A DNA stretch of 64,000 nt from an uncultured Myxococcales bacterium (GTDB lineage Bacteria; Myxococcota; UBA4151), in assembly GCA_964013405.1 (NCBI GenBank), contig CAXGWI010000001.1:50402-114401 (forward strand), given 5' to 3'. Below, in pieces: positions 1 through 64,000 of the stretch; the stretch's first letter is position 1, and the number at the start of each line of letters is the position of its first letter. The translations under genes were made by a program, and so were the position numbers. The notes beneath the pieces were generated by a model. It did not search any database. It was not told the origin of the DNA and saw nothing but the letters and a program-made list of their open reading frames with translations.

Positions 1-2027
1 TCCAAGGCCGGCCGGCCTTGGGGCAGGATACGCAGACTCGTTGGTTTCGGCGAATCGACCGTGCCCCCCACCGCATCCATCTGCAGCGTGATGTAATCCT
101 GTCGAGCCCGTTGGTTCTGAGACATTTCTACCGTTCGTACCCGACACGCGCGCTGACCGGCCGGGACTCGGCCTACAACGAACTCAAGTTCATTCAGGGA
201 GCCATGGGCACTGACCGTCCGGCCATGAACACGGTAGAGATCACTGTCCGATGGATTGACCACACAGAGTTTTAGGTCGACCGACTCACCGGCCTGCACC
301 TTGCCTTGCACGGAAAGTTCGGCCCGAGCCTTCACCCCTTGGCCACGATCCGACGGGGACGGAGGCTCCCAGGCGATCTCTTGTGACTTAAGGGCCGCGG
401 TAATCAGCGCATCCTGTTCGAGACGAACACGATCGAGTTCTTGGGTGATTCGACGGTAGAAGGTGTCGGCCTTCGCTGCACCGCCGGTGAGGAGCAGGCG
501 GCGAGCCAAGCGAATCTCGAAATCCTCGGCGATCTCCCCAGCATTCTCCTGCCGTGTCTGCTCATCCTGATCCATCGCTTCTTCGGCGAGGTAGGCGATG
601 GTGGACCGCACCCGCTGGGCCTGGGTCGAGCCGTGGTCGAGACTGCGATTTAAGTCGGACTCACGGGTCGTCTCCGGGGGCCTTAGGGCGATGAAATCTT
701 CCTCAACTTGAGCGGCCTGTAGACGGATATCGGGGACGATACCCGTCCCTTGGATGCTCACGCCTCCAGGTGTCAGGTAGTGGGCGATGGTTAACTTCAG
801 CGCGGTCCCTTCCACCTTGGTCCGACGGGGATGGAATGGAATGATCGTCTGGACGGAGCCCTTGCCGAAGCTCTGCTGCCCGAGCAGCAGCGCCCGCCCA
901 TGATTTCGAAGTGCGCCGGCCACGATCTCTGAGGCGGAGGCCGACCCAGCGCTCAAGAGGACAACGATGGGCAGATCTGTAAGCGAGCCCGCCTCGTGGG
1001 CATAGCGGGGCTGGCTCATCTGGTCGCCAAAACCTTCAGTGGTGACGATGACTCCCTTGTTCAAGAAGAGGTCCGAAATACTCACTGCCTGCTCAAGAAG
1101 CCCACCTGGGTTATCCCGGAGGTCGAGAATCAGGCCCTTGGTCGCGCCGCCTTGGCGCATCTTCGCCAGGGCTGTGACCGCCTCATCGGTGGTGTTTTCT
1201 CGAAAACTCTTCAGTCGCAGATAACCGACACCATCCCCGAGAATCTTATGGCTGACGGAGCGCACTTTGATAATTCGGCGAGTCAGTTCTTTCTCGATGG
1301 GCCGCTGGGCACCTTTACGACGAATCTGAATCGTCACCTTGGTTCCAGGCCTGCCACGCAACAGCCCGACCGCCTCTTCGAGGGTCATGTTTTCCGTCGT
1401 CTCATCGTTGATTTGAATGATCTGATCACGGGCCCGAATACCGGCCTTCGACGCCGGGGTATCTGGTATGGGCGAGATGACAGTAAGCCAACCGTCTCGT
1501 TGCCCAATCACAATCCCCAAGCCACCAAACTGCCCTTGGGTCGATACCTTCATCTCTTCGTACTCTTGTGGAGAGAACATGACAGAGTGAGGGTCGAGCG
1601 TACCAAGCATGCCATTGATGGCCTTGAGCTCGACGTCTTGAGCTTTGACATCCTCAGGCAGGTGGAGCGCGACGTAATCCAGAGAGCGCTTCAAGGTCAT
1701 GAAGGCTTCCCAGATGGACGCCATGCGTTCCACATTCAACGTCAAGGGAGGCGCACCAACCATCTGCAAATAGACCTGGCCAGGCAACTTCGACTCGTCA
1801 AAAACCAACTCTGGGACCACAGACTCCACACTGCGGAGCGAATGGGTCACCATTTCCTTCGGCTGAAATCGAGCCGGCTTCACGTAGCCCTTGGTCAGTT
1901 CGAGGATCGCCCAACTCAACTGCTCGGTCGCGCGCAGTTGCCGAGCCTCCTCCTGCTGAGACATGACCCCAAGAACAGGGTTCAGGCTGTTGGCGACGAG
2001 GTAGACCAGAAAGAATGAGTTAAGCAT
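1..2027 (-). CDS. S41-family carboxyl-terminal processing protease (Ctp/Prc-like); the C-terminus runs off the window edge
   Basis: Manual translation of the minus strand from the ATG at 2027-2025 gives MLNSFFLVYLVANSL... with a PDZ region. The S41 catalytic motifs GLILDLRDNPGG and SASASEIVAGAL...GKGSVQ are present. The frame stays open to position 1. It is absent from the ORF track only because no stop codon falls inside the window. The plus-strand ORF 996..2018 is its shadow. Confidence 0.85.
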   Translation of the reverse strand, partial: MLNSFFLVYLVANSLNPVLGVMSQQEEARQLRATEQLSWAILELTKGYVKPARFQPKEMVTHSLRSVESVVPELVFDESKLPGQVYLQMVGAPPLTLNVERMASIWEAFMTLKRSLDYVALHLPEDVKAQDVELKAINGMLGTLDPHSVMFSPQEYEEMKVSTQGQFGGLGIVIGQRDGWLTVISPIPDTPASKAGIRARDQIIQINDETTENMTLEEAVGLLRGRPGTKVTIQIRRKGAQRPIEKELTRRIIKVRSVSHKILGDGVGYLRLKSFRENTTDEAVTALAKMRQGGATKGLILDLRDNPGGLLEQAVSISDLFLNKGVIVTTEGFGDQMSQPRYAHEAGSLTDLPIVVLLSAGSASASEIVAGALRNHGRALLLGQQSFGKGSVQTIIPFHPRRTKVEGTALKLTIAHYLTPGGVSIQGTGIVPDIRLQAAQVEEDFIALRPPETTRESDLNRSLDHGSTQAQRVRSTIAYLAEEAMDQDEQTRQENAGEIAEDFEIRLARRLLLTGGAAKADTFYRRITQELDRVRLEQDALITAALKSQEIAWEPPSPSDRGQGVKARAELSVQGKVQAGESVDLKLCVVNPSDSDLYRVHGRTVSAHGSLNELEFVVGRVPAGQRACRVRTVEMSQNQRARQDYITLQMDAVGGTVDSPKPTSLRILPQGRPAL

Positions 2028-2034
2028 GGGATCT

Positions 2035-2691
2035 CTAAGCTGGAGCCGGAGGAGGGTCACCGAGAATAGCAGTCGTGAAGCGCTCCGCACCAGCTTCATC
2101 CACCTCACCGGACTGAAAGGCGGTGTCGAGCAATCCAGAGAGTTTCTCCAGATCAACTCCTTTAACGACTGGAACCGAAATAGATTCTGGCAGACCTGCT
2201 TCGGCATCGGCCAGACTCATGAGCCAACGGTGCACATCATCCAATGCCAGTTCCGTCTCGGGCTCCAGCCAGCGATTCAAACGTTGCACAAGGGCTTCGA
2301 CGCTCGACGCCTGTTGCCAAAGACTAAATGGGTGAATGGCGAGTTCTTGCATTTCGGGTTCTGGGTCGGCTGCGAGGGCCACATCGACCAACTCGGCATG
2401 GAGCAGACCGAAGCCGATACCAAGCCGCATCAGCGGACCTAGAATGAAGTGATCCCGATCTTCATGGCGGATGAGACGATTAACGACCTCGAAGAAGTCC
2501 TGCCCGTGGAGACGATCCGCCCAGGCCTTCCCCATGGGCTTCGGATCGAGTCGAGGACAATTGAGCAGTAAAACACCGAGACAGGCCATATCCGGGTTGC
2601 GCTTCAAAGCCTCAGCGGTCCGGCCACCGGCCGGCAAGACCTTTAAGTTGGCCTGTAGCAGGGCCAAATGAGCCAGCGGGTGAAGGGACAC
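2035..2691 (-). CDS. hypothetical acidic protein; start uncertain (GTG at 2691 or ATG at 2589)
   Basis: The ORF 2035..2937 runs on the minus strand. Its N-terminal 60-115 codons overlap the aldolase gene, so the real start must be internal. The C-terminal part (…DPEPEMQELAIHPFSLWQQ…GEVDEAGAERF…) has plausible protein composition. Only 7 nt separate its stop from the downstream protease ATG. Confidence 0.45.
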   Translation of the reverse strand: MSLHPLAHLALLQANLKVLPAGGRTAEALKRNPDMACLGVLLLNCPRLDPKPMGKAWADRLHGQDFFEVVNRLIRHEDRDHFILGPLMRLGIGFGLLHAELVDVALAADPEPEMQELAIHPFSLWQQASSVEALVQRLNRWLEPETELALDDVHRWLMSLADAEAGLPESISVPVVKGVDLEKLSGLLDTAFQSGEVDEAGAERFTTAILGDPPPAPA

Positions 2692-2746
2692 GAATAGCCT
2701 CTCTCCGTAGGAGTCTAGTCCCAAGGCGCCGAACTCGGCAAGATTT

Positions 2747-3397
2747 CTAGGGCAAAAGTGACGGCGCTGCGAGACCCGCGCGCCGATGCTTATCCGATAA
2801 TGCCTCGATCTCCTCGGGTGGCAACCGGGTTGGTCCGCCCAAAGGAACCGACCGCAGCGCGATCGAAGCCAGGTGCTCAAGAAGTTCCATCCGAGCCAGT
2901 GCCATGGTGAGATCAAGGCCCCAGGCGAGCGGACCATGACCCATTAGGAGGGCTGCATTGGCTGCGCGAGCAGCATCGTGGACAGCCTGGCTCATGCCCT
3001 CTGCGCCCGGTCGATGATAAGGAACGTGGGCGATCTTCGGCCCGAGACTCACGATGGCCTCCGGCATAAAATCGATCGCCAGTTCACGACCACTCACAGC
3101 GAAAGCCGTCGATGAAGGCGCATGACAATGGATCACCGCCCCCATCCCGGGTCGAGCTTGAAACACGGCCCGATGCAACTGCCATTCACTAAACACGCGA
3201 TGCCGCCCCGAGAGTACCTTCCCGTCGATATCGATCACCAGCAGATCGGCCGAGCCGATGTCCCCTTTGCGGAAAGCGGTCGGCGTGACCAGAAATCGAT
3301 TGCCTGGGAGGCGCATGCTGATGTTGCCGTCATGATTGGCAACAAAGCCTTTTTGGTCGAGCCATTGGCAGGCCCTCAGCAACTCCTCAGCGCTCAC
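2747..3397 (-). CDS. class II aldolase/adducin-family protein (fuculose-/ribulose-phosphate aldolase-like) with a C-terminal extension
   Basis: A 216-aa protein. The motifs GFVANHDGNISMR, VIHCHAPSSTAF and MGHGPLAWG are typical of the class II aldolase fold and its His metal ligands. Its ATG overlaps the stop of the upstream BMC-P gene (ATGA). Confidence 0.85.
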   Translation of the reverse strand: MSAEELLRACQWLDQKGFVANHDGNISMRLPGNRFLVTPTAFRKGDIGSADLLVIDIDGKVLSGRHRVFSEWQLHRAVFQARPGMGAVIHCHAPSSTAFAVSGRELAIDFMPEAIVSLGPKIAHVPYHRPGAEGMSQAVHDAARAANAALLMGHGPLAWGLDLTMALARMELLEHLASIALRSVPLGGPTRLPPEEIEALSDKHRRAGLAAPSLLP

Positions 3398-3645
3398 GCG
3401 GTCGTCACCTCGTCGACGATCCCGATGATCAATGAGCGAACAGGGGGCTGCCCCCCCAGGATCTGCCGGACCCCGTTGCCCTCCCGCATCACGAGAACTC
3501 GTTCGCCCGGCGCCGCACCGACGCGATCAACGGCGATCAAGTCTTCGTCGCCATGCTCAGGACGAACCATTTTGATGGGTAAGCCATCGTAGCCAGGATG
3601 GTGCTGATCAGCGGTCACACTGCCGAGGACCTTGGCGATGATCAT
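3394..3645 (-). CDS. bacterial microcompartment vertex protein BMC-P (EutN/CcmL/PduN family), copy 2
   Basis: An internal Met start gives MIIAKVLGSVTADQHHPGYDGLPIKMVRPE…RVLVMREGNGVR…LIIGIVDEV (83 aa). This is a typical Pfam PF03319-like pentamer protein. The ATGA overlap at 3642-3645 with the upstream paralog was verified in the sequence (tcat on the plus strand). Confidence 0.8.
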   Translation of the reverse strand: MIIAKVLGSVTADQHHPGYDGLPIKMVRPEHGDEDLIAVDRVGAAPGERVLVMREGNGVRQILGGQPPVRSLIIGIVDEVTTA

Positions 3646-3917
3646 CCCTCCACCTCCCGGTGTGCATCGTCCACAATACCGATGACGGCCAGATCCACCG
3701 GCACGAAAGTCGGTCGACAACCAAGAGCAGCCTCTCTGCTGCCAACAAGGACCACTCTTTGTCCCAGCGAACTGCTCACCGTATCAACGGCCACCTCGAG
3801 CCCCCCCAAAGGCCTACCGTCATGATCTTCCCGCTGCACCAATCGGAACGTGAAGCCATTCATGGAAGGGAGCTTCCTCGTCGCCACAACGGTCCCTTTG
3901 ATCACACCGAACTGCAT
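3642..3917 (-). CDS. bacterial microcompartment vertex protein BMC-P (EutN/CcmL/PduN family), copy 1
   Basis: MQFGVIKGTVVATRKLPSMNGFTFRLVQ…VVLVGSREAA…AVIGIVDD is the canonical EutN/CcmL N-terminus and length (91 aa). An AGGAG Shine-Dalgarno lies 8 nt upstream, inside the 3' end of the preceding gene. Confidence 0.85.
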   Translation of the reverse strand: MQFGVIKGTVVATRKLPSMNGFTFRLVQREDHDGRPLGGLEVAVDTVSSSLGQRVVLVGSREAALGCRPTFVPVDLAVIGIVDDAHREVEG

Positions 3918-3922
3918 GCAGG

Positions 3923-5899
3923 TTATCTCCTAGGTAACTTCAACGGGATGATAAACACGGCGGGATCACCGGGGAAAGTGGGGAAACGCCAACGCTGAGC
4001 CCGATTGATGATACATTTCGTCACCGGCAGGCCTTCGTACACTGGCGTTAATGCCGAGACCGAACTGACCCGCCCCGTGGGCTGGACGGTCAATTCAAGC
4101 TTCAACTCACCGTGCAGGGCCTCTTGTCGTGTCATGGCCCGGGAGGCGCAGTTGTTGAGGGCTTTGATCCCTCGCTTGAAGACCCGATTGATGTCCTCCG
4201 CATCGAGTTCGGACTTTCTTCCCGGTTGCGGTGTCAGTCGGACCTTCGCCAGTGGAATACGGACGGTCCCGAGGGCCTCTTGCAAGGTTGCCATGCGACG
4301 TAGATCGGAGTCACTCACCTTCGCTTTTTGACGAAGTTCCCGCTCCCGTCGAACAGCTGGGTCTTCATCCACCTTGCGCTTCTTCGTCTTTGCGGATTTC
4401 CGACGCCGCTTCGAGGCCGCTTTCTGCTGGGCCTCCGCCGCCCGTTCCTCCTCCTCGATCGCATCCATCTCAGCCTGAATCAGATGCTCTCCCGAAAGGA
4501 ACTGCATCAGGGCCTGGTGGTCTTCCGCAGCAATCGATGTGCCCTTGCGGTATGCGAGCACTTTCGCCGGCTGGGCCGGGTCTCCATAGGTCGTTCGAAT
4601 CGTGTCGACGACCGGCAACTTAATGATGTCGGCCATGGCGATCTCGGCGAGCGCCGAGGAACTGAAAGGCTTGAATGTGGGGTGACCCTGGGGGCAGTCA
4701 AAGTCATCCGCCATGGTCGCTCCGGCATCCGCTCCCGCCGGAGCTAAACTTTCACAGCCTCGGAAATTCGCCGTTCCAATGCGCACCTGAACCAAGTCGC
4801 CGGGGATCGCCTTGAGATCGACGAGGTAGTTTTGCTCCTCAAAGAGTGGGGCCCAGGCCAGGCGTTCTGAAATACCGGCCCCAACCACCATCCTCTCCCG
4901 TAGACTCGCCCCGGCCGCATCGCCAAGAACCAATAGGCGAACGAAGCTGCGCCGGCCAAGTTTGTTGACGCTCTCCACGGTCATGCCTCCTTGGCCAAAG
5001 GGCGAAGGCAACCAGCCCAGCGTCACACTCCCCACGTAGCCAAAGATCATCAGGACCAGGGTCAGAAGAATAATAAGACGACGACGCTTGCCCTGCTCAA
5101 GACCACTGGCCAGCAAAAACATCCGGGTTTCTTCACCGATCGTGTTGCTCGTCGACTCACTCAGGTCGACATGGTCCGATGCGACGGCAGGGCTGGGCTC
5201 CTGTTCAGCGTGCCCACCGAACGGTGTCGATGGCCCCGTTGCGGACGGTTGCGCCTCGACCACCGGCTGCACACCACTGACCCCTGGCTCTTGAACGGGC
5301 GCAGACGAGGAAGCCTCGCCACGGGATTCACGCCGACGGGGAGCCGGGGATGAAGCCTCTGCTGCCCGTTGGTCCGGTGGCCCATCATAGGTGGTTGCAT
5401 CGGGATCGATGGGCCCCGAAGACTCGACCTGGGCCTGACTACCTTGACCGGCCTCGTCGACGAAGACGGCGAGTTCGGGCAGATCTCGAACGGGGCGCCA
5501 ATCCCCCATGCCCGCGTGCCAGGCGTGATCCGTCGGACGAAAACGCCCCTCGCGCAAGGCCTGGGCAACCTCCGACTCCCCCATAGGGCCGTAACGCTGC
5601 CCCTCCCGAGCCAGGTACCACTTCTTAGGGACGGGACTTTCATCAGCCCCCGACGAGTTACGAGAGAGAAAGGCCCGGAGATCGTGGGCAGAGATGCTGT
5701 CCATCGAGCCCATCGACCGGGCCGGGTCACGGACGACCATGATCTCCTGACAGGCCCGGCAACGGATTTTGAGGATCCGCCCCCGAACTGTATCGTCGGA
5801 GATGCTGTATTTTGCGCCGCAGTGCTCGCAGCGAAACTTCACGTGGCGTGCACCCCAGTCATCCGTCCATCTTATAGAGGAGATGGACGGAACAAACAA
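3923..5899 (-). CDS. GltJ/AgmX-like protein with an N-terminal MJ0042-type zinc ribbon, a GYF-like domain, a single TM helix, a K/R-rich linker and an AgmX/PglI-type C-terminal domain
   Basis: The zinc ribbon is FRCEHCGAKY…IRCRACQ. The GYF-like region is WYLAREGQRYGPMGESEVAQALREGRF…HAWHAGMGDWRPV. The TM helix is LIILLTLVLMIFGYVGSVTLGWL. The C-terminal domain reads …NNCASRAMTRQEALHGELKLELTVQPTGRVS…CIINRAQRWRFPTF. This architecture matches the myxobacterial gliding-motility protein GltJ (AgmX). Confidence 0.7.
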   Translation of the reverse strand: MFVPSISSIRWTDDWGARHVKFRCEHCGAKYSISDDTVRGRILKIRCRACQEIMVVRDPARSMGSMDSISAHDLRAFLSRNSSGADESPVPKKWYLAREGQRYGPMGESEVAQALREGRFRPTDHAWHAGMGDWRPVRDLPELAVFVDEAGQGSQAQVESSGPIDPDATTYDGPPDQRAAEASSPAPRRRESRGEASSSAPVQEPGVSGVQPVVEAQPSATGPSTPFGGHAEQEPSPAVASDHVDLSESTSNTIGEETRMFLLASGLEQGKRRRLIILLTLVLMIFGYVGSVTLGWLPSPFGQGGMTVESVNKLGRRSFVRLLVLGDAAGASLRERMVVGAGISERLAWAPLFEEQNYLVDLKAIPGDLVQVRIGTANFRGCESLAPAGADAGATMADDFDCPQGHPTFKPFSSSALAEIAMADIIKLPVVDTIRTTYGDPAQPAKVLAYRKGTSIAAEDHQALMQFLSGEHLIQAEMDAIEEEERAAEAQQKAASKRRRKSAKTKKRKVDEDPAVRRERELRQKAKVSDSDLRRMATLQEALGTVRIPLAKVRLTPQPGRKSELDAEDINRVFKRGIKALNNCASRAMTRQEALHGELKLELTVQPTGRVSSVSALTPVYEGLPVTKCIINRAQRWRFPTFPGDPAVFIIPLKLPRR

Positions 5900-5953
5900 A
5901 AGGGTTTGTCCTGTAAGGATGTTTTAGGGGACATCAGGCCTTAGGGAGGTGGT
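5900..5953. promoter_or_regulatory. 54-bp divergent intergenic region, expected to hold promoters for the gltJ-like/BMC operon (minus) and lptF (plus)
   Basis: This is the only non-coding gap bounding the 5' ends of both operons. No motif was confirmed. Confidence 0.3.
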
Positions 5954-7015
5954 TTGCTACTCGTCTGGACCCTAGCTCGGCAAATGGCCGCCAACGCATT
6001 ACTCAGCTTCGCCCTGCTGTTCGTCACCGTCCTGAGCAGTCAGTTGTTGCGTCTCGGTCCCCTCGTCCTCGCCGGCATGAGCGATCCGCTCGGCTTCCTC
6101 AGCGTCCTTCTCGACACCCTGCCGCGGATTCTGGCCATGGCCCTTCCCTTCTCTCTTCCTCTGGGCGCATTCCTCACCGTCGACCGCTTGGAGCGGCGTT
6201 CCTTGGGCGACGCCATTCGAGCCCTCGGCATGCCAGCGACCCGAGTCTGGCTGCGGGCCGGTTGGCTGACAGGTCTTGGCGGTGCACTCTTGATCATCCC
6301 CTTCGCCTGGCTCCTCGAAGCAGAAGCAGCCAAGGCTTTTCCTCGGCACGCCCTTACCCTGGCTCAGGAGTCCGTCATCGAACGTATTCAGCCGGGCCAA
6401 GTGGTGCCGATGACCGATGAGCTTTCCTTCTACGCTGGACCTCGAAACCAGCGAGGGGATTTCGACCATCTCACGGTCTTGTTTGAAGAGAACGTGCTCG
6501 CCGGTCGAGATGGGCGGCTGGAAGGATTAGGGACCCAGGCCCTTGGTCTCTACTTGGCCGAAGCCGAACTCTGGCAAAGTACCAATCAAGGCCCGGTCCG
6601 CTCCACGGCGCGAGAGGTCCATGTTCGGCTGCCCGTCAGTCGCAATATCATTCGAAACATGAGTTTCTTTGCCGATCGGGAACGCCTCTCCCTCGCCCAG
6701 TTGATTAAAAGTCCGAGTACGGACCGGGAGGGCCGACGGCGCCAACACCTCGGATGGACGCGGCTTTTGGCGCCCTTGTTCACCTTAATACTGCCCGTCT
6801 TTAGTATTGCCTGTGCCCTTCTCGCACCGCCAAGGGCCCGTATCCTCTGTGGTCTAGCTGCCACGGTCTTGGTGATCGGGGTGCACCTGGCTAGCGAGTC
6901 CTTAACCCTTGCAGGGTGGCCAGCCCCGCTGGTGGCGGGCTTGGCCCCCTTGATCGCCCTGATACCCATTCTTCTAGCGCTCCGTGCTGAAGACCGTCGA
7001 GGTGTCCAAGGATGA
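5954..7015 (+). CDS. LptF/LptG-family LPS export permease (YjgP/YjgQ)
   Basis: A 353-aa protein with an N-terminal TM bundle, a periplasmic beta-jellyroll-like middle region and C-terminal TM helices. It is paired with a paralog immediately downstream through an ATGA overlap at 7012-7015. Confidence 0.7.
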   Translation: MLLVWTLARQMAANALLSFALLFVTVLSSQLLRLGPLVLAGMSDPLGFLSVLLDTLPRILAMALPFSLPLGAFLTVDRLERRSLGDAIRALGMPATRVWLRAGWLTGLGGALLIIPFAWLLEAEAAKAFPRHALTLAQESVIERIQPGQVVPMTDELSFYAGPRNQRGDFDHLTVLFEENVLAGRDGRLEGLGTQALGLYLAEAELWQSTNQGPVRSTAREVHVRLPVSRNIIRNMSFFADRERLSLAQLIKSPSTDREGRRRQHLGWTRLLAPLFTLILPVFSIACALLAPPRARILCGLAATVLVIGVHLASESLTLAGWPAPLVAGLAPLIALIPILLALRAEDRRGVQG

Positions 7016-8085
7016 CGCACTTGATGATCCCGCTGGCGAGCCACCTAACGAGAGTCCTCACGGTCACGCTCCTGATTTTAATCTCCGGTTGGCTCGTGGT
7101 GGATGCAGCCGAGATGGGACGCCATATGGTTGAAGTCGACGGGGCCGTCATCTTCGATCTCTACAGTTATCGCCTCCCGGTCTTCCTCCATCGACTCACC
7201 CCAGTGGCGATGGTCCTTGCCGCGGGCCTGACACTTGGCACCTGGGCCAGTCGACGCTACCTCCAAGCATCGGCTGCCCTCGGCGCGGAGATTCATGCGC
7301 CTGCGCTCCTCGTCACCCTCCTCCTCAGCCCAGTAGCCATTTTTTGGGGCTGGGCCGGAACCGACGCGATCCCCCGTATGCACAAACAGCAGAACGAGAT
7401 CCTCTTCGAAAAGTTTCGGATTGGCGGTATCCACTACTGGAACCTGCACCAGCCGACCGGGCTCTTGCTCGAGCCCCCATGGCTCGTCCGCTTCAAACCG
7501 GAAGGTCCCACGCGGATTCGGGACGTCGAAGGCGTTCGACTGCGACGGGGCGAAGTTCTCGGCCTTGTTTTCGCACCCACTGCAGAACGAATCGGCCGCG
7601 ACTGGATCGCGCCGGAGATCACCCATTCTCACTATCGCAAAGGAAAGCTGATCCAGCGGGTTCGCTCCAATGGAACATTGCCCTTTTTAGATACAGGAAT
7701 GAGCGTGAGTCACGCCCTTGGCTTTCCCGAGGAGTTCGGCAGCGACGAACTCAGCGAAGTGGCCCACCGAGCGAAATTGGCAGGTAGTGACCCCCGGGCC
7801 TACAACTACGAGGCCTGGCGGCGCCCCTCGAGCGTCCTCTTGCTCCTTTTAACCATGCTCACTGCCGCGATGATCGGCGCCCGAGTCCCCACCGGTAGTG
7901 GTTTCAATCTCATCCTCGCCCGCTCCGCCATGTGTGCTGCATTTTATGAGGCCTTCGCATTTTTCGGCGCGGCCTTGGGCTTGATCATTCCCCGGGGCAG
8001 AGAAGCCATCGCTGCTTGGCTGCCGATCTTTCTTATTGCCATATTTGCGAGTTGGGCTTCGGCCCGACTCGGACGGGCCCGCTGA
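7012..8085 (+). CDS. LptF/LptG-family LPS export permease, second paralog
   Basis: A 357-aa protein with the same topology as the upstream gene. The tandem lptF-lptG arrangement is typical. Confidence 0.7.
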   Translation: MTHLMIPLASHLTRVLTVTLLILISGWLVVDAAEMGRHMVEVDGAVIFDLYSYRLPVFLHRLTPVAMVLAAGLTLGTWASRRYLQASAALGAEIHAPALLVTLLLSPVAIFWGWAGTDAIPRMHKQQNEILFEKFRIGGIHYWNLHQPTGLLLEPPWLVRFKPEGPTRIRDVEGVRLRRGEVLGLVFAPTAERIGRDWIAPEITHSHYRKGKLIQRVRSNGTLPFLDTGMSVSHALGFPEEFGSDELSEVAHRAKLAGSDPRAYNYEAWRRPSSVLLLLLTMLTAAMIGARVPTGSGFNLILARSAMCAAFYEAFAFFGAALGLIIPRGREAIAAWLPIFLIAIFASWASARLGRAR

Positions 8086-9884
8086 TGTTCGCCGGCGAGA
8101 CATTTGGCGAGTACCGAATCATGGGCAAGTTGGCCAATGGTGGCATGGCATCGGTCTACCTCGCCAGGCACCTGGCCGACGCGACGGCGACGCCGGTCGC
8201 CCTGAAGGTGATGCTTCCGCACCTCCTTGCGAATCCCGACTACCGAGAAATGTTTACGCGGGAAGAGGCAATGGGTCGCCTCCTGACCCATCCCAACGTG
8301 GTCCGCGTGATCGAGCGGGTTGAGTCGGCCGATGGGCAAGCTCTTGCGATGGAATTTCTCGATGGACGCAATTTAATCCAAATCGTTAGTGCGGCGAGGC
8401 GTCGGTCTCAGGCCATTTCTTTCCCCGTCGTCGCCCGAGTCATCGCTGCCGTGTCAAGGGCCTTGGAGCGCGGCTGGACGGCTGTTGACGCCGAAGGACA
8501 ACCCATTCGAGTCATTCACCGGGACGTCAGTCCGGAAAATGTCCTGCTTACCTACGACGGGCAGGTCAAACTGATCGATTTCGGGATTGCAAAACAGACC
8601 CATCGCCCAAGCAACACCCGGGCGGGCCAACTCAAAGGCAAATACAGCTACATGAGTCCAGAGCAGGTCCGGGGCGAGACGCTAGACCACCGTAGTGATC
8701 AGTTCAGCTTGAGCGTCCTACATTACATTCTCCTCACCGGAAGAAAGCCATTTGTCGCCCCCAACGAGGTTGAACTCCTCAAGCTGATTCTTTCAGAAGA
8801 CCCGGTACCACCAAGCCGCATCGATCCCACAGTCCCCGGTGTACTCGAAGAGGTCGCCCTGCGCGGACTCCGAAAGGCGCCGGCTGCCCGTTTCCCCAGT
8901 CATGGCTCCGTCGCCGACGTCCTCGAAGATCGCTACCTGAGCAAATATCCAGCCAAAGAAGCTGATATCGCCCGGCTCATGGAGAGCCTCTTTCCCGCAG
9001 GGAAGGACGCAGTACGACTACGAATCCAGCGCTTGATCGATGCTGAGCAAGAGGCGACGGTCACCGGAATCCGCCCGCCCGTGCCCCCCTTGGAACAGGT
9101 CGAGGACGAATTACTCGAAGACAGTGCCACGATTCTCGAGGGGGCGATTCCGGACCAGCCTACCGCCAACTGGCGGACCAGTTCCAGTTCGGCTCCGCTG
9201 GCCCAAGACCAGACCGAAATCTCGGTCCCCGAAGAGCAGGCGACCGTGCTCACACCCGCTGCTGTTGATGTGATCCCGCCACCGCGACGGCCGGCCACCC
9301 ATCACCGGGGTTCTCATCATGTCACCGGCTCCCACTACAACCTCAGCCCCTCTTCATTCTCGCCGGCCACCGCGGGCCTGGCCCTCTTAGCGGTCGCCGC
9401 ACTGCTCGCACTCTACTTCTCGTTCTCCGAAGATCGCAGTGAGGTGGCGACGGTGCAGAGTGGCCAAGGTACGCTCATCGTTCGGGCCTCCACCGGACAG
9501 GCCGAGGTCCGAATCAACGCGGAGCTCATCGGCTCGACCCCAATTGAAAAGCAACTGCGAGCGGGACGAGTCAGTGTCCTCTGTAGTTTTCGATCCCGAG
9601 AGGTCGTTCTGAAGAAACGAGTCGACGTCATGGCCGGACAACGAACTGAGACGCTCTGCCAGCTCGGCCACGCTGATTTAGAGGTCAATGGGCCAAAAGG
9701 CTGGCAGGTTCAGGTCGATGACAAACCCCTCCAGTCCCCACCCGTGCGCCTTTCCAAACTTCTCGAGGGAAGCCACCGGATCGAGTGGGTCCGGCAGACC
9801 GATGGTCACAAGGAGGTACGCCGCTTACGACTGCAAAGGGGCGAGCGAAAAGTCGTTGATGGCTTTGAGGGCTTAGATCGATGA
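8085..9884 (+). CDS. Hanks-type Ser/Thr protein kinase with a C-terminal TM helix and an extracytoplasmic domain
   Basis: Kinase motifs present are GKLANGGMASVY…ALKV, HRDVSPENVLL, DFGIAK and SYMSPEQ. The start is taken as the MFAGETFGEYRI Met at 8085 (TGATG overlap with the lptG stop) rather than the track start at 8016. A TM segment lies near LALLAVAALLALYF. Confidence 0.85.
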   Translation: MFAGETFGEYRIMGKLANGGMASVYLARHLADATATPVALKVMLPHLLANPDYREMFTREEAMGRLLTHPNVVRVIERVESADGQALAMEFLDGRNLIQIVSAARRRSQAISFPVVARVIAAVSRALERGWTAVDAEGQPIRVIHRDVSPENVLLTYDGQVKLIDFGIAKQTHRPSNTRAGQLKGKYSYMSPEQVRGETLDHRSDQFSLSVLHYILLTGRKPFVAPNEVELLKLILSEDPVPPSRIDPTVPGVLEEVALRGLRKAPAARFPSHGSVADVLEDRYLSKYPAKEADIARLMESLFPAGKDAVRLRIQRLIDAEQEATVTGIRPPVPPLEQVEDELLEDSATILEGAIPDQPTANWRTSSSSAPLAQDQTEISVPEEQATVLTPAAVDVIPPPRRPATHHRGSHHVTGSHYNLSPSSFSPATAGLALLAVAALLALYFSFSEDRSEVATVQSGQGTLIVRASTGQAEVRINAELIGSTPIEKQLRAGRVSVLCSFRSREVVLKKRVDVMAGQRTETLCQLGHADLEVNGPKGWQVQVDDKPLQSPPVRLSKLLEGSHRIEWVRQTDGHKEVRRLRLQRGERKVVDGFEGLDR

Positions 9885-10903
9885 AATCACCGGTTGTGCT
9901 GGGTATTGAGACGAGTTGTGACGAAACCGCTGTCGCACTCTACAGGCGGGGCGAAGTCTTGGCTGAATCGGTCCACTCCCAAGTGGATATTCACCGTTAT
10001 TATGGCGGGGTGGTCCCCGAACTCGCGAGCCGAGATCATGCTGGATACCTCCGCGCTGTTGCAGCCGAAGTCCTCCAGGGCTGGGAGGGTTCGATCGATC
10101 TCGTGTGCGCCACCCGAGGCCCCGGACTGATCGGTGGCCTTCTCGTGGGGCTGACCTGGGCCCGAGCCTATGCATTTGGTCAAGGCTTGCCCTTTGTGGG
10201 GGTACACCATCTCGCTGGACATCTTGCAGCACCACTGGTCGACCCAGAATTCACGCTGGAGCCACCGGCCATTGCACTGGTTGCCAGTGGCGGGCACACG
10301 CTCCTGTATGACCTGACGGCCTGGGGTGAAGTGCGGGTACTCGGGGGGACTCGAGATGATGCGGCCGGTGAGTGTTTTGATAAGGCCGCACGCATGCTCA
10401 ATCTAGGCTACCCGGGCGGCCCAGCGATTCAGAGCGCAGCGGCGAAGCACGAGGGGCCGGCCGTCAAGCTGCCTCGACCCATGCTGAAGCGGGGGCTCGA
10501 AATGAGCTTCAGCGGCCTGAAGACTGCCTTGCTTACAGAAGTTCAGTCTCGGCCCCAGCCCTTAGACGAGTCCACGGTCAATGAGCTCGCCTATGCGGTC
10601 CAGGACGCCATCGTCGATGTGCTCCTCACCAAACTCCGGAAAGCATTGGAAGTCACGGGAAGAAAGCGCGTGCTGATCGGTGGTGGTGTTGCTGCAAACC
10701 AACCGCTTCGAGATGGCGTCGCCGCCCTCGAGAACGACGGTTTTGAGGTCTACATTCCGGCCCGGAAGTACTGCACAGACAACGCGGCAATGATCGCAGC
10801 GGCTGGCTTGATTCAGTTCGAACGTACGGGACCAGACCCGCTGAATGCGCCTGCTCAAGCCCGCTGGGACCTGCAGGATTTTTGGCCCCTAACACCGTCG
10901 TAG
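9881..10903 (+). CDS. tsaD: tRNA N6-adenosine threonylcarbamoyltransferase TsaD (Kae1/YgjD)
   Basis: MKSPVVLGIETSCDETAVAL…ASRDHAGY…GGGVAANQ are the hallmark TsaD motifs. An ATGA overlap couples it to the kinase gene. Confidence 0.95.
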   Translation: MKSPVVLGIETSCDETAVALYRRGEVLAESVHSQVDIHRYYGGVVPELASRDHAGYLRAVAAEVLQGWEGSIDLVCATRGPGLIGGLLVGLTWARAYAFGQGLPFVGVHHLAGHLAAPLVDPEFTLEPPAIALVASGGHTLLYDLTAWGEVRVLGGTRDDAAGECFDKAARMLNLGYPGGPAIQSAAAKHEGPAVKLPRPMLKRGLEMSFSGLKTALLTEVQSRPQPLDESTVNELAYAVQDAIVDVLLTKLRKALEVTGRKRVLIGGGVAANQPLRDGVAALENDGFEVYIPARKYCTDNAAMIAAAGLIQFERTGPDPLNAPAQARWDLQDFWPLTPS

Positions 10904-10904
10904 T

Positions 10905-13031
10905 TTATTGCAGTTGGTCAAGCCAGTCATCGAGGGTTGGGTCGGGCCGGTTGCCCAACAACCTTTTGGCGACGCCAAGGTGTTTTAAAGCACGCTTTCG
11001 AGCCTTCTGATCATTGTTCTTAAAGGCCTTGAGTTCAAGGTAACCGAGGGCCTTATAGGCGGGAATGAGTTTACCATTGGCCTGAATCGCGCGGCTGTAA
11101 GCTTTCTTCGCCGCCGGCGTATCACCGCCCGTTTCAAGGGCTTCACCCAGTTCATAGTAGGCTAAGGCTTTGTTCTTTTTGCTCGCGCGCATTTTCAGGG
11201 CACGGCGGTAGTTTTTCTCGGCCGCATCGAGATCACCTTGATCTCTTGCCTCCCGAGCCTTGGTCATCGATTTTGCAAAGGGGCCCGTCCCGACACGGCG
11301 CTTCTTGCGCTTCTTGGGCCGCAATCTCCGCTTAGTTTTTACCCCGGCCTTCCGCTTCTTGGCATCGCCCTCCAGTTCCGGACGCTGCAAGGGTTCGAGG
11401 GGGGGGAGTGGCTCCGGGCTGGAGAAGGTGCGGATGATCGGCGCCAACAGGCCGCCCTTCTCACCTTTGATCCGTCGGTTCCGGATAAAAATGGCGGTGA
11501 CCAACAGGCCGAAGAGCGCAACTGCTGCAGCGATCCACCGCCAATCCCAACGCTTCTCAGACGCGACCTCCCGTTCCGAGGTCATCGCCTCTTCGTCGGC
11601 CAAAATCTCATCGCTCGTGCGTAGGCGAGCGAGGCCCTTACGTTCGACCGGCGGGGCTGGTGGCAGTTCCTCAGTGAGCGGCGCCATGTCCCGGGTTTCA
11701 AGAAATTCTGGCACGTCATCGACGCGATCGAAAACCGGTGGGAGTTCATCGATTGCTTCATCATCCGCCTCGATCGGCGGTGGGAGCCCCGACTCCACGA
11801 GATCCCGTTCATCAACGGCCCACGCTCCACTCTCGCCATCAAACCCGGCGGACTCGTCGTCGACCGCTGGCGGCAAACTGAAGAGGAGGGAATCCTCGCT
11901 TGAGTCGCTGAGCAAGGGCTCGATCGGGTCGGTTAAGGCATCGGCATCGTCGTCTTGTAACTCCGGTAGCGACTCCCAGTCTCCCTGACCCGCGCTCTCA
12001 GGCACCTGGGCCATCGCCAAGGACCAGGCCAGATCGGACTCCACCTCCTCCACTTCAGGTTCGGCCGGCGTTGCGAGGACCTCATCCTCGTCCATTTGCG
12101 GTGGCAAGGCAGCTTCGTCGGCAACCGGCGGAATGTCTTCAGCCTCTGGCTCGGGCTGAGCGATGATCAAGATGCCATCTTCAAGCAAGCTGAGAGAGCC
12201 CTCGAGGGCCCGGCGGCCACCGATCAAACGCACCCCTTCAAGGTCTCGCTGACCATCGATCAACCGGAGGATCCAACTGACCTGGTCGCTGAGTAGAGAG
12301 AGACGACTCAAAAGGCGCTCTGGCGCCACATCCAGCGGACCCTTGGGGGCGCCATCGAGCAACTGGGCGACATGCAGTTCGATCGTTTCCGCCTCGGCCA
12401 CCCAAGACTTTAGGTTTTTGCCCTGCCCGGCCTCCGGGTTCTTTCGGGGCTCCAAGTAGGATTCCCCCTGGTCCAGCGCGAGCAGGACAGCAAAGGCCTC
12501 CGGTCCTGTGAGCCCGCTGAGGCGAGTCTGCACCAATCGACCACCTCGCAGATGGATTTCTCCCCGTCCCAGGGGCGCCTCAACCATGTAGATTCCCGTG
12601 GACTCAAGGCGACCTGCAAGCTTCAGGCGCTCCTTGAGTGTTTCTCGGGCGTTGGGCTCCCGCCGACACAACTGCTCCTCGAACCAATCTCGGATCCGCT
12701 CACCCAGTTGAACCGCCGCCGCCGGAAACTGGATCGGGCGTACCAGCACTTTGGCCCCATCAGGGATCTCCTCGCTGACCCCGGGGTCTTGTAGAAAGAC
12801 TGGCGCAACCTCCGCGGCGATGAGCGATTGCGTAGCCCGGTCGCGGTCCTCCAGCGTCCAGCCGGGAATCATCCCTGTGACCAGGACCGCATCCACTCGG
12901 GGGCGCTGTAGAAAAAGTGCCGCTTCATCGGCGTTGTGGATCACTTGGATGTGAAAGCCGGCCTGACGTAACGCCGACTCGACGATACTCCGCTCCAAAT
13001 CGGAGGGCCCGAAGATCGCCAGCGACCACAT
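10905..13031 (-). CDS. pseudo-receiver / DUF4388 / acidic linker / TM / C-terminal TPR protein
   Basis: The N-terminus is receiver-like but lacks the canonical phospho-Asp (VDAVLVTGMIP). A DUF4388-like segment reads GIYMVEAPLGRGEIHLRGGRLVQ. A long D/E-rich low-complexity region follows, then one TM helix (WIAAAVALFGLLVTAIFI) and TPR-like repeats at the C-terminus. Confidence 0.6.
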   Translation of the reverse strand: MWSLAIFGPSDLERSIVESALRQAGFHIQVIHNADEAALFLQRPRVDAVLVTGMIPGWTLEDRDRATQSLIAAEVAPVFLQDPGVSEEIPDGAKVLVRPIQFPAAAVQLGERIRDWFEEQLCRREPNARETLKERLKLAGRLESTGIYMVEAPLGRGEIHLRGGRLVQTRLSGLTGPEAFAVLLALDQGESYLEPRKNPEAGQGKNLKSWVAEAETIELHVAQLLDGAPKGPLDVAPERLLSRLSLLSDQVSWILRLIDGQRDLEGVRLIGGRRALEGSLSLLEDGILIIAQPEPEAEDIPPVADEAALPPQMDEDEVLATPAEPEVEEVESDLAWSLAMAQVPESAGQGDWESLPELQDDDADALTDPIEPLLSDSSEDSLLFSLPPAVDDESAGFDGESGAWAVDERDLVESGLPPPIEADDEAIDELPPVFDRVDDVPEFLETRDMAPLTEELPPAPPVERKGLARLRTSDEILADEEAMTSEREVASEKRWDWRWIAAAVALFGLLVTAIFIRNRRIKGEKGGLLAPIIRTFSSPEPLPPLEPLQRPELEGDAKKRKAGVKTKRRLRPKKRKKRRVGTGPFAKSMTKAREARDQGDLDAAEKNYRRALKMRASKKNKALAYYELGEALETGGDTPAAKKAYSRAIQANGKLIPAYKALGYLELKAFKNNDQKARKRALKHLGVAKRLLGNRPDPTLDDWLDQLQ

Positions 13032-13175
13032 CGATCGTCCCCTTTACGCAATGCGCCCTTATGCGCGTGCGGGGAAAACATAAGCGCAGCAAGCGGCGAG
13101 CAAAAAGAAAAATGCCCAGCGGGTTGCAATACAGCGGTCACCTAGCTAGGCGGACAGCGCGGAAAGACTCCGCTG
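13032..13175. promoter_or_regulatory. divergent intergenic region upstream of the DUF4388 protein (minus) and gdhA (plus)
   Basis: A 144-bp non-coding gap between divergent starts. It contains a locally A-rich stretch (aaaaagaaaaatg). Confidence 0.3.
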
Positions 13176-14444
13176 TTGGAGGCGCTCATGGAGTGGGACA
13201 GCAAACTCTTCTTGGTCACTCGGAACTTGGTGCATCGAACGGCTGCCCGCCTGGATATGGACCCAAACGCCGCCCACCGACTCCTGCAGCCGGATCGGGC
13301 GCTGATCGTCTCGGTGCCGGTCCGGCGAGACGATGGAACTGTCGAGACGTACACCGGTTACCGCGTCCAGCACAACGACACCCGGGGCCCCTTTAAAGGC
13401 GGGCTTCGCTACCACCCAGATGTCGATCTCGGTGAGGTGACTGCCCTGGCGACTTTGATGACCTTTAAGTGTGCTGTCGTTGGCGTCCCCCTCGGCGGCG
13501 CAAAAGGAGGAATCGCTTGTGACCCGAACAAATTCAGTCGGGCTGAATTGCAGCGACTGACAAGGCGGTTCACAACCGAGATCATCAACTTCATCGGACC
13601 CGATGTTGATATCCCTGCCCCGGATATGGGCACCAGTCCCCAGGTCATGGCTTGGATCATGGATACCTACAGTCAGATGAAGGGCCATACCTGCAATGGT
13701 GTGGTGACGGGCAAACCCATCGAATTGGGTGGGAGTCAGGGGCGACTTCAGGCGACCGGCCGCGGCCTGGTATACTGCGTCGTCGCCGCGGCAAAGCACT
13801 TGGGGATCGATCTGAAGGAATGCACGGCAAGTATTCAAGGCTACGGCAATGTGGGGCACTGGGCGGGCCGTGAGTTAGAGCGAAACGGCGTCAAGATTCT
13901 CGCACTGAGCGACATGACAGGGGCCATCTACAACCCCAACGGACTCGATCTCAAAGAGACACGAAAGTACGTCCTTAAGCACGGTGGTCTTGCAGGCTAT
14001 CCCAAGGCGGAGCCGATCGATCCCGATGAAATCCTCACCCTCAAAGCGGATATTGTCGTGCCGGCAGCCATCGGTAGTGTGATCGACGCTGAGGTCGCCA
14101 ACAAACTCCAGTGCAGAATTCTGGCCGAGGGGGCCAATGGCCCGGTGACGACAGAGGGCAACGAGGTCCTCCTCAAACGACAAGATGAGATTTTTGTGAT
14201 CCCCGACATTCTCGCCAATGCCGGTGGCGTCACGGTCAGCTACTTCGAATGGGTGCAGGGAACGCAAAACTTTTTCTGGAGCGCCAAAGAGGTCAATGAC
14301 CGACTACGGCAGATCATGCAGAAGGCCTTTAAGGAAATCCTGCAGACCCACTTAAATGAAGATATGGACATGCGTACGGCCTCGATGGCCGTCGGGATGA
14401 GAAAAGTCACCGATACGATGAAACTCCGAGGGCTCTTCCCCTAA
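13176..14444 (+). CDS. gdhA: NAD(P)-dependent glutamate dehydrogenase (Glu/Leu/Phe/Val dehydrogenase family)
   Basis: GdhA signatures are GGLRYHP, VPLGGAKGG and GYGNVG…. The protein is 422 aa. Confidence 0.9.
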   Translation: MEALMEWDSKLFLVTRNLVHRTAARLDMDPNAAHRLLQPDRALIVSVPVRRDDGTVETYTGYRVQHNDTRGPFKGGLRYHPDVDLGEVTALATLMTFKCAVVGVPLGGAKGGIACDPNKFSRAELQRLTRRFTTEIINFIGPDVDIPAPDMGTSPQVMAWIMDTYSQMKGHTCNGVVTGKPIELGGSQGRLQATGRGLVYCVVAAAKHLGIDLKECTASIQGYGNVGHWAGRELERNGVKILALSDMTGAIYNPNGLDLKETRKYVLKHGGLAGYPKAEPIDPDEILTLKADIVVPAAIGSVIDAEVANKLQCRILAEGANGPVTTEGNEVLLKRQDEIFVIPDILANAGGVTVSYFEWVQGTQNFFWSAKEVNDRLRQIMQKAFKEILQTHLNEDMDMRTASMAVGMRKVTDTMKLRGLFP

Positions 14445-15673
14445 GGCTTGATTTCTTTGCGGGCCGGCACAACCAATCCAATCGCCGCCCAAAGCAAGCC
14501 CCCTAATGGGAACCTCCATAAAGGACGAACACCCATGTTCGCGGCCAAAAAGTGACGGAATAATTGGGGGCTTCGACTCAATGCGCGAATGGCGAGGCGT
14601 CGTAAAAAGGGCCAGCGCGCCAAAATCAGCGCCGCCCTCAAAGTGGGCAACGTGCTGTGAAAGGTTTCGATGAGCCCTTGCCGTATGGGCTGAAGGGCCT
14701 GCTGGTCGAGTTCACCACAAGTGATGCGCTGGGGAAGCTCATCAGCGAGAAGCATGGCCTGATCAAAGCTCACTGAAAGTCCTTCGCCGGTGATCCCATC
14801 GCCGTAGCCGAGACTATCCCCAATCAAGAGGACCCGGTCTGGCCAAGGCCCAAGGGCTTGCCAAGCTAAGGGCCCCGTCCCTTGAAACCGTGAGTCGGAC
14901 TCCTTGCCATCCAATCGGCGAGCAAGGCCCGGAAACCGACTCATCAGGGCTTTGAATGGCTCCGGTGACTGAAGTTCCGCCGGCTCATTCGTTTGATCCC
15001 AAAGTAAAGCGATCTCTACACGCCCATCCCCCGATGGCGTGACATAAGCCTCCATCCCCTTCGACCACCAAACTTCCACATCATCGCTCCAACGCGAACA
15101 GCGGAAGTGCTGCCGGGCACCAAAACGCCGACGCTTAAAGGGTCGACCTGGTCGTAAGCTGAGTTGCTCCAGTAATCCTGTGTTTCGACCGGCGGCAAAC
15201 ACGCAGACTTCACCCTCATGGGCCCCTGCCCGGCTCACGACACGTACACCTTCAGCCTGAATCGTAATTGTTTTCACCCGGGCATGGTCGGTCAGTACAA
15301 CGCCGAGTTCACGCGCTCTCTCGTGCAGTGCGCGGCTAAGGGCCTGGCGGCGAACACCCATCCCGAGTCCGGCAGGGAATACCCCTCTTGCGGTCCGGCC
15401 ATCATCATCCCAGTAGCGAATCCCTTCGAAGGGCGAACAGTCCTCAGGGCCCAAATAGTCAGTGACCCCAAGAGATTCCAGACAGGCCCAGCCGGTGGGC
15501 ATGATGCCCTCGCCGCAAACCCGGTCACGGGGCCAGGTTTTTCCCTCTAAGACCTCGACCGTTAGCCCCTTAAGACGCAAGGCGATCGCTGCGGCCAAAC
15601 CAGCGGGCCCCCCTCCAATCACGAGCACCTGGATCGATGACCCCATGCTCAGGACGCTGCCCGTGGGAGCCAC
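14441..15673 (-). CDS. FAD-dependent oxidoreductase, probably a hydroxylase (geranylgeranyl-reductase-like family); last gene of the type III PKS cluster
   Basis: A Rossmann motif VLVIGGGPAGLAAA is present. The alternative start MGSS is at 15646. Position and family resemble the flavoprotein hydroxylase of srs/ftp-type clusters. Confidence 0.75.
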   Translation of the reverse strand: MAPTGSVLSMGSSIQVLVIGGGPAGLAAAIALRLKGLTVEVLEGKTWPRDRVCGEGIMPTGWACLESLGVTDYLGPEDCSPFEGIRYWDDDGRTARGVFPAGLGMGVRRQALSRALHERARELGVVLTDHARVKTITIQAEGVRVVSRAGAHEGEVCVFAAGRNTGLLEQLSLRPGRPFKRRRFGARQHFRCSRWSDDVEVWWSKGMEAYVTPSGDGRVEIALLWDQTNEPAELQSPEPFKALMSRFPGLARRLDGKESDSRFQGTGPLAWQALGPWPDRVLLIGDSLGYGDGITGEGLSVSFDQAMLLADELPQRITCGELDQQALQPIRQGLIETFHSTLPTLRAALILARWPFLRRLAIRALSRSPQLFRHFLAANMGVRPLWRFPLGGLLWAAIGLVVPARKEIKP

Positions 15674-17382
15674 CGTGCCATCCAGCCCTTGGCGAATTCC
15701 GTCGCAATACCCAATGCCGTCATCTTCTTTGGAGGCAGTAAGAGCCCCTGCAGTAACCGACGGCGAGCTTCACTGCGACGGATCTTCCCCGACGACGTCC
15801 GGGGCAAGGTACCGGGTGCCAATATCAGCACACCCGCTACCGTCAGTCCGGAATGCTCCTGAACGGCTTCTCGACAGATCTGAATGAGTCCTTCGTCCTC
15901 GCTATTGTGTGACTCGGCGAGCAAATAAAGTGCTTCAGTATCGCCGGTTTCGACGGGCAAAGAGACTGCTGCCCAACAGCCAGTCCGGAGCCCTTCCACC
16001 CCATCCAGGCCTTGTTCGATAACGCTGGGATCGTAATTCCGCCCCCGCAAGATAATCACGTCCTTCGCCCGCCCACACAAAAAGAGGTCACCCGCCAACA
16101 CAAAGCCACGATCCCCTGTATCGAGCCAGTCATCCTGCAAGACGGCAGTGGTCTCCTCAGGCTGATCCAAGTAGCCAGCCATCACGCCATCCCCCCGAAC
16201 CCAGACCTGGCCCACCTGAGCTTCGGGCACACATGCGCCGGAAGGGTCACGAATCTCGACCTCAGTCCCAGCAAGAGGACGCCCCAGTGAACTCAGCGGC
16301 AGCCCTTCCTCGGCCAACTGAGCCTGACCGTCTTCTTCCAGGCTGGCCGGATCCACATGAATGATTCGTCGCTCCACTTCGATCGGGGCGAAAGTCACAC
16401 CTAGCGTCGCTTCGGCCAATCCGTAAACGGGGGTCAGGGCGCTCGACTGGAAACCCACCGGGCCAAATCGAGCACAGAATCGGTCCAGGGTTTTTGGATG
16501 AACCGGCTCGGCACCACAAAGGGCCACCGTCCAAGAGCTCAAATCCAAGCCCTCTAAGTCTTCGTCGCCAATCCGCTCAGCACAGAGACCGAACGCAAAA
16601 TTCGGCGCCACCGAGATGGTCGCCCGAGACTCAGTCAGGGCTTCGAGCCAACCGACCGGACGGGCGATAAACCGCTCTGGATTGATTAAGGTCAGCGGCC
16701 CTTTTGCCATAATGGCGGTGAGCAGGCAGCCGATCAAACCCATATCATGATAGAGCGGCAACCAACTGACCCCAGAGTGGTTTGAGGGGTCGCCCGGAAA
16801 GGTTGACATGATGGCTTGGCAGTTTCGGATCATGTTGTTGTGGGTCAGTGCAACCGGCTTAGGGCGCCCCGTCGACCCTGAACTAAATTGAACTGCGGCA
16901 AGAACTTCAGGGCCCTCACTACACCGGTAAACCTCCTCGGATCTCCGGCACCAATCAACGGTTTGGACACCGTGGGGGACACCGGCGCGCTGACCCGGAA
17001 CACTCACCAATGGAAGCAAGCGGCGATCGGACAAGACGATCTGAACCCGAGCTTCCCGCATCATCTGCGCCGTCCGCTCCTTCCATTCGTCAATGCGTCC
17101 AAGACGAACTGGCGGGTACATAGCGCAGGGCACCGCACCGGCTAGAACAGCGCCGAAGAACCCGTGATAAAAGTCGGGCCCAGTGGGCAATACCAGGCCA
17201 ACTCGATCCCCAGGCTGAAGCCCTAAAGAGACCAGTGTTCCCGCCACGCGAGCAGCCTGAGTGGCTAGCTCGCCATAGGTGAACTTCTGGTGACGCCCGA
17301 GTCCCGACCAGAAGGTGACCCCGAGACCCTCGTGCTCAGCTGCTTTCAAAAACGCAGCACCAAGGGTGTGATCTATCGTCAT
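15649..17382 (-). CDS. fatty-acyl-AMP ligase (FAAL; AMP-dependent synthetase/ligase)
   Basis: The AMP-binding signature FSSGSTGRPKPV is present, with a FAAL-type insertion region and a C-terminal SSGKIRR. A GGGAGG Shine-Dalgarno lies upstream of the ATG at 17382. Confidence 0.85.
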   Translation of the reverse strand: MTIDHTLGAAFLKAAEHEGLGVTFWSGLGRHQKFTYGELATQAARVAGTLVSLGLQPGDRVGLVLPTGPDFYHGFFGAVLAGAVPCAMYPPVRLGRIDEWKERTAQMMREARVQIVLSDRRLLPLVSVPGQRAGVPHGVQTVDWCRRSEEVYRCSEGPEVLAAVQFSSGSTGRPKPVALTHNNMIRNCQAIMSTFPGDPSNHSGVSWLPLYHDMGLIGCLLTAIMAKGPLTLINPERFIARPVGWLEALTESRATISVAPNFAFGLCAERIGDEDLEGLDLSSWTVALCGAEPVHPKTLDRFCARFGPVGFQSSALTPVYGLAEATLGVTFAPIEVERRIIHVDPASLEEDGQAQLAEEGLPLSSLGRPLAGTEVEIRDPSGACVPEAQVGQVWVRGDGVMAGYLDQPEETTAVLQDDWLDTGDRGFVLAGDLFLCGRAKDVIILRGRNYDPSVIEQGLDGVEGLRTGCWAAVSLPVETGDTEALYLLAESHNSEDEGLIQICREAVQEHSGLTVAGVLILAPGTLPRTSSGKIRRSEARRRLLQGLLLPPKKMTALGIATEFAKGWMARWLPRAAS

Positions 17383-17656
17383 AGAGCCTCCCTCAGATTC
17401 AGGTCACCAAGGACGGGATCATCACTTTGCCCATCGACCGCAACAACTCTTGCAGGCTCCATTAAGCCAACCCACTCCGTATCCACAGAAGAAAGTAATC
17501 AATATGGTCGTTATTGTCACCAAAATTCGACCAAATCGAACACTTGTTCATTTGAGACCCAAAGAGCAACGAGCACGTCGGATGGACGACGACTGGCTGG
17601 GTTTCCGCAGGTCGCTCACCCACGTCCGCTCGCCCTAGAATGAGTGCTCATGCTTC
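17383..17656. promoter_or_regulatory. AT-rich roughly 275-bp intergenic island inside the PKS cluster; probable internal promoter or regulatory leader for the FAAL-oxidoreductase genes
   Basis: It is locally low in GC (…gaagaaagtaatcaatatggtcgttattgtcaccaaaattcgaccaaatcgaac…) in an otherwise roughly 65% GC context. It lies between the ACP stop and the FAAL start. Confidence 0.35.
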
Positions 17657-17938
17657 TCAGGCCAACGAGTCGAGGGCCTGGGCCACCAGTTCTGCGACTT
17701 CACGCAGCGTTTCAGGCGGCTGATCCGGTGGTTCGTTCAAGAAGACTTGGAAGTGATTTTCCACCTCAAGGGCGAAGTTGAGCAGGCCCATACTATCGAG
17801 ACCGAGATCAGCTTGGAGGCGTGTTGACGGTGCCCAGTCTCCTGGAAGTTCGCAGTGATCCCGCAGGATCATGACCAGGTCTGAATGGATTTCGGCGAGG
17901 CGCTCAGGGGATGAACCGCCCCCTGTTTTCAAAGGCAT
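17657..17938 (-). CDS. stand-alone acyl carrier protein
   Basis: The phosphopantetheine attachment motif DLGLDSMGLLNFALEVE sits about 45 aa after the Met of MPLKTGGG…. The track ORF begins earlier (18007), but that N-terminus would overlap the methyltransferase gene. Confidence 0.7.
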   Translation of the reverse strand: MPLKTGGGSSPERLAEIHSDLVMILRDHCELPGDWAPSTRLQADLGLDSMGLLNFALEVENHFQVFLNEPPDQPPETLREVAELVAQALDSLA

Positions 17939-18464
17939 CGAGATAGCCTCCTGACTGCTCAAGGGCAGCCTCTTCTCGCCCGATGCGATGCCGCAAAAGG
18001 AGCCCATTGGCTAGGCTGAATACGAGGGCTGTCATCCAAGCTCCGCCCAGTAATGGCAGGGCTAAAATCTCCAGTACCACGCCCAGATAGTTGGGGTGCC
18101 GAATCCACCGATAAAGCCCACCCACTTGGGGCGGTGCCTCGGGCAGGATCATGATCGTGACTGTCCACCGCGGCCCAAGGGTCGAAATGGCCTCCCAACG
18201 CAAAGCTTGGCCCACAAGGAGTGCGAAGGCGCTGCTATAGACGAGCCAAGATGGTAGTTCAGTGGCAAAGAACGTGGCCTCGATGACGGCAGCGACCAAC
18301 CACAGGCTATGCAAGGCCCGCATCCAGGGCATCTGCTCTGGTGCGACTTCATAGCCTCCAGAGGCCACGATTTGGGCCTGATGCGTTGCGCTCAGGCGTA
18401 GTTCGGACAATCGCTGTAATCCAACCAGGCCAAGCAGTGCGAGGTAAGCCAGAAGAGGTGACAT
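17904..18464 (-). CDS. isoprenylcysteine carboxyl methyltransferase (ICMT)-family membrane methyltransferase (SrsB/FtpB-like)
   Basis: The RHPNYLG motif is present in a polytopic membrane protein. Its start MSPLLAYL at 18464 shares 1 nt with the PKS stop (18464-18466). Confidence 0.8.
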   Translation of the reverse strand: MSPLLAYLALLGLVGLQRLSELRLSATHQAQIVASGGYEVAPEQMPWMRALHSLWLVAAVIEATFFATELPSWLVYSSAFALLVGQALRWEAISTLGPRWTVTIMILPEAPPQVGGLYRWIRHPNYLGVVLEILALPLLGGAWMTALVFSLANGLLLRHRIGREEAALEQSGGYLDAFENRGRFIP

Positions 18465-19528
18465 CAGCCCACGCGCTCCAAGAGATTCAGCTCGGCACAA
18501 AAAGCCGGTCCCATCGCCGCCATCAGCCCCCGTTGTCCCGGGGGTGGCAAGGCTTTCAGCAATTCATGAAGAACGAACAAAACAGAGGTCGAACTCATGT
18601 TCCCATAGGTGGCCAGACTATCCCAACTCGCCTGCAGGTCAGCCTGACTCAAGCCCAGAGCTTCCTGCATGGCACCAAGGACCTTGGGGCCCCCGGGATG
18701 GGCCACGTAGAAGTCTAAGGCATCTGCGCCAAGGTCAGCATCCCGAAGCAGACCTTCCACCGCAGAGGGAAGCTCCTCTTTCACAAGACTTGGAACCTCA
18801 GGGGATAAGACAACCTTAAAGCCACTATCGACAACATCCCAGCCCATGATCCGCTCGGTCTGCGGGAAGAAGACTGAGCGCGGATGCGACCAGGCCAGTG
18901 GTGCACTCGCCGCAAGCGGATGCTCATCACCAACCATCAGCACGGCCGCACAGCCGTCACCGAAGAGGCCACTGGCGATGATATTGGCCACACTCAGGTC
19001 TTCCCGCTGTAGCGTCAGCGAACAAAGTTCAACGGAGAGGAGAATGCCAGCCTCGCCGGGGTGTCCCCGCAGATAATCCCCCAGCCGGTTCACGCCAGCA
19101 CAGCCTGCGAGACAACCAAGGCCGAACAGGGGCACTCGTTTGGTCGCTGGCGAAAACTCCAGCCGATTCATCACCCGCGCCTCAAGACTCGGGACGGCGA
19201 TCCCCGTGACCGTGGTGCTGATCACGATCGAAATCTCGTCCGGTGCCAACCCGGCCCGGGCCAGCAGGTCCTGAATCGCCGCCTCTGCCATGTCTGTCGC
19301 CACTCGGATCCACGCATCGTTATGGGCGCCAAAGCCATCGAGCGACTCGTAGGCTTCGATGGGCAGCGCAAGATGGCGGCCGCCGACCAGAACATTTCGT
19401 TGAAACTGTTCGATCCGCCCCGGGTTGTAGTAGCGCTCGCCCCAACGCTGAAGGAGGGCAGCGATGAGTTCATCTTGGCTGTATTCATGGGGCGCTAAGG
19501 CCGTTGCCGTCGAATGAATCCGGACCAT
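18464..19528 (-). CDS. type III polyketide synthase (chalcone/stilbene synthase family; alkylresorcinol/alkylpyrone synthase-like)
   Basis: The catalytic Cys context is GCLAGCAGVNRL. Also present are HPGGPKVL and YGNMSSTSVLFVL (the His/Asn triad region). The protein is 354 aa. Confidence 0.9.
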   Translation of the reverse strand: MVRIHSTATALAPHEYSQDELIAALLQRWGERYYNPGRIEQFQRNVLVGGRHLALPIEAYESLDGFGAHNDAWIRVATDMAEAAIQDLLARAGLAPDEISIVISTTVTGIAVPSLEARVMNRLEFSPATKRVPLFGLGCLAGCAGVNRLGDYLRGHPGEAGILLSVELCSLTLQREDLSVANIIASGLFGDGCAAVLMVGDEHPLAASAPLAWSHPRSVFFPQTERIMGWDVVDSGFKVVLSPEVPSLVKEELPSAVEGLLRDADLGADALDFYVAHPGGPKVLGAMQEALGLSQADLQASWDSLATYGNMSSTSVLFVLHELLKALPPPGQRGLMAAMGPAFCAELNLLERVG

Positions 19529-19927
19529 TTATGTGACTCCCGTGCGTTGGATTAATCCGCTATCGATACGAAATCTCTTGAGCCACCGACCCTCGCAATC
19601 CGCCATCCGTCGACTGTCCTCAGGGGCCTCGTGGTCTTCACCAAGGAGGTGAAGCAGTCCGTGGACCAGGAGGATGACCATTTCATCGGTAAGGCTGTTG
19701 CCAAGCTCCTGGGCCTGTCTGCGTGCTGTCTCGACTGAAATCACCACATCGCCGAGACAAGGTGCGTTGCGGGGGACGGGCAGGTCGAATTGGGGAAAGC
19801 TGAGCACATCAGTTGCCTGGTCAAGACCGCGCCATTCGGCGTTCAGAACTCGGATCCCATCATCATCAGTGAGCACGATACTCACCTCCGTGTGGCCCTC
19901 AGTGACCCAATCGGTGCAAATCGTCGC
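19529..19927 (-). CDS. ybeY: rRNA maturation endoribonuclease YbeY; start uncertain
   Basis: The zinc motif HGLLHLLGEDH and the upstream VLSFPQ are present. The track ORF starts at 20095, but the first roughly 55 codons overlap pgpH. The stop at 19529 is 1 nt before the PKS ATG. Confidence 0.75.
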   Translation of the reverse strand, partial: ATICTDWVTEGHTEVSIVLTDDDGIRVLNAEWRGLDQATDVLSFPQFDLPVPRNAPCLGDVVISVETARRQAQELGNSLTDEMVILLVHGLLHLLGEDHEAPEDSRRMADCEGRWLKRFRIDSGLIQRTGVT

Positions 19928-22325
19928 TGCCACTCTCCTCAACCGGCGTGGGATCGATGGTAGGAGTCGGATCGGCGTCTGGCTTTGGGTGCTGAGTCGA
20001 ACTGTTGCTGTCACGGCGCTCCTTCGTTGCTGGCTCTTGGTAGCGCGGCCGATGATGGTAGATTCCAACCAAAACTGCGTGGAACGCATTCGCAATCTTG
20101 TGGAGGTCGCGCAGGGTCAGATCGCATTCGTCGAGTTGCCCTTCCGCGAAGATCTTATTGGTCATTTTCTGCACAAGACCTCGAAGGCGGTCCGGGTCAG
20201 GAATGTCGACGGTCTTGGCCGAAGCTTCGACCGCATCGGCAATCATGAGCAGGGCTGCTTCGGGGTATTGGGGCTTACGCCAATGATGGCTGTAATCCTC
20301 CACATCAACCCGCTCACCTTCGGGGGCTAGTTCCACAGCTTTCTTATAAAAGAAGCTGATGACCCGGGAGCCGTGGTGCATCTCGATCCCGTCGATGATC
20401 TCCTCGCCGAGACCATAACTTCGGGCCAATTCCTGGCCCTCCGAGACGTGCTTTTTAATGATGAGCACACTCATGCTTGGTTTGAGCTTATCGTGGGGGT
20501 TCTCACCCCTTTGATTCTCGCCAAAATACTCCGGGTAGAGCCCTTTGCCGATGTCATGGTAATAGGCCATGACCCGCGCCAATAAGGGATTCCTACCGAT
20601 CGCCTGGGCCCCGGCTTCAACCAGCGAAGCGACCATCATGGAGTGGTGATAGGAACCCGGTGCTCGCAGCGCGAGCTCCCGAAGTGCAGGGTGATCGAGG
20701 TTGGAGAGCTCGGCCAAGCGCAAATTGGTCATGTAGCCAAAGACCCATTCGATCACCGGCGTGATCATCGGAATTCCAACGGCGGCGAGTAACCCACCGA
20801 GGACATAGTTGATGCCCTCGAACCCCATTTCTTGGCTGACGGCCCCCCCCTCGATGAGTGTCGTCCCCAGGCTAATGCCCCAGGCCGCAATTCCAGCGAC
20901 CAGGCCTGCTCGAAGGAAATCGGTGCGTCGGCGAGCTCCGTCCATCAAGCTCGCGCCCACCAAAGAGCCCAACATCACGGGTAGCGTATCGCTGATTTCC
21001 CCGGTGGCAGCGATGGCGATCAAGGGCGACGAAACCACCACAAAAACTAAGGTCACCGTTCCATCGAGCACGAAGGCCACGAGGAGGGCCCCCGCAACCA
21101 CTGGCAACAGGGGTCTCAACAGTCCGGCATGGAGTTCTGGGCGCTGGGCAGCCACGGCATCGAGAACGCCGCTCAAAAGGGAAATCGCCGCCAATTGAAC
21201 AACGAGGGTGACAGCCATAAAGGCCAGATCTCGAGCATCGGGCCGATACCGGGCCATGTGCCGCAAGGCGAACCAATGAACGCAGGCGACGAGCAAAGCG
21301 ATGAGTAAACCGGCACCGAGGGCAACCAACCAAGCTGCTAAGGCGCCCTGCTGGTTAATCTGTTTGAACAACAGGACGTGGTCGGCGGTCACTTCTTGGC
21401 CCCGACGAACGAGCACTTCACCCCGAGCGACGTTTTGCACCACCACTGGGATCTGGTGTCGAGCTAAGCGCTGACGTTCGGCCGTCTCAGCGGCGTTGTA
21501 GGTCGCCGTTGGGACCACCAAATGTCCAAGCAGTTGGGCCAAACTGCGACCGATGCGATCGTCGATGCGCTCAAGGTTGGCGGCAACTCGCAACTCAGGC
21601 TCGCGACTGAGGACCACCTCGACAAGGCGCTTACGAAGTGTTTTCAGGTCATCGAGGGCCTCAAGGCTGGTGAATCGCTCTTGCCGTGGACCGCGCAGCG
21701 TTAGGCCACGCACAGCCCGAGACTGGGCCCGCTGGCGACTCTCCACGACAGGACGCTCGTAGACTGACTGCAAGACGTCACCGAGAACCTGGGCCACCTC
21801 AGTCCGATAGCCGAGGCGATCGAGGGCATCGAACTCCACCGGCATCCCCTGGATCTGAAGTCCCTTTGAGAACTCCAGTTGGGCTCGCTGGCGACGGTTG
21901 TTCAACTCGGCCAGCGCAAAGCTGTAATCGACTTCTCGGTCCCCGTCCCCTCCCCCATCGATCCGGTCTTGTAGGGCTCTTCTGGCTTCCGCGATGGCCT
22001 GCATCTCGACGGCCATCGCGGAGTAGGTCTCCCGGAGGACGCGAGTGACCCGATCCACGGCCACTCGAGCGTGATCGTAGACCACAGGAACAGTCTGAGC
22101 CGCCTCGTCCCGCCGCCGTTGGGTCTCAGCCTGGTCGGTCACTCGCGTGCTGCGGGCTGCACGAATATCTCGCAGGGCAACCTTTCCTGGCTCTGGTACA
22201 CGCACTTGGGCCGTCGTGAGATCCGGGCGCATCGCCAAGGTGCCCGCAACCATCAGAAGGAGGATGAGACAGGCGAGGAGGCTTCGGCTTGGCTGGCCGC
22301 CTCGTGATCGTAGCAGGGACAACAT
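19899..22325 (-). CDS. 7TM receptor with intracellular HD hydrolase domain (PgpH/YqfF-type, putative cyclic-di-AMP phosphodiesterase)
   Basis: An N-terminal extracytoplasmic region is followed by 7 TM helices and an HD domain (HHSMMVASL…YYHDIGK). The protein is 808 aa. Confidence 0.8.
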   Translation of the reverse strand: MLSLLRSRGGQPSRSLLACLILLLMVAGTLAMRPDLTTAQVRVPEPGKVALRDIRAARSTRVTDQAETQRRRDEAAQTVPVVYDHARVAVDRVTRVLRETYSAMAVEMQAIAEARRALQDRIDGGGDGDREVDYSFALAELNNRRQRAQLEFSKGLQIQGMPVEFDALDRLGYRTEVAQVLGDVLQSVYERPVVESRQRAQSRAVRGLTLRGPRQERFTSLEALDDLKTLRKRLVEVVLSREPELRVAANLERIDDRIGRSLAQLLGHLVVPTATYNAAETAERQRLARHQIPVVVQNVARGEVLVRRGQEVTADHVLLFKQINQQGALAAWLVALGAGLLIALLVACVHWFALRHMARYRPDARDLAFMAVTLVVQLAAISLLSGVLDAVAAQRPELHAGLLRPLLPVVAGALLVAFVLDGTVTLVFVVVSSPLIAIAATGEISDTLPVMLGSLVGASLMDGARRRTDFLRAGLVAGIAAWGISLGTTLIEGGAVSQEMGFEGINYVLGGLLAAVGIPMITPVIEWVFGYMTNLRLAELSNLDHPALRELALRAPGSYHHSMMVASLVEAGAQAIGRNPLLARVMAYYHDIGKGLYPEYFGENQRGENPHDKLKPSMSVLIIKKHVSEGQELARSYGLGEEIIDGIEMHHGSRVISFFYKKAVELAPEGERVDVEDYSHHWRKPQYPEAALLMIADAVEASAKTVDIPDPDRLRGLVQKMTNKIFAEGQLDECDLTLRDLHKIANAFHAVLVGIYHHRPRYQEPATKERRDSNSSTQHPKPDADPTPTIDPTPVEESGSDDLHRLGH

Positions 22326-22334
22326 GACTATCGG

Positions 22335-23132
22335 TTACCCCTTGGGGGCCACCTGGCTCAAGCCCTTGGCTTCATTCCAGAGCGCGTCAAGGTCCGTGAC
22401 CCGCTCCCAGGTCTCGTTACGCTGGGCCAGAATCCCCTCGATCGCCTGGACTCGGTCGGTAAACTTCCGAGTGGCCCGGCGCAGGGCCGCTTCCGGCTCG
22501 AGGTCCATGTGCCGGGCCCACTGGGCGAGACTAAACAACAAGTCGCCAAACTCTCCTTCGAGATCCCCCTGATGGCCGCTTTGTCGCGCGGCCTCTAACT
22601 CGTCTAACTCTTCTAGGACTTTCGACCGCACCCCGGCGACGTCTTCCCAGTCGAGCCCAACACGTGCGGCTTTTTCGCCGAGGCGAGCAGCCCGCTGGAG
22701 CGCGGGTGCAGCCGGCGGAATACCGGCGACGATGGAGCGCTGCTTCCCCTTTTTTTCTGCCCGCTTGATCTGTTCCCACTGCTGTTCGACCGCACCGGCA
22801 TCTAGACTTCGATTGTCTTCGAAAACATGGGGATGCCGCCGGATCAGTTTATCGCAAATACCATCGATCACTTCATCCAGGGTGAAGGCACGCTCCTCCT
22901 TGGCAATTCGGCTCTGGAAGACGACCTGGAGGAGAAGGTCTCCCAACTCATCACATTGGGCCTTTCGGTCGCCTCGCTCCATAGCCTCCAAGCACTCGTA
23001 GGCTTCTTCAATGAGGTAAGGCTGCAAACTCTCCATGGTTTGCTCAGCATCCCATGGACAACCACCAGGGTCGCGGAGTTGATCCATGATCTCGACGAGA
23101 CGGTCAAAGCGGGCTGCTGTTTCTGACATCAC
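22335..23132 (-). CDS. mazG: nucleoside triphosphate pyrophosphohydrolase MazG
   Basis: Tandem MazG domains are present: LIEEAYE…LGDLLLQV and EELDELEAA…EFGDLLFSL. Confidence 0.9.
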   Translation of the reverse strand: MMSETAARFDRLVEIMDQLRDPGGCPWDAEQTMESLQPYLIEEAYECLEAMERGDRKAQCDELGDLLLQVVFQSRIAKEERAFTLDEVIDGICDKLIRRHPHVFEDNRSLDAGAVEQQWEQIKRAEKKGKQRSIVAGIPPAAPALQRAARLGEKAARVGLDWEDVAGVRSKVLEELDELEAARQSGHQGDLEGEFGDLLFSLAQWARHMDLEPEAALRRATRKFTDRVQAIEGILAQRNETWERVTDLDALWNEAKGLSQVAPKG

Positions 23133-23144
23133 ACCCTCCGCTGC

Positions 23145-24737
23145 CTAGCCTCGACGGCGCCGGCGAAGCCAGCGGCGAGGGTCTGGAATAGCATGAGACA
23201 GCATCTCAAACTCAGGAAGTGAGAGGCTCCTGCAGGCCATCACGAGTGAGACGAGGCCGACGCCAACAAAAACAGACAGCTTGAAAATAGCCATCCATGA
23301 ACTGCGCTCCCAACCAAACTCTTGCCGCAACCAATAAACAGGAAGGCCCATGATCGTCGCAGCAGCGATGCTGCGAAACAGACTCGCGACGAGCGCAGGA
23401 TAGACCCAACTCTCTAAAGACCGGCGGAGCCAATAGAGCAGAATGACCAATTGAACCAGGGTCGCGAGGGCGAGCCCCGCAGCGAGACCAGCCACACCAA
23501 AGTAGTATGCGAGCGCGCCACCAGCGACCGCATTGACGATGAGGGCGCAGACTCCAGCTTGAACGGGTCGTTTGGTATTTTTCAATGCGAAGAAGACCTG
23601 GGTGACCATCCGGACACCAGCGGCCGGGAGAAGCCCCACAGACAACCAAAACAGCACGTCAGCCGTGAGGGATGCGGCTTCTTTGCTGAAGTTTCCATGC
23701 CCAAACAGGACGATAATGATGGGATCCGCCAACAGGGCCATCCCGACCGCTGCAGCACAGGATACCAACAACAATGACCCCATGGAATTCCGAAAGAGTT
23801 CGGAGAACCCCCGGTGGTCACCCATGGCCCGAAACCGACTAAAGGACGGCTGACTTGCCGTGGCCATGGCGACCGCGAAGAGGCCTAAGGTCAGCTCTTG
23901 GACGCGGGTTGCGTTGTAATACTGTGTCACCGCGCCTTCGGGAAGCAAGCTGGCGTAGGTTCGCAGGATGACGATGTTGATCTGATAAACCGCAATGCCA
24001 AAGAGTTGGGGCACCATCAGGCGACCGGCCTCTGGCAAACCAGGGTGACCGGGCGCCCAAGCGGGCAACATGCCACATTTGCTGACGGCGACATCCGTAC
24101 CCATGACGATCAGTTGGACGATCCCACCGCAGACCACACCCACGGCCAAACCATAGATGGGGTGGGGCAAGAAGGTCATCGGAAGGACCGCACCTGCGAT
24201 CACGCAGATGTTGAAAAATACCGGCGTCGCTGCCGCTGACGCGAAGCGGCGATGCGCGTTTGCAATCCCGCCGTAAAATCCGACCAGCGAGACCAGGCCT
24301 AAATAGGGGAACATCCAACGGGTCAGGTTCAGAGCCAACTCAAAGGTCTTGGGGTCGTCGCGAAAACCAAATGCAAACAAGGAGACCAGCGCCGGCGCAA
24401 AGAACATCCCCAGTCCGACCAGGCTGAAGACGAGCAGGGCCCAGATTCCGAGGAGCGCTCGGGCGTAGCGCCGGGCTCCCTCTTCGCCCTCTTGGGCAAG
24501 GCGCTCAGCGTAGGTAGGGACCAGAATCGCTGAAACCGCCCCCTCGCCGACCAAACGACGAAAAACATTGGGGATGGTTTGGGCGATGAAGAACGCGTCG
24601 GCCACGATGGTTGCACCAAAGATATTGGCGACGACGATATCTCGGATGGCACCAAAAACTCGGGACACGAGGGTCCATGCGCCGACGACGCCCGTGGAAC
24701 GGGCCACCTTTCTCGTTTCCTCAGCGGCCTCGCTCAT
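23145..24737 (-). CDS. murJ: lipid II flippase MurJ (MviN)
   Basis: A 530-aa polytopic protein whose N-terminus STGVVGAWTLVSRVFGAIRDIVVANIFGA is the MurJ signature. Confidence 0.9.
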   Translation of the reverse strand: MSEAAEETRKVARSTGVVGAWTLVSRVFGAIRDIVVANIFGATIVADAFFIAQTIPNVFRRLVGEGAVSAILVPTYAERLAQEGEEGARRYARALLGIWALLVFSLVGLGMFFAPALVSLFAFGFRDDPKTFELALNLTRWMFPYLGLVSLVGFYGGIANAHRRFASAAATPVFFNICVIAGAVLPMTFLPHPIYGLAVGVVCGGIVQLIVMGTDVAVSKCGMLPAWAPGHPGLPEAGRLMVPQLFGIAVYQINIVILRTYASLLPEGAVTQYYNATRVQELTLGLFAVAMATASQPSFSRFRAMGDHRGFSELFRNSMGSLLLVSCAAAVGMALLADPIIIVLFGHGNFSKEAASLTADVLFWLSVGLLPAAGVRMVTQVFFALKNTKRPVQAGVCALIVNAVAGGALAYYFGVAGLAAGLALATLVQLVILLYWLRRSLESWVYPALVASLFRSIAAATIMGLPVYWLRQEFGWERSSWMAIFKLSVFVGVGLVSLVMACRSLSLPEFEMLSHAIPDPRRWLRRRRRG

Positions 24738-26017
24738 TCCGCCTCTCGAGTGACGGATGCGCCCAGCTTCGACAGCTTGATCTCGAGATTCTCATAGCCC
24801 CGATCAAGATGGTAGATGCGCCGAACGATGGTCTCTCCATGAGCCACAAGACCGGCCAGAACCAAGGATGCCGAGGCCCTTAGATCCGAGGCGGTCACGG
24901 GCGCACCAGAAAGGCGCTTAACGCCTCGAATGGTGGCCGTCCGGCCCTCGACATGAATGTCCCCCCCCATGCGAACCAATTCGGAGGCGTGGAGGTAGCG
25001 ATTCTCGAAGATTTTTTCCGTGAACATGCTGCGGCCTTGCGCCACTGCCATCACGGCCATCAGCTGAGCTTGCATGTCCGTCGGAAAGCCTGGGTATTCA
25101 CCAGTGGTCACATCGACCGCTCGGGGGCGAAATGGCGCGTCGATGGTCACCTCACCGATTCCGGCTCCATTGACCTCGCCGATCTTCAGGCGACAGTCAG
25201 CTTCCCTCAGTTTCTCCACCAAGGCCTCGACATGGGACACTGGGCAGTTCGACAAGGTGAGGGACCCCTGCCCGATCGCACCGGCACACAAGAGGGTGCC
25301 CGCCTCAATGCGATCCGGTGGCACCTCGAAACGGCAGCCCGAAAGACGGTCCTGCCCCTGAATCACCAACCGGTGCGTTCCCTCACCCTCGATCTCTGCA
25401 CCCATGGCCCTGAGCAATTCGACGAGGGCGACAATCTCAGGCTCCCGGGCCGCGTTCTCGATCACACTCTCGCCCCGGGCCAAGACCGCAGCCATCAGGG
25501 CATTCTCCGTACCGCCGACCGTGATCTTCTCAAACACGACCCGCCCACCGACCAAGCCGCCGGGGGGGGTACGAGCAACCACATAGCCGGACTCCACCTC
25601 GATCCGGGCCCCTAGGGACTCCATGGCCTTCAAGTGGAGATCCACCGGCCGGGATCCAATGGCGCAGCCGCCCGGCATACTGACCCGAGCCTGCCCGCAG
25701 CGAGCAAGAAGCGGCCCCAGCACAAGAACCGAAGCCCGCATCGTCCGCACCAGATCATAGGCTGCGGTGGTGTCCTCGATCGTGGGTGTCGTCAGAACGA
25801 GCTCGCCGCCCCGGCGCTCTGTGAATTCCGTACCGAGGCTCACCAACAATCGCCCCATGGTCTGAACATCGACGAGCCGTGTGGGGGCTCCGGCAAAGCG
25901 GATCGGTTCTTCCGACAACAAAGTCGCCGCCATTAAGGGAAGCGCAGCATTTTTCGCGCCGCTCACCCGAACCGTACCACTGATGGGGCGCCCACCCTGG
26001 ATGCGAAAGATATCCAT
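24734..26017 (-). CDS. murA: UDP-N-acetylglucosamine 1-carboxyvinyltransferase
   Basis: MDIFRIQGGRPISGTVRVSGAKNAALP… is the start of a full-length (427 aa) MurA. It overlaps murJ by ATGA. Confidence 0.95.
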   Translation of the reverse strand: MDIFRIQGGRPISGTVRVSGAKNAALPLMAATLLSEEPIRFAGAPTRLVDVQTMGRLLVSLGTEFTERRGGELVLTTPTIEDTTAAYDLVRTMRASVLVLGPLLARCGQARVSMPGGCAIGSRPVDLHLKAMESLGARIEVESGYVVARTPPGGLVGGRVVFEKITVGGTENALMAAVLARGESVIENAAREPEIVALVELLRAMGAEIEGEGTHRLVIQGQDRLSGCRFEVPPDRIEAGTLLCAGAIGQGSLTLSNCPVSHVEALVEKLREADCRLKIGEVNGAGIGEVTIDAPFRPRAVDVTTGEYPGFPTDMQAQLMAVMAVAQGRSMFTEKIFENRYLHASELVRMGGDIHVEGRTATIRGVKRLSGAPVTASDLRASASLVLAGLVAHGETIVRRIYHLDRGYENLEIKLSKLGASVTREAE

Positions 26018-26643
26018 CAGCGACCCTTGAGCGGCCGCACACGGATATTGCGGATGTGGAGGTCAGTCTTCCAGTTATTGAACCCTAGCCGGTCGTGACC
26101 AGGCCCCACTAACGGCTTTTTGTCTGTCCGCTGCATGAAGGGACGACCGTCGAGAAACCACTCGATGAGCCCTGAGCCGCCATGGAGACTGCGCCTGACC
26201 TTCCACTGGTACCAGTGGCCTGGATCCCACTTGCCCTTCTTCCGAGTCCGACCGGTTTCATGTTCATCTTCTTTGGCGATCACGGCCAATGAGTTCCCCC
26301 AGCCACCGAGAATGCTGATGTAGCCGCTCTCGTGCCGAACCCCATCACCGCAAAACTCAAGCTTTCCGTCAGGCAGGTCTCGGCCCATCATCTCAAACTC
26401 AACCTCGAAGCTGTCGGGGACTTTGCGCTGGAGCCACAAAGGAAAGCGATTCTCCTCGCCAAGACTGCGCAACACACCATTCTCAACCCGCCAACTCCCG
26501 CCAACCGAAGCGAGCACGGTCGGGTCGATCTGCGATCCAAAATCGATCCGAAGCTCCTCGGTGAGCAGGGGAACCTCAGCACCGGCAGGCATGCGGCAGG
26601 CACCGGCGCAGATGAGCAATAGGCAGACGACCCGCAACGGCAA
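26017..26643 (-). CDS. secreted protein with signal peptide, possibly a DUF1080/LamG-like jelly-roll (3-keto-disaccharide hydrolase-like) domain
   Basis: The signal peptide is MPLRVVCLLLICAGACRMPAGAEV. The family assignment rests on size and topology only. Confidence 0.45.
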   Translation of the reverse strand: MPLRVVCLLLICAGACRMPAGAEVPLLTEELRIDFGSQIDPTVLASVGGSWRVENGVLRSLGEENRFPLWLQRKVPDSFEVEFEMMGRDLPDGKLEFCGDGVRHESGYISILGGWGNSLAVIAKEDEHETGRTRKKGKWDPGHWYQWKVRRSLHGGSGLIEWFLDGRPFMQRTDKKPLVGPGHDRLGFNNWKTDLHIRNIRVRPLKGR

Positions 26644-26879
26644 ACTCCTCGCTTGGTGTCGCTGCCTACCCGAAGCCTGGTCTGTTGCAAACGGCTTTAC
26701 GGTGGAAGGCCCGAAAGTGAACTTGTCGCGCTCCAGGCCGCGGGCTACGCCCCAGGCAGGAGGACAAGGTCCTGCAGCCCGAGAGCCCAGAAGAAAAAGC
26801 TGCCCACGAAGCGCAGCGCTATTTTATCGCCGCCCAGACCCGTAACGAACGTCGGATTTGGGCCGTCCTGGGGCCAATT

Positions 26880-28751
26880 ATGCTCCTGGGGGCGATCACG
26901 ATCTACCTCATGTGGAAGTTTAGCGACCTCCCAACCTCTGGGCTCGTCATTTTCCTCGTCGCCGGTTTAGGGACCCTCTACACCTCATTACTGATCTTCT
27001 GGCGGGGGCCTATTTCCACTTGGCTCGCCTTCGTCCTGGTAACGCTTGAGGGCTGTCTCGCACCGGCAATCCTTTGGAGCGACGCTTCGTTCGACCTCAC
27101 CTTGGCCCGGGAGAGTTCGGCTGCCGGGGTTGCCTTCGTTGCCGTCGCACTCGCTGGACTTCGCTATCGCCCCTGGCTGGTCGTCTACGCAGGGCTCATT
27201 GGCGGTGGTTTGACGGCCATCGGCTATCCTGTGTTCTGTCCAAGCGGCGCGAACGACGCCATCTTCTGTCACCCGGGCCTTTATTGGTGGCGGCCCATCT
27301 TCCTCCTCCTCGTCGCCTTCGCCGGTGCGCTGACCGTCTCTGCTGCGCTGCGAACCTTCGCCGTCACCGAGCGCACCATCTACGAAAAAGAGGAGACAGG
27401 TCGGCTCGCCGCCGCCAAACAACTGTTCTTAGCCAGTGTCACCCACGAGCTGCGCACGCCGCTCAACTCCATCCTCGTGCTCTCAAGACTTTTGAAGGAG
27501 TCGGAGGAACAGACCCCAAAAGGGAAGGAACAGGCAGAGGTGATTCACAATGCGGGCTCAAGCTTGCTCGCACTGATCAACGATATCCTCGATCTCTCCA
27601 AAATCGAGGCGGGGGCCATGGAACTGAGTCCAAAGCCAACGCACTTAGCCTCCTTTGCAGAAGCGTTAGAGTTGCTCTTCGAGCCAATTGCTCGGGAGAA
27701 GGAACTCGCTTTCGTTGTACGCAAAGTCGCAGGCACACCGAAAGAGATCGTCGTCGACCGTTTACGCCTCGATCAAATCCTTCGCAATCTCGTCGGTAAC
27801 GCACTGAAATTCACGGAAGCGGGTCGGGTGACGGTGATGATTCACCCGGTCGATGATGGTTGTCTCCAGCGACTTCTAGACCAAGGTCGAGCGGGCGTCA
27901 TCGCAGACAGCCGGGATGACTACGTCGCATTCTCTGTCCGAGACACCGGCCTCGGCATCAACCAGCAAGCACAACAGCAAATCTTCTCGGCCTTCGTTCA
28001 AGCCGATGCGACCACTGCCCAACGTTTTGGCGGCACGGGCCTGGGTCTCTCCATTTGTGCCCAACTGACCAAACTGATGGGCGGCGAGCTGGGTGTCGAA
28101 TCCTCTGAGGGCCTGGGCGCAACCTTCACCCTTCTGCTGCCCGTCGCCCAGCTGGATGCAGGGTCTGACACGCTCCTTGAAGAGGACGTAACCCTCATCG
28201 AGGACGCCCCCAGCGATCTCGCAGAAGACCTGGTCGAGATCACAAATCCTGGAACGGCAGCAACGACCCGAATCCGGGGCGAAGTGCTCCGTAGCGTCGC
28301 ACTGACCAACATCTCGCCGGCCGCGGCCACCGCCGAGGAGAGCTCCACTTCAGTCGGTCAGTTATGGGCGAGCCCCGCAACCGAGGAGTCGAGTCGAACA
28401 ACGCCGGGAACATATCACGATAAAAGGGCTGTGATCGCCCATGAGGATATCCTGACAAATTACCGGGCGGCATCGGCCCTTGAGGCCCTAGGACTCGAGG
28501 TCGTCTCCCGGACCTCCGAAGCGGAGGTCAGCCCGATTCTCCAAAGGTCGGTGCCCCCGGATCTCCTCTTGGTCTCGCCCGATCTCGCCCATCTTGCGGC
28601 AGCTACCACGGCACCCACCATCTTGATTTGTCATGACGAACAAGCGGAGCCCCCCCTTCCCGATGGGATTGCCGACGTCCTCTTTGCACCGGTGGATGGG
28701 CTACGCCTAAAGGCTTTGCTCGATGCCCACTTGGCCGGGGGGGAGACATGA
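26880..28751 (+). CDS. membrane-bound sensor histidine kinase with a C-terminal degenerate receiver-like region
   Basis: About 5 N-terminal TM helices are followed by the HisKA H-box SVTHELRTPLNS and HATPase N/G boxes (NLVGNALKFT, GGTGLGLSIC). The C-terminal roughly 150 aa are receiver-like without a clear phospho-Asp. Confidence 0.8.
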   Translation: MLLGAITIYLMWKFSDLPTSGLVIFLVAGLGTLYTSLLIFWRGPISTWLAFVLVTLEGCLAPAILWSDASFDLTLARESSAAGVAFVAVALAGLRYRPWLVVYAGLIGGGLTAIGYPVFCPSGANDAIFCHPGLYWWRPIFLLLVAFAGALTVSAALRTFAVTERTIYEKEETGRLAAAKQLFLASVTHELRTPLNSILVLSRLLKESEEQTPKGKEQAEVIHNAGSSLLALINDILDLSKIEAGAMELSPKPTHLASFAEALELLFEPIAREKELAFVVRKVAGTPKEIVVDRLRLDQILRNLVGNALKFTEAGRVTVMIHPVDDGCLQRLLDQGRAGVIADSRDDYVAFSVRDTGLGINQQAQQQIFSAFVQADATTAQRFGGTGLGLSICAQLTKLMGGELGVESSEGLGATFTLLLPVAQLDAGSDTLLEEDVTLIEDAPSDLAEDLVEITNPGTAATTRIRGEVLRSVALTNISPAAATAEESSTSVGQLWASPATEESSRTTPGTYHDKRAVIAHEDILTNYRAASALEALGLEVVSRTSEAEVSPILQRSVPPDLLLVSPDLAHLAAATTAPTILICHDEQAEPPLPDGIADVLFAPVDGLRLKALLDAHLAGGET

Positions 28752-28804
28752 AGAATCTGCGCTGCATCTTGACCCTCCGGCCTGCCTCCCCGTAGGGGCC
28801 AGAC

Positions 28805-29809
28805 ATGAAGATCAGTCTGATCATTCCCTGTTTCAATGAGGAGGAGAGCCTACCGCTGCTCATCCAAGAGATCGACGCGGTGATCGACGGTGAAGGACTG
28901 GATGCAGAAGTCCTCCTCATCGACGATGGCTCCATGGACGCCACCCCCGACCTGATCCGCAAGGCATCTAGGGCGCGCCCTGAGCGATATAAAGGCATCA
29001 TTTTCCGGCGCAACCACGGCCAGACCGCGGCCATGCTCGCGGGGATGGACCACGCATCAGGAGACGTTCTGGTGCCGCTGGACGCAGACTTACAAAACCC
29101 TCCTTCTGAAATCCCAAAACTGCTCGCCAAACTTGAAGAAGGCTACGACGTGGTCAGTGGCTGGCGCAAAGATCGACAGGACAAGGCCCTGACCCGAAAG
29201 CTCCCTAGTCGCATGGCGAACTGGCTTATCGGTAAAATCGGCGGCTTACCCCTCCACGATTATGGCTGCAGTCTCAAAGCCTACCGACGAGAGGTGATTC
29301 AGGGGGTTCGGCTCTACGGCGAGATGCACCGCTTCATTCCCATCTACGCCAAGTGGCAGGGTGCTCGCGTGACGGAACTTCCAGTGGAACACCGAGCACG
29401 AGCGCTGGGTACCAGTAAATATGGTCTGAACCGGACCTTCAAAGTCCTGCTCGATCTCCTGACCGTCAAGTTCCTCGGCGATTACGGACAAAAGCCCATC
29501 TATTTCTTTGGTGGCCTCGGCATGTTCCTTTGTGGACTTGGCACCCTATCCGCCATCGAAACATTGGTCGAAAAGGCGCTTTGGGGGGTGAAAGTCCACA
29601 CCAACCCCTTCATCATTTTGGCTGTCTTTCTCTTTATCGTCGGGGTCCAAGCCATCATGATGGGCCTGTTGGCGGATCTGCAGATGCGGACCTTCTACGA
29701 GAGTCAGGACAAGCGGACCTACCTCGTGTTGGAGACCTGTGGACTTGATGGGGAAGCACCCGAATTCACCGAATCGCCGACACAGCAATTTTCACCAGAA
29801 GACGCCTAG
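28805..29809 (+). CDS. GT2-family polyprenyl-phosphate glycosyltransferase (ArnC/GtrB/Dpm1-like)
   Basis: MKISLIIPCFNEEESL…LIDDGSMD…DADLQNP carries the DxD motif. Two C-terminal TM helices are present, as in ArnC/GtrB. Confidence 0.85.
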   Translation: MKISLIIPCFNEEESLPLLIQEIDAVIDGEGLDAEVLLIDDGSMDATPDLIRKASRARPERYKGIIFRRNHGQTAAMLAGMDHASGDVLVPLDADLQNPPSEIPKLLAKLEEGYDVVSGWRKDRQDKALTRKLPSRMANWLIGKIGGLPLHDYGCSLKAYRREVIQGVRLYGEMHRFIPIYAKWQGARVTELPVEHRARALGTSKYGLNRTFKVLLDLLTVKFLGDYGQKPIYFFGGLGMFLCGLGTLSAIETLVEKALWGVKVHTNPFIILAVFLFIVGVQAIMMGLLADLQMRTFYESQDKRTYLVLETCGLDGEAPEFTESPTQQFSPEDA

Positions 29810-31687
29810 ATGTGTGGGGTCATCGGCTGGATCGGCCAGCCGGGCAGTTCACCGAACGAAGCCTTGATCGAACGAGCGATGACTCGTCTGCACCATCGCG
29901 GTCCCGATGGTCGTGGTTATAGCGAACGTGACCATGTGGGACTGGGTCACACCCGACTGGCGATCATCGACCTGGCCGGCGCGAAGCAACCCATGGCCCA
30001 TGACTCCGGCTTGCGGATTAGCTTCAACGGCGAAATCTACAACTTCCGTGCCCTCCGCAATCGACTCGAGGGCCTGGGGCATCGCTTTGTGCTGAACTCG
30101 GATACCGAGGTCCTGGCTGCCGCCTGTGCCCAGTGGGGGCCGGAGGCGGTAGATCACCTTGAGGGAATGTATGCGTTTGTCGTCGATGACCCCGAGCGGG
30201 ACCTGGTGTGGGCCGCCCGTGACCCCTTAGGGCAAAAGCCCCTTTACGCCTGCGATGCTCGCTTTCAACCCCAGGCTGCTTGGCTCTTTGTCAGCGAACT
30301 GAAAGCTGTGCTCCCTGAGGCGGAGCGACGAGTCGACCGGGAGGCAGCACTTCGTTTTCTCACCTATGACTTCGTCCCCGACGAGGAGGGGATTTTTCAG
30401 GGGGTCCAAAAACTTCGCCCCGGTGAAGTCTGGTGCCTGCAACGATCCCAACCGGGCGAACCCCACAGGCGACGCTTCTTCCCCCTTCATCCCGGGGCAA
30501 AAATTGAAAGCACCGCAGACTACCTTGAAGGCTTAGAAACCAGGCTCGACGACGCTGTTCAGCGCCGTCTGGTCTCCGATGTCCCCCTGGGTGTGTTCTT
30601 GTCTGGTGGTATCGATTCATCCCTGATCACCGCCTTCGCAGTCCGACACCGAAAAGCGGGCGGTTTAAAAACCTTTGCGATCGGATTTGAAGAGAAGATT
30701 TTTGACGAGCGACATCACGCGCAAGCGGTCGCCGACCATCTCGGCACGGACCATCACTGTCGCGTCGTCACCGCCCAGCATCTTCTCGACGTGGTCCCCA
30801 CCATTCTCAGCCATCAAGACGAACCCTTCGGCGACCCCTCCTTGATTCCCACCTATCTGCTGAGTCAGTTCGCCCGGGAACAAGTGACGGTGGCCCTCGG
30901 CGGCGATGGCGGAGATGAACTCTTTCTCGGCTATCCCACCTTCGTCGCGGAATCCTTGCGAAAGCCGTTTCGGTGGTTCCCTCGGCTCGGCTGGAAAGCA
31001 AGTGCCGCCGCCGCCCAACTCCTCCCGGTCGGTCAAGGGCATTACCCCCTCGATTACAAAGTGAAACGCTTCCTCGCTGGCTCGTCTCGCCCCCTTCCCG
31101 ACCGGCACCAGGTCTGGATCGGTGGCGCGACCCCCGAGGTCCTCAGGCGGCTCGCCCCCGGCTTGAACGAGGAGGAGCTCTTTGCGCCGAGTCGACGATC
31201 CTGGGCTGCGAGCCGTGGCGATGATTTCGAGCGCTTGACCCAGCTTTATGCCGAGCACTACTTGGCCGCTGGCGTCCTGCAAAAAGCGGATCGAGCATCG
31301 ATGATGGTGAGCTTGGAACTTCGGGCCCCCTTTCTCGACCGGGGGGTCGTTCGCCATGCCCTGCAGGCCCCCCACGCACTGCGCATTTCCGGCAGACAGA
31401 CCAAAATTGCGCTGCGTCGCTTGGCCCAGCGCATGCTCCCCACCAGCATCACGGAACGCCCGAAAAAAGGCTTCGGCATTCCCCTGTCTGACTGGCTACG
31501 GGGCCCCTTGCGATCCTGGCTCGAGGAACAACTGGATGCCGACCGAATCAAGCAGCAGGATCTGTTTGCGCCGAGTGAAGTACGAGATCTCTTGGCCGAA
31601 CACCTGCGCGGCCAATGTGACCACGGTAAACTCCTGTGGAATCTCGCCTGCCTCTCTGCCTTTCTGAGTCGGAGTCACTCGCCATGA
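29810..31687 (+). CDS. asparagine synthetase B-like glutamine amidotransferase
   Basis: MCGVIGWIG is the N-terminal Cys nucleophile. The PP-loop SGGIDSS is present. The protein is 625 aa and starts 1 nt after the GT2 stop. Confidence 0.9.
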   Translation: MCGVIGWIGQPGSSPNEALIERAMTRLHHRGPDGRGYSERDHVGLGHTRLAIIDLAGAKQPMAHDSGLRISFNGEIYNFRALRNRLEGLGHRFVLNSDTEVLAAACAQWGPEAVDHLEGMYAFVVDDPERDLVWAARDPLGQKPLYACDARFQPQAAWLFVSELKAVLPEAERRVDREAALRFLTYDFVPDEEGIFQGVQKLRPGEVWCLQRSQPGEPHRRRFFPLHPGAKIESTADYLEGLETRLDDAVQRRLVSDVPLGVFLSGGIDSSLITAFAVRHRKAGGLKTFAIGFEEKIFDERHHAQAVADHLGTDHHCRVVTAQHLLDVVPTILSHQDEPFGDPSLIPTYLLSQFAREQVTVALGGDGGDELFLGYPTFVAESLRKPFRWFPRLGWKASAAAAQLLPVGQGHYPLDYKVKRFLAGSSRPLPDRHQVWIGGATPEVLRRLAPGLNEEELFAPSRRSWAASRGDDFERLTQLYAEHYLAAGVLQKADRASMMVSLELRAPFLDRGVVRHALQAPHALRISGRQTKIALRRLAQRMLPTSITERPKKGFGIPLSDWLRGPLRSWLEEQLDADRIKQQDLFAPSEVRDLLAEHLRGQCDHGKLLWNLACLSAFLSRSHSP

Positions 31688-32520
31688 CACGGCTGCTGGA
31701 CTACGCCTTGCTGCTCGGACTCGCGGTTGCCGTGCTGTTGTCGGCGGCCGGCTTCATGCCGCAAGCCCCCGACCTGCCGGATTCAGCCTGGCTAAAGGCC
31801 GGTCGAACGCTGGCAAAAAGAGCCTCCCGGCAGGACACGATCCTCCTCAATAATGGGGGCTCAACTGAGGGGCTTGCTCTCTTGCGAGACCAAGAACTCA
31901 AGCCCTTACTCGCGCTTCCTGAGCCTCGGGGGCGGGTCCAAAAGCTCTGGGTCCTTGGGCGTCGGGCCAAGCCACCGGCCGGCCTCGATGCCTTTCATCC
32001 AACCGGCCCAGCCGAAGCCGTGGCGCCCGGTCTCACCTTGTGGTCACTGCAAAGACCGGGAGGCTCGACCCTTTGGCGGGCATCGGAGGCCCTCGAAATG
32101 GCCGCGATCACAGTCGGAAAAACCCGCTGTTCCGGCCATCATCCGGCCGGTCGAAGCTGCCCAGGCTTACCAGATTGGATGCGCGTCACCCGAGAGCAAG
32201 TCACGATAAGCGGACGCAGTCACCACTGCCTTTGGGCCCATCCTCCTGCCCAGGGAACACCCCTGGTCATCGACTTCGGGCCTGTCCCTGAGGGAGAACT
32301 TCTCTTACGACACGGTCTCTCGGATGCCGCCAGTCGTTCGGGGAATACGTCCCCGGTCGAACTCAGGATTTTTAGTGCCCATGGAGAGCGACTCCTGCGG
32401 GCCCATAACCAGGCTGGTTTCCAGGCCGAGCGCTTGGCCGTGAAGGGACGACTCAAACTGAAAATCCGGGCCCAAAAGGATGGGATGAGGCATTATTGCT
32501 TCAGCGCGGAGATCCGATGA
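31684..32520 (+). CDS. hypothetical membrane-anchored (signal-anchor) protein
   Basis: The start MTRLLDYALLLGLAVAVLLSAAGF overlaps the asnB stop (ATGA at 31684-31687, verified). There is no recognisable domain. Confidence 0.5.
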   Translation: MTRLLDYALLLGLAVAVLLSAAGFMPQAPDLPDSAWLKAGRTLAKRASRQDTILLNNGGSTEGLALLRDQELKPLLALPEPRGRVQKLWVLGRRAKPPAGLDAFHPTGPAEAVAPGLTLWSLQRPGGSTLWRASEALEMAAITVGKTRCSGHHPAGRSCPGLPDWMRVTREQVTISGRSHHCLWAHPPAQGTPLVIDFGPVPEGELLLRHGLSDAASRSGNTSPVELRIFSAHGERLLRAHNQAGFQAERLAVKGRLKLKIRAQKDGMRHYCFSAEIR

Positions 32521-34124
32521 GTGCCCGGCTTCGAAATCCAGCGCTGCTTGTGTTCTTCCTGGTCTTTGTGGCTGCGGCCCTCACCTTGCCAGAGGTGGGT
32601 GTTACGGACGATGACGACTTCTATTTGCCAGCGGGGCACAGTTACTTTCGCTGGTCTCGTCGGGTGGTGAGCGAGCCAAGCGCCGCCTTACGTCAAGATC
32701 AACTGGACGCCCACTGGAGCCCGAACCGGGAGCATCCGCCGCTTGCGAAGTGGTTTATCGGGCTCGGCCGTTACCTAGGCCACGAGCTTTCCGGTTGGAT
32801 GCCGGCTCTCGATGCGGGCCGGCTTGGTACCTGTTTCTTCTTCGCTTTGGTCGTGGCGCTCATCTTCGCCCTCGCCCGAGAGCGACTCGGTCTAGGACCG
32901 GCCATTTTTGCGGCGGCTGCCTTTGTTCTCATCCCGAGACTCGCTTTTCATGGACGTGTGGCCACCCTCGATATGCCCGTAGCTGCCATGAGCACCCTCT
33001 TTTTCTTTGCCTTTTGGCGTCTGCATCGGACCCGATCGGCCAAAGCCATTTTACTCATGACCTTGGCCTTTGGCTTGGCCCTCTCCACGAAATTAAACGC
33101 CCCCTTTACCCTACTGGCTTGCGGGGTGTTTTGGCTGCTGGAAAGCCTGCCCGAGTTCCGACGAAACCGAGAAGGCATCCAGCTGCCTGATCTGCCCCTC
33201 TGGCTGCTGATCATCCCCGTCGGTGGCTTGCTGATTCAGGTGGCCCTGTGGCCTTGGCTTTGGCCTGATGTTATCGGCCGCTTCAGCGAATACGTCCGCT
33301 TCCATACCGGTCACTACCCGATCTACCTTTTCTATGAAGGGCAGATTTGGGAACGCCCATTTGCCCCTTGGCACGCCCCCTTTGCCCATACCTGGGCCGT
33401 GCTCCCCACCTCCCTCTTGTTTGCAGCCCTCGTTGGCTTTGCCGTGCTCCTGCGCCAGGCCTTTGGCTTCGAGCGCTTCGATGAACGCCCGGGCCCCGAT
33501 GAAGGGATGTTCGCCCGTTACCTTTTGATCCACGGCTTCATCGCCATCGGCACCGTCGCTTTTAGCCCAGTCCCCAAATATGGCGGCATCAAACTCTTTC
33601 TGCCCTTCTTTCCCCTCCTCGCCATCGCCATGGGCTTCGGGATGAAGCGGTTGCTCGAATGCCTGCCGAAAAAGCCGTGGGCGGTGCCTGTGCTCGCCGG
33701 CCTCTTGCTGTCGGGCGGTGCCATCGACAGTTGGAAGTTCCGGGGCCAAGCCCTCTCAAGCTTCGGGGCCCATGTGGGTGGTCTCTCCGGTGCTGTTCAG
33801 CGTGGCTATGAGCGACAATATTATGATGTCTTCGATCGCCATATGGCCCGTTGGCTCAGCGAGAACACCCCGAAAAGTGGACGGGTTTACTTCGAACCAA
33901 ACCACAAAGAGTACGTCCGCAGCGGTCCCTACCTGAAGCGTACAGGGGACCTACGCAGCGATATCCGGCTGCGTGGGGGGCACCGGGCTGATATCGTCGT
34001 TCTCACCCACGAGCGGCGGTGGCGAACCTTCGCCGACCTCGCCGAGAAACTTAAGCACCGGCCCGTTCTCTACGAACACCGAGTTGACGGTGTCGTCCTT
34101 TGGACTGCCTTCGGTCGCGACTAG
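32517..34124 (+). CDS. GT-C fold glycosyltransferase of the ArnT/PMT family (polyprenyl-phosphate-sugar dependent)
   Basis: There are about 11 TM helices. An acidic loop DDDDFY near the N-terminus resembles a GT-C catalytic DD/DE motif. A C-terminal soluble domain is present. ATGA overlap at 32517-32520. Confidence 0.7.
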   Translation: MSARLRNPALLVFFLVFVAAALTLPEVGVTDDDDFYLPAGHSYFRWSRRVVSEPSAALRQDQLDAHWSPNREHPPLAKWFIGLGRYLGHELSGWMPALDAGRLGTCFFFALVVALIFALARERLGLGPAIFAAAAFVLIPRLAFHGRVATLDMPVAAMSTLFFFAFWRLHRTRSAKAILLMTLAFGLALSTKLNAPFTLLACGVFWLLESLPEFRRNREGIQLPDLPLWLLIIPVGGLLIQVALWPWLWPDVIGRFSEYVRFHTGHYPIYLFYEGQIWERPFAPWHAPFAHTWAVLPTSLLFAALVGFAVLLRQAFGFERFDERPGPDEGMFARYLLIHGFIAIGTVAFSPVPKYGGIKLFLPFFPLLAIAMGFGMKRLLECLPKKPWAVPVLAGLLLSGGAIDSWKFRGQALSSFGAHVGGLSGAVQRGYERQYYDVFDRHMARWLSENTPKSGRVYFEPNHKEYVRSGPYLKRTGDLRSDIRLRGGHRADIVVLTHERRWRTFADLAEKLKHRPVLYEHRVDGVVLWTAFGRD

Positions 34125-34138
34125 CCCGTCCGTCGAAC

Positions 34139-35410
34139 CTAGGGTGAAACCCGACGACCACGAATCCACGTCCCAGCAATGTCCTGTGCGCTGCCGAGAA
34201 TGATGGCCGCAAAAACCTGCTCCTCAAGGCGGTCGCAGCGAGACCAACGCTGGGCCAGCCAACTCCCTTCTGGCGGCTGAAGCAGAATAAAATCCGCTCG
34301 CTTACCAGGCTCCAAACTACCGATCCTGTCAGCCATTCCAAGAACCCCCGCACTTCCCAAGGTCGCGAGGGACAGTAGATCTTCGACGGAGATGCTCGCC
34401 CCTTGAAGGCGCTGCACCTGATAGCAAGCCTTTAGGCTCTCCAGCATGCACAGAGAGGTGCCTGCGCCCACATCGGTGCCCAGCCCCACGGAGACCCCGG
34501 CCTCGCGGGCCCGCCGGAGATCGAAGAGGCCACTACCGAGAAAGAGGTTCGCCGTCGGACAATGGACAAGACTGCTCCGGCTCGCCGCCAAGGCCGACCA
34601 CTCTCGGTCACCAAGATGGACGCCATGGGCAAAGGAGCTTCTTGACCCCAGCATACCGAAGGACTCGTAAACGGCCGTGTAGTCTGCCGCTTCTGGATGA
34701 AGCTCTGCAACCCACGTCTGCTCAGCTAGCGTCTCCGCCAGGTGGCTTTGCAGAAGCGCCTCAGGATGCTGGGCTAAAATCTCTGCGCAACGGGCCATCG
34801 CCTCCTCGCTGCAGCTGGGAACAAAACGGGGCAGCAAGCCCAAGCGCAGGTCCGGGCCCATCAGGCCGATCAGGTGGTGACTAATCGCTGCACTATCCGC
34901 AGGCGTTTTCAGTAACTCGGCCGGCCCGTTGCGATCCATCCAGACATTGCCGGTCACCGCTGCCAGTTGGCGCCGGTTCAGTTCGGAGACCAGCGCTTCC
35001 ATCGCCCCCTGATACGAGACGCCGAAGATGAACGCGGCCGTCGTCCCCTGCCGGGCCAACTCGTCGAGGAATTGCCCCGCTAAAGCCTCCGCATAGGCTT
35101 GATCTGCGCATTCGATCTCGGCGGGAAACGTATATCGCTCGAGCCAGGTCAGGAGGCTTTCCCCGTGGCTCCCCGCCATGAGGTATTGGGGAAAATGGAC
35201 ATGGGCATCGACAAAGCCTGGCAGCAAAAGGCCAGAGCCATGATCGATCACATTCGCCGTTGGGTAGGCCTGAATCAGTGGCTCTGCGTCGCCCACGGCG
35301 GCAATGGAGCCCTCGCCATCTACAAGGAGGGCGCCTCGCTCAAGCCAGCGAAAGCCCTGCTCGGCGGTGGGGCTGACCACCGCACCCAAGTGAAGATTCA
35401 TCGGCACCAA
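34139..35410 (-). CDS. guanine deaminase (amidohydrolase superfamily)
   Basis: Metal-binding motifs are PGFVDAHVHFPQ, HLAE and GTDVGAG. The protein is 423 aa. Confidence 0.75.
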   Translation of the reverse strand: MVPMNLHLGAVVSPTAEQGFRWLERGALLVDGEGSIAAVGDAEPLIQAYPTANVIDHGSGLLLPGFVDAHVHFPQYLMAGSHGESLLTWLERYTFPAEIECADQAYAEALAGQFLDELARQGTTAAFIFGVSYQGAMEALVSELNRRQLAAVTGNVWMDRNGPAELLKTPADSAAISHHLIGLMGPDLRLGLLPRFVPSCSEEAMARCAEILAQHPEALLQSHLAETLAEQTWVAELHPEAADYTAVYESFGMLGSRSSFAHGVHLGDREWSALAASRSSLVHCPTANLFLGSGLFDLRRAREAGVSVGLGTDVGAGTSLCMLESLKACYQVQRLQGASISVEDLLSLATLGSAGVLGMADRIGSLEPGKRADFILLQPPEGSWLAQRWSRCDRLEEQVFAAIILGSAQDIAGTWIRGRRVSP

Positions 35411-35502
35411 TCGTGTCCACTCCTGCGCACCATCGACCAGTAAAGGCTAGAGGCAGGAGCTTGTCTAGATTCTCGACGAGATTTGGGCTCCTGAGAAGCG
35501 AG

Positions 35503-38136
35503 CTATGCCGTCTCCGCTGGCTCACTGATCGGCACGCGGATCCATCCCAAATAGACCATGGCCGGAATTACCAACATGTCAGCGACCACGGCCATGATCA
35601 TGGTCATGGGCAGAATCAAACCCATGTATTTAAAGGTCAGGTAGGGACTTGTTAGCCAAATCCCAAATCCACAGACGAGAATGATGCTCGTCCGAACGAT
35701 CCCCAAACCCGTCTCGCACAGGCTCAAACGCACCGCTTCGTCCAAGTCCTTTCCGGCCTGACGCTCGTGGCGGTAGCGCACGAGAAAATGGATGGTGTCG
35801 TCCACTGCGATCCCCAGGGCCACCGAGACCAGAAAGAGGGCATCGATATCCACCATCAGCCCGAACAAGCCAACCACACCGATGCCTGAAATGACGGGCA
35901 GGATATTGGGCAACATCGAAGAAAGCCCAACGCGCACACTGCGAAACACAAAGGCCATGACGAGGGTGATGACCAAGGCAGCGAAGCCAAAGCCCTTCGC
36001 GAGTTGGGAAGACAGGGTTTCGATCAAATGAGAGAAGAGGGACTCCATCCCCGTAACCCCGGTTCGAAGGCCCCCTTCGGGCCTAGGAAAGAGCTCTTGG
36101 GCCGCCGCCTCGACTTCATCGACGATCTTCACCAAATTCGCGCTGCCAACGCTGGGCAGACGCAACTGGACCCGCACGTAGCGTCTGGACTCGTCGACCA
36201 AAAGGTTGAGCCCTTCCCCGCCCTCGCCAGCAAACAAAGCCAACTGGGAAGCCAACTGGGCTCGATTGGGCAAGGTCCCCTCGCCCCCCATCGCCGAGTG
36301 CGTTCGCTCAGCGATATCCACCAGGGAGATCACATCGAGAATGGGCTTCTTGCCCTCGTAGATATCGGGGCGCTGCAGGCCCCTTAGCTTGGATTCGAGG
36401 GCCTGAAGCCGAACAAGCACGGTGTTGGGTAGGGCCCCCGCAACGGGGTCGACAATCTCTGTGGATTCAGTGGCCCCATCGGCCGAACCAAAACCATCGT
36501 CGTCATCGAATCCGGCGATCTCCTCTTCCGTCGGCGTTTCCTGCTTCGTCGCTTCAGCGGGCCGTTGCTCGCGAATAAAGGCAGAGCGCTCCAACGCACC
36601 GCCCTCCTGCCCCGTATCGATGATGATTTCCGCAGACGCGCCCCCGGTCATCCGATCCCCGAACCACTTGGCAGCGACCTGAACAGGATGGCCATCATAG
36701 AACTTTGCATCGACGTTGGTATCGATCTTCAAGAGCATCAGGCCGATGATCGCGAGCACGGTAGACAGCCCACCCATCGCCACCACAAAGACCGGCCGCT
36801 CCTTGGCCACCAACCGGCACCGTTCCAAGGCTGCAGTCATCCACTTGCTCTCGCTCGGTGCGGCCCCTGGAACATTCAGGAGACTTAGGAGCGCAGGCCC
36901 CAACACAAAGGCGATCACAAAGGAGGCAGCCACCCCAATGCTCGCGATCACTGCCAGTTCTTTTGCGGTGCCCACCGGCAGAAAACGCAGGCTCGAAAAA
37001 CCGATCAAAGTCGTCAGGGTCGTCAGAAAACAAGCCATCCCCACCTCGTGAAAGGTGCGAATAATCGCTTCTTCTTTGTCACAGCGAAGGCGTTCTATTC
37101 GATACTGACCGACCAGATGAACGATATTCGCCGTCGCAAGAACGAGAATGATCATCGGTGCCATGGACGCGACAATGGACAGACCACCGTTGATCGTGCC
37201 GCCAAATCCAGCGCCCCAAAGGCTCGCTGGAAGCGCGGTCAAGAAGACCATCAACGTCGCTCGCCACTCTTTGAGCATGAAGCTCACAAGAATAAGAATG
37301 ATCACCAGGCTGGCAGCAAAATAAGGGCCCGCATGCCTTTCCGTCTCCAGCATCAGCGCCGTCAGGCTTGCGGGCATGCCTGTCTTGTAGAGACGCTCCA
37401 CATCAAAGCCGTTCGCCGCCACCAGATCGTAGAGGTCGGGAACAGCGAACATTCGGGCCGTATCGACGAGACTCGCTCGACCTTCATCGGTGCGTAAAAG
37501 AAGACGTCCATTGGGGAGCCGCTCGGCCGTCGCCAACATGGCGCTCTTGACACCGGGTCTTTTCATATCGGCTTTGGTGTCACCCACGAGACGGACGATC
37601 ACCGCGGTGCCCTTACCATCTTCCGTCAAGAGGCCGGGCACGTACATGCCATCAGCTCGGAGCGCTGCGACCGCCTCTACCCGCTCCGCATCGCTCTGCC
37701 CCTCGGGGAAATAAGGGCGAACCTCCATGGCCCCCGCTTCGTTCGAGCCAACACGCTGCAAGCCACCGAGTGAGGTCACCTCCATCACCATCGGGTGGGC
37801 CTCAAGAGCCTTCTCGAGGCGACGCAGCTTTTCAAGGAAGGCAGCAGTGAGGACTTCATCGTCCTCAATGCCGAGCAGCATCACATTGTCGGAGCCGAAA
37901 ATTTCCCGCGTATCGTAATAGTAATTCCCCCGCTCAGAGGACTCATCAATCATATAGCGGAGGGAGTTTCGGACCTCGACTTGCAGAAAGAGTGCGCCGG
38001 CGATGGCCGTCACGACCGCGATCAGAGCGATCGAAGACAAGCGAAAGCGAAGGACCAGTCGAACCCATGTATCCAGCCACTTAGCCAAAGCGACCTCCGA
38101 AGCGAGCGCCGTGTCTCTATCCAGTGGGGGCACTTC
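35503..38136 (-). CDS. RND-superfamily MMPL/HpnN-like transporter with two SSD/MMPL repeats
   Basis: Two 6-TM bundles are each preceded by a large periplasmic domain. The track start (38352) would overlap the divergent lipoprotein gene, so the MEVPPLDRD Met (38136) is preferred. Confidence 0.75.
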   Translation of the reverse strand, partial: EVPPLDRDTALASEVALAKWLDTWVRLVLRFRLSSIALIAVVTAIAGALFLQVEVRNSLRYMIDESSERGNYYYDTREIFGSDNVMLLGIEDDEVLTAAFLEKLRRLEKALEAHPMVMEVTSLGGLQRVGSNEAGAMEVRPYFPEGQSDAERVEAVAALRADGMYVPGLLTEDGKGTAVIVRLVGDTKADMKRPGVKSAMLATAERLPNGRLLLRTDEGRASLVDTARMFAVPDLYDLVAANGFDVERLYKTGMPASLTALMLETERHAGPYFAASLVIILILVSFMLKEWRATLMVFLTALPASLWGAGFGGTINGGLSIVASMAPMIILVLATANIVHLVGQYRIERLRCDKEEAIIRTFHEVGMACFLTTLTTLIGFSSLRFLPVGTAKELAVIASIGVAASFVIAFVLGPALLSLLNVPGAAPSESKWMTAALERCRLVAKERPVFVVAMGGLSTVLAIIGLMLLKIDTNVDAKFYDGHPVQVAAKWFGDRMTGGASAEIIIDTGQEGGALERSAFIREQRPAEATKQETPTEEEIAGFDDDDGFGSADGATESTEIVDPVAGALPNTVLVRLQALESKLRGLQRPDIYEGKKPILDVISLVDIAERTHSAMGGEGTLPNRAQLASQLALFAGEGGEGLNLLVDESRRYVRVQLRLPSVGSANLVKIVDEVEAAAQELFPRPEGGLRTGVTGMESLFSHLIETLSSQLAKGFGFAALVITLVMAFVFRSVRVGLSSMLPNILPVISGIGVVGLFGLMVDIDALFLVSVALGIAVDDTIHFLVRYRHERQAGKDLDEAVRLSLCETGLGIVRTSIILVCGFGIWLTSPYLTFKYMGLILPMTMIMAVVADMLVIPAMVYLGWIRVPISEPAETA

Positions 38137-38221
38137 CATCAAGCCGGTGGCGCCCCTCGACCCCAATACAAGCCGAGTGCGGCCCCATGACCACCGCAAC
38201 CAATTTAGGGTATGATGGGCC
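38137..38221. promoter_or_regulatory. short divergent promoter region between the MMPL transporter and the Cys-rich lipoprotein
   Basis: An 85-bp gap between divergent starts. It applies only if the MMPL start is at 38136. Confidence 0.25.
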
Positions 38222-39745
38222 ATGCTCCGTCCACTTCTGCTCCTCCTGACGGCGATCGCCTGTTCTGCGCCCCAACCGACCGCACCACCGATTCTTTTGA
38301 CGGAGGCGGGGCCCGTGCTGGCTACAGATGGGGGGCCGGGCCCAATAGCCAAGCGGCCCGATGTCTATCGCCCGCTGGATATCGGTGCCTCCAGCCGGGC
38401 GGACACCCCCAACCTTCCCCGGGCTCAACATGATGCGGGTTACCAACTCGTGGAACTGCCTGACCCCGCCTCTACCGACCCCTGTGGCCACGTTTGTCGT
38501 GGTCGTCCTTGTGCGCGGACCTGTCGAGAGAGCTGCCGCCTTGAGCTTCCCCGCGTCGTGGTGGCGCAACGAGAGCGTTTTATCGACTGTGTCGCCCAGA
38601 ACAGTTGCTCCATCGATGACTGTGTCCCCGAAGCAGTCCCGGTCGATCCGGCCTGTGAGACCCTCTGCGCCAATCGACACCTCGAGGCCTGTGGGCTGCC
38701 AGAGTTGGCCGCAGCAGGGCACCGCTGCCCCCAGAACTGCACCAGCTACATGGCCTCGATGTACCCAGCAGCCCGTCAAGCCTTCCTTCAATGCGGTATC
38801 GAGCAGTGCGTCTCCAGCGAGGCGCCCTGCGCTGGGACTGGCTATTGCGAACGGGGAGAGCGCTGCGGTGAAGGACGATGTGTTCCCGAAAAGCAATGCC
38901 CGATCATCGACTTCGTGGGCCCAGAACCAAGCGCAGAATGTCTCGACGTGGCTCGGTACCGGCAACGCTGTCACGACCCGCGTACCGAATCTCTTTATCG
39001 AGATGCTTGGGACTGTGAATCCTGGCGACCGAATCGGGACAATCTGGATTGGGCCGGGGGCAACCTCTATATCTCGTGCTTGGCCCAGACCGAGGCCTGT
39101 GATGGCTTTGGGCCCTACTGGCAATGCCTCGGCGAAGCCATGGTGGCCCAGGGGCGGCGGCGCCTGGTGGACGAGGTTTGCACCCACATTCAGGGTTGCG
39201 ATTCGGGCAAGGGCTGGACCTGCAACTATGTGATGGCCGGTGCCAGCCGTTGGGCGGGGGAGCGGGTCGTATGGAAGCTGGATCGCTGCAGCGCCGCGGC
39301 GGGTCGGGACTGCCAGGCCCTCGAGGCTTGCGTTGACGGTCTATGGGCTGTGGAAGGTCCCGGTGATGCCTGTGCAACTGGCTGCGGCCGCTGCGGTCAG
39401 GTCAATGACACCTGCATTAATCTTTGTCTCTACCATCGCAACTCGATGACGCGGCAGCAGGCCCGTCGTTATGAACACTGCCTCCGGGCCAGTCCCCGCT
39501 GTGAGCACAACGTGGCCGAGACCTGTATCCGGGAAGTGCTGGGCGCCGAAATGGCGGTCTGTGACCAACTCATGGAAAGCATCGGCGAGTGCGCAGAATG
39601 GGAGACCTATACCCAGAACATCCCGTGGCCGGGTTGGTGCGCCATCGGCGGCGTCCGAACTGGCCTCCTTGATCGGGAGGGCCTTGAGGCCTGTGTCGAC
39701 ATGACCAATTGCCGCGTGAACCCCTGGCAAGCTTGTGCTCGTTGA
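38222..39745 (+). CDS. secreted cysteine-rich lipoprotein (about 50 Cys)
   Basis: The lipobox signal is MLRPLLLLLTAIAC. Cys-rich modules recur (CxxxC/CxC). No enzymatic motif is present. Confidence 0.6.
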   Translation: MLRPLLLLLTAIACSAPQPTAPPILLTEAGPVLATDGGPGPIAKRPDVYRPLDIGASSRADTPNLPRAQHDAGYQLVELPDPASTDPCGHVCRGRPCARTCRESCRLELPRVVVAQRERFIDCVAQNSCSIDDCVPEAVPVDPACETLCANRHLEACGLPELAAAGHRCPQNCTSYMASMYPAARQAFLQCGIEQCVSSEAPCAGTGYCERGERCGEGRCVPEKQCPIIDFVGPEPSAECLDVARYRQRCHDPRTESLYRDAWDCESWRPNRDNLDWAGGNLYISCLAQTEACDGFGPYWQCLGEAMVAQGRRRLVDEVCTHIQGCDSGKGWTCNYVMAGASRWAGERVVWKLDRCSAAAGRDCQALEACVDGLWAVEGPGDACATGCGRCGQVNDTCINLCLYHRNSMTRQQARRYEHCLRASPRCEHNVAETCIREVLGAEMAVCDQLMESIGECAEWETYTQNIPWPGWCAIGGVRTGLLDREGLEACVDMTNCRVNPWQACAR

Positions 39746-39751
39746 GCAGCC

Positions 39752-40375
39752 TTACTCAAGGTAACGGGCCACTCGCCTCAACATGAACTGGCGATCGAAG
39801 AGATCATCGAGATAGTGGAGTTTTGTGGTGTCGATGCGATGGACTGGGCACAGGTCCCAGGCCCCCACCCAAGCCTCGTAACGTTCGTTGAGACGCCGTA
39901 GGTAATGATAAGAGATGCTCTGTTCTTCGGGGCGTCCCCGCTGCCGAATTCGACGCCGGATCTCTTTAACCGGCGTGTGAAGGTAGAACAGCACATCGGG
40001 GGGGCGAATGGCTTCGGTCACGCCCCGGTAGAAGGCGGTGTAGAGCTCCCATTCTCGGGCTGTCATCTTCCGCCCGCGAAACAACCCGTAGGCGAAGATC
40101 TCTGCATCCTCCCAAACGCTGCGATCCTGAATACATGCTTTTGCTTTACGATCGAGGGCGAGGTGCATGCGAAACTTTTGCGCCAGGAACCACATCTGAC
40201 TGGGAAAGGCATAGCGTTTCATATCGCCATAAAAGTCGGCGAGGAACGGGTTCGATTCGTTCGGTTCGTAGACGGGCTCCACCCCGTAATGCTCACAAAG
40301 AACCTGAACCAACGTCGACTTGCCGCAGCCGATGTTGCCCGCCACCACGATGTAGGGTGCCTTTTTCCGCGCCAT
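39752..40375 (-). CDS. deoxynucleoside kinase (dAK/dGK family)
   Basis: The P-loop is VVAGNIGCGKST. DRS/ERY-type motifs are present. The start is at MARKKAPYIVV. Confidence 0.85.
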   Translation of the reverse strand: MARKKAPYIVVAGNIGCGKSTLVQVLCEHYGVEPVYEPNESNPFLADFYGDMKRYAFPSQMWFLAQKFRMHLALDRKAKACIQDRSVWEDAEIFAYGLFRGRKMTAREWELYTAFYRGVTEAIRPPDVLFYLHTPVKEIRRRIRQRGRPEEQSISYHYLRRLNERYEAWVGAWDLCPVHRIDTTKLHYLDDLFDRQFMLRRVARYLE

Positions 40376-40385
40376 ATTTGTGGGG

Positions 40386-41336
40386 CTATACGGTCCGAGA
40401 CAGAGCCACAAGACAGGCCCCGGCGACGACCAGAAGAATCCAGGGCATACGCCGGAATGCCTGGGGTTCGTGAAAGATAATGGCCCCGGCGAGGACGGTC
40501 ACTACAACACCGGCTCTCTTCAATGCTTCTGCAACACCCACGTCCAGGTGAACCAGCGACTCCATCTGGGTGCCCAACGCGGCAGCCGCGGCCGGGGCCA
40601 GGCTGGCCAATAACCAGGGGCTCCGGCGGAGGATGCCCCCGAGGGCCTGAGGCTTGCGAATTAGGCGCTCCACGAGGAGCGGGAGGCCGATCAGCGCCGT
40701 CGACCAGATCAGGTAGGCTTCGAGCCCATATTCACCACCGGTGATGACTTGCTTATCGATCGCCGGAATCCAGCCCCAGAGGAGCACCACCCCGAACATG
40801 CTCGGCACCCCGCGCTGCAAGACGAGGGCACGAACTGTGAACAGGGCCATCCCCACCCACCGGAAACCGGGCACTGTCGACGGACGCCGCAGCCCCCCGT
40901 GGCCAGCGCTCCCTTTGCGAAACAGTAGCAGAAAGGTACCCACTGCAATCAAGGTCGCCCCGACCCAAAAACCCAGACTCAGTTCTTCGCCAAAAAGGAA
41001 GAAGCCCCCCACAGCCCCGACCACTGGGGTCAGGGAGAGTAAAGGGATCACCTTCGACAACTCCCCCACCGTGAGGCTGTGCAGAAAAAGAAAGTTGGCA
41101 ACGATGTTGAGGACTACGATCCAGAACATTAAACTGTAGAGCGAAGGTGGCGGCGGACCGATCGGCGCACCACGGAGCAGCGCGTACATAAGGGCCCCAG
41201 CGCTGGCGAGAAGCGGGACGACCGCAGCCAACGTCAGCGGGTCTGGGTGGCGAGCTGTGAGGGCTTTCCTCTGCAGATCCAACAGGGCCCAGGACAGGGC
41301 ACAGAGGATCCCGACGGTTAATCCCCAGTCCATCAC
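40386..41336 (-). CDS. EamA/DMT-family transporter
   Basis: Ten TM helices, consistent with two EamA repeats. Confidence 0.7.
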   Translation of the reverse strand: MMDWGLTVGILCALSWALLDLQRKALTARHPDPLTLAAVVPLLASAGALMYALLRGAPIGPPPPSLYSLMFWIVVLNIVANFLFLHSLTVGELSKVIPLLSLTPVVGAVGGFFLFGEELSLGFWVGATLIAVGTFLLLFRKGSAGHGGLRRPSTVPGFRWVGMALFTVRALVLQRGVPSMFGVVLLWGWIPAIDKQVITGGEYGLEAYLIWSTALIGLPLLVERLIRKPQALGGILRRSPWLLASLAPAAAAALGTQMESLVHLDVGVAEALKRAGVVVTVLAGAIIFHEPQAFRRMPWILLVVAGACLVALSRTV

Positions 41337-41866
41337 AATCTCAAATGCCAGATCCCCACATCCCGTGGGTGCTCATGCTCACCAGGAAACAAAACGGCTT
41401 CGGGGAAGTGTCCGGAAAGACTAAATCCAAGGCGAGAGAAAAGCCCGTTACTTCCCGAGTTGTCTGCGAAGACAAGGGCCAGGATGACCCGATTCCCTAG
41501 GCCTCGCCCTAACTCGACCATCGCCTCCCCAATGGCCCGACCAATGCCCCGCCCTCGCTGACACTGGCGCACATACAGGGTCATTTCGACGCAGCCATCG
41601 TAGCCCGCTTTCGAACGAAAACTGGATAAACCACAGTAGGCCTGAACCTGGCCCGCCTCCTCCCAGACGATCAAGGGGTGGCCCGCCTCCCACTGATAGC
41701 GATCAAACCAAGAGCGCCGGTCATCGACATCTCGAGGATAGGGATCTGCGGTCGCCGATCGTTCATGGACCGCCTGATTGTAGATCTCCGTCATCGCAGG
41801 CAAGTCCGCGAGCTTCGCCGGCCGCAGCACGCGCCCGGCCTCCTCGACTCGATAAGAACCCATCAA
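41333..41866 (-). CDS. GNAT-family N-acetyltransferase (PAT/BAR-like)
   Basis: The AcCoA-binding motif is QCQRGRGIGRAIG. The protein is 177 aa. Confidence 0.8.
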   Translation of the reverse strand: MMGSYRVEEAGRVLRPAKLADLPAMTEIYNQAVHERSATADPYPRDVDDRRSWFDRYQWEAGHPLIVWEEAGQVQAYCGLSSFRSKAGYDGCVEMTLYVRQCQRGRGIGRAIGEAMVELGRGLGNRVILALVFADNSGSNGLFSRLGFSLSGHFPEAVLFPGEHEHPRDVGIWHLRL

Positions 41867-42921
41867 CCCAGACGGGCCAGAATCTGGTCGCCCACTTGGA
41901 CACAGTTGAGATTGCCCCCCAAATCAGGGGTTACCTCACCGCTGGCCAGTTGATCGATGACGGCCTGCTCCACAGTTCGAGCGGCACCACTCATGCCCAA
42001 ATGGTCGAGGAGGATCGCTCCGCTCATGATCGCCGCCATCGGATTCGCTCGGCCCGTGCCCACGAGATCGGGGGCCGAGCCATGCACGGGCTCAAACAAT
42101 GAGCAGCGACCAGGATGGATATTGCCACTGGCAGCCGTTCCCAAGCCCCCCTGGAGACTCGCACCCAGGTCACTGAGAATGTCGCCAAACAGGTTTTCGG
42201 TCACGATGACGTCGAATCGCTCCGGACAGCGCACCAACTCCATCGCCGCCACATCCACGTAGAGATGAAAGCTTTCGATCTTGGGATACTCACTTGCCAC
42301 CTCCCGAAAGGTCCGTTGCCACAGTTCATGACCTTGCCGCATCGCATTGGCCTTATCGGTCATACAGACGCTCTTGCGACCATCCCGCTGGGCGAACTCG
42401 AATGCGGAACGGATAATCCGCTCCACACCGCGACGGGTATAGACAAAGGTCTGTTGGGCCACCTCGTGGATGGTCCCAGGCCGCACAGCCCCACCAACGC
42501 CAACATAACCCCCCTCGGTATTCTCTCGAAAGATCACGAAGTCGACATCATCGACACCCTTGTCTTTCAAGGGACAAAGGCGAGGGTCGAGAAGCTTGAT
42601 GGGGCGAAGGTTGATGTAGAGGTCCAGTTGGAAGCGGGCCCCCAGCAAAAGCTCACGCCCGTGGGCCATGTCAGGGACACGGGGGTCACCGACCGCACCA
42701 AAGAGAATCGCCGCGTAGTGCTCCCGGAAGTCATCAAAGCGACCCGGTTCAATCCCAACACCATGCTCTAGATAATAGTCAGCGCCGTAAGGGCACTCCT
42801 CCCACTCCAAGCTACGTTGGGCGATTTGGGCGGCCCGGTCGACGATGCGGCGAGCCTGTTCGGTCACCTCTGGGCCGATCCCGTCTCCACCAATCACAGC
42901 GATGCGTTCGGCCACATCCAC
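41863..42921 (-). CDS. isocitrate/isopropylmalate dehydrogenase-family enzyme (tartrate/D-malate dehydrogenase-like)
   Basis: IAVIGGDGIGPEV…, NLFGDILSDL and GSAPDL are present. Confidence 0.85.
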   Translation of the reverse strand: MDVAERIAVIGGDGIGPEVTEQARRIVDRAAQIAQRSLEWEECPYGADYYLEHGVGIEPGRFDDFREHYAAILFGAVGDPRVPDMAHGRELLLGARFQLDLYINLRPIKLLDPRLCPLKDKGVDDVDFVIFRENTEGGYVGVGGAVRPGTIHEVAQQTFVYTRRGVERIIRSAFEFAQRDGRKSVCMTDKANAMRQGHELWQRTFREVASEYPKIESFHLYVDVAAMELVRCPERFDVIVTENLFGDILSDLGASLQGGLGTAASGNIHPGRCSLFEPVHGSAPDLVGTGRANPMAAIMSGAILLDHLGMSGAARTVEQAVIDQLASGEVTPDLGGNLNCVQVGDQILARLG

Positions 42922-43005
42922 CTCCTCAAGGGCTGCACCTTGTGCTCTCCACTCGGCCGGGTCAAGCGCCTCAAACGGGTCTTCGCCTGCAAATATCGCA
43001 GTGAC

Positions 43006-43191
43006 TCAGTAATGGGGCGGCTTCTCGTCGGCCGGGCCCGCGTCAACGGTGTTGTCGCCTAAAGCCTCCAAGCGCCGAAAGACCTCATCGATTCGATGGA
43101 CTTGGCCATTCAACTCCCCCGAGAGTTCGTCCAGAAAACGCTCGATGTATGCCAAACGCTCTTCCAACTGTGTGATCCGTTCCTCACTCAT
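43006..43191 (-). CDS. slyX: SlyX-family coiled-coil protein
   Basis: MSEERITQLEERLAYIERFLDELS…; the protein is 61 aa. Confidence 0.65.
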   Translation of the reverse strand: MSEERITQLEERLAYIERFLDELSGELNGQVHRIDEVFRRLEALGDNTVDAGPADEKPPHY

Positions 43192-44972
43192 GGCTTCACC
43201 TTCGCAATCTCCAGGCTGTCATCAATTCCTTTCACCTTCACCTGCGCCAAGCGCACTTCCAGCCCAAGTTCATCGATCAGCGCGAGCACATCGGGGTCTC
43301 GGTAGGTTTGGTCGCTCAGGACGATCTCCCCTGGCTCGGCCTGCCCCTCCATACGAGCGGCCCGATTCACCGTCCGTCCGAAGTAGTCCAGGTTCTCGTT
43401 AAATGTCACCGCAAGGCAAGGCCCTTGGTGGATGCCAAGCCGTAGTCCAAGTGAACTCCTCTCGGTCATCAATTCTTGCATCCGAAGGGCCGAACGCAAG
43501 GCCTGATCCGGCGTTTCAAAGACCGCCATGATGGCATCGCCAATCGTCTTCACAAGGGTCCCGTCGAACTCATTAAGCCCCTGTTTCAGAAGGGAAAAGT
43601 GCTCTCGAACCACAGTAAATGCCCCTGCATCCCCCTCCTCCTGATACAATCGAGTGCTGCCCACCAGGTCACTAAAGAGCAGGGTCACGCTGCCCACATC
43701 CACCTGGGTGCCCGAAGCCAAGAGTTGACCGGAGATCAAATCCCGAAAGGACTGGCGCCGAATGAGCGCGGCCGCCGTGAGAATGTCATCGCCGACCTCC
43801 TCCCGTTGCAGAAGAATTCGAACGGCCCGATCCCTGTGGTTGGTAACAGCCAGGCTCCCGTCACCGGCTGACGAGAATCCGGTCTCGCTCAGATCAAAGC
43901 GCTCATCGCCGTGAAGTTCTACCGCGTGATTACCGTCCATGCAGCGAAGCAAGACCCGCCCCTCAAGCGCGAAGGAATCGACCGGTGGCAGCTCGAAGCA
44001 CTCCCCGGGACCGACCTGTTCGGCGAGGATCTGATGGGGTGTTCGCCCTGGCCCCCCCATGCATGCCATTCCAGTAACGATAGGCCGAAGGGACCGGGCC
44101 GGTCGAAAGGTGACCTGAACGCTTTCGGCAAACCGGGCACCAAAGCGAATATTGCAGCTGGGACAATGACTCTCCATGCGCAGGCGGTGAAGTTGTTCCT
44201 CTTCAGCCTTTGGCCCCCGACAACTCGGACAGATCAGACTCCAACGGAGTTCGAGGCTTCCCCCTTGCGTTGCCCGCAAGAAAACCCGCAGCAGGTCCTC
44301 CTGGTCCACAGCCCAGCGCCGGGCAAGAAAGAACGGCTCCAAATGGGCTAACTCGCCGTCGACGGCTCGGCGCAGGTGATCGATGAATGGCTGCACGACG
44401 GGCTCGGGCTCGCCGGCTTGGAGTAGTTCTGCCCTCAATTTGTCGAGACGGGCTTCATGAACCCCAGACTCCGGGGGATGGTCCACCTGCCCATGGGCAT
44501 CGAGCAATTGCTCTAAATCCTCATAGAATCGTTGCAAGCGCTTGAAGATGGTCCATCGAAACAGGAGTGGCGCGATGAGGCGAAACAAAAAGTTGTTCGC
44601 TGCAAGCCCCATTTGAAACCGCAGTCGCACCCCGTTCTCTGTGGGTTCCAGTTCGGTGAGTTGGGCTTGCTGCTTCAAGGGCCCTCTCCCCTCTAAGCGA
44701 ACGTTGCCAAACCACTGATGGAGGGCCCAAGCATAGGGTTCATCCAGAAAGCGCTGCCGACCACCAAAGAGGGAAATGTGCCGAACACTTACCCCCTCGG
44801 TGAGGCTCTGTTCTTCGAAGTGAGAGCCGCCAGCGCCGAGGGCTCGCCCCACTTTGTCGGTCTCCGTGACGGCCGCCCAGACCTGTTGGGCTGATAGAGA
44901 GTAGGACTGGGTGATCTCGAAACGAATCGGCGAAGCATCGATCAGTGCTTGAATCCGCGCTTTCGATGCCAT
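43188..44972 (-). CDS. class III adenylate/guanylate cyclase with a large N-terminal domain
   Basis: The cyclase core is LLFSDLVGST…KTIGDAIMAVF…GIHQGP…FGRTVNRAARM. The start is taken at MASKARIQ. Confidence 0.8.
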   Translation of the reverse strand: MASKARIQALIDASPIRFEITQSYSLSAQQVWAAVTETDKVGRALGAGGSHFEEQSLTEGVSVRHISLFGGRQRFLDEPYAWALHQWFGNVRLEGRGPLKQQAQLTELEPTENGVRLRFQMGLAANNFLFRLIAPLLFRWTIFKRLQRFYEDLEQLLDAHGQVDHPPESGVHEARLDKLRAELLQAGEPEPVVQPFIDHLRRAVDGELAHLEPFFLARRWAVDQEDLLRVFLRATQGGSLELRWSLICPSCRGPKAEEEQLHRLRMESHCPSCNIRFGARFAESVQVTFRPARSLRPIVTGMACMGGPGRTPHQILAEQVGPGECFELPPVDSFALEGRVLLRCMDGNHAVELHGDERFDLSETGFSSAGDGSLAVTNHRDRAVRILLQREEVGDDILTAAALIRRQSFRDLISGQLLASGTQVDVGSVTLLFSDLVGSTRLYQEEGDAGAFTVVREHFSLLKQGLNEFDGTLVKTIGDAIMAVFETPDQALRSALRMQELMTERSSLGLRLGIHQGPCLAVTFNENLDYFGRTVNRAARMEGQAEPGEIVLSDQTYRDPDVLALIDELGLEVRLAQVKVKGIDDSLEIAKVKP

Positions 44973-45046
44973 CTTGCGCTCCTCTCCCGCGTGCCCGCGA
45001 GGTATTTTGCGCCGGTCACGCCACCGTGAGAAGACTCCTAGCACGG

Positions 45047-46576
45047 ATGAAGGGCACATTTTTGCAGCGCGCTGGCCCAGCCTTTTGGATCCTCTGGGCC
45101 ACCATCGGTCTCGCACTGGGAGCCGCCTTCTTTCAAGGCCCCCTGCTGCCGCTGCGCGATCTGCCCGACCACCTGGCCCTCATCAGCCTTCTCGACCACA
45201 GCCGAGTGGCTGACTCGCTCGCTAGCGAACACTATCTGATCCAGTGGACACCAGTTCCCTATTGGGTCTTCTACGGTAGCGTCTGGCTCGTCGCTCGATT
45301 CGTCGATTACCTGACCGCCGTCCAGTGGGTGCTCTTTGCCACCATGCTGCTGACGCCCCTCGCCTTGGCCCACCTGTTTCGAACCTGTGGTCGAGATGGG
45401 CGCTGGGCGCTCCTCAGCATGCCCCTATTTTTCAACCACAACCTGATGTGGGGGTGGGTCAGCTACTGCATGGCCATCCCCATCCTCGCCATGGCCTTGG
45501 CCGCCTGGATTGCTTACCGGCGCCGACAAGGCTCGGCCCGCGCCCTCGCTCTTTGGTCCTGTTGTCTCTTTCTCGCCCACGCCCAGGCGGCCGCCTTTTT
45601 CGCCTGCATCATCCTCTTGCGGATCGCCGCTGAACGCAGTCGAGATGCGGTACGAACCCTCCTCCCGCTGATGGCCCCCGTTGTTCTGGGCCTACCGTGG
45701 CTGATTTCCCGACTCGTGGGTGTCCACGGACGAGGCGAGCCCGTGTCCGGCGATGCCATCGTCTTCCATGACCCTGTGACACGTCTCAAGCGACTCGCTG
45801 ATCATATGACCAACTGCTACCGAGGCAGTCTCGATGACTGGCTCTGGCTCGGCACCTTGTGTGTGATCGTCGGACTCATCTTGCTGTACCGGAGGGGCGA
45901 TGACGAGCCGGACAACGACGAAGGCCACGACCCGATGGTCGTCACCGTGGTCGCCCTTTCGGTCCTTGCATACTTCCTCGCCCCTTGGGAGTTGCGATGG
46001 CCCGTCTCCCAGTGGTCGATCTACAGCCGCTTCGCCATTCTCGCCTTGCTGTTCGCACCGGGTCTCATCCGGGGCCCCTTCCCGGGTACCGTCCTCCAAC
46101 GGCTGTCCCTTACGGCTTGGGTCGTCTTGGTTTTACTGTTCGCTCAACACAACCGAGGCGTTTATCGCGACTTTAATACCCGCCATAATTGGTTGCTGCC
46201 AACGGTCGAAGCGATGCCCGGAGATCAGTTCATTATGCCTCTGGTCTTTCAAGCGGGCGATCCCGCTTCCCACTTAGGCGCAGCCGACCAGTTCCATGCC
46301 TACTATGTGGTGCAACACGGTGGTTATGACCCTTACCTTTTCGACAACCCGAGCCATCCTGTCATCCACCGACCAGGGACAAAGCCCGCCCTCCCGCCTT
46401 GGAACAAGCCCGGCCATTTCAAGCGCTGGTCCCAAGGCGCAGATTCTGACAAAGCAGCGGCCGTAGACCTCGTGATCGAACAGTTCGACCACAACCGCAT
46501 CGGCCCACTACCGGGCTACCACCGACCCCAAAAGAGAGGGCGTTGGATGGTCCACCAACGGGAACCAGCACGATGA
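45047..46576 (+). CDS. polytopic integral membrane protein of unknown function
   Basis: There are at least 10 TM helices with a C-terminal soluble tail. The start is taken at MKGTFLQRAGPAFWILW. Confidence 0.5.
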   Translation: MKGTFLQRAGPAFWILWATIGLALGAAFFQGPLLPLRDLPDHLALISLLDHSRVADSLASEHYLIQWTPVPYWVFYGSVWLVARFVDYLTAVQWVLFATMLLTPLALAHLFRTCGRDGRWALLSMPLFFNHNLMWGWVSYCMAIPILAMALAAWIAYRRRQGSARALALWSCCLFLAHAQAAAFFACIILLRIAAERSRDAVRTLLPLMAPVVLGLPWLISRLVGVHGRGEPVSGDAIVFHDPVTRLKRLADHMTNCYRGSLDDWLWLGTLCVIVGLILLYRRGDDEPDNDEGHDPMVVTVVALSVLAYFLAPWELRWPVSQWSIYSRFAILALLFAPGLIRGPFPGTVLQRLSLTAWVVLVLLFAQHNRGVYRDFNTRHNWLLPTVEAMPGDQFIMPLVFQAGDPASHLGAADQFHAYYVVQHGGYDPYLFDNPSHPVIHRPGTKPALPPWNKPGHFKRWSQGADSDKAAAVDLVIEQFDHNRIGPLPGYHRPQKRGRWMVHQREPAR

Positions 46577-49074
46577 AACGTCAGCTGCTTGCTGCCCAGT
46601 TGATCATCATCCCCCTGGCGATCATCGACTGGTCCCTTGGTGCGCCAACACTGCGCAGCCTACCCGCAGCCATCGGCATCGGAGCCCTAGTCGCTATTTG
46701 GGTCGCTATCTTCGCTTACCTGCTCAATCTTTTGGCGGGCAGCGCCTTTCTAGGCGTCGAAAAACTCCTGAGTAGCAATCGACATCGGCTAGCGGCCCTC
46801 ATCGGATTGCTGGCCTGCATCGTCTTGCAGTCTCAGATCAACCTATGGGCGGAGCGATTTAACGCCCGCGACCTTGCCGCATGGCTAGCAGCCCTCGGGC
46901 TGATCCCAGCCATCCTTGGCGGACTTGCGATCGGCGGGCTGTTTTTCTGGATACTCAGCCCACTCAGGGATTGGCGCAGTGGCAGCACGTTGGGTTGGCT
47001 GACGGTGATGGGAGCCCTCGCCGCTCTTGGGCTCGCCATCTACCGAGCATGGAGGCCCGAGCACTGGGTAACGGTCCACATCGACCTGCTACCTCTGGTA
47101 CCGCTTCTTCCCGGTGCCTGGCTCTCAGCCATCCGGGCCTTACCCCGCTTCCCCCAGGTCTCTTGGCTCCGACTCGCGATCGCTCCCTTACTGGTCTTTG
47201 GCTTGCTGCCCAATGCCGTCGCCAGTGACTTGAGCAATGGCGATGGTCTCCTCGGTCGGTCCATCCTCGTCCTCCGAACCCTCACCGATCGGGATGGCGA
47301 TGGCTTTTCTCCGGTCCTCTCCGGCGGCGACTGCAACGACGGGGACCCCTCTATCCATCCTGGCGCTTTCGATGGCCCGCGGGATGGTATCGACCAGGAC
47401 TGCGACGGGGAGGATTTCCTCCCCAAACAGCCGGACCCGAAAGACTGGTACGCCCAACTCGGGCCCGAACGAAAGCGGGCCGAAAACCTGCTCTTTGTCA
47501 CTGTCGACACCCTCCGGGCCGATCGAATCAACTGGATGGGGAGTTCAGTTCCAACCATGCCAGGGACGGGAAAGAGCCTTATCGAGAAGGGCTCACTCTT
47601 TCGCCAGGCCTACAGTAACGGTGTGCGAAGTCAGCGCTCCATTCCCTCCATGGTCATGGGTCGCTACCCGAGTCATCTCCATTGGGGACCCGATGGGCGT
47701 GATGCCGTCACCGTTGCGGCGAAAAACATCAGCATGGGTGAGATCCTGCGCAAGGGCGAGTTCAAGACCCATGCGATCATCATGGAGCGGTATTTCCGTA
47801 AGCAACGGGGGCTTGTTCAAGGCTGGGAGTTCCACGACGTGCGGCGGATTCGCCCCGGCTTCAAACGTTGGGACCAACCCACTTCTGAGATCATCACCTC
47901 CTACACGCTCAAACAACTCAAGGCTCTTGAGCAGGGTCCGAGTCGGTGGGCCATTTGGGTTCACTATTACGACCCCCATATTCGGTTTCGCTCCTCCCGC
48001 TTCGGTAAAGGGGCCCTTGCCCGCTACGATGAGAGTTTAGCGGTCACAGACAAGGCCTTGGCTCGACTCCTGGCGGCGGTGAACTTTAAGGACACTCTTG
48101 TGGTGCTGGCCAGCGACCATGGGCAGGGCTTGGGGACCCATGGGCATCATGGCCATGGCTCCCAACTCTATGAAGAGGCTATTCACGTCCCTCTTGCCTT
48201 CGCGGGTGGGCCCATCCTCAAGGGACAGACCCGTCCAGAGGTCGTCCAAAATGTGGACATCGTTCCCACTATTTTGAATCTACTAGAGCTCAAAGATCCC
48301 AAAGCCGTCTTCGATGGACGCACCCTCGTTCCAGCCCTCTTGGGTTTCGAGTTGGAGCATCGTCCTGCCTTCATCGAAGCCCTCCCCGATCCCCATACGA
48401 CCGATCACGTCTGGGCGGTGATCGATCGCAGACAGAAGTTGATCTACGATATTCGCAAGCAAACCATGCAACGATTTGACCTCATCGACGATCCCGGTGA
48501 GTTGCAGCCCCTCGACCCCTTCGGTGGTTCCGGCCCCCGACTCCAACGTTTGCTCAACACCCACCGGGGCCAGGCGACGTGGATGAACAAGGGCTACTAC
48601 GGTGGCAAGCAGAAGGGCTGGAAACAGCCTAAGAATTCCGGAAGGCCTCAGCCGAAAAAGATCGACCGGATTGCGGGGGCTCTCGACGTGCAACTCGGCG
48701 ATCTCGTGAAACTGAAATCCTTTCGGCTACTGGACCCCCCACGGGCTGGAGACCGCTTGAGAATGCGAGTGAACCTCGAGGTCCTCAAGGACTTTAGCGG
48801 CGCCCTGAGTGCCATGGTTCACGTGGAGGGAATGGGCCCAAATGATAAAAAGATCTTTCTCAATCGGGACCAACGCTTACGACCTCAGCCCCGATGGGTC
48901 GCTGGGGAGAAAACCGAAATCCTACTGTCTTTCCTCGTCCCTCGTGCGGCAAAAGACGGGCATGTCACCATCCGCGTCGGGCTCTTCAAGCCGGGGCATC
49001 GCAAACTCAAAGCGACCGGGGACGGCGTCGACCCAAGGGGTCGGGTCTCGATGGCGAGTGTCCGCCTGCGCTAA
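46573..49074 (+). CDS. membrane-anchored sulfatase/alkaline-phosphatase-superfamily enzyme (LtaS/OpgB/EptA-like architecture)
   Basis: An N-terminal 5-6 TM domain is followed by a sulfatase domain with LLFVTVDTLRADRI and LASDHGQGLGTHGHHGHGSQLYEEAIHVPL. A C-terminal K-rich tail is present. ATGA overlap at 46573-46576, verified. Confidence 0.75.
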   Translation: MKRQLLAAQLIIIPLAIIDWSLGAPTLRSLPAAIGIGALVAIWVAIFAYLLNLLAGSAFLGVEKLLSSNRHRLAALIGLLACIVLQSQINLWAERFNARDLAAWLAALGLIPAILGGLAIGGLFFWILSPLRDWRSGSTLGWLTVMGALAALGLAIYRAWRPEHWVTVHIDLLPLVPLLPGAWLSAIRALPRFPQVSWLRLAIAPLLVFGLLPNAVASDLSNGDGLLGRSILVLRTLTDRDGDGFSPVLSGGDCNDGDPSIHPGAFDGPRDGIDQDCDGEDFLPKQPDPKDWYAQLGPERKRAENLLFVTVDTLRADRINWMGSSVPTMPGTGKSLIEKGSLFRQAYSNGVRSQRSIPSMVMGRYPSHLHWGPDGRDAVTVAAKNISMGEILRKGEFKTHAIIMERYFRKQRGLVQGWEFHDVRRIRPGFKRWDQPTSEIITSYTLKQLKALEQGPSRWAIWVHYYDPHIRFRSSRFGKGALARYDESLAVTDKALARLLAAVNFKDTLVVLASDHGQGLGTHGHHGHGSQLYEEAIHVPLAFAGGPILKGQTRPEVVQNVDIVPTILNLLELKDPKAVFDGRTLVPALLGFELEHRPAFIEALPDPHTTDHVWAVIDRRQKLIYDIRKQTMQRFDLIDDPGELQPLDPFGGSGPRLQRLLNTHRGQATWMNKGYYGGKQKGWKQPKNSGRPQPKKIDRIAGALDVQLGDLVKLKSFRLLDPPRAGDRLRMRVNLEVLKDFSGALSAMVHVEGMGPNDKKIFLNRDQRLRPQPRWVAGEKTEILLSFLVPRAAKDGHVTIRVGLFKPGHRKLKATGDGVDPRGRVSMASVRLR

Positions 49075-49102
49075 GCCAAGCGACCCACGACCACAAAGGC
49101 GT

Positions 49103-50425
49103 TCACGGCCCTCCCGAGGCCCCCTCGCCCCGTGGCGGACTCGATCGGGCCAAAACCTGGGCGAGCAAAGCCTCCCGCCCCAGACCGGCAAGCCCTTCTG
49201 CCTTTAAGCGTCGATACAGGGTCGACCGGCTAACACCGAGGCTCTTCGCCGCCTGCGTTAGATTCCCATCGTGGGCCAGGATCGAGGGCAGCAATCCCTC
49301 CTGGTCCATGGTTTGGGTCAAACCGGAGCCAAAGCGCTCGACCAGACTGAGATGGCCTGGCGAAATCTCCTGACCTTCACACAGGATGGTTGCCCGTTGG
49401 AGACAGTTCTTCAGTTCCCGAACATTACCTGGCCAGGGGTACCGTTCGAGCATCTGACGGGCGGAACCATTCAGGAAATACCCCCCACCATCCCGGTTCA
49501 AAAAAGCCGCCACCAGGCCGGGGATATCCGAGCGGCGCTGTCGCAAGGGCGGAACCTCAAGGGGAAAGACCATCAAGCGATGATAAAGATCGAGGCGGAA
49601 GCGTCCCTCTTTCACCGCCCGCTCCAAATCACGGTGCGTTGCACACACCACCCGGGCAGAAACCGTTCGCTCCCGCACTTCGCCAAGGCGCGTGACCGTC
49701 CCGCACTCGAGGACGCGTAACAACTGGGCTTGAACTTCCAGGGGCATCTCCCCGACCTCATCGAGGAACAGCGTTCCATCACGGGCCGTCTCAAACGCAC
49801 CTGCTCGGTCCCGATCAGCACCGGTAAAAGCGCCCCGCACATGACCGAAGAGTTGGCTTCCCACCAACTGGGTATTCAACGCACCACAGTTCACATTCAC
49901 GAGTTGGCCAGCCCTTCCCGAAAACTCATGGATGGCCCGGGCAACCAGTTCCTTGCCTACCCCCGATTCGCCGCGAATCACCACCGGAACCTCGGTAGGT
50001 GCCACCCGGCGCACCAAGTCGGCGAGTTGTTCCATCACCGGGTGGCTGCCAACGACACCGGGCAAAGAAGAGGAAGAGGACATCCCCTCCGGCGGAAAGG
50101 CCTCAAACAACATCACCACACCGCCGAAACGCAATTCAGCCCGGGCCGGCAGTTGCGCTCGGTCGACCCGGGCACCAGCGACGAAGGTGCCGTTCTTCGA
50201 GCCCAGGTCAACCACCTCCCAGCCCTGGGCGACTTGGCGTAGCTCGGCATGCTTTCGCGACAACCCAACCCCTTGGGGACTGATATCGTTACTCCGATCC
50301 CGGCCGATGCGGAGACATCGGACGGAAAGTGGGCGTCGCAAGACACCTGCGCCACTCAAAAATACCCGCCCTCGAGCCAGGCACTCCCGGGCCATTGAAT
50401 CCGTTTGCCGTGTCGCCATGTTCAC
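49103..50425 (-). CDS. sigma-54-dependent transcriptional activator with an N-terminal FHA domain
   Basis: The FHA domain is …LRIGRDRSNDI…LSRKHAEL…GSKNGTFV. The AAA+ sigma54-interaction motifs GESGVGKE and GAFTGA are present. A C-terminal Fis-type HTH follows. Confidence 0.9.
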   Translation of the reverse strand: MNMATRQTDSMARECLARGRVFLSGAGVLRRPLSVRCLRIGRDRSNDISPQGVGLSRKHAELRQVAQGWEVVDLGSKNGTFVAGARVDRAQLPARAELRFGGVVMLFEAFPPEGMSSSSSLPGVVGSHPVMEQLADLVRRVAPTEVPVVIRGESGVGKELVARAIHEFSGRAGQLVNVNCGALNTQLVGSQLFGHVRGAFTGADRDRAGAFETARDGTLFLDEVGEMPLEVQAQLLRVLECGTVTRLGEVRERTVSARVVCATHRDLERAVKEGRFRLDLYHRLMVFPLEVPPLRQRRSDIPGLVAAFLNRDGGGYFLNGSARQMLERYPWPGNVRELKNCLQRATILCEGQEISPGHLSLVERFGSGLTQTMDQEGLLPSILAHDGNLTQAAKSLGVSRSTLYRRLKAEGLAGLGREALLAQVLARSSPPRGEGASGGP

Positions 50426-50538
50426 CTCCCAGGTCCGAACACGGTAACGCGACTCGCTGCCAATGTCAGCCCTTGGTGACGAGACTCTGGACCTTGGGAC
50501 CCGAGGTTGCTAGCGGAGCCTCGTTGCGAGGAGGACCG
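50426..50538. promoter_or_regulatory. divergent intergenic region between the sigma54 activator and bolA-grxD
   Basis: A 113-bp gap. Confidence 0.25.
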
Positions 50539-50793
50539 ATGGACGAAGCGATGATCAGAGACCGTCTTCTCCAGGCCTTTCCAGGGGCCCATATCGAGTT
50601 GCGTGACCTGACAGGAACCCGGGACCATTGGGGCTGTACCGTCATCACAGAAGCCTTCGAAGGCTTGGGTCTAGTGGGTCGACATCAAGCGGTCTACGCG
50701 TGTTTGAACGACCTGATGGCCGGTGATAGCGCCCCCATCCACGCACTCCAACTCAATACGCTGACGCCCGATGAAATGAAGAGGGGAACATGA
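50539..50793 (+). CDS. bolA: BolA-family protein
   Basis: MDEAMIRDRLLQAFPGAHIELRDLTG…HALQL; the protein is 84 aa. The track ORF's N-terminal extension is unlikely. Confidence 0.8.
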   Translation: MDEAMIRDRLLQAFPGAHIELRDLTGTRDHWGCTVITEAFEGLGLVGRHQAVYACLNDLMAGDSAPIHALQLNTLTPDEMKRGT

Positions 50794-51116
50794 TGAGCCG
50801 AGATGTTCTGGCCGAGATCGATGAAACCGTAAAATCCAATGAGGTCGTCCTGTACATGAAGGGCACCAAAGAGTGGCCACAATGCGGCTTCTCTGATCGC
50901 GTTGTACGCATCCTCCAAGAGCAAGAGGTGGACTTCACGGACGTCAATGTCCTGGCCGACCCAGCCGTCCGCCAAGGGATCAAAGATTATACGAATTGGC
51001 CCACGATCCCCCAACTCTACATTCGTGGTGAGTTCGTTGGCGGTTGTGACATCGTCACGAACCTCCATCTAGGTGGTCAGCTCTCGAGCCTGCTGAACTC
51101 AGGGTCTGAAGGCTAG
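50790..51116 (+). CDS. grxD: Grx4-type monothiol glutaredoxin
   Basis: The CGFS active site is present in KEWPQCGFSDRV. ATGA overlap with bolA. Confidence 0.9.
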   Translation: MMSRDVLAEIDETVKSNEVVLYMKGTKEWPQCGFSDRVVRILQEQEVDFTDVNVLADPAVRQGIKDYTNWPTIPQLYIRGEFVGGCDIVTNLHLGGQLSSLLNSGSEG

Positions 51117-52705
51117 CCTTCCGGACTCCAGCCCAAGCGTCCAACGATGGCCTGGGCCACCCGCTGACCGTCCAGTGCAGCGCTCATGATCCCCCCTGCG
51201 AAACCGGCGCCCTCCCCACAAGGGTATAGGCCTGGGTGACTGGGGCTCTCCAGACTCCTTTGATCCCGCTCGATGCGGACCGGAGCAGAGCTTCTGCTTT
51301 CGGTCGCCACCAGAATCCCCTCGTCGCTCACATAGCCTTTGAGGCGTTCGTCAAAATGCTTCAGTCCCTGCCGGAGACTGTGAAGAAACGACGCTGGAAA
51401 GATGGCTTCGAAACCGTGGGGAACAAGCCCCCTCTGGTAACTGGTCGAGGGTAGGTCCTGACTGAAGCGCCCCGCAACGAAGTCGCCGACTCTCTGTGCT
51501 GGCGCCACGAATTCCCCGCCACCAGCCCGATAGGCCGCCCGTTCCACCCGCTCCTGAAGGGCCATCCCCACCAGGGGGTCTCGGTCCGGCCCGGGGCGTC
51601 CTTCCCGCTGGGCCCAAGCTGCCAGGTCGTCCGGTCGGACGGTCATCACGAGACCGGAATTAGCGTAAGGGGAGTCCCGACGAGAAAGGCTCATGCCATT
51701 GACGACCAGAGCTCCAGGTTCCGTGGCGGCCGGAACGATGTAGCCCCCGGGACACATGCAAAAACTGTAGACCCCGTGGGCCGACGTTTGGGCCGTCAAT
51801 TGGTAGAATGCCGGCGGCAAGTCGAGGGTGACGCAGCGAGCCCCGTACTGGGCTTGATCAACCATGGTCTGGGGGTGCTCGGCTCGCACACCAAGGGCGA
51901 AGTCTTTGGCCCCCAACGCGATCCCCTGCTCCTGACAAAGCCGATAGATATCCCGAGCACTGTGCCCGGTCGCCAGAATCACAGCGGCCGCTTCAACGCC
52001 TCGACCGTCAGCCAACTCGACGCCTGTGATTTGCTTTCCCGCGTCCTGCAAGAATGCGGTGACTCGAGCGCCCCATTCGTATCGTACCCCGCGGGCCTCA
52101 AGATGGGCCCGCAGGGCCATGAGTACTTTCGGCAATCGGTTGGACCCGATGTGTGGCCGACTCTCGTAAAGAATGCGTGCCGGTGCCCCAAAGGCGACAA
52201 GGCTCTCAAGGACACGCTGCACGCCCTGGCGGTCTTTCGAGCGGGTATAGAGTTTGCCGTCGCTAAACGTTCCCGCACCGCCTTCCCCGAAGCAATAGTT
52301 GCTCTCCGGATCCAACTCTCCATCCACACTCAACGCTTTCAAACTACGGCGGCGAGGCTGAACCGGTTGGCCCCGGTCGATGAGAATGGGCTGCAGACCC
52401 GCCTCAAGAAGGGCGAGGGCAGCAAAACTTCCCGCAGGGCCTGCACCGACGACTGCGACGGCGGGGCCCGATGCCTGTCGGTCACTCGGTTGCCAACGGG
52501 GCGCCGGTGTTTCGTCCGCGCCAAAGAGGGCAACCTTCAGGACCCAACTGGGCCGGCGGCGGCGGCGAGTATCTAGACTACGACGAAGCAAGAGAGGGCG
52601 ACCAGAGCGCCCCAACTCAGCACTGAGCAGGGAGACGATCTCCTCCCCCTCTGCCCGACCCAGTGGATGGTCGAGGGGTAAGCGAAGTTCGTGTTCCGTG
52701 GGCAT
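51113..52705 (-). CDS. FAD-dependent oxidoreductase (COG2509-like, NAD(P)/FAD-binding)
   Basis: The Rossmann motif is VAVVGAGPAGSFAAL. GAGTFSDGKL is present. Confidence 0.7.
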   Translation of the reverse strand: MPTEHELRLPLDHPLGRAEGEEIVSLLSAELGRSGRPLLLRRSLDTRRRRRPSWVLKVALFGADETPAPRWQPSDRQASGPAVAVVGAGPAGSFAALALLEAGLQPILIDRGQPVQPRRRSLKALSVDGELDPESNYCFGEGGAGTFSDGKLYTRSKDRQGVQRVLESLVAFGAPARILYESRPHIGSNRLPKVLMALRAHLEARGVRYEWGARVTAFLQDAGKQITGVELADGRGVEAAAVILATGHSARDIYRLCQEQGIALGAKDFALGVRAEHPQTMVDQAQYGARCVTLDLPPAFYQLTAQTSAHGVYSFCMCPGGYIVPAATEPGALVVNGMSLSRRDSPYANSGLVMTVRPDDLAAWAQREGRPGPDRDPLVGMALQERVERAAYRAGGGEFVAPAQRVGDFVAGRFSQDLPSTSYQRGLVPHGFEAIFPASFLHSLRQGLKHFDERLKGYVSDEGILVATESRSSAPVRIERDQRSLESPSHPGLYPCGEGAGFAGGIMSAALDGQRVAQAIVGRLGWSPEG

Positions 52706-52718
52706 CAGATGGCCCCGA

Positions 52719-54878
52719 CTAGAGGAGCCCGATACGGCCCAGAGGCTGGACGTTGAGATCGGGACTCAACTCTTGAAAGCTGAGTACGTCCACCTCGGGA
52801 AATTCCAACTCCACCAACTTCCGGACGAAACGTCGAACGTCCTGGGCCGTCAACAGGACGGGCCGCTGGGCCGTCGGGCTGCGGTGGCTTAAGTCCTTGC
52901 GCATGGCAGCGAGGATCTCTTGGGTGATCTCAGGCTCTAGCGCCAAAAAGGAGCCGGAAGCATTGTGCTGAATACTCGAACGGACAGTTTCCTCGATTTG
53001 ATTGTCCAGCAGGTAAACCACCAAGGTGTCCGATCCTCGGGCCGCTTGGTGGCTGATGGCCCGCCTGAGGCTCGAACGGACCTGTTCGGTCAGTTGAACC
53101 CCATCGGTTTCCACCGGACCCCACTCGGCGAGGGTCTGCAGCACGGTGCGCAGATCGCGAACCGAGACGCCTTCCTCAACCAAGCGCCGGAGAATATCGG
53201 TCAACTGAAATAGACTGACGGCTTTCGGGACGGTCTCTTTCACCAATGCCGGATAGAACTTCTCCACCTGGTCCAGCATTTCTTGGACCTCTTGGATGCC
53301 AACGAACTCGGGAGCATTGCGACGCAGCACCGCGGACACGTGGAGGACCAGATACCCGGGGACGTCCCAACAGGTGACCCCCGCGCTCTCGGCCAACATG
53401 CGGTCACTTGCATCGATCCAGGACGCTTCCGCCGAAGTGGCTGGATTCTCAGCACTGCGGGCCTCGATGCCCAACAAGCGCATCCGCTCAGGCACCTCGT
53501 TCGCAAGGACCCGGTCCGGCTCCACCGCGCCTCGAGCCACAGGGACTTCATTCACCATGATCACGTAGGAAGCAGGCCCCAAGGGTGCCCCACGAACCCG
53601 CACGCCAGGGAAACGGACGCCCAACTCGTAAAAGAGACCATCCCGCATCATGGGGATGTATTCGGCGAGAAAGGCTGCGCCCGTTTCACTGTCGTCGACA
53701 AAGGGTACCAAGTCTTCGGAGACCTCGAGGACGATGGGCGTGACGGCCTGAAGCATTTGGTCGCTCCGGCCCGCCTGGGCTTCCATCTTCCGAGCCTCCT
53801 GGACCACTTCGGTCTCCGCGGAAGCCGGTCTTTCCTCCTCCGCAATGGGATGTTCGGTCCCCCGCTTCAAATTGTAAGCGATCAGGCCCACGACCACGGC
53901 TAGGACGAGGAAGGGAAGCACCGGTAGCCCAGGGACGATCGCAAGCACCAAGAGGAACCCTGCGGCGATCATGAAGGCTTTGTGCTCGCTCAGGATCTGC
54001 CCTGCGATGTCCTCACCGAGATTTCGGTCCTCCTCCTCGCTGGAGACACGGGTCACGACGATGCCGGCGGTCACCGAGATCAGGAGGGCGGGGATCTGGC
54101 TCACGAGGCCATCGCCAATGGTCAGCAGGGAGTAAACCTGGACAGCCTCCTCACCGGTCATTCCTCGCTGCCAAACACCGATGATCATCCCGGCAACAAT
54201 GTTGATGATCGTGATCACAATCCCAGCGATGGCATCGCCTTTGACGAACTTCATGGCGCCGTCCATCGCGCCGAAGAGTTGACTCTCTCGATTCAGTTCG
54301 TTGCGCCGCCTGCGGGCTTCATCGATATCAAAAGCTCCTGCGCGCAGATCAGCGTCGATGCTCATCTGTTTGCCCGGCATCGCATCCAGGGTGAACCGGG
54401 CAGCGACCTCAGCCACCCGCTCCGAGCCCTTGGCGATCACCAAGAACTGGATCAGGGTGAGCACCAGAAAGATCACGGCACCCACCACAAAGTTCCCCGC
54501 AACAACAAAGTCACCGAAGGATTTAATGACCTCACCGGCTTGGGCCTTCAGGAGGATGAGGCGGGTTGAACTGACATTCAAAGCCAGCCGAAACAGGGTG
54601 GTCACAAGGAGAATGGTTGGGAACGCGGCCAGGCGCAGTGCGTTGGGCACATAGACGGCAACCAAAAGCAGCGTCAGAGCGATCGAAATATTGAGAACGA
54701 GGAGCAGATCGAGAAGGAAGAAGGGTAGCGGGATGATCATCATCCCGACCACGGAAACGATCAGCCCGGCCAGCAAGACGTCGCTGAAGCGGTTCAGTTG
54801 CCGCAGTAAGAGGCCGGAGCGCAGGCTCAGAAGAACTCGTTTCAGCAATTGCCCTCCACGCCTGAGGGTGGGTAGCAA
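52719..54878 (-). CDS. FHIPEP-family export-gate protein (FlhA / T3SS SctV homolog)
   Basis: FTLDAMPGKQMSIDADLRAG and GDAIAGIVITIINIVAG are present. Eight N-terminal TM helices are followed by a roughly 350-aa cytoplasmic domain. The protein is 719 aa. Confidence 0.85.
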   Translation of the reverse strand: MLPTLRRGGQLLKRVLLSLRSGLLLRQLNRFSDVLLAGLIVSVVGMMIIPLPFFLLDLLLVLNISIALTLLLVAVYVPNALRLAAFPTILLVTTLFRLALNVSSTRLILLKAQAGEVIKSFGDFVVAGNFVVGAVIFLVLTLIQFLVIAKGSERVAEVAARFTLDAMPGKQMSIDADLRAGAFDIDEARRRRNELNRESQLFGAMDGAMKFVKGDAIAGIVITIINIVAGMIIGVWQRGMTGEEAVQVYSLLTIGDGLVSQIPALLISVTAGIVVTRVSSEEEDRNLGEDIAGQILSEHKAFMIAAGFLLVLAIVPGLPVLPFLVLAVVVGLIAYNLKRGTEHPIAEEERPASAETEVVQEARKMEAQAGRSDQMLQAVTPIVLEVSEDLVPFVDDSETGAAFLAEYIPMMRDGLFYELGVRFPGVRVRGAPLGPASYVIMVNEVPVARGAVEPDRVLANEVPERMRLLGIEARSAENPATSAEASWIDASDRMLAESAGVTCWDVPGYLVLHVSAVLRRNAPEFVGIQEVQEMLDQVEKFYPALVKETVPKAVSLFQLTDILRRLVEEGVSVRDLRTVLQTLAEWGPVETDGVQLTEQVRSSLRRAISHQAARGSDTLVVYLLDNQIEETVRSSIQHNASGSFLALEPEITQEILAAMRKDLSHRSPTAQRPVLLTAQDVRRFVRKLVELEFPEVDVLSFQELSPDLNVQPLGRIGLL

Positions 54879-54908
54879 TAAAGCTGGGCCGGGGGGAAGC
54901 CTTGGGGC

Positions 54909-57125
54909 TTAGACTTCTTCGATGCCGTAATGCTTCTCTGGTGAATAGCTGCCGTAGCGCCCATACGTGCCGTAGTAGGCACCGTACTTCCCGTAACCAT
55001 AGCGGTGATAGTAGCCGTACAATCCGCCAGCGAGGACATGGGCGTTGAAGACCATGCCAAGGAGGTTAACCTTCGCCTGGTTCAGTTTCTGCGAGCAGTG
55101 GCGGATGTCCGCCTTCGTGGTCCGTCGGTGTCGCACCACCAGCAGGAGCCCATCCGTTTGATTGCCCAACACCACCGCATCCGTCACAAGGTTCACGGGC
55201 GGGGTGTCAAAGACCACCATATCGTATTGCTCGAGGAGGTGGTCCCGAACATTTCGGAAGGCCTGGGAATGGAGCAACTCCGCGGGGTTGGGTGGGTGTT
55301 TTCCGGCGGGGAGGATGTCGAGATTATCGATCCCAGTGGGCTTGCAGACCTCCTCGGCCGTGACCGTACTCGCCAGCAGGTCCGCCATCCCGGCTTTGCC
55401 TTTCAGGCCAAAGATTCGGTGCAAGCGACCCCGCCGTAAGTCCGTGTCCACGAGCAGCACTCGACTCTCGGACTGGGCCAACGTGATGCCGATGCTCACC
55501 GCCGTAAAGGTCTTGCCATCGGCCGGAGATGGGCTGGAGACCGCCAAGGTTCGTAGCGGGCGGTCAACATTCATGAACAATAGGTTTGAACGAATGGAGC
55601 GATACTGCTCCGCCATGGTGGAGCGGGACTGAAGGCCAACCGTCAACTCCGGCGGATCCGATGGCTTACGGAGCATATTCACCACACCAAGACAGGTGGT
55701 GCCCGCGATCCGTTCAACCTGCTCCACACTTTGGACAGCCGTCTGGGTCAGCTCAACAAGGATACCCAGGGCAACGGAGAAGAGAAATGCCAGTCCCCCG
55801 CCCATCAGGATATAGATCAACTTGAAGGGCCCCACGGGAATCGACGGAATGGCCGCACGGTCGAGAATCTCTACATTATTGGTTTCGAGGCGCAGGGCCA
55901 TACCAGTGGCGAGCAACTGGTCTCGCACCGACTCACGGAGCTTGTTGAGCCCCTGGCGCTCATCGACGAGTCGCTGGTAGTCCAAGGTGAGGCCCGACAA
56001 CTCAATGACCGATTCCTTGGCACGGGCGATACGACCACGAAAGCTCTGCTCTTCCCGCCCGAGACCATCACGTTCAGTTCGAAGATGCGCGATATGGTCA
56101 TCCACCAACGTTCTCTGTTCGGCCAGATGGGCCATCACTTTGTTTTCGAGTTCCTGAATCGACGGATGGTTACCGTGATAATGGGCCCGCTCCCGGGCCA
56201 GCACGGCGCGGGCCGCGGCTAGGTTTTGGCGGACGTTCAACAAGGCGGTCGAACCACTCTTCTTATCTGCGATCACCGCGGCAACTCGAGCACCGCCCTC
56301 AAGGGATTCAAGCCCCCTGATTCGCTCTTCGAGGGCCACCTTCCGGATTTGGACCTCATCCATGGCCTGGTTCAAACGGGCCAATGTCTCCCACTGAAGG
56401 GTACGGCTGTTCTCGATGTCCTTCGACAAAATGCCATTGGTTTCGCGAAAGTCAGCAATCTCCTTGTCCACTCGGTCTAACTCGCCCGTCAGGCGTTTAT
56501 CTTCAGCCTTCAGATAGCGCTCTGCGCCGGCTTCCGCTGAGGTGCGACGGGTGGCGGCCCGGCCCACATACTCCTCGGCAAAACTATTGACGATTTCCGC
56601 TGCCAGAGCCGGATTCCGGTGCCGATAAGTGACGTCGATGGCTCGAGCAAATCGCTCTCGACTCACGGCTAGATTCGAGCCGAGGACATTGAGCGTCACC
56701 CGGTGGAGGTCTGCATCCTCCTTGAGGGGGCCCAGGCTCTCGAGCCACACCTTACGGTTCATCAGATCAAGAGCGACTGCGACACGACGGGCCAAATCCT
56801 CGGAAAGTAGGATCTGCTGCTGCGTCGCAAAGAACTCTCGGGTGTTGTAGGTCGAGTAGTTGCGACTGTTGTCATCCCGCCGCTCGGTCTCCTTCAAGAC
56901 GCTGCGGGCATTCACCTCCGCCAGCACGCTGGTCTTCGCCTCGTAGATCGGCGGGATGCGGCGCACATAAACAAAGCCCATACCAGCACCCAGAAGGGAG
57001 GCCATCACAATGGGAAGCATCCAGCGACCGGTCAGTTCCGACAGCTGGGTATCTTGCTTCTGCTGTTGATCCTTGCCCGCTGGCTCTTCGACGGCCATTG
57101 AAACTCCTACGCCCCTCAGGAACAT
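54909..57125 (-). CDS. polysaccharide co-polymerase / bacterial tyrosine autokinase (Wzc/GumC-like BY-kinase)
   Basis: Two TM helices flank a coiled-coil periplasmic domain. The Walker A is SPSPADGKTFTA. The C-terminal Tyr cluster is YGYYHRYGYGKYGAYYGTYGRYGSY. The start is uncertain (the track gives 57194). Confidence 0.8.
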   Translation of the reverse strand: MFLRGVGVSMAVEEPAGKDQQQKQDTQLSELTGRWMLPIVMASLLGAGMGFVYVRRIPPIYEAKTSVLAEVNARSVLKETERRDDNSRNYSTYNTREFFATQQQILLSEDLARRVAVALDLMNRKVWLESLGPLKEDADLHRVTLNVLGSNLAVSRERFARAIDVTYRHRNPALAAEIVNSFAEEYVGRAATRRTSAEAGAERYLKAEDKRLTGELDRVDKEIADFRETNGILSKDIENSRTLQWETLARLNQAMDEVQIRKVALEERIRGLESLEGGARVAAVIADKKSGSTALLNVRQNLAAARAVLARERAHYHGNHPSIQELENKVMAHLAEQRTLVDDHIAHLRTERDGLGREEQSFRGRIARAKESVIELSGLTLDYQRLVDERQGLNKLRESVRDQLLATGMALRLETNNVEILDRAAIPSIPVGPFKLIYILMGGGLAFLFSVALGILVELTQTAVQSVEQVERIAGTTCLGVVNMLRKPSDPPELTVGLQSRSTMAEQYRSIRSNLLFMNVDRPLRTLAVSSPSPADGKTFTAVSIGITLAQSESRVLLVDTDLRRGRLHRIFGLKGKAGMADLLASTVTAEEVCKPTGIDNLDILPAGKHPPNPAELLHSQAFRNVRDHLLEQYDMVVFDTPPVNLVTDAVVLGNQTDGLLLVVRHRRTTKADIRHCSQKLNQAKVNLLGMVFNAHVLAGGLYGYYHRYGYGKYGAYYGTYGRYGSYSPEKHYGIEEV

Positions 57126-57134
57126 GGTCCCATA

Positions 57135-57914
57135 ATGCAGTCGTCCTCGCCACTCAATGGAAACCGCACCGAACCCATCTGTGAGGTTGGACACCGAGAG
57201 ACTTTGGACGACGAGCGACCCAGGGCCATCCGTAACGGTGTGGCCGTAACGCTATTTATCGGTCTCTCCAAACATTTGGCGGTGTTCTCAATTCTCCAGC
57301 CGCTGGTCGGTTTGGCAGCGGCCGCCGTGCAACTCTTCATCCCCCTCCGGGAGGCAGATCGCAGCCCATTGGGTGATGACGGTATTGGTTACCGGCTCGA
57401 CGGCATCGCTCGAGACCTGCTCTGGGCAGCCGCATTCTTCCTGCTGACAGCCATCCCATTTTGGTTTCTCCACGAGTATTGGTGGGCCTGGGTACAGAAC
57501 CGGGTGCCGGGCCAATCATCGCTGGCGATTCCGGCTGGCGACCTGAGTGTCTGGCTGCAAGTTGCCAGCCCAACGCTTGATTTGGTGGAGTTGGTGCTGA
57601 TCCACTTTCTTGCGGTCGCCCTGCCCGAGGAACTCTTTTATCGAGGCTACCTCCAACCCAGACTCTGTAGTCGCTTCCGTGACCACGCCTTGGCTTGGGG
57701 ATTCCGCTGGAACCATGGCATCGCGCTCACCGCGGCACTGTTTGCCCTCGCCCACTTTATCGGTGAGTACAATCCAGCCCGACTAGGCCCCTTTTTCCCG
57801 GCCCTTCTCTTCGGCCTGCTGCGCCGGCGGTCGGGGGGCATCGGGGGTGCCGTCTTCCTCCACGGCATGTATAATGTGCTGGGCGCCCTACTTTTTGCAG
57901 GCATGCTGGAATAA
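57135..57914 (+). CDS. CPBP-family intramembrane metalloprotease (CAAX protease-like)
   Basis: EELFYRGYL, FALAHF and HGMYN are present. Confidence 0.7.
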   Translation: MQSSSPLNGNRTEPICEVGHRETLDDERPRAIRNGVAVTLFIGLSKHLAVFSILQPLVGLAAAAVQLFIPLREADRSPLGDDGIGYRLDGIARDLLWAAAFFLLTAIPFWFLHEYWWAWVQNRVPGQSSLAIPAGDLSVWLQVASPTLDLVELVLIHFLAVALPEELFYRGYLQPRLCSRFRDHALAWGFRWNHGIALTAALFALAHFIGEYNPARLGPFFPALLFGLLRRRSGGIGGAVFLHGMYNVLGALLFAGMLE

Positions 57915-57959
57915 GTTCGCGCACCCGCCCGTTGGGCATACAAGGACGGGGGAGTTTCC

Positions 57960-58568
57960 ATGTTAAGGATCTTCGATACCAAGCGCCGCCGGTTTGAGCG
58001 AGAGGCTCTCGAGCACCTCAACGCGCTCTTTGGCCATGCCTTGCGTTTGACTCGAAATAATGAGCAGGCAGAAGACCTGGTTCAAGACACACTTCTGAAA
58101 GCCTTCAAGAACTTCGACTCCTTCAAAGAGGGAACCAACGCGAAGGCCTGGCTCATTCGGATTCTGACGAACACCTACATTAACGGTTACCGCCGCAATC
58201 AGGTGGCGAACCGGGCCCTAACTCAGCATGGCGGCGGCTTCCTCAACGACAGGGTTTCCGGCTCGATGGGCAAGGGCGGCGCGAAGGGCATGACCGATGC
58301 GGTGATGGATCGCTTCATTCGCGACGAATTGGTGGAAGCCGTCAACGAACTGCCGGACAACTTTCGCGACGTGGTGATCCTGGCTGATGTGGAAGAGTTG
58401 AGTTATCGAGAAATTGCGGATGCACTGGAGATCCCCATCGGCACGGTCATGTCCAGACTCCATCGGGGCCGACGCCTCCTCCGGGAGGCCCTCAGCGAGT
58501 TTGCCCACAGCCTGGAAGACTCAGGGTTGACCATTCTCGACCCCCACCGTCGGCAGCGCCATGGTTGA
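57960..58568 (+). CDS. ECF-subfamily RNA polymerase sigma-70 factor
   Basis: Region 2 is [11 protein letters not shown]…WLIRILTN. Region 4 is [25 protein letters not shown]. Confidence 0.9.
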
Positions 58569-59301
58569 ACCGACGGTCGACTGCGAGAGCTTTCGAGCCC
58601 AGTCAGAACTCCTCCTGACCGGCTCGCTCTCCGACGAAGAGCGCACCACGCTCATGGCCCACGCCCAGGTCTGTCTGGATTGTGGGCTCATCCTCCGGGC
58701 CGACGATCGCCTACGCCATGGTTTGCGAAGGCGATGGGATACCCCGAAGGCCCCCCGTCGCCTACGGCGCCGGATGCGCCGGCGATGGGCTCTTCAGCGA
58801 GGCCTGCGCACGGCCGGCGCCATCGCGAGCGTCGGAGCCATTGGCGCCATTGCGCTCCTGTTGATGCCGGAACGCCAAGACGCCATCGAGCCCCTCCTCT
58901 CTGAAACCCTAGCCATTCATCAGGGGCTGGAAGATCTTCCCCACGACCTTGCCGAGGAGCCTACGGAGCGCGTCGAGCGCTTCGTCAGCAAGCAGTTGGG
59001 GCAAATCGTGAATTTGCCCCACCCCCCGGAACTTGGTCGCAGTCTATCGGCCCGGGTGCACCGAGGCCCGACGGGCGCACCGGCGGCAGTGATTACCTAT
59101 GGCGGTGGGCCTCGGCGCATCACCGTCCTCGCCGTCTCTGAAAACGATGACCTCGAAGAGGACTTGCCCGAACCCGTTGTCCGAGAAGTGAACGGTAAGG
59201 AAGTGCTGATCTGGAAGAAGGACGGCACGGTATTTTCAGCGACTGGAGCTGACGGACGAGCCCCCAACCCCTTCGTGAAGATGGTCGGCTACAGTCCCTG
59301 A
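58561..59301 (+). CDS. anti-sigma factor (zinc-finger, single-pass membrane)
   Basis: The ZAS-like motif is [12 protein letters not shown] helix is [15 protein letters not shown]. Its start overlaps the sigma factor 3' end. Confidence 0.65.
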
Positions 59302-59352
59302 GTGACACAGACGAACTAGACCCGGCCTAGGACCTTGGGCTAAGCCCGGGCC

Positions 59353-59730
59353 ATGGATGCCCTCCACCTCCTGATCTATCTCGACGACCCCTCCCCCTGG
59401 CAGGAGTTCATCGCCGACCTAGAAGCCGGCGGCGCCACCTGCCGCTTGATCTCCGATCATCCCTCCCTGGTGGCGGCCGCGGCAGATGCGGGCCCTGAAG
59501 ACGTTATCGTGGTCGGTCAGGACCGGGTCGAGGACGAGGCTTTGGCCAAGCTCGGGCTACCTGTTTACGGCATCGAAGAGCTCGCTGCCGAGATGGGGGG
59601 GAGTCTGGTGGACCCCTTCGCACCACCGAGTCGGGCCGAAGACAGCGTGCTGGACAAGGTGGACAAGCAACTGGACCGCCTCGAAGCCGTGGTCCGAGAC
59701 TTGGAAGCACGGCGTTCCCGCTCCACCTAA
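59353..59730 (+). CDS. small hypothetical protein
   Basis: A 125-aa ORF with GC3-rich codon usage and no recognisable motif. Confidence 0.4.
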   Translation: MDALHLLIYLDDPSPWQEFIADLEAGGATCRLISDHPSLVAAAADAGPEDVIVVGQDRVEDEALAKLGLPVYGIEELAAEMGGSLVDPFAPPSRAEDSVLDKVDKQLDRLEAVVRDLEARRSRST

Positions 59731-62633
59731 TCGTCGATGAGTAGGATCTCGATCCCGCCTCCGACGGCCACAAAGCCCGTGTCGTCAACACCCGGTACCC
59801 CTTGGTGATACCAACCGTGGAGTCGCCAGACCGGATCATCGCCAAGGCCGAGTTCCGCTTTGAAGCCAGTCGCTAGGGCGCTGAATCCGTAGTCTGGGCT
59901 GAGCGCGCCCTCGTCTTCGTCGTCGTTGCCATCGACACTCGCCCAGACTTGACGAAGGACCGGCCCAATGCGCCAACCATCCCCCAGGCCGAACATCAAC
60001 TCGCCTTTGAGCTCAAACTTGCTCATCCGAGAGATGAAGAACTCGCCATCACCGATCAAGCGCAGTTCACTCGCCCCCAAAATCCCTTCATCAGACGGGC
60101 GCAGGAACACCATCCCGTTGGCACCAAAACCAACGGCGAACTGACCGTCCACAACTCCAAACTGGGCGAGCCGAGCGGTCCCGCCGAGACCGAAGCGCTT
60201 CGTGATCCAGTGCATGCCGCCCACACCAAAACACCCCCTCGTCAATCGATAGGTGCTCCCCCGGCGAGTGGACATGATCTCCCCGGTGGGTGGGAGGCAG
60301 TAGATCACCGGGGCCAGCCAACCATCCCAGTCCGTACTGTCGAAATCCCGATCGGCTCGGCCACGGTGGTTGTAGCCAAGCCAACGCCAGTCGACCCCCA
60401 GGTTGTAGCTCTGGATGGTGTCGCTGCTGCGGGAGGGGGGCATCCAAAGCCCTCCGCTAAGCGCAAGCCGGTCCGTCAGACGCAGGCGCCCCTGGAGACC
60501 ATAGGTCGTCGTACTTGAGTCCGAGTGAATCCGCAGGCTTGGGCTGAGGTGAAGTCGCTCGCCCACGAGGTAGCGGAGTCGAGCGGTCATGGCCTGACCT
60601 TCGGCATCAAACAACTGATAACCCAAGCCAAGCTCTGCTAAAGAAAGGACGCCTTCGGTGCCCCTTAGGAGCAACTCGACCCCACCTTCTTTGCCGTCCA
60701 TGCCCTGATTCTGCAGGCCCCCTAAGCTACTGCTGATCCATAGCTTGGTACTCAGTTGGGGCAAGAGCCGGCGCCGATATGCGATACCGACGCCCCGAGG
60801 TAGGAAGCCCCGGTCGACAGACCCCGGCCCTGGCAGCGAATTACCGCCCTGAATCATGGGCCCCAAAACGGTCCATTGAGACAAACCATCGACGTCCCTA
60901 CGAAGTCGGCGTTTCTCAAGGCTACGCCGCCCTAAAGCTGAGTCATCTTGGAGTTTGTAACGGGCCCGATAACTGCCGCCAGCCTCGAACTGCTGACACT
61001 GTTCGGCCGCTATATAGTTGGGCTTGCTGACTTGATAACAACTCCTGCCCGCTTCTGGAGTGAGGGTGCAGGGGGTTTTACACTTCTGTCCCTCGATTCG
61101 AACGGTGGCTCCCACCGGCTTGCCCGAGAAGGTGACCGCAGGCCGCTTACGGGCATAGATTTCAACCGGTCCATCCATGCCCCCTTTGGGAACCCTCACT
61201 TTCTTGACGGCTTTTGCGAACCGGGGATCGTTGACTGTGAGGTTGTAGCTACCAGGGACCACACTGAAGTTCGCCGGTGACTTCTGCGCAGGCTCTTGGC
61301 CGAGCTTAACGACGACCCCTTCTTCGCCGGGCGTCACCACCCGGACGATGTTGGCCTTCACAAGGCTCCACTCCTCAGTGACCTCTCGCCGCTCTTTCAC
61401 CTGCATGTCGTGAACCTGGCTACCGTAGCCTGTCTTGCTCACGATCACCCGATAGCCGCCTGTGGGGAGCAGCCCCACGAAAGGCGTGCTCTCCTTATGA
61501 ACCTTACCCGGCTCAGCCAGTGACTCGAAGCGCAACTCAGCACCAGGCGGCCGGGTCATGACCGCGACATCCCCCATCTTGCGCTCCATTTCGATGCGTA
61601 ACTCGGTTCGGGTTTGGGGCCGAATCTTCACATTACGACGCACGGTTTTAAACAGAGGGTGCTCAACCCTCACGGCCATGCTGCCGGCCGGTTGTCTCTG
61701 GATAATCTTGGGCGTGATGCCCACCGAGTCCCTTCGGTTTAATGTGATCCGAGCACCGGCCAGTGGTACGGTCACCACCTTCAAGCTGCCAAAGTTGGGT
61801 TCCAACGTCACTCGAAGTTGCATGGGGCCTGCGGGCACCTCGACATTCTGTTCAACGGCTGCATAGAGCGGGTGGTCGATGCGGAGGCGATATCGGCCGG
61901 ACTTGACTGGTTTTTGAAAAATTCCATCGGGGCCAATCTGACCGACGGTCCTGCGGTCGAGCTGGACCCGCGCTTGGGGTGCGTTACAGTCTACCAACAA
62001 AATCCCCCGTCGGCCCTGCTTAACCCCCCCCGATGCTTTGACCACCTCCAAGGTGGAGGACTGACTTCCCCTCCCCCGTCGCTTCTCCGTAATCTGCACG
62101 CCGAGCCCACCGATCAAACGCCCGGTGGCCTCTTTGACCTTCTCCTCACCCTTCGAGGTGGCGAGGCTGCCCACATCATCCAATGTAAGGCGGGTCTGTT
62201 CCACCAATTCGACGGCGCCTTCGTTGAGCCGCTTTAAAGTCAGCGTGACCTGGCCTCGGGCACAATCGAAACGTTGTTCCAGGTAGATCTTCGCCTGGGC
62301 TCGTCGAGCGATTTGGGCACAGCTTTGATCACTGCAAGCCGTCTCCTTCTCCGAACGGCTTGAGAAGGCCTGCATCAGGGTGATCAGATCCGCACCCTGA
62401 ATGAGCACGTAGCGATTCTTGGGCAGGTGGCGAAGGAACTGCTCCTCCAAGAGCTGGGTCAAATACACCATATCCTGCGGGGTGGCGCAGCTGGCCTGGC
62501 GGGAGTCCGCGTAAAAGATAGCAACCCGCTCTCGCTCCCAGCCTGTGCCCTGGGCCTGGGCCCTTGGACTCAAGAAAAGAATCACACTGCAAAGCACAGC
62601 AAGAATGGACTGAAGTCTAAGCTTGAGCATCAC
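59727..62633 (-). CDS. large secreted PEGA-domain protein with a C-terminal beta-rich (outer-membrane-like) domain
   Basis: The signal peptide is MMLKLRLQSILAVLCSVILFLSPRAQAQG. PEGA-like beta-sandwich modules repeat (…RVQLDRRTVG…YRLRIDHPLY…, …VRVEHPLFKTV…). The C-terminal region is Gly/aromatic-rich. Confidence 0.6.
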   Translation of the reverse strand: MMLKLRLQSILAVLCSVILFLSPRAQAQGTGWERERVAIFYADSRQASCATPQDMVYLTQLLEEQFLRHLPKNRYVLIQGADLITLMQAFSSRSEKETACSDQSCAQIARRAQAKIYLEQRFDCARGQVTLTLKRLNEGAVELVEQTRLTLDDVGSLATSKGEEKVKEATGRLIGGLGVQITEKRRGRGSQSSTLEVVKASGGVKQGRRGILLVDCNAPQARVQLDRRTVGQIGPDGIFQKPVKSGRYRLRIDHPLYAAVEQNVEVPAGPMQLRVTLEPNFGSLKVVTVPLAGARITLNRRDSVGITPKIIQRQPAGSMAVRVEHPLFKTVRRNVKIRPQTRTELRIEMERKMGDVAVMTRPPGAELRFESLAEPGKVHKESTPFVGLLPTGGYRVIVSKTGYGSQVHDMQVKERREVTEEWSLVKANIVRVVTPGEEGVVVKLGQEPAQKSPANFSVVPGSYNLTVNDPRFAKAVKKVRVPKGGMDGPVEIYARKRPAVTFSGKPVGATVRIEGQKCKTPCTLTPEAGRSCYQVSKPNYIAAEQCQQFEAGGSYRARYKLQDDSALGRRSLEKRRLRRDVDGLSQWTVLGPMIQGGNSLPGPGSVDRGFLPRGVGIAYRRRLLPQLSTKLWISSSLGGLQNQGMDGKEGGVELLLRGTEGVLSLAELGLGYQLFDAEGQAMTARLRYLVGERLHLSPSLRIHSDSSTTTYGLQGRLRLTDRLALSGGLWMPPSRSSDTIQSYNLGVDWRWLGYNHRGRADRDFDSTDWDGWLAPVIYCLPPTGEIMSTRRGSTYRLTRGCFGVGGMHWITKRFGLGGTARLAQFGVVDGQFAVGFGANGMVFLRPSDEGILGASELRLIGDGEFFISRMSKFELKGELMFGLGDGWRIGPVLRQVWASVDGNDDEDEGALSPDYGFSALATGFKAELGLGDDPVWRLHGWYHQGVPGVDDTGFVAVGGGIEILLIDD

Positions 62634-62710
62634 TGCTTCCCCAGAAGAGCCGCCCCAGAGGGGCTACTTACACCATGACGAACAGGGTCTACTGAAAATG
62701 GCAGCAATCG

Positions 62711-63286
62711 TCACGGCGTCGTCACAGCGGGCAACACTGCCTGGATCTTCGCCACGAGATCTTCCTGGGCGCCGTGCAGGGCCAGTAACTGGCGCGCATC
62801 GTCGCCGCAAACACGAATGGCGGGCAAGCTACAGGCTGTCTCGACATCGTTTTCTTCACACACGCCGAACAAACGACTGACCTCCTGGCTGCCATCTTCG
62901 ACGACAAGCAGCTTTCTGCCCAACTCGGCCTCGATGCGATCCAACTTGGCTTTGGCTTTGCCGTAACGCTCACCGGAGAGTACCACCACCAATCCGGCCT
63001 GCCCTTCCGCGCCGAAAGCCGTACTCAACTGCCGCAACTGGGGACCGCATTGATCACACCAACTGGCGAAGAAAAGAAGCACGGTGCCCGATTGCTGCGC
63101 CAACAAGTCCTGAGACGAGATCAACTTGGTCCCGGTACGGTCCCAACTGGCAAAAGAGGGGCAAATCGCAGGCTGGGCTGACTTCGCTGGCCCACTGGTC
63201 TCCGTCTGGACCCGATGACTTGAGACCCGTGTGGGTGTCTGGGCACAGGCACTCAGCGTCACAATAAAAACAAGAACCCAACGCAA
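62711..63286 (-). CDS. thioredoxin-fold thiol-disulfide oxidoreductase lipoprotein (TlpA/ResA-like)
   Basis: The lipobox is VTLSACAQ. The CxxC active site is FFASWCDQCG. Confidence 0.7.
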   Translation of the reverse strand: MRWVLVFIVTLSACAQTPTRVSSHRVQTETSGPAKSAQPAICPSFASWDRTGTKLISSQDLLAQQSGTVLLFFASWCDQCGPQLRQLSTAFGAEGQAGLVVVLSGERYGKAKAKLDRIEAELGRKLLVVEDGSQEVSRLFGVCEENDVETACSLPAIRVCGDDARQLLALHGAQEDLVAKIQAVLPAVTTP

Positions 63287-63340
63287 AACAGACTCCTTTA
63301 ACGCTGCGCTCTTAGCCTAGCCCAGCCCCTTTCGGGAACC

Positions 63341-63961
63341 CTAGTCAATCTTGCCGAGAATTTGCCCCACCAACTTGGCTCGGCCTTTGAGCTCAAACTG
63401 GAGCATCGCCTTCTCACTGGCCTGCTCCATCGTGGTGGCAAGCCCCTGAAAGCGGACCGGCGGCAAGGGGTATCGTTGCCCCTGGTGACAGTTGGTCATC
63501 GCCGGGCTGAGATGCAAGGTACAGGTAGGCCCCACGAAGCCGACGGAGCAGTCCATCTTGGTTTCAAGGAGTAAGTGATAGGCCCGACGTTTTTGATACC
63601 GGCCACAACTGCGCCCGGCCTCCTGTGCAGTAAAACTCGATCGGCCCAGGTGGGCGACGACGCTACCGGCAACCCGCCGACGGACCTCTGCGCCCCCTTT
63701 GTCCGTCACATGAACCAAGAACGGCATGGCCTGAAATTCCGCTCGAACCTCCTGAGCTGGCACGAGATAGCGACGGTAGAGTCGGGCCACGTCCACCTCA
63801 GCCATCGGACCAGCCACGACCTTTTGCAGGGCCGCCAACTCTCGATATCGACTCCAGGCTTTCTGCAGTCGATCAAAGCTACTCTCTAAGTTCGAGAAAC
63901 TGATGGTTGCATCGCGAAAGGGCCGAAAGGACACATCGAGTTGTGATTGGGCGGCCATCAA
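63341..63961 (-). CDS. hypothetical protein
   Basis: A 206-aa ORF with no recognisable motif. The reading frame may continue upstream toward the window edge. Confidence 0.4.
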   Translation of the reverse strand: MMAAQSQLDVSFRPFRDATISFSNLESSFDRLQKAWSRYRELAALQKVVAGPMAEVDVARLYRRYLVPAQEVRAEFQAMPFLVHVTDKGGAEVRRRVAGSVVAHLGRSSFTAQEAGRSCGRYQKRRAYHLLLETKMDCSVGFVGPTCTLHLSPAMTNCHQGQRYPLPPVRFQGLATTMEQASEKAMLQFELKGRAKLVGQILGKID

Positions 63962-64000
63962 GTCCTGCTGGATTTGTTCGCGGGCGGGACGGCGCTTGAG

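What the first reader, a model, noticed from the sequence alone, without database searches (positions are those of the whole stretch)
26880..34124. Sensor kinase followed by a coupled GT2 - AsnB-like amidotransferase - anchor protein - ArnT/PMT-like GT-C operon: a candidate lipid-linked, amidated-sugar modification system
The polyprenyl-phosphate glycosyltransferase (ArnC/GtrB-like) ends 1 nt before an AsnB-type Gln-amidotransferase. That gene overlaps (ATGA) a signal-anchored protein of unknown function. The anchor protein in turn overlaps (ATGA) a multi-TM GT-C transferase of the ArnT/PMT family. ArnC+ArnT-type pairs move a sugar via undecaprenyl-phosphate to a periplasmic acceptor (lipid A, glycan or protein). 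An AsnB paralog embedded between them suggests the transferred unit or the acceptor is amidated, as in WbpS-type or mDAP-amidating enzymes. A multi-TM histidine kinase lies 54 bp upstream and could control it. No acceptor or sugar can be named from sequence, so this may be an undescribed envelope-modification pathway.
Basis: partly seen in the sequence, partly recalled or inferred. Interest (0 to 1): 0.55.

Follow-up and report, generated by a model that had tools for sequence, protein, structure and literature searches.

The report
Amidotransferase-coupled periplasmic glycosylation operon
A four-gene operon in an uncultured marine myxobacterium looks like a variant of the known "three-component" systems that add sugars to envelope glycans outside the cytoplasm, with an added amidating enzyme and an undescribed sugar-binding partner protein; the sensor kinase next to it is not a conserved part of it.

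Summary
Five co-directional genes sit at 26880-34124. GT2 stops where AsnB starts, and AsnB/anchor and anchor/GT-C overlap by ATGA.

Comparative genomics splits the cluster into two conserved couples.
- The anchor protein (ANC) precedes this GT-C family in 39 of 42 related loci. ANC has no Pfam or NCBIfam family but about 1,000 representative homologues. Its model shows a CBM-like beta-sandwich. In other organisms it is fused to a GtrA flippase domain or to a GT-C-like membrane domain.
- An ArnC-like GT2 sits directly upstream of AsnB in 17 of 22 of the closest AsnB relatives from unrelated metagenomes. These loci often hold other GT-C proteins. A cultured example is an Azospirillum oryzae plasmid.

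AsnB is not E. coli-type AsnB. It scores best against the WbpS/XrtA sugar-amidotransferase model but below its cut-off, and it was co-inherited with ANC-GT-C.

The kinase is conserved only in the closest relative (1 of 33 loci).

Best reading: a Gtr/Arn-like extracytoplasmic glycosylation system. AsnB amidates the donor sugar, and ANC binds a glycan acceptor. Sugar and acceptor remain unknown, and no uronate-forming dehydrogenase is linked. I rate it a new variant of a known kind, of moderate interest.

The parts
26644..26879 (.). Divergent intergenic region between a 208-aa secreted protein gene (- strand) and the kinase; presumed promoter region
   Evidence: no sigma-70-like consensus found; no Rfam element.
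26880..28751 (+). Membrane histidine kinase: N-terminal multi-TM region, HisKA 179-245, HATPase_c 293-423, and about 190 aa of C-terminal sequence with no detectable domain. A lineage-specific neighbour, not a conserved part of the system.
   Evidence: Conserved only in L005. A sister lineage has a cyclase-domain gene inside the operon instead.
28805..29809 (+). GT2 polyprenyl-phosphate glycosyltransferase (ArnC/GtrB type), with a cytoplasmic catalytic domain and C-terminal TM helices; predicted synthase of the lipid-linked sugar donor
   Evidence: ArnC model 225 bits, cut-off 529; ArnC structure 2.7e-62; GtrB sll0501 1e-32. It is 51% identical to the GT2 in the Azospirillum asnB locus and sits directly upstream of AsnB in 17/22 closest AsnB loci.
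29810..31687 (+). AsnB-family glutamine-dependent amidotransferase (Cys2 nucleophile, SGGIDSS PP-loop); predicted to convert a carboxylate on the donor sugar to a carboxamide
   Evidence: (TIGR03108 457 bits < 817; TIGR01536 429 > 267; E. coli-type AsnB PRK09431 277 < 499).
31684..32520 (+). ANC: bitopic periplasmic protein with an N-terminal TM helix, an alpha/beta domain, and a C-terminal CBM-like beta-sandwich carrying invariant C149, C159, W184, H186, P187 and H270. It is the obligate partner of the GT-C and the predicted acceptor-glycan-binding subunit.
   Evidence: pLDDT 88.8; 1040 representative homologues; CBM51/6/35, E 5e-5; fusions to GtrA and to a GT-C-like domain.
32517..34124 (+). 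GT-C fold glycosyltransferase (PMT_2/ArnT-like) with the conserved T-D-D-D-D-F-Y motif after TM1, an N-x-E-H-P-P-x-A-K loop motif, and a C-terminal periplasmic domain; predicted to transfer the sugar from polyprenyl phosphate to a periplasmic acceptor
   Evidence: pLDDT 90.5; ArnT 5ezm, E 3e-8, TM 0.45-0.47; ArnT is the only significant profile hit in the PDB.

Best explanation
Genes 28805-34124 encode a four-protein variant of the three-component (Gtr/Arn-type) extracytoplasmic glycosylation systems.

Proposed steps:
1. The ArnC-like GT2 loads a sugar from a nucleotide donor onto polyprenyl phosphate at the cytoplasmic face.
2. The AsnB-type enzyme uses glutamine and ATP to convert a carboxylate on that sugar into a neutral carboxamide. 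This happens either on the nucleotide sugar or on the lipid-linked intermediate. The likely product is a uronamide, as with WbpS/WbqG.
3. The lipid-linked sugar is flipped by a flippase that is not encoded in the operon.
4. The GT-C enzyme transfers it to a periplasmic acceptor. The CBM-like, membrane-anchored ANC protein, which is translationally coupled to the GT-C, binds that acceptor. The acceptor is most likely an envelope polysaccharide or LPS glycan.

Shown here: gene anatomy, family and fold assignments, intact catalytic motifs, the conserved ANC-GT-C and GT2-AsnB couplings, and the gene fusions.

Inferred: the substrate of AsnB, the identity of the sugar and the acceptor, and the order of steps.

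The adjacent histidine kinase is a lineage-specific neighbour. It may be co-transcribed but is not a conserved part of the system.
For: Anatomy and families.

GT-C:
- The AF2 model (pLDDT 90.5) is most similar to ArnT.
- ArnT is the only significant profile hit in the PDB.
- The invariant acidic motif lies just after TM1.

ANC:
- It lies directly upstream of the GT-C in 39/42 loci.
- Its high-confidence model has a CBM51/CBM6/CBM35-like beta-sandwich.
- Conserved cysteine pairs fit a periplasmic location.
- A GtrA::ANC fusion is followed by a homologous GT-C.
- A GT-C-like::ANC fusion sits downstream of a polyprenyl-P-type GT2.
- Precedent: CBMs on the GT-C enzymes Emb, AftD and GT136 ORF12 bind the acceptor polysaccharide (PMC11127046).

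AsnB:
- It is adjacent to ANC-GT-C in 13/39 loci, and the AsnB and GT-C trees share the same three subclades, which indicates co-inheritance.
- In an independent metagenome sample, an ArnC-like GT2 sits directly upstream of AsnB in 17/22 of the closest relatives, against 3/18 and 2/16 for more distant ones. This ties AsnB to donor synthesis.
- Other GT-C proteins lie nearby in several of these loci.
- The same triad sits inside an rfb-like locus on an Azospirillum oryzae plasmid.
- The best-scoring NCBIfam model is TIGR03108. That family contains WbpS, WbqG and PGN_1234, which are required for uronamide formation (PMC7468200; PMC6025236).

Other support:
- The organism has LptF/LptG, so it is a diderm with LPS.
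- Auxiliary enzymes that modify the donor in such systems are known, for example the ORF13 epimerase (PMC11127046). ArnD is another example, from my own knowledge.
Against: - No UDP-sugar 6-dehydrogenase lies within about 8-10 kb in the window, in any ANC-GT-C locus or in any GT2-AsnB locus. The uronic acid precursor is therefore assumed, not seen.
- AsnB is below the TIGR03108 cut-off (457 vs 817) and does not branch with the WbpS or XrtA anchor sequences. Deep nodes in the tree are unsupported (bootstrap 2-41%).
- No flippase gene is present in the operon or the window (this was a weak single-sequence test).
- Two thirds of ANC-GT-C loci lack an adjacent GT2-AsnB. Amidation may be optional, or the genes may be unlinked in those genomes.
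- The CBM similarity is modest (TM about 0.45-0.49, 7-14% identity).
- There is no biochemical evidence for any member of these families.
Confidence: 0.55

Rival explanations
1. ArnT-like lipid A or LPS inner-core modification. The GT-C transfers a single neutral or amidated sugar to lipid A phosphate or Kdo to change surface charge, and the adjacent sensor kinase controls it, as PmrAB controls arn.
For: ArnT is the best structural match and the only profile hit in the PDB. The GT2 is closest to ArnC. The organism has Lpt genes. The kinase lies 53 nt upstream on the same strand.
Against: No ArnT or ArnC equivalog score is reached. No arnA/B/D/E/F-like genes are present. The kinase is conserved in 1/33 loci and has no adjacent response regulator. 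To my knowledge, ArnT-type lipid A transferases have no CBM-like partner. On other GT-C enzymes a CBM indicates a polysaccharide acceptor.
Confidence: 0.15
2. AsnB acts on the acceptor, not the donor. For example, it amidates peptidoglycan mDAP (as LtsA/AsnB1 do) or uronic acids already in a polymer, and the GT2/GT-C pair adds an ordinary hexose.
For: In the marine clade the operon lies beside murJ-murA. From my own knowledge, AsnB-family enzymes amidate lipid II mDAP in Corynebacterium and Lactobacillus.
Against: The murJ/murA flank occurs only in the marine subclade; other loci have unrelated flanks. AsnB is coupled to the GT2 far beyond this lineage, in loci rich in polysaccharide genes (GT4, methyltransferases, O-antigen genes). 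AsnB is cytoplasmic, so it could reach only precursors.
Confidence: 0.12
3. A PMT-like protein O-glycosylation system, in which ANC is either the adaptor for protein substrates or itself the glycosylated substrate.
For: The Pfam PMT and PMT_2 domains pass their gathering scores. NCBI names relatives 'glycosyltransferase family 39'. Pmt4 is among the fold matches. The GT2 also resembles PgfS of the streptococcal Pgf protein-glycosylation system (152 bits).
Against: There is no MIR domain. ArnT ranks above the PMTs in the fold search. ANC is predicted to be compact and well folded (pLDDT 88.8) and, on my reading of its sequence, has no Ser/Thr-rich linker. Its fold resembles carbohydrate-binding modules.
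Confidence: 0.12
4. AsnB is simply the organism's asparagine synthetase, and its position between the glycosylation genes is fortuitous.
For: It passes the broad TIGR01536 asparagine synthase model (429 > 267). NCBI annotates it as asparagine synthase. The rest of the genome could not be checked for another asnB.
Against: It fails the E. coli-type AsnB model (277 < 499) and is only 28% identical to E. coli AsnB, against 35-45% to EPS-type amidotransferases. Its genes are translationally coupled on both sides. The synteny recurs and the trees are congruent.
Confidence: 0.04

Closest known systems
GtrABC-type three-component glycosylation (Shigella/Salmonella O-antigen glucosylation; CsbB/GtcA/YfhO in Firmicutes)
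   Same: A GtrB-like GT2 makes a polyprenyl-phosphate sugar and a GT-C-type membrane enzyme transfers it outside the cytoplasm. One ANC homologue is fused to a GtrA flippase domain.
   Different: No GtrA is encoded in this operon. The GT-C belongs to a different family. The system has an extra AsnB amidotransferase and an extra CBM-like bitopic subunit.
Arn pathway (ArnC, ArnD, ArnE/F, ArnT) for lipid A L-Ara4N modification
   Same: The GT2 is closest to ArnC and the GT-C is closest in fold to ArnT. A cytoplasmic auxiliary enzyme edits the donor, as ArnD deformylates Und-P-Ara4FN (ArnD from my own knowledge).
   Different: Neither protein reaches the ArnC or ArnT equivalog score. There are no arnA/B/D/E/F genes. 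The auxiliary chemistry is amidation, not deformylation. A CBM-like partner is present. A lipid A acceptor is not indicated.
Citrobacter youngae O1/O2 pentofuranose three-component system (PPPRS synthase, MATE flippase, GT136 GT-C with C-terminal CBM, ORF13 epimerase; PMC11127046)
   Same: It performs extracytoplasmic side-chain glycosylation by a GT-C. A CBM binds the acceptor polysaccharide. An auxiliary cytoplasmic enzyme determines the donor sugar identity.
   Different: The donor synthase is a GT2, not a phosphoribosyltransferase. The CBM is a separate, membrane-anchored protein rather than a domain of the GT-C. The auxiliary enzyme is an amidotransferase. The GT-C family is unrelated.
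WbpS / WbqG / PGN_1234 (TIGR03108-family uronamide-forming amidotransferases)
   Same: All are AsnB-family enzymes of about 620-650 aa with an intact glutaminase Cys and PP-loop, encoded in surface-glycan loci. TIGR03108 is the best-scoring model. The window AsnB is 36% identical to the P. aeruginosa O6-type WbpS.
   Different: The window AsnB scores below the family cut-off and branches apart from WbpS and from an XrtA-type member. It is coupled to a polyprenyl-phosphate GT2 rather than to UDP-sugar dehydrogenase/epimerase genes.
Rhizobium RgtE / RgtA-D (dodecaprenyl-phosphate galacturonic acid donor and ArnT-like transferases to LPS core and lipid A)
   Same: From my own knowledge, an ArnC-like GT2 makes a lipid-linked uronic acid that ArnT-like GT-C enzymes transfer in the periplasm. 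This is the nearest precedent for a lipid-linked uronate donor.
   Different: No amidotransferase or CBM-like partner is known in that system. Homology to RgtE could not be tested here because no sequence was available.

Membership tests
ArnT (GT83, lipid A Ara4N transferase) | Sequence reaches an ArnT equivalog model | tested here: not met
   The NCBIfam scan of the GT-C returned only a weak Agl23 hit and no ArnT model. The A1 profile hits ArnT 5ezm at only E 2.8e-4 over the PMT_2 core.
ArnT (GT83, lipid A Ara4N transferase) | GT-C fold with a multi-TM core plus a C-terminal periplasmic domain | tested here: met
   In the Foldseek search with the AF2 model (pLDDT 90.5), ArnT 5ezm/5f15 is the best match (E 3e-8, TM 0.45-0.47).
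ArnT (GT83, lipid A Ara4N transferase) | arnBCADTEF operon context and a lipid A acceptor | tested here: not met
   Only an ArnC-like gene is present; there are no arnA/B/D/E/F homologues. The acceptor is not testable with these tools.
ArnC (Und-P Ara4FN transferase) | Reaches the PRK10714 equivalog cut-off | tested here: not met
   225 bits against a cut-off of 529. The architecture is shared at family level with ArnC and GtrB structures.
Polyprenyl-phosphate GT2 (GtrB/ArnC/DPMS type) | GT-A catalytic domain with a DxD motif plus C-terminal TM helices; full-length similarity to GtrB/ArnC structures | tested here: met
   PF00535 at 2e-31. Residues 2-323 align to ArnC 9bhc and residues 2-315 to sll0501 GtrB. 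The DADLQ motif is visible in the sequence.
Gtr-type three-component system | A dedicated flippase (GtrA, ArnE/F or MATE) encoded with the GT2 and the GT-C | tested here: not met
   No GtrA-like ORF was found in the window (weak test). A GtrA domain is fused to ANC in homologue P0143/L139.
WbpS/XrtA-type amidotransferase (TIGR03108) | Score at or above the curated cut-off | tested here: not met
   457 bits against 816.9, although it is the best-scoring model. GT2-linked relatives score 460-553.
WbpS/XrtA-type amidotransferase (TIGR03108) | Intact glutaminase nucleophile and ATP pyrophosphatase loop; location in a surface-glycan locus | tested here: met
   Cys2, R49, N73-G74 and SGGxDSS are invariant in alignment A4. 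Context is shown.
Housekeeping asparagine synthetase B | Reaches the E. coli-type AsnB model PRK09431; housekeeping context in relatives | tested here: not met
   277 bits against 499. It is 28% identical to E. coli AsnB. Relatives are embedded in glycosylation loci. Whether it is the genome's only asnB could not be tested.
PMT / GT39 protein O-mannosyltransferase | PMT domain plus a luminal MIR domain; protein acceptor | tested here: inconclusive
   The PMT and PMT_2 Pfam domains pass their gathering scores. No MIR domain is detected. The PMT structures rank below ArnT. The acceptor is not testable.
Two-component regulation of the operon | The kinase is conserved with the operon and paired with a response regulator | tested here: not met
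   The kinase occurs in 1/33 loci. No receiver domain or regulator is detected nearby.
Carbohydrate-binding module (ANC C-terminal domain) | Beta-sandwich fold similar to known CBMs; demonstrated glycan binding | tested here: inconclusive
   Foldseek finds CBM51, CBM6 and CBM35 at E 5e-5 to 1e-3, with TM 0.4-0.49 relative to the target. Glycan binding is not testable. No sequence family exists.

The most novel reading that the evidence does not exclude
The window exemplifies an undescribed, widespread class of extracytoplasmic glycosylation system with two new elements.

First, an AsnB-clade amidotransferase works as an obligate partner of a polyprenyl-phosphate GT2. Together they make a lipid-linked carboxamide sugar donor. 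AsnB may act on the lipid-linked intermediate itself, a kind of AsnB-family substrate I do not know to have been described.

Second, a new protein family (ANC, about 1,000 representative clusters, no Pfam entry) acts as a trans-acting, membrane-anchored lectin subunit for GT-C transferases.
Probability: 0.35. Interest if true: 0.7.

Novelty: new variant of a known kind. Interest (0 to 1): 0.55.

Why it matters
Three-component systems are a main route by which bacteria diversify surface glycans after assembly. They affect phage receptors, serotypes, and resistance to cationic peptides.

If the reading here is right, this work would add:
- a family definition and a testable role for an unannotated protein (ANC) that accompanies a major Myxococcota GT-C family;
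- a cross-phylum GT2-AsnB gene couple that predicts amidated, charge-neutral lipid-linked sugar donors;
- a cultivable test system, the Azospirillum oryzae plasmid locus.

It would also correct automated annotation, which calls the AsnB an asparagine synthase and calls ANC and the GT-C hypothetical proteins.

Tried and rejected
- **Radical SAM neighbour.** It recurs in several Myxococcota loci and looked like a possible pathway member. It is RlmN-like (271 bits, cut-off 290), so I treat it as housekeeping synteny.
- **Hopanoid link.** I considered a HpnI/HpnJ/HpnN-type link because an MMPL/sterol-sensing transporter lies downstream. It is on the opposite strand, beyond a guanine deaminase gene, and was not seen next to the module in the other loci whose neighbours I examined. 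Rejected.
- **Receiver domain in the kinase C-terminus.** Neither Pfam nor a PDB sequence search detects one.
- **Promoter, terminator and Rfam scans of the operon.** Nothing informative.
- **Sequence searches of ANC against the PDB.** Single sequence and profile both found nothing.
- **Profile-based word-index search for ANC.** It added only four proteins. The exhaustive HMMER search was needed to see the family.
- **Reverse synteny test.** None of 80 AsnB-seeded metagenome loci held ANC or this GT-C family. This showed that AsnB's primary partner is the GT2.
- **Linked UDP-sugar 6-dehydrogenase.** None found in relevant loci.
- **Literature searches for a described GT2-AsnB-GT-C system.** None found.
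- **My simple gene caller.** It produced shadow ORFs in these high-GC loci. Neighbourhood statistics therefore rest on profile hits instead.

Full report
**1. Observation**

The region holds five co-directional ORFs:
- a histidine kinase (HK), 26880-28751;
- a GT2, 28805-29809;
- an AsnB-family enzyme, 29810-31687;
- a 278-aa protein with one N-terminal TM helix (ANC), 31684-32520;
- a 535-aa polytopic protein (GT-C), 32517-34124.

The GT2 stop abuts the AsnB start. ATGA overlaps join AsnB to ANC and ANC to the GT-C. A 53-nt spacer separates HK from GT2.

Pfam and NCBIfam confirm the domain calls. The flanks are housekeeping genes on the other strand: 7TM-HD, mazG, murJ, murA and a 208-aa secreted protein upstream, and guanine deaminase plus an MMPL transporter downstream. 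The source is a marine MAG labelled Myxococcales. Public annotation calls ANC, the GT-C and the HK 'hypothetical', and calls the AsnB 'asparagine synthase'. The window also encodes LptF/LptG, so the organism is a diderm with LPS.

**2. The individual proteins**

*GT2.* It aligns end to end with ArnC structures (2.7e-62) and with GtrB sll0501. It scores far below the ArnC equivalog cut-off (225 vs 529). It is therefore a polyprenyl-phosphate glycosyltransferase of unknown sugar specificity.

*AsnB.* It keeps the Cys2 nucleophile and the SGGIDSS PP-loop. It passes the broad TIGR01536 model and fails the E. coli-type AsnB model (277 vs 499). Its best score is against TIGR03108, at 457 bits against a cut-off of 817.

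*GT-C.* It passes PMT_2 and PMT. Across 32 homologues it has an invariant acidic motif (T30 D31 D32, with D33 D34 in at least 90%, then F and Y36) directly after TM1, plus an N-x-E-H-P-P-x-A-K motif. Its AF2 model (pLDDT 90.5) is most similar to ArnT (E 3e-8, TM 0.45-0.47), followed by STT3, ALG12, Pmt4 and PglB. ArnT is also the only significant PDB hit of the family profile. So it is ArnT/PMT-like at superfamily level and not an ArnT orthologue.

*ANC.* It has no Pfam, NCBIfam or PDB sequence match. An exhaustive HMMER search finds 1,040 representative homologues, 491 of them at E<=1e-10. Its AF2 model is confident (pLDDT 88.8). It shows a TM helix, an alpha/beta domain and a C-terminal beta-sandwich whose best PDB matches are carbohydrate-binding modules (CBM51, CBM6, CBM35; E 5e-5 to 1e-3). 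The invariant residues are C149, C159, W184, H186, P187 and H270. The conserved cysteines fit a periplasmic location.

**3. Synteny seeded on the GT-C**

A scan of species-representative genomes returned 48 loci. Nearly all are Myxococcota or 'Deltaproteobacteria' MAGs. Profile searches of their ORFs gave these counts:

| Gene | Position | Loci with it / loci with enough upstream sequence |
|---|---|---|
| ANC | directly upstream of the GT-C | 39 / 42 |
| AsnB | directly upstream of ANC | 13 / 39 |
| ArnC-like GT2 | upstream of AsnB | 10 / 37 |
| HK | upstream of GT2 | 1 / 33 (the 79%-identical relative L005) |

In a sister lineage with the same murA/murJ flank, the HK is absent and a cyclase-domain gene sits between GT2 and AsnB. 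More distant loci have unrelated flanks.

The AsnBs linked to ANC-GT-C form one clade (bootstrap 82%). Their three subclades match those of the GT-C tree, so AsnB has been co-inherited with ANC-GT-C. AsnB-linked loci occupy one major half of the GT-C tree, interspersed with unlinked ones.

**4. Gene fusions**

- In P0143/L139, a GtrA flippase domain is fused to a full-length ANC. A homologous GT-C (28% identity, E 1e-53) follows it directly.
- In P0254/L141, a GT-C-like (PTPS_related) membrane domain is fused to the ANC beta-sandwich. It lies downstream of a polyprenyl-phosphate-type GT2 and a methyltransferase.

These fusions place ANC inside the flipping and transfer machinery for polyprenyl-phosphate sugars.

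There is a direct precedent. CBMs on GT-C enzymes (EmbC, AftD, GT136 ORF12) bind the acceptor polysaccharide (PMC11127046). I therefore read ANC as a trans-acting acceptor-binding subunit.

**5. Synteny seeded on AsnB (the reverse test)**

I retrieved 80 metagenome loci that encode AsnB relatives. None contains ANC or this GT-C family. An ArnC-like GT2 (about 290-370 bits to the window GT2) lies immediately upstream of AsnB in:
- 17/22 assessable loci in the top third by AsnB similarity;
- 3/18 in the middle third;
- 2/16 in the bottom third.

Several of these loci also hold other GT-C proteins: PMT_2, PMT_2+TPR and Alg9-like. They also hold methyltransferases, GT4s, an SDR epimerase and an acyltransferase.

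A cultured example is the Azospirillum oryzae KACC 14407 plasmid. Inside an rfb-like locus it carries asnB (40% identity), a 642-aa protein with at least 9 predicted TM segments and a YWDDW motif after TM1, a GT2 51% identical to the window GT2, and a flippase-like LPG_synthase_TM protein. AsnB's primary partner is therefore the GT2, on the donor side. The GT2-AsnB-GT-C triad is more general than this lineage.

**6. Classifying AsnB**

I built a tree with three anchor sequences:
- E. coli AsnB;
- WbpS from a P. aeruginosa O6-type cluster, in the order wzz-tviB/wbpO-tviC/wbpP-wzx-GT-asnB (the WbpS identification from gene order is mine);
- a PGAP-named XrtA/PEP-CTERM amidotransferase.

The window AsnB is 28% identical to E. 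coli AsnB, 35-36% to WbpS and the XrtA type, and 40-45% to the GT2-linked AsnBs. The GT2-linked sequences cluster together and apart from WbpS and the XrtA type. The deep nodes are weakly supported (2-41%).

The literature supports the chemistry. WbpS, WbqG and PGN_1234 are TIGR03108-family members needed to form uronamides (PMC7468200; PMC6025236).

**7. Mechanism**

Shown: the anatomy, folds, motifs, couplings and fusions described above.

Inferred sequence of steps:
1. The GT2 makes a polyprenyl-phosphate sugar.
2. AsnB amidates a carboxylate on the donor, either before or after transfer to the lipid. This resembles other auxiliary donor-editing enzymes in such systems (the ORF13 epimerase; ArnD, from my own knowledge).
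3. An unidentified flippase moves the donor across the membrane.
4. The GT-C, with ANC, transfers the sugar to a periplasmic glycan.

Main weaknesses:
- No UDP-sugar 6-dehydrogenase is linked in any relevant locus.
- No flippase is found in the window.
- Two thirds of ANC-GT-C loci lack a linked GT2-AsnB.
- The CBM similarity is modest.

**8. Kinase**

The kinase is a multi-TM HisKA/HATPase_c protein. Its best NCBIfam matches are hybrid kinases. No receiver domain is detectable in its C-terminal 190 aa, and no regulator is adjacent. It is conserved only in the nearest relative. Co-transcription is possible, since the gap is 53 nt and no terminator is predicted between the two genes. A regulatory role is unsupported.

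**9. Verdict**

The kinase link and the specific ArnT/lipid A analogy are not supported.

I found no description of the GT2-AsnB couple or of the ANC family in the literature searched. I rate it a new variant of a known kind, of moderate interest.

Noticed in passing
window 14441-19528 (- strand): A cluster of an FAD oxidoreductase, an AMP-dependent ligase, an ICMT-like membrane methyltransferase and a type III polyketide synthase. It resembles alkylresorcinol/alkylpyrone lipid loci.
   Followed up: no
window 26017-26643 (- strand): A 208-aa secreted or lipoprotein-like protein with no family. It is divergent from the operon and is conserved next to it only in the marine subclade (L005, L007, P0014 locus).
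   Followed up: partly
locus of P0014 (JGI 3300072015): In a sister lineage with the same murA/murJ flank, a 422-aa guanylate/adenylate-cyclase-domain gene sits between GT2 and AsnB, and the kinase is absent. Different signalling genes have been recruited to the same operon.
   Followed up: partly
L003, L025, L030, L042: A DUF2079 polytopic membrane protein lies beside the AsnB-ANC-GT-C module in several Myxococcota loci. An RlmN-like radical SAM gene recurs upstream in L001, L003, L015, L020, L025 and L030.
   Followed up: partly
L010, L011, L026, L033, L042: Here ANC is followed by two tandem paralogous GT-C genes (ANC-GT-C'-GT-C), which suggests diversification of the transferase behind one ANC.
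   Followed up: no
L001 11820-14123, L012 11598-13604 and six other loci (- strand): A 670-770-aa protein with a weak metallopeptidase (M10/reprolysin) signature lies convergent just downstream of the GT-C in 8 loci.
   Followed up: no
L056 2556-3731, L060 10101-11306, L062 8004-9239: A roughly 400-aa soluble protein with no Pfam or NCBIfam family lies directly downstream of AsnB in three GT2-AsnB metagenome loci. It may be a further pathway component.
   Followed up: no
window 38117-39745: A 507-aa + strand ORF (38222-39745) with no family overlaps a 356-aa - strand ORF (38117-39187). Which strand codes here is unclear.
   Followed up: no
window 35503-38352 (- strand) and 46543-49074 (+ strand): An MMPL/sterol-sensing-domain RND-like transporter, and a sulfatase carrying a MopE-type copper-binding motif.
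   Followed up: no
window 43188-45116, 52719-57194 (- strand): A DUF5939 + cyclase-domain protein, a FHIPEP export-gate protein, and a Wzz/BY-kinase-like protein. The last indicates polysaccharide export machinery elsewhere in the window.
   Followed up: no

What the first reader, a model, noticed from the sequence alone, without database searches (positions are those of the whole stretch)
51113..57194. Orphan FlhA/SctV (FHIPEP) export-gate homolog sandwiched between a Wzc-type tyrosine autokinase and a FAD oxidoreductase
A full-length FHIPEP protein with intact FlhA signature motifs lies 30 nt downstream of a BY-kinase/co-polymerase gene and 13 nt upstream of a flavoprotein, all on one strand. 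No other type III secretion or flagellar genes occur anywhere in the window, and myxobacteria lack flagella. A stand-alone export gate next to polysaccharide-export machinery could be a decaying T3SS remnant. Alternatively it could be an exapted membrane component of an EPS/secretion pathway. Either would be notable.
Basis: partly seen in the sequence, partly recalled or inferred. Interest (0 to 1): 0.6.

Follow-up and report, generated by a model that had tools for sequence, protein, structure and literature searches.

The report
Lone but intact type III export-gate gene
This is a fully intact, strongly conserved SctV gene (the export gate of a type III secretion system) from an uncultured myxobacterium-like organism. 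It sits apart from the other secretion genes most likely because this lineage scatters them around the chromosome, so it is a fairly ordinary finding.

Summary
Three minus-strand genes lie head to tail: a Wzc-like tyrosine autokinase (54909-57098), a full-length FHIPEP protein (52719-54848) and a FAD-dependent protein (51113-52705). No other type III or flagellar gene was found in the 64 kb.

The FHIPEP protein is SctV (injectisome type), not FlhA. It is not decaying:
- It keeps all 71 near-invariant FHIPEP residues.
- It is the slowest-evolving gene at the locus (78-79% amino-acid identity to orthologues, against 46-62% for six neighbours; dN/dS about 0.1).

The tight Wzc-SctV-flavoprotein arrangement is specific to this strain. 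Two related genomes carry the same genes, but sctV faces the other way or lies four genes from Wzc.

Related uncultured Myxococcota show the ancestral layout sctU - LcrH-like chaperones - sctV. They also show repeated moves of sctV out of it. One MAG carries a lone sctV on one contig and that cluster minus sctV on another. Cultured Bradymonadia also scatter their needle-less T3SS genes.

Best reading: this is the export gate of a dispersed needle-less T3SS, not a remnant and not an EPS component. The rest of the system could not be located in this genome. One oddity remains: a sister lineage has a conserved lexA | sctV-wzm-wzt arrangement.

The parts
52719..54848 (-). sctV: type III secretion export-gate protein (FHIPEP family), 709 aa from a TTG start. 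The longest ORF extends to 54878.
   Evidence: PF00771 at 791 bits over the full profile. TIGR01399 SctV at 827 bits, above the 692 cutoff; the FlhA model scores below its cutoff. Identical to P0001. Matches full-length YscV (7ALW) over residues 10-703. Keeps 71 of 71 conserved columns. dN/dS is 0.07-0.11.
54849..54908 (-). 60-nt Wzc-sctV spacer, with a GGAGG ribosome-binding site at 54857-54853, 4 nt before the TTG start.
   Evidence: Sequence read. No terminator-like or sigma-70-like site here. No sigma-54 consensus.
54909..57098 (-). Wzc-like polysaccharide co-polymerase / bacterial tyrosine (BY) autokinase, 729 aa. The longest ORF extends to 57194.
   Evidence: Pfam Wzz, GNVR and AAA_31. 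TIGR01007 at 175 bits, above the 108 cutoff. Walker A (SPADGKT), Walker A' (LLVDTDLRRG), Walker B (VVFDTPP) and a C-terminal Tyr cluster are present. Start as called in L087.
51113..52705 (-). FAD-dependent protein of unknown substrate (FAD-depend_C family). Its start lies 13 nt after the sctV stop.
   Evidence: PF21688 at 220 bits, plus DAO and Pyr_redox_2. Junction read. Orthologues in L081 and L082 are divergent from sctV.
50539..51116 (+). bolA (50539-50793) and a monothiol CGFS glutaredoxin (50790-51116), convergent with the flavoprotein gene. They belong to the block that is shuffled among relatives.
   Evidence: ORFs and translations. Homology to the Grx and BolA genes of L081 and L082.
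49103..50425 (-). FHA-domain sigma-54 enhancer-binding protein. It is the conserved left border of the shuffled block, and in L081 it lies directly downstream of sctV.
   Evidence: Pfam FHA, Sigma54_activat and HTH_8. Orthologues in L081 and L082.
57135..58568 (+). Rce1-like CAAX protease and an ECF sigma factor. They form the conserved right border of the locus, divergent from Wzc.
   Evidence: Pfam hits. Conserved in L081, L082, L083 and L087.

Best explanation
The gene encodes a functional SctV. SctV forms a nonameric inner-membrane ring that sits beneath the SctRST(U) export gate. It couples proton-motive force to substrate export and docks chaperone-substrate complexes. Here it most likely belongs to a needle-less, secretin-less type III-like system (T3SS*) of the kind myxobacteria use in contact-dependent killing of prey.

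In this uncultured Myxococcota lineage the system's genes are dispersed. SctV has been moved out of the ancestral sctU - LcrH-like chaperone - sctV cluster. It now lies in a rearrangement-prone housekeeping locus between an FHA-sigma-54 activator and a Wzc-like kinase.

In this strain sctV is probably read through from the Wzc gene and into the flavoprotein gene. That co-transcription is a recent local accident, not a functional module.

Shown: identity, integrity, purifying selection, absence of partners in the window, non-conserved operon structure, and relocation with persistence of the sctU cluster in sister lineages.

Inferred: that this genome also holds the remaining T3SS genes elsewhere, and that the system acts in predation.
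For: Identity and integrity:
- SctV equivalog passed and full-length FHIPEP match.
- Best solved match is full-length YscV.
- 71 of 71 columns that are at least 95% conserved in 150 diverse FHIPEP proteins are kept.

Selection:
- dN is 0.17-0.19 for sctV against 0.29-0.53 for six neighbouring genes.
- dN/dS is 0.07-0.11.
- Amino-acid identity is 78-79% against 46-65% for the neighbours.

Operon not conserved:
- Window: EBP(-) BolA(+) Grx(+) FADox(-) SctV(-) Wzc(-).
- L082: EBP(-) Grx(-) BolA(-) FADox(-) SctV(+) Wzc(-).
- L081, flipped to match: EBP(-) SctV(-) FADox(+) PAP2(+) BolA(+) Grx(+) Wzc(-).

Phylogeny and context:
- The window clade is sister to clades B1 and B2.
- B1 and the outgroups have sctU 3-4 kb upstream, with TPR proteins whose best NCBIfam match is the LcrH/SycD chaperone.
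- B1 sctU and sctV share contigs, judged by matching contig lengths.

Dispersal demonstrated:
- MAG GCA_043821645.1 has a lone sctV on contig 70 (L175). On contig 134 (L176) it has the orthologous sctU-151aa-TPR-...-TPR cluster without sctV.
- Two further MAGs pair a family SctV with a lone-type SctU. This is inferred from neighbouring NCBI protein accessions.
- A large family of lone sctU genes keeps the NPxH autocleavage motif.

Literature:
- Cultured Bradymonadia have sctN, sctV and sctR/S hundreds of kb apart (PMC11509652, supplementary file 6).
- The Myxo T3SS is conserved and functional (PMC3459982).
- M. xanthus T3SS* acts in prey lysis (PMC10433427).
Against: - No other T3SS gene of this genome, or of any clade-A genome, was found. 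The clade-A contigs are at most 64 kb, and the searches that could have found such genes were exhausted.
- No sctU on the 6.98-Mb B2 contig that carries a lone sctV (L085) appeared in the top-120 lists. This is not decisive, because the lists are truncated.
- The source organism's class within Myxococcota was not determined, so transfer of the Bradymonadia and M. xanthus biology is by analogy.
- The tight spacing (60 nt and 13 nt, no terminator) is compatible with real co-expression with Wzc and the flavoprotein.
Confidence: 0.72

Rival explanations
1. SctV has been recruited (exapted) as a membrane or energising component of a polysaccharide export pathway. It would work with the Wzc-like kinase here and with a Wzm/Wzt ABC exporter in the sister lineage, independently of a type III apparatus.
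For: - Here sctV is adjacent to, and co-directional with, a Wzc-like BY-kinase.
- In sister clade B2 the arrangement pyrH | lexA | sctV - ABC2_membrane - ABC_tran - sugar genes recurs in L085, L169 and L170. Between sctV and the permease gene there is a 4-nt overlap in one locus and 6- and 9-nt gaps in the others.
- L168 has sugar-biosynthesis genes next to sctV.
- The ABC pair is KpsM/Wzm-like and TagH/Wzt-like.
Against: - The Wzc adjacency is not an operon in relatives: it is convergent in L082 and four genes away in L081.
- The window has no Wza, Wzx, Wzy or glycosyltransferase cluster.
- Other lone sctV contexts have no polysaccharide genes. L175 has antiporter subunits and an LRR protein; L088 has a pheT-like gene and an M16 peptidase.
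- The whole cytoplasmic chaperone-docking domain is conserved as in true SctV.
- A genome with a lone sctV still holds the sctU-chaperone cluster.
- B2 synteny may be simple inheritance within one family.
Confidence: 0.08
2. SctV is the sole survivor of a lost T3SS. It is retained for a T3SS-independent role, for example as an ion-conducting membrane ring, without any link to polysaccharide export.
For: - There are no partner genes in 64 kb.
- No clade-A sctU was recovered.
- Strong purifying selection shows that the gene does something.
Against: - All substrate- and chaperone-docking regions are conserved at the level of bona fide SctV. That is not expected if only the channel function were kept.
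- Sister lineages with a lone sctV keep sctU and LcrH-like chaperones.
- Abby and Rocha found that NF-T3SS loci which lose function are rapidly deleted (PMC3459982).
Confidence: 0.12
3. The gene is a decaying T3SS remnant, on its way to becoming a pseudogene.
For: Only its isolation from other T3SS genes in the window.
Against: - The ORF is uninterrupted and matches the full-length profile.
- 71 of 71 invariant columns are kept.
- dN/dS is about 0.1, and sctV is the slowest-evolving gene in the locus.
- Orthologues are kept intact across genomes whose neighbouring genes have diverged to about 50% identity.
Confidence: 0.02

Closest known systems
SctV of the myxobacterial needle-less T3SS* (the M. 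xanthus MXAN_2434-2464 cluster; the 'Myxo' NF-T3SS of Abby and Rocha 2012)
   Same: It is an SctV-type FHIPEP export gate in a non-flagellated Myxococcota organism. Related lineages have sctU and LcrH-like chaperones but no secretin or needle genes nearby (PMC3459982; PMC10433427).
   Different: In M. xanthus sctV lies inside one large cluster with sctD, J, I, Q, R, S, T, U, N and L. Here it is alone in at least 64 kb. In the NJ tree this family groups nearer to Archangium-MAG and Chlamydiae sequences. Its relation to the M. xanthus copies was not tested.
Scattered T3SS of Chlamydiales (CdsV) and of cultured Bradymonadia
   Same: T3SS core genes are split over several distant loci while the system remains functional. 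Chlamydial SctV is the closest non-Myxococcota relative (48% identity). Bradymonadia have sctV hundreds of kb from sctN and sctR/S.
   Different: In the Chlamydiae loci fetched here (L003, L007) sctU lies directly upstream of sctV. Here even that pair is broken. Whether the window organism is a bradymonad is unknown.
YscV / LcrD of Yersinia (PDB 7ALW, full-length nonamer)
   Same: Best solved-structure match: 641 bits, aligned over residues 10-703, covering both the membrane and cytoplasmic domains.
   Different: YscV belongs to a complete injectisome with needle, secretin and translocon. No such genes are seen here.
Wzc (E. coli) and the BtkA/BtkB-type BY-kinases of Wzx/Wzy-dependent polysaccharide pathways
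   Same: The upstream neighbour has a Wzz/GNVR periplasmic region, a Walker A/A'/B kinase domain and a C-terminal tyrosine cluster.
   Different: It scores far below the Wzc equivalog cutoffs (160 bits against 1068). It is not next to Wza, Wzx, Wzy or glycosyltransferases in this window.

Membership tests
FHIPEP / SctV (non-flagellar T3SS export gate) | Full-length match to the FHIPEP profile, covering the N-terminal membrane domain and the C-terminal cytoplasmic domain | tested here: met
   PF00771 at 791 bits, profile positions 1-656 of 657. Aligned to full-length YscV 7ALW over residues 10-703.
FHIPEP / SctV (non-flagellar T3SS export gate) | Scores above the curated SctV equivalog threshold | tested here: met
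   TIGR01399 at 826.6 bits against a cutoff of 692.25.
FHIPEP / SctV (non-flagellar T3SS export gate) | Family-invariant residues retained (for example RFxLDAMPGKQMxIDA and GxMDGAxKxVxGD) | tested here: met
   71 of 71 columns that are at least 95% conserved among 150 diverse FHIPEP proteins are kept.
FHIPEP / SctV (non-flagellar T3SS export gate) | Encoded together with, or in the same genome as, SctR, S, T, U and the ATPase SctN | tested here: not met
   None in the 64-kb window. Presence elsewhere in the genome is not testable with these tools. In a sister-clade MAG the sctU cluster is on another contig.
FHIPEP / SctV (non-flagellar T3SS export gate) | Forms a nonameric ring and supports secretion | not testable with these tools
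   Needs biochemistry or genetics.
FlhA (flagellar export gate) | Scores above the curated FlhA equivalog threshold and lies in a flagellar gene context | tested here: not met
   TIGR01398 at 679.9 bits, below the cutoff of 772.1. No flagellar genes in the window.
Myxobacterial needle-less T3SS* | Inner-membrane and cytoplasmic T3SS components (SctD/J/I, Q, RSTUV, N, L, LcrH-like chaperones) present, with no secretin, needle or translocon | not testable with these tools
   Only sctV is visible for this genome. Sister lineages show sctU plus LcrH-like TPR proteins (86-92 bits to TIGR02552, below the 104.8 cutoff) and no secretin within 10 kb.
Wzc-type BY-kinase / PCP-2a (upstream neighbour) | Tyrosine-autokinase domain with Walker A, A' and B motifs and a C-terminal Tyr cluster | tested here: met
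   TIGR01007 at 175 bits, above the 108 cutoff. Motifs and the Tyr-rich tail were read.
Wzc-type BY-kinase / PCP-2a (upstream neighbour) | Periplasmic Wzz/GNVR co-polymerase domain | tested here: inconclusive
   Wzz at 25.0 bits against a cutoff of 25.5; GNVR at 21.4 against 27.7. TIGR03017 EpsF matches over residues 120-504 at 82 bits, below its cutoff.
Wzc-type BY-kinase / PCP-2a (upstream neighbour) | Encoded within a Wza/Wzx/Wzy polysaccharide gene cluster | tested here: not met
   No Poly_export, Wzy, flippase or glycosyltransferase cluster among the 47 window ORFs scanned.
FAD-dependent protein, FAD-depend_C family (downstream neighbour) | FAD-binding Rossmann N-terminus plus the PF21688 C-terminal domain | tested here: met
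   PF21688 at 219.9 bits; DAO, Pyr_redox_2 and FAD_binding_3 also hit. No NCBIfam equivalog was reached.

The most novel reading that the evidence does not exclude
In this Myxococcota radiation the SctV ring has been independently wired to polysaccharide export machinery. Here it would work with a Wzc-like co-polymerase/kinase. In the sister clade it would work in a conserved sctV-wzm-wzt operon. SctV would then act as a PMF-coupled or scaffold component of glycan secretion, alone or in addition to its T3SS role.
Probability: 0.07. Interest if true: 0.8.

Novelty: new member of a known kind. Interest (0 to 1): 0.3.

Why it matters
For this window, it matters little: the gene is a normal, selected SctV. 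Its isolation fits a known pattern of scattered T3SS genes in Chlamydiae and Bradymonadia.

The wider survey adds a modest point for T3SS evolution. In a large group of uncultured Myxococcota the ancestral sctU-chaperone-sctV unit has been broken several times. SctV behaves as a self-contained, relocatable gene. Pipelines that require clustered genes will therefore under-call these needle-less systems.

The repeated landing of sctV beside polysaccharide exporters is a cheap hypothesis to test. If it were real, it would be a new use for an export-gate protein.

Tried and rejected
1. Synteny of Wzc and FADox with SctV across 80 genome loci: none outside the window's own clade.
2. Metagenome scan for close relatives.
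3. Contig-length matching to place sctU on the same contigs as lone sctV genes. It worked for clade B1 but gave no match for B2 or clade A, and the lists are truncated at 120.
4. Repeats flanking sctV that could explain the inversions: only chance-level matches.
5. Promoter and terminator scan at the junctions: nothing at the Wzc-sctV or sctV-FADox spacers.
6. Sigma-54 promoter search upstream of sctV in the window and ten relatives, prompted by the adjacent EBP: none.
7. Rfam and tRNA scans of the window: nothing.
8. E1-dehydrogenase genes near the lone sctU (L171, L173) and near a B2 sctV (L169) looked like a synteny link. They are only 39% identical, so they are paralogues.
9. The taxonomic class of the source organism could not be fixed. 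The best named relatives are 'Myxococcota bacterium' and 'Deltaproteobacteria bacterium' MAGs.
Full report
**What is there**

The window is about 60% G+C throughout. Three long minus-strand ORFs occupy 51113-57194.

- The middle ORF (52719-54878) matches the FHIPEP profile end to end: 791 bits, profile positions 1-656 of 657.
- Against NCBI's curated models it passes the SctV/HrcV equivalog (826.6 bits, cutoff 692) and fails the FlhA equivalog (679.9 bits, cutoff 772). It is an injectisome-type SctV, not FlhA.
- The best solved-structure match is full-length YscV (7ALW), aligned over residues 10-703.
- An identical 709-aa protein (P0001) is on record from an independent metagenome assembly.
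- Its start corresponds to the TTG at 54848, preceded by GGAGG four bases upstream. The real spacer to the upstream gene is therefore 60 nt.

The upstream gene (54909-57098) has these features:
- weak Wzz and GNVR hits;
- a tyrosine-autokinase domain above threshold (TIGR01007, 175 bits against a cutoff of 108);
- Walker A, A' and B motifs;
- a C-terminal tyrosine cluster.

The downstream gene (51113-52705) starts 13 nt after the sctV stop. It is a FAD-dependent protein of the FAD-depend_C family.

**Is sctV alone?**

I predicted 48 ORFs across the window and scanned 47 of them against Pfam. None belongs to a type III or flagellar family.

The window contains no other T3SS-related gene and no polysaccharide cluster. 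Apart from housekeeping and miscellaneous genes, the relevant neighbours are:
- an FHA-sigma-54 activator;
- a sulfatase;
- bolA and a monothiol glutaredoxin, found on the plus strand at 50539-51116;
- an Rce1-like protease;
- an ECF sigma factor;
- a PEGA-domain protein.

phmmer searches with the lineage-specific proteins of the related sctU clusters also found nothing in the window apart from SctV itself. An independent 8.5-kb contig (L087) is 99.99% identical and collinear. The arrangement is therefore real.

**Is it decaying?**

No. Three results rule this out.
- In an alignment with 150 diverse FHIPEP proteins, flagellar and non-flagellar, 71 columns are at least 95% conserved. The window protein keeps all 71, in both the membrane and cytoplasmic domains.
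- Against its orthologues in two related genomes (L081, L082) SctV is 78-79% identical, with dN of 0.17-0.19 and dN/dS of 0.07-0.11. dS is saturated, so the ratio is only approximate.
- Six neighbouring genes are 46-65% identical in the same comparisons, with dN of 0.29-0.53.

SctV is the slowest-evolving gene at the locus.

**Is Wzc-SctV-flavoprotein a module?**

No. The nearest relatives (SctV 78-79% identical) carry the same gene set between the same borders. The left border is sulfatase and the FHA-sigma-54 activator. The right border is Wzc, Rce1 and the ECF sigma factor. The inner block, however, is shuffled:

| Genome | Order and strand |
|---|---|
| Window | EBP(-) BolA(+) Grx(+) FADox(-) SctV(-) Wzc(-) |
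| L082 | EBP(-) Grx(-) BolA(-) FADox(-) SctV(+) Wzc(-) |
| L081 (flipped to match) | EBP(-) SctV(-) FADox(+) PAP2(+) BolA(+) Grx(+) Wzc(-) |

- In both relatives sctV is divergent from the flavoprotein gene.
- In L082 sctV is convergent with Wzc. In L081 it is four genes away from Wzc.
- The co-directional, tightly spaced trio is therefore peculiar to this strain or species.
- There is no terminator or promoter consensus in the two spacers. Read-through transcription here is plausible, but it is not an ancient arrangement.
- No repeats flank sctV, and no sigma-54 promoter was found.

**Wider family and context**

The protein search returned a very large family of SctV proteins, 62-66% identical to the window's. 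They come from uncultured Myxococcota or 'Deltaproteobacteria' MAGs. An NJ tree places the window clade (A) as sister to two clades, B1 and B2.

*Clade B1* (for example L086, from an 11.5-Mb contig):
- It has sctU 3.6 kb upstream, in the order sctU - 151 aa - TPR - 407 aa - TPR - sctV.
- Both TPR proteins hit the LcrH/SycD T3SS chaperone model best (86-92 bits, below the 104.8 cutoff).
- The outgroups also have sctU upstream. These are the Archangium MAGs L001 and L030, then L090 and L092, then Chlamydiae.
- This layout is therefore the likely ancestral one.
- B1 sctU and sctV share contigs, judged by matching contig lengths.

*Clade B2:* sctV is alone here too.
- In L085 (a 6.98-Mb contig), L169 and L170 the layout is pyrH | lexA | sctV - ABC2_membrane - ABC_tran, followed by sugar-nucleotide and glycosyltransferase genes.
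- Between sctV and the permease gene there is a 4-nt overlap in L170 and gaps of 6 and 9 nt in L169 and L085.
- The ABC pair is KpsM/Wzm-like and TagH/Wzt-like.
- L168 has lexA-sctV next to sugar genes but lacks the ABC pair.
- Two other lone sctV contexts, L175 and L088, have no polysaccharide genes.

**Do genomes with a lone sctV still have the rest of the system?**

Searching with the B1 SctU, and then with a profile of the next-best group, revealed a large family of lone sctU genes. Those examined (L171-L174) lie near pilMNOPQ-efp, with no sctV within the fetched flanks (up to 10 kb). They keep the NPxH autocleavage motif.

NCBI protein accessions link SctV and SctU within the same MAGs:

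| SctV accession | SctU accession |
|---|---|
| MCP4500475 | MCP4500506 |
| MFH1810087 | MFH1812338 |
| MEW5853632 | MEW5855004 |

I confirmed one of these pairs directly. Assembly GCA_043821645.1 holds:
- a lone sctV on a 106-kb contig (L175);
- on a 124-kb contig (L176), a cluster orthologous to the B1 cluster gene for gene, but without sctV.

In a sister lineage, therefore, the lone state means relocation, not loss of the system.

The literature agrees:
- Supplementary tables for cultured Bradymonadia list sctN, sctV and sctR/S at loci hundreds of kb apart or on different scaffolds (PMC11509652).
- Chlamydial T3SS genes are scattered (PMC3459982).
- The needle-less myxobacterial T3SS is conserved and functions in prey lysis (PMC3459982; PMC10433427).

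**Mechanism, with what is shown and what is inferred**

*Shown:*
- The SctV gene is intact and under purifying selection.
- It has no partner genes within 64 kb.
- Its local operon structure is not conserved.
- sctV has been relocated repeatedly in the family.
- The sctU-chaperone cluster persists in at least one genome that has a lone sctV.

*Inferred (about 0.7):*
- This genome likewise encodes SctRSTU, SctN and chaperones elsewhere.
- SctV assembles as the nonameric export gate of a needle-less T3SS* used against prey.

*Not excluded:*
- A T3SS-independent role (about 0.12).
- A link to polysaccharide export (about 0.08). This is suggested by the Wzc neighbour here and the sctV-wzm-wzt arrangement in clade B2.

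A decaying remnant is effectively ruled out.

**Limits**

- No T3SS partner gene could be located for clade A itself.
- The tree is neighbour-joining only.
- dS is saturated.
- The organism's class within Myxococcota is undetermined.

**Verdict**

This is a new member of a known kind: an SctV of a dispersed, needle-less myxobacterial-type T3SS. Interest is low to moderate. The recurrent neighbourhood with polysaccharide exporters is the one thread worth a cheap follow-up.

Noticed in passing
L085 10001-14268; L169 9038-13662; L170 9094-13691; L168 9228-12130: In a sister clade of uncultured Myxococcota, a lone sctV lies in a conserved arrangement: pyrH | lexA | sctV - Wzm-like permease - Wzt-like ATPase, followed by sugar-biosynthesis genes. 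The junction between sctV and the permease gene ranges from a 4-nt overlap to a 9-nt gap. By eye, a TTGAC(C/G)-N17-TAnnnT box lies between lexA and sctV.
   Followed up: partly
L171 10001-11065; L173 10001-11164; L176 6213-7277: There is a large family (more than 120 clusters) of lone sctU genes, 354-400 aa, with a conserved NPxH motif. In the contexts examined (L171-L174) they lie downstream of pilMNOPQ-efp, beside two conserved unannotated divergent genes of about 360 aa and 265-290 aa, with no sctV in the fetched flanks. The roughly 360-aa neighbour is also conserved next to sctU in L086 and L176.
   Followed up: partly
window 49103-57098, compared with L081 and L082: The block between the FHA-sigma-54 activator and Wzc ({bolA-grx}, {FAD protein}, {sctV}) is arranged three different ways in three related genomes. 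No flanking repeats are detectable. It looks like a local rearrangement hot spot.
   Followed up: partly
window 50539-51116 (+): A bolA and monothiol (CGFS) glutaredoxin pair is present. My first gene call missed it, because a spurious 124-aa antisense ORF (50694-51068) was picked instead. The 3' end of the pair overlaps the flavoprotein gene's 3' end by 4 nt.
   Followed up: yes
window 15649-19528 (-): A small secondary-metabolite-like set: a type III polyketide synthase (chalcone/stilbene synthase-like), a carrier protein (PP-binding) and an AMP-binding enzyme.
   Followed up: no
window 2747-3720 (-): An EutN/CcmL-type microcompartment vertex protein lies next to a class II aldolase. No other shell proteins are seen in the window.
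   Followed up: no
window 59727-62633 (-) and 8016-9884 (+): A 968-aa protein with PEGA and CarboxypepD_reg domains, and a Ser/Thr kinase with a PEGA domain. There is also a 658-aa protein with GYF_2 and zinc-ribbon domains at 3923-5899. These are typical Myxococcota-style signalling and surface proteins.
   Followed up: no
L175 12328-14550 (-): A 740-aa leucine-rich-repeat protein lies convergent with the lone sctV of MAG GCA_043821645.1. It could be an effector-like protein or a coincidence.
   Followed up: no
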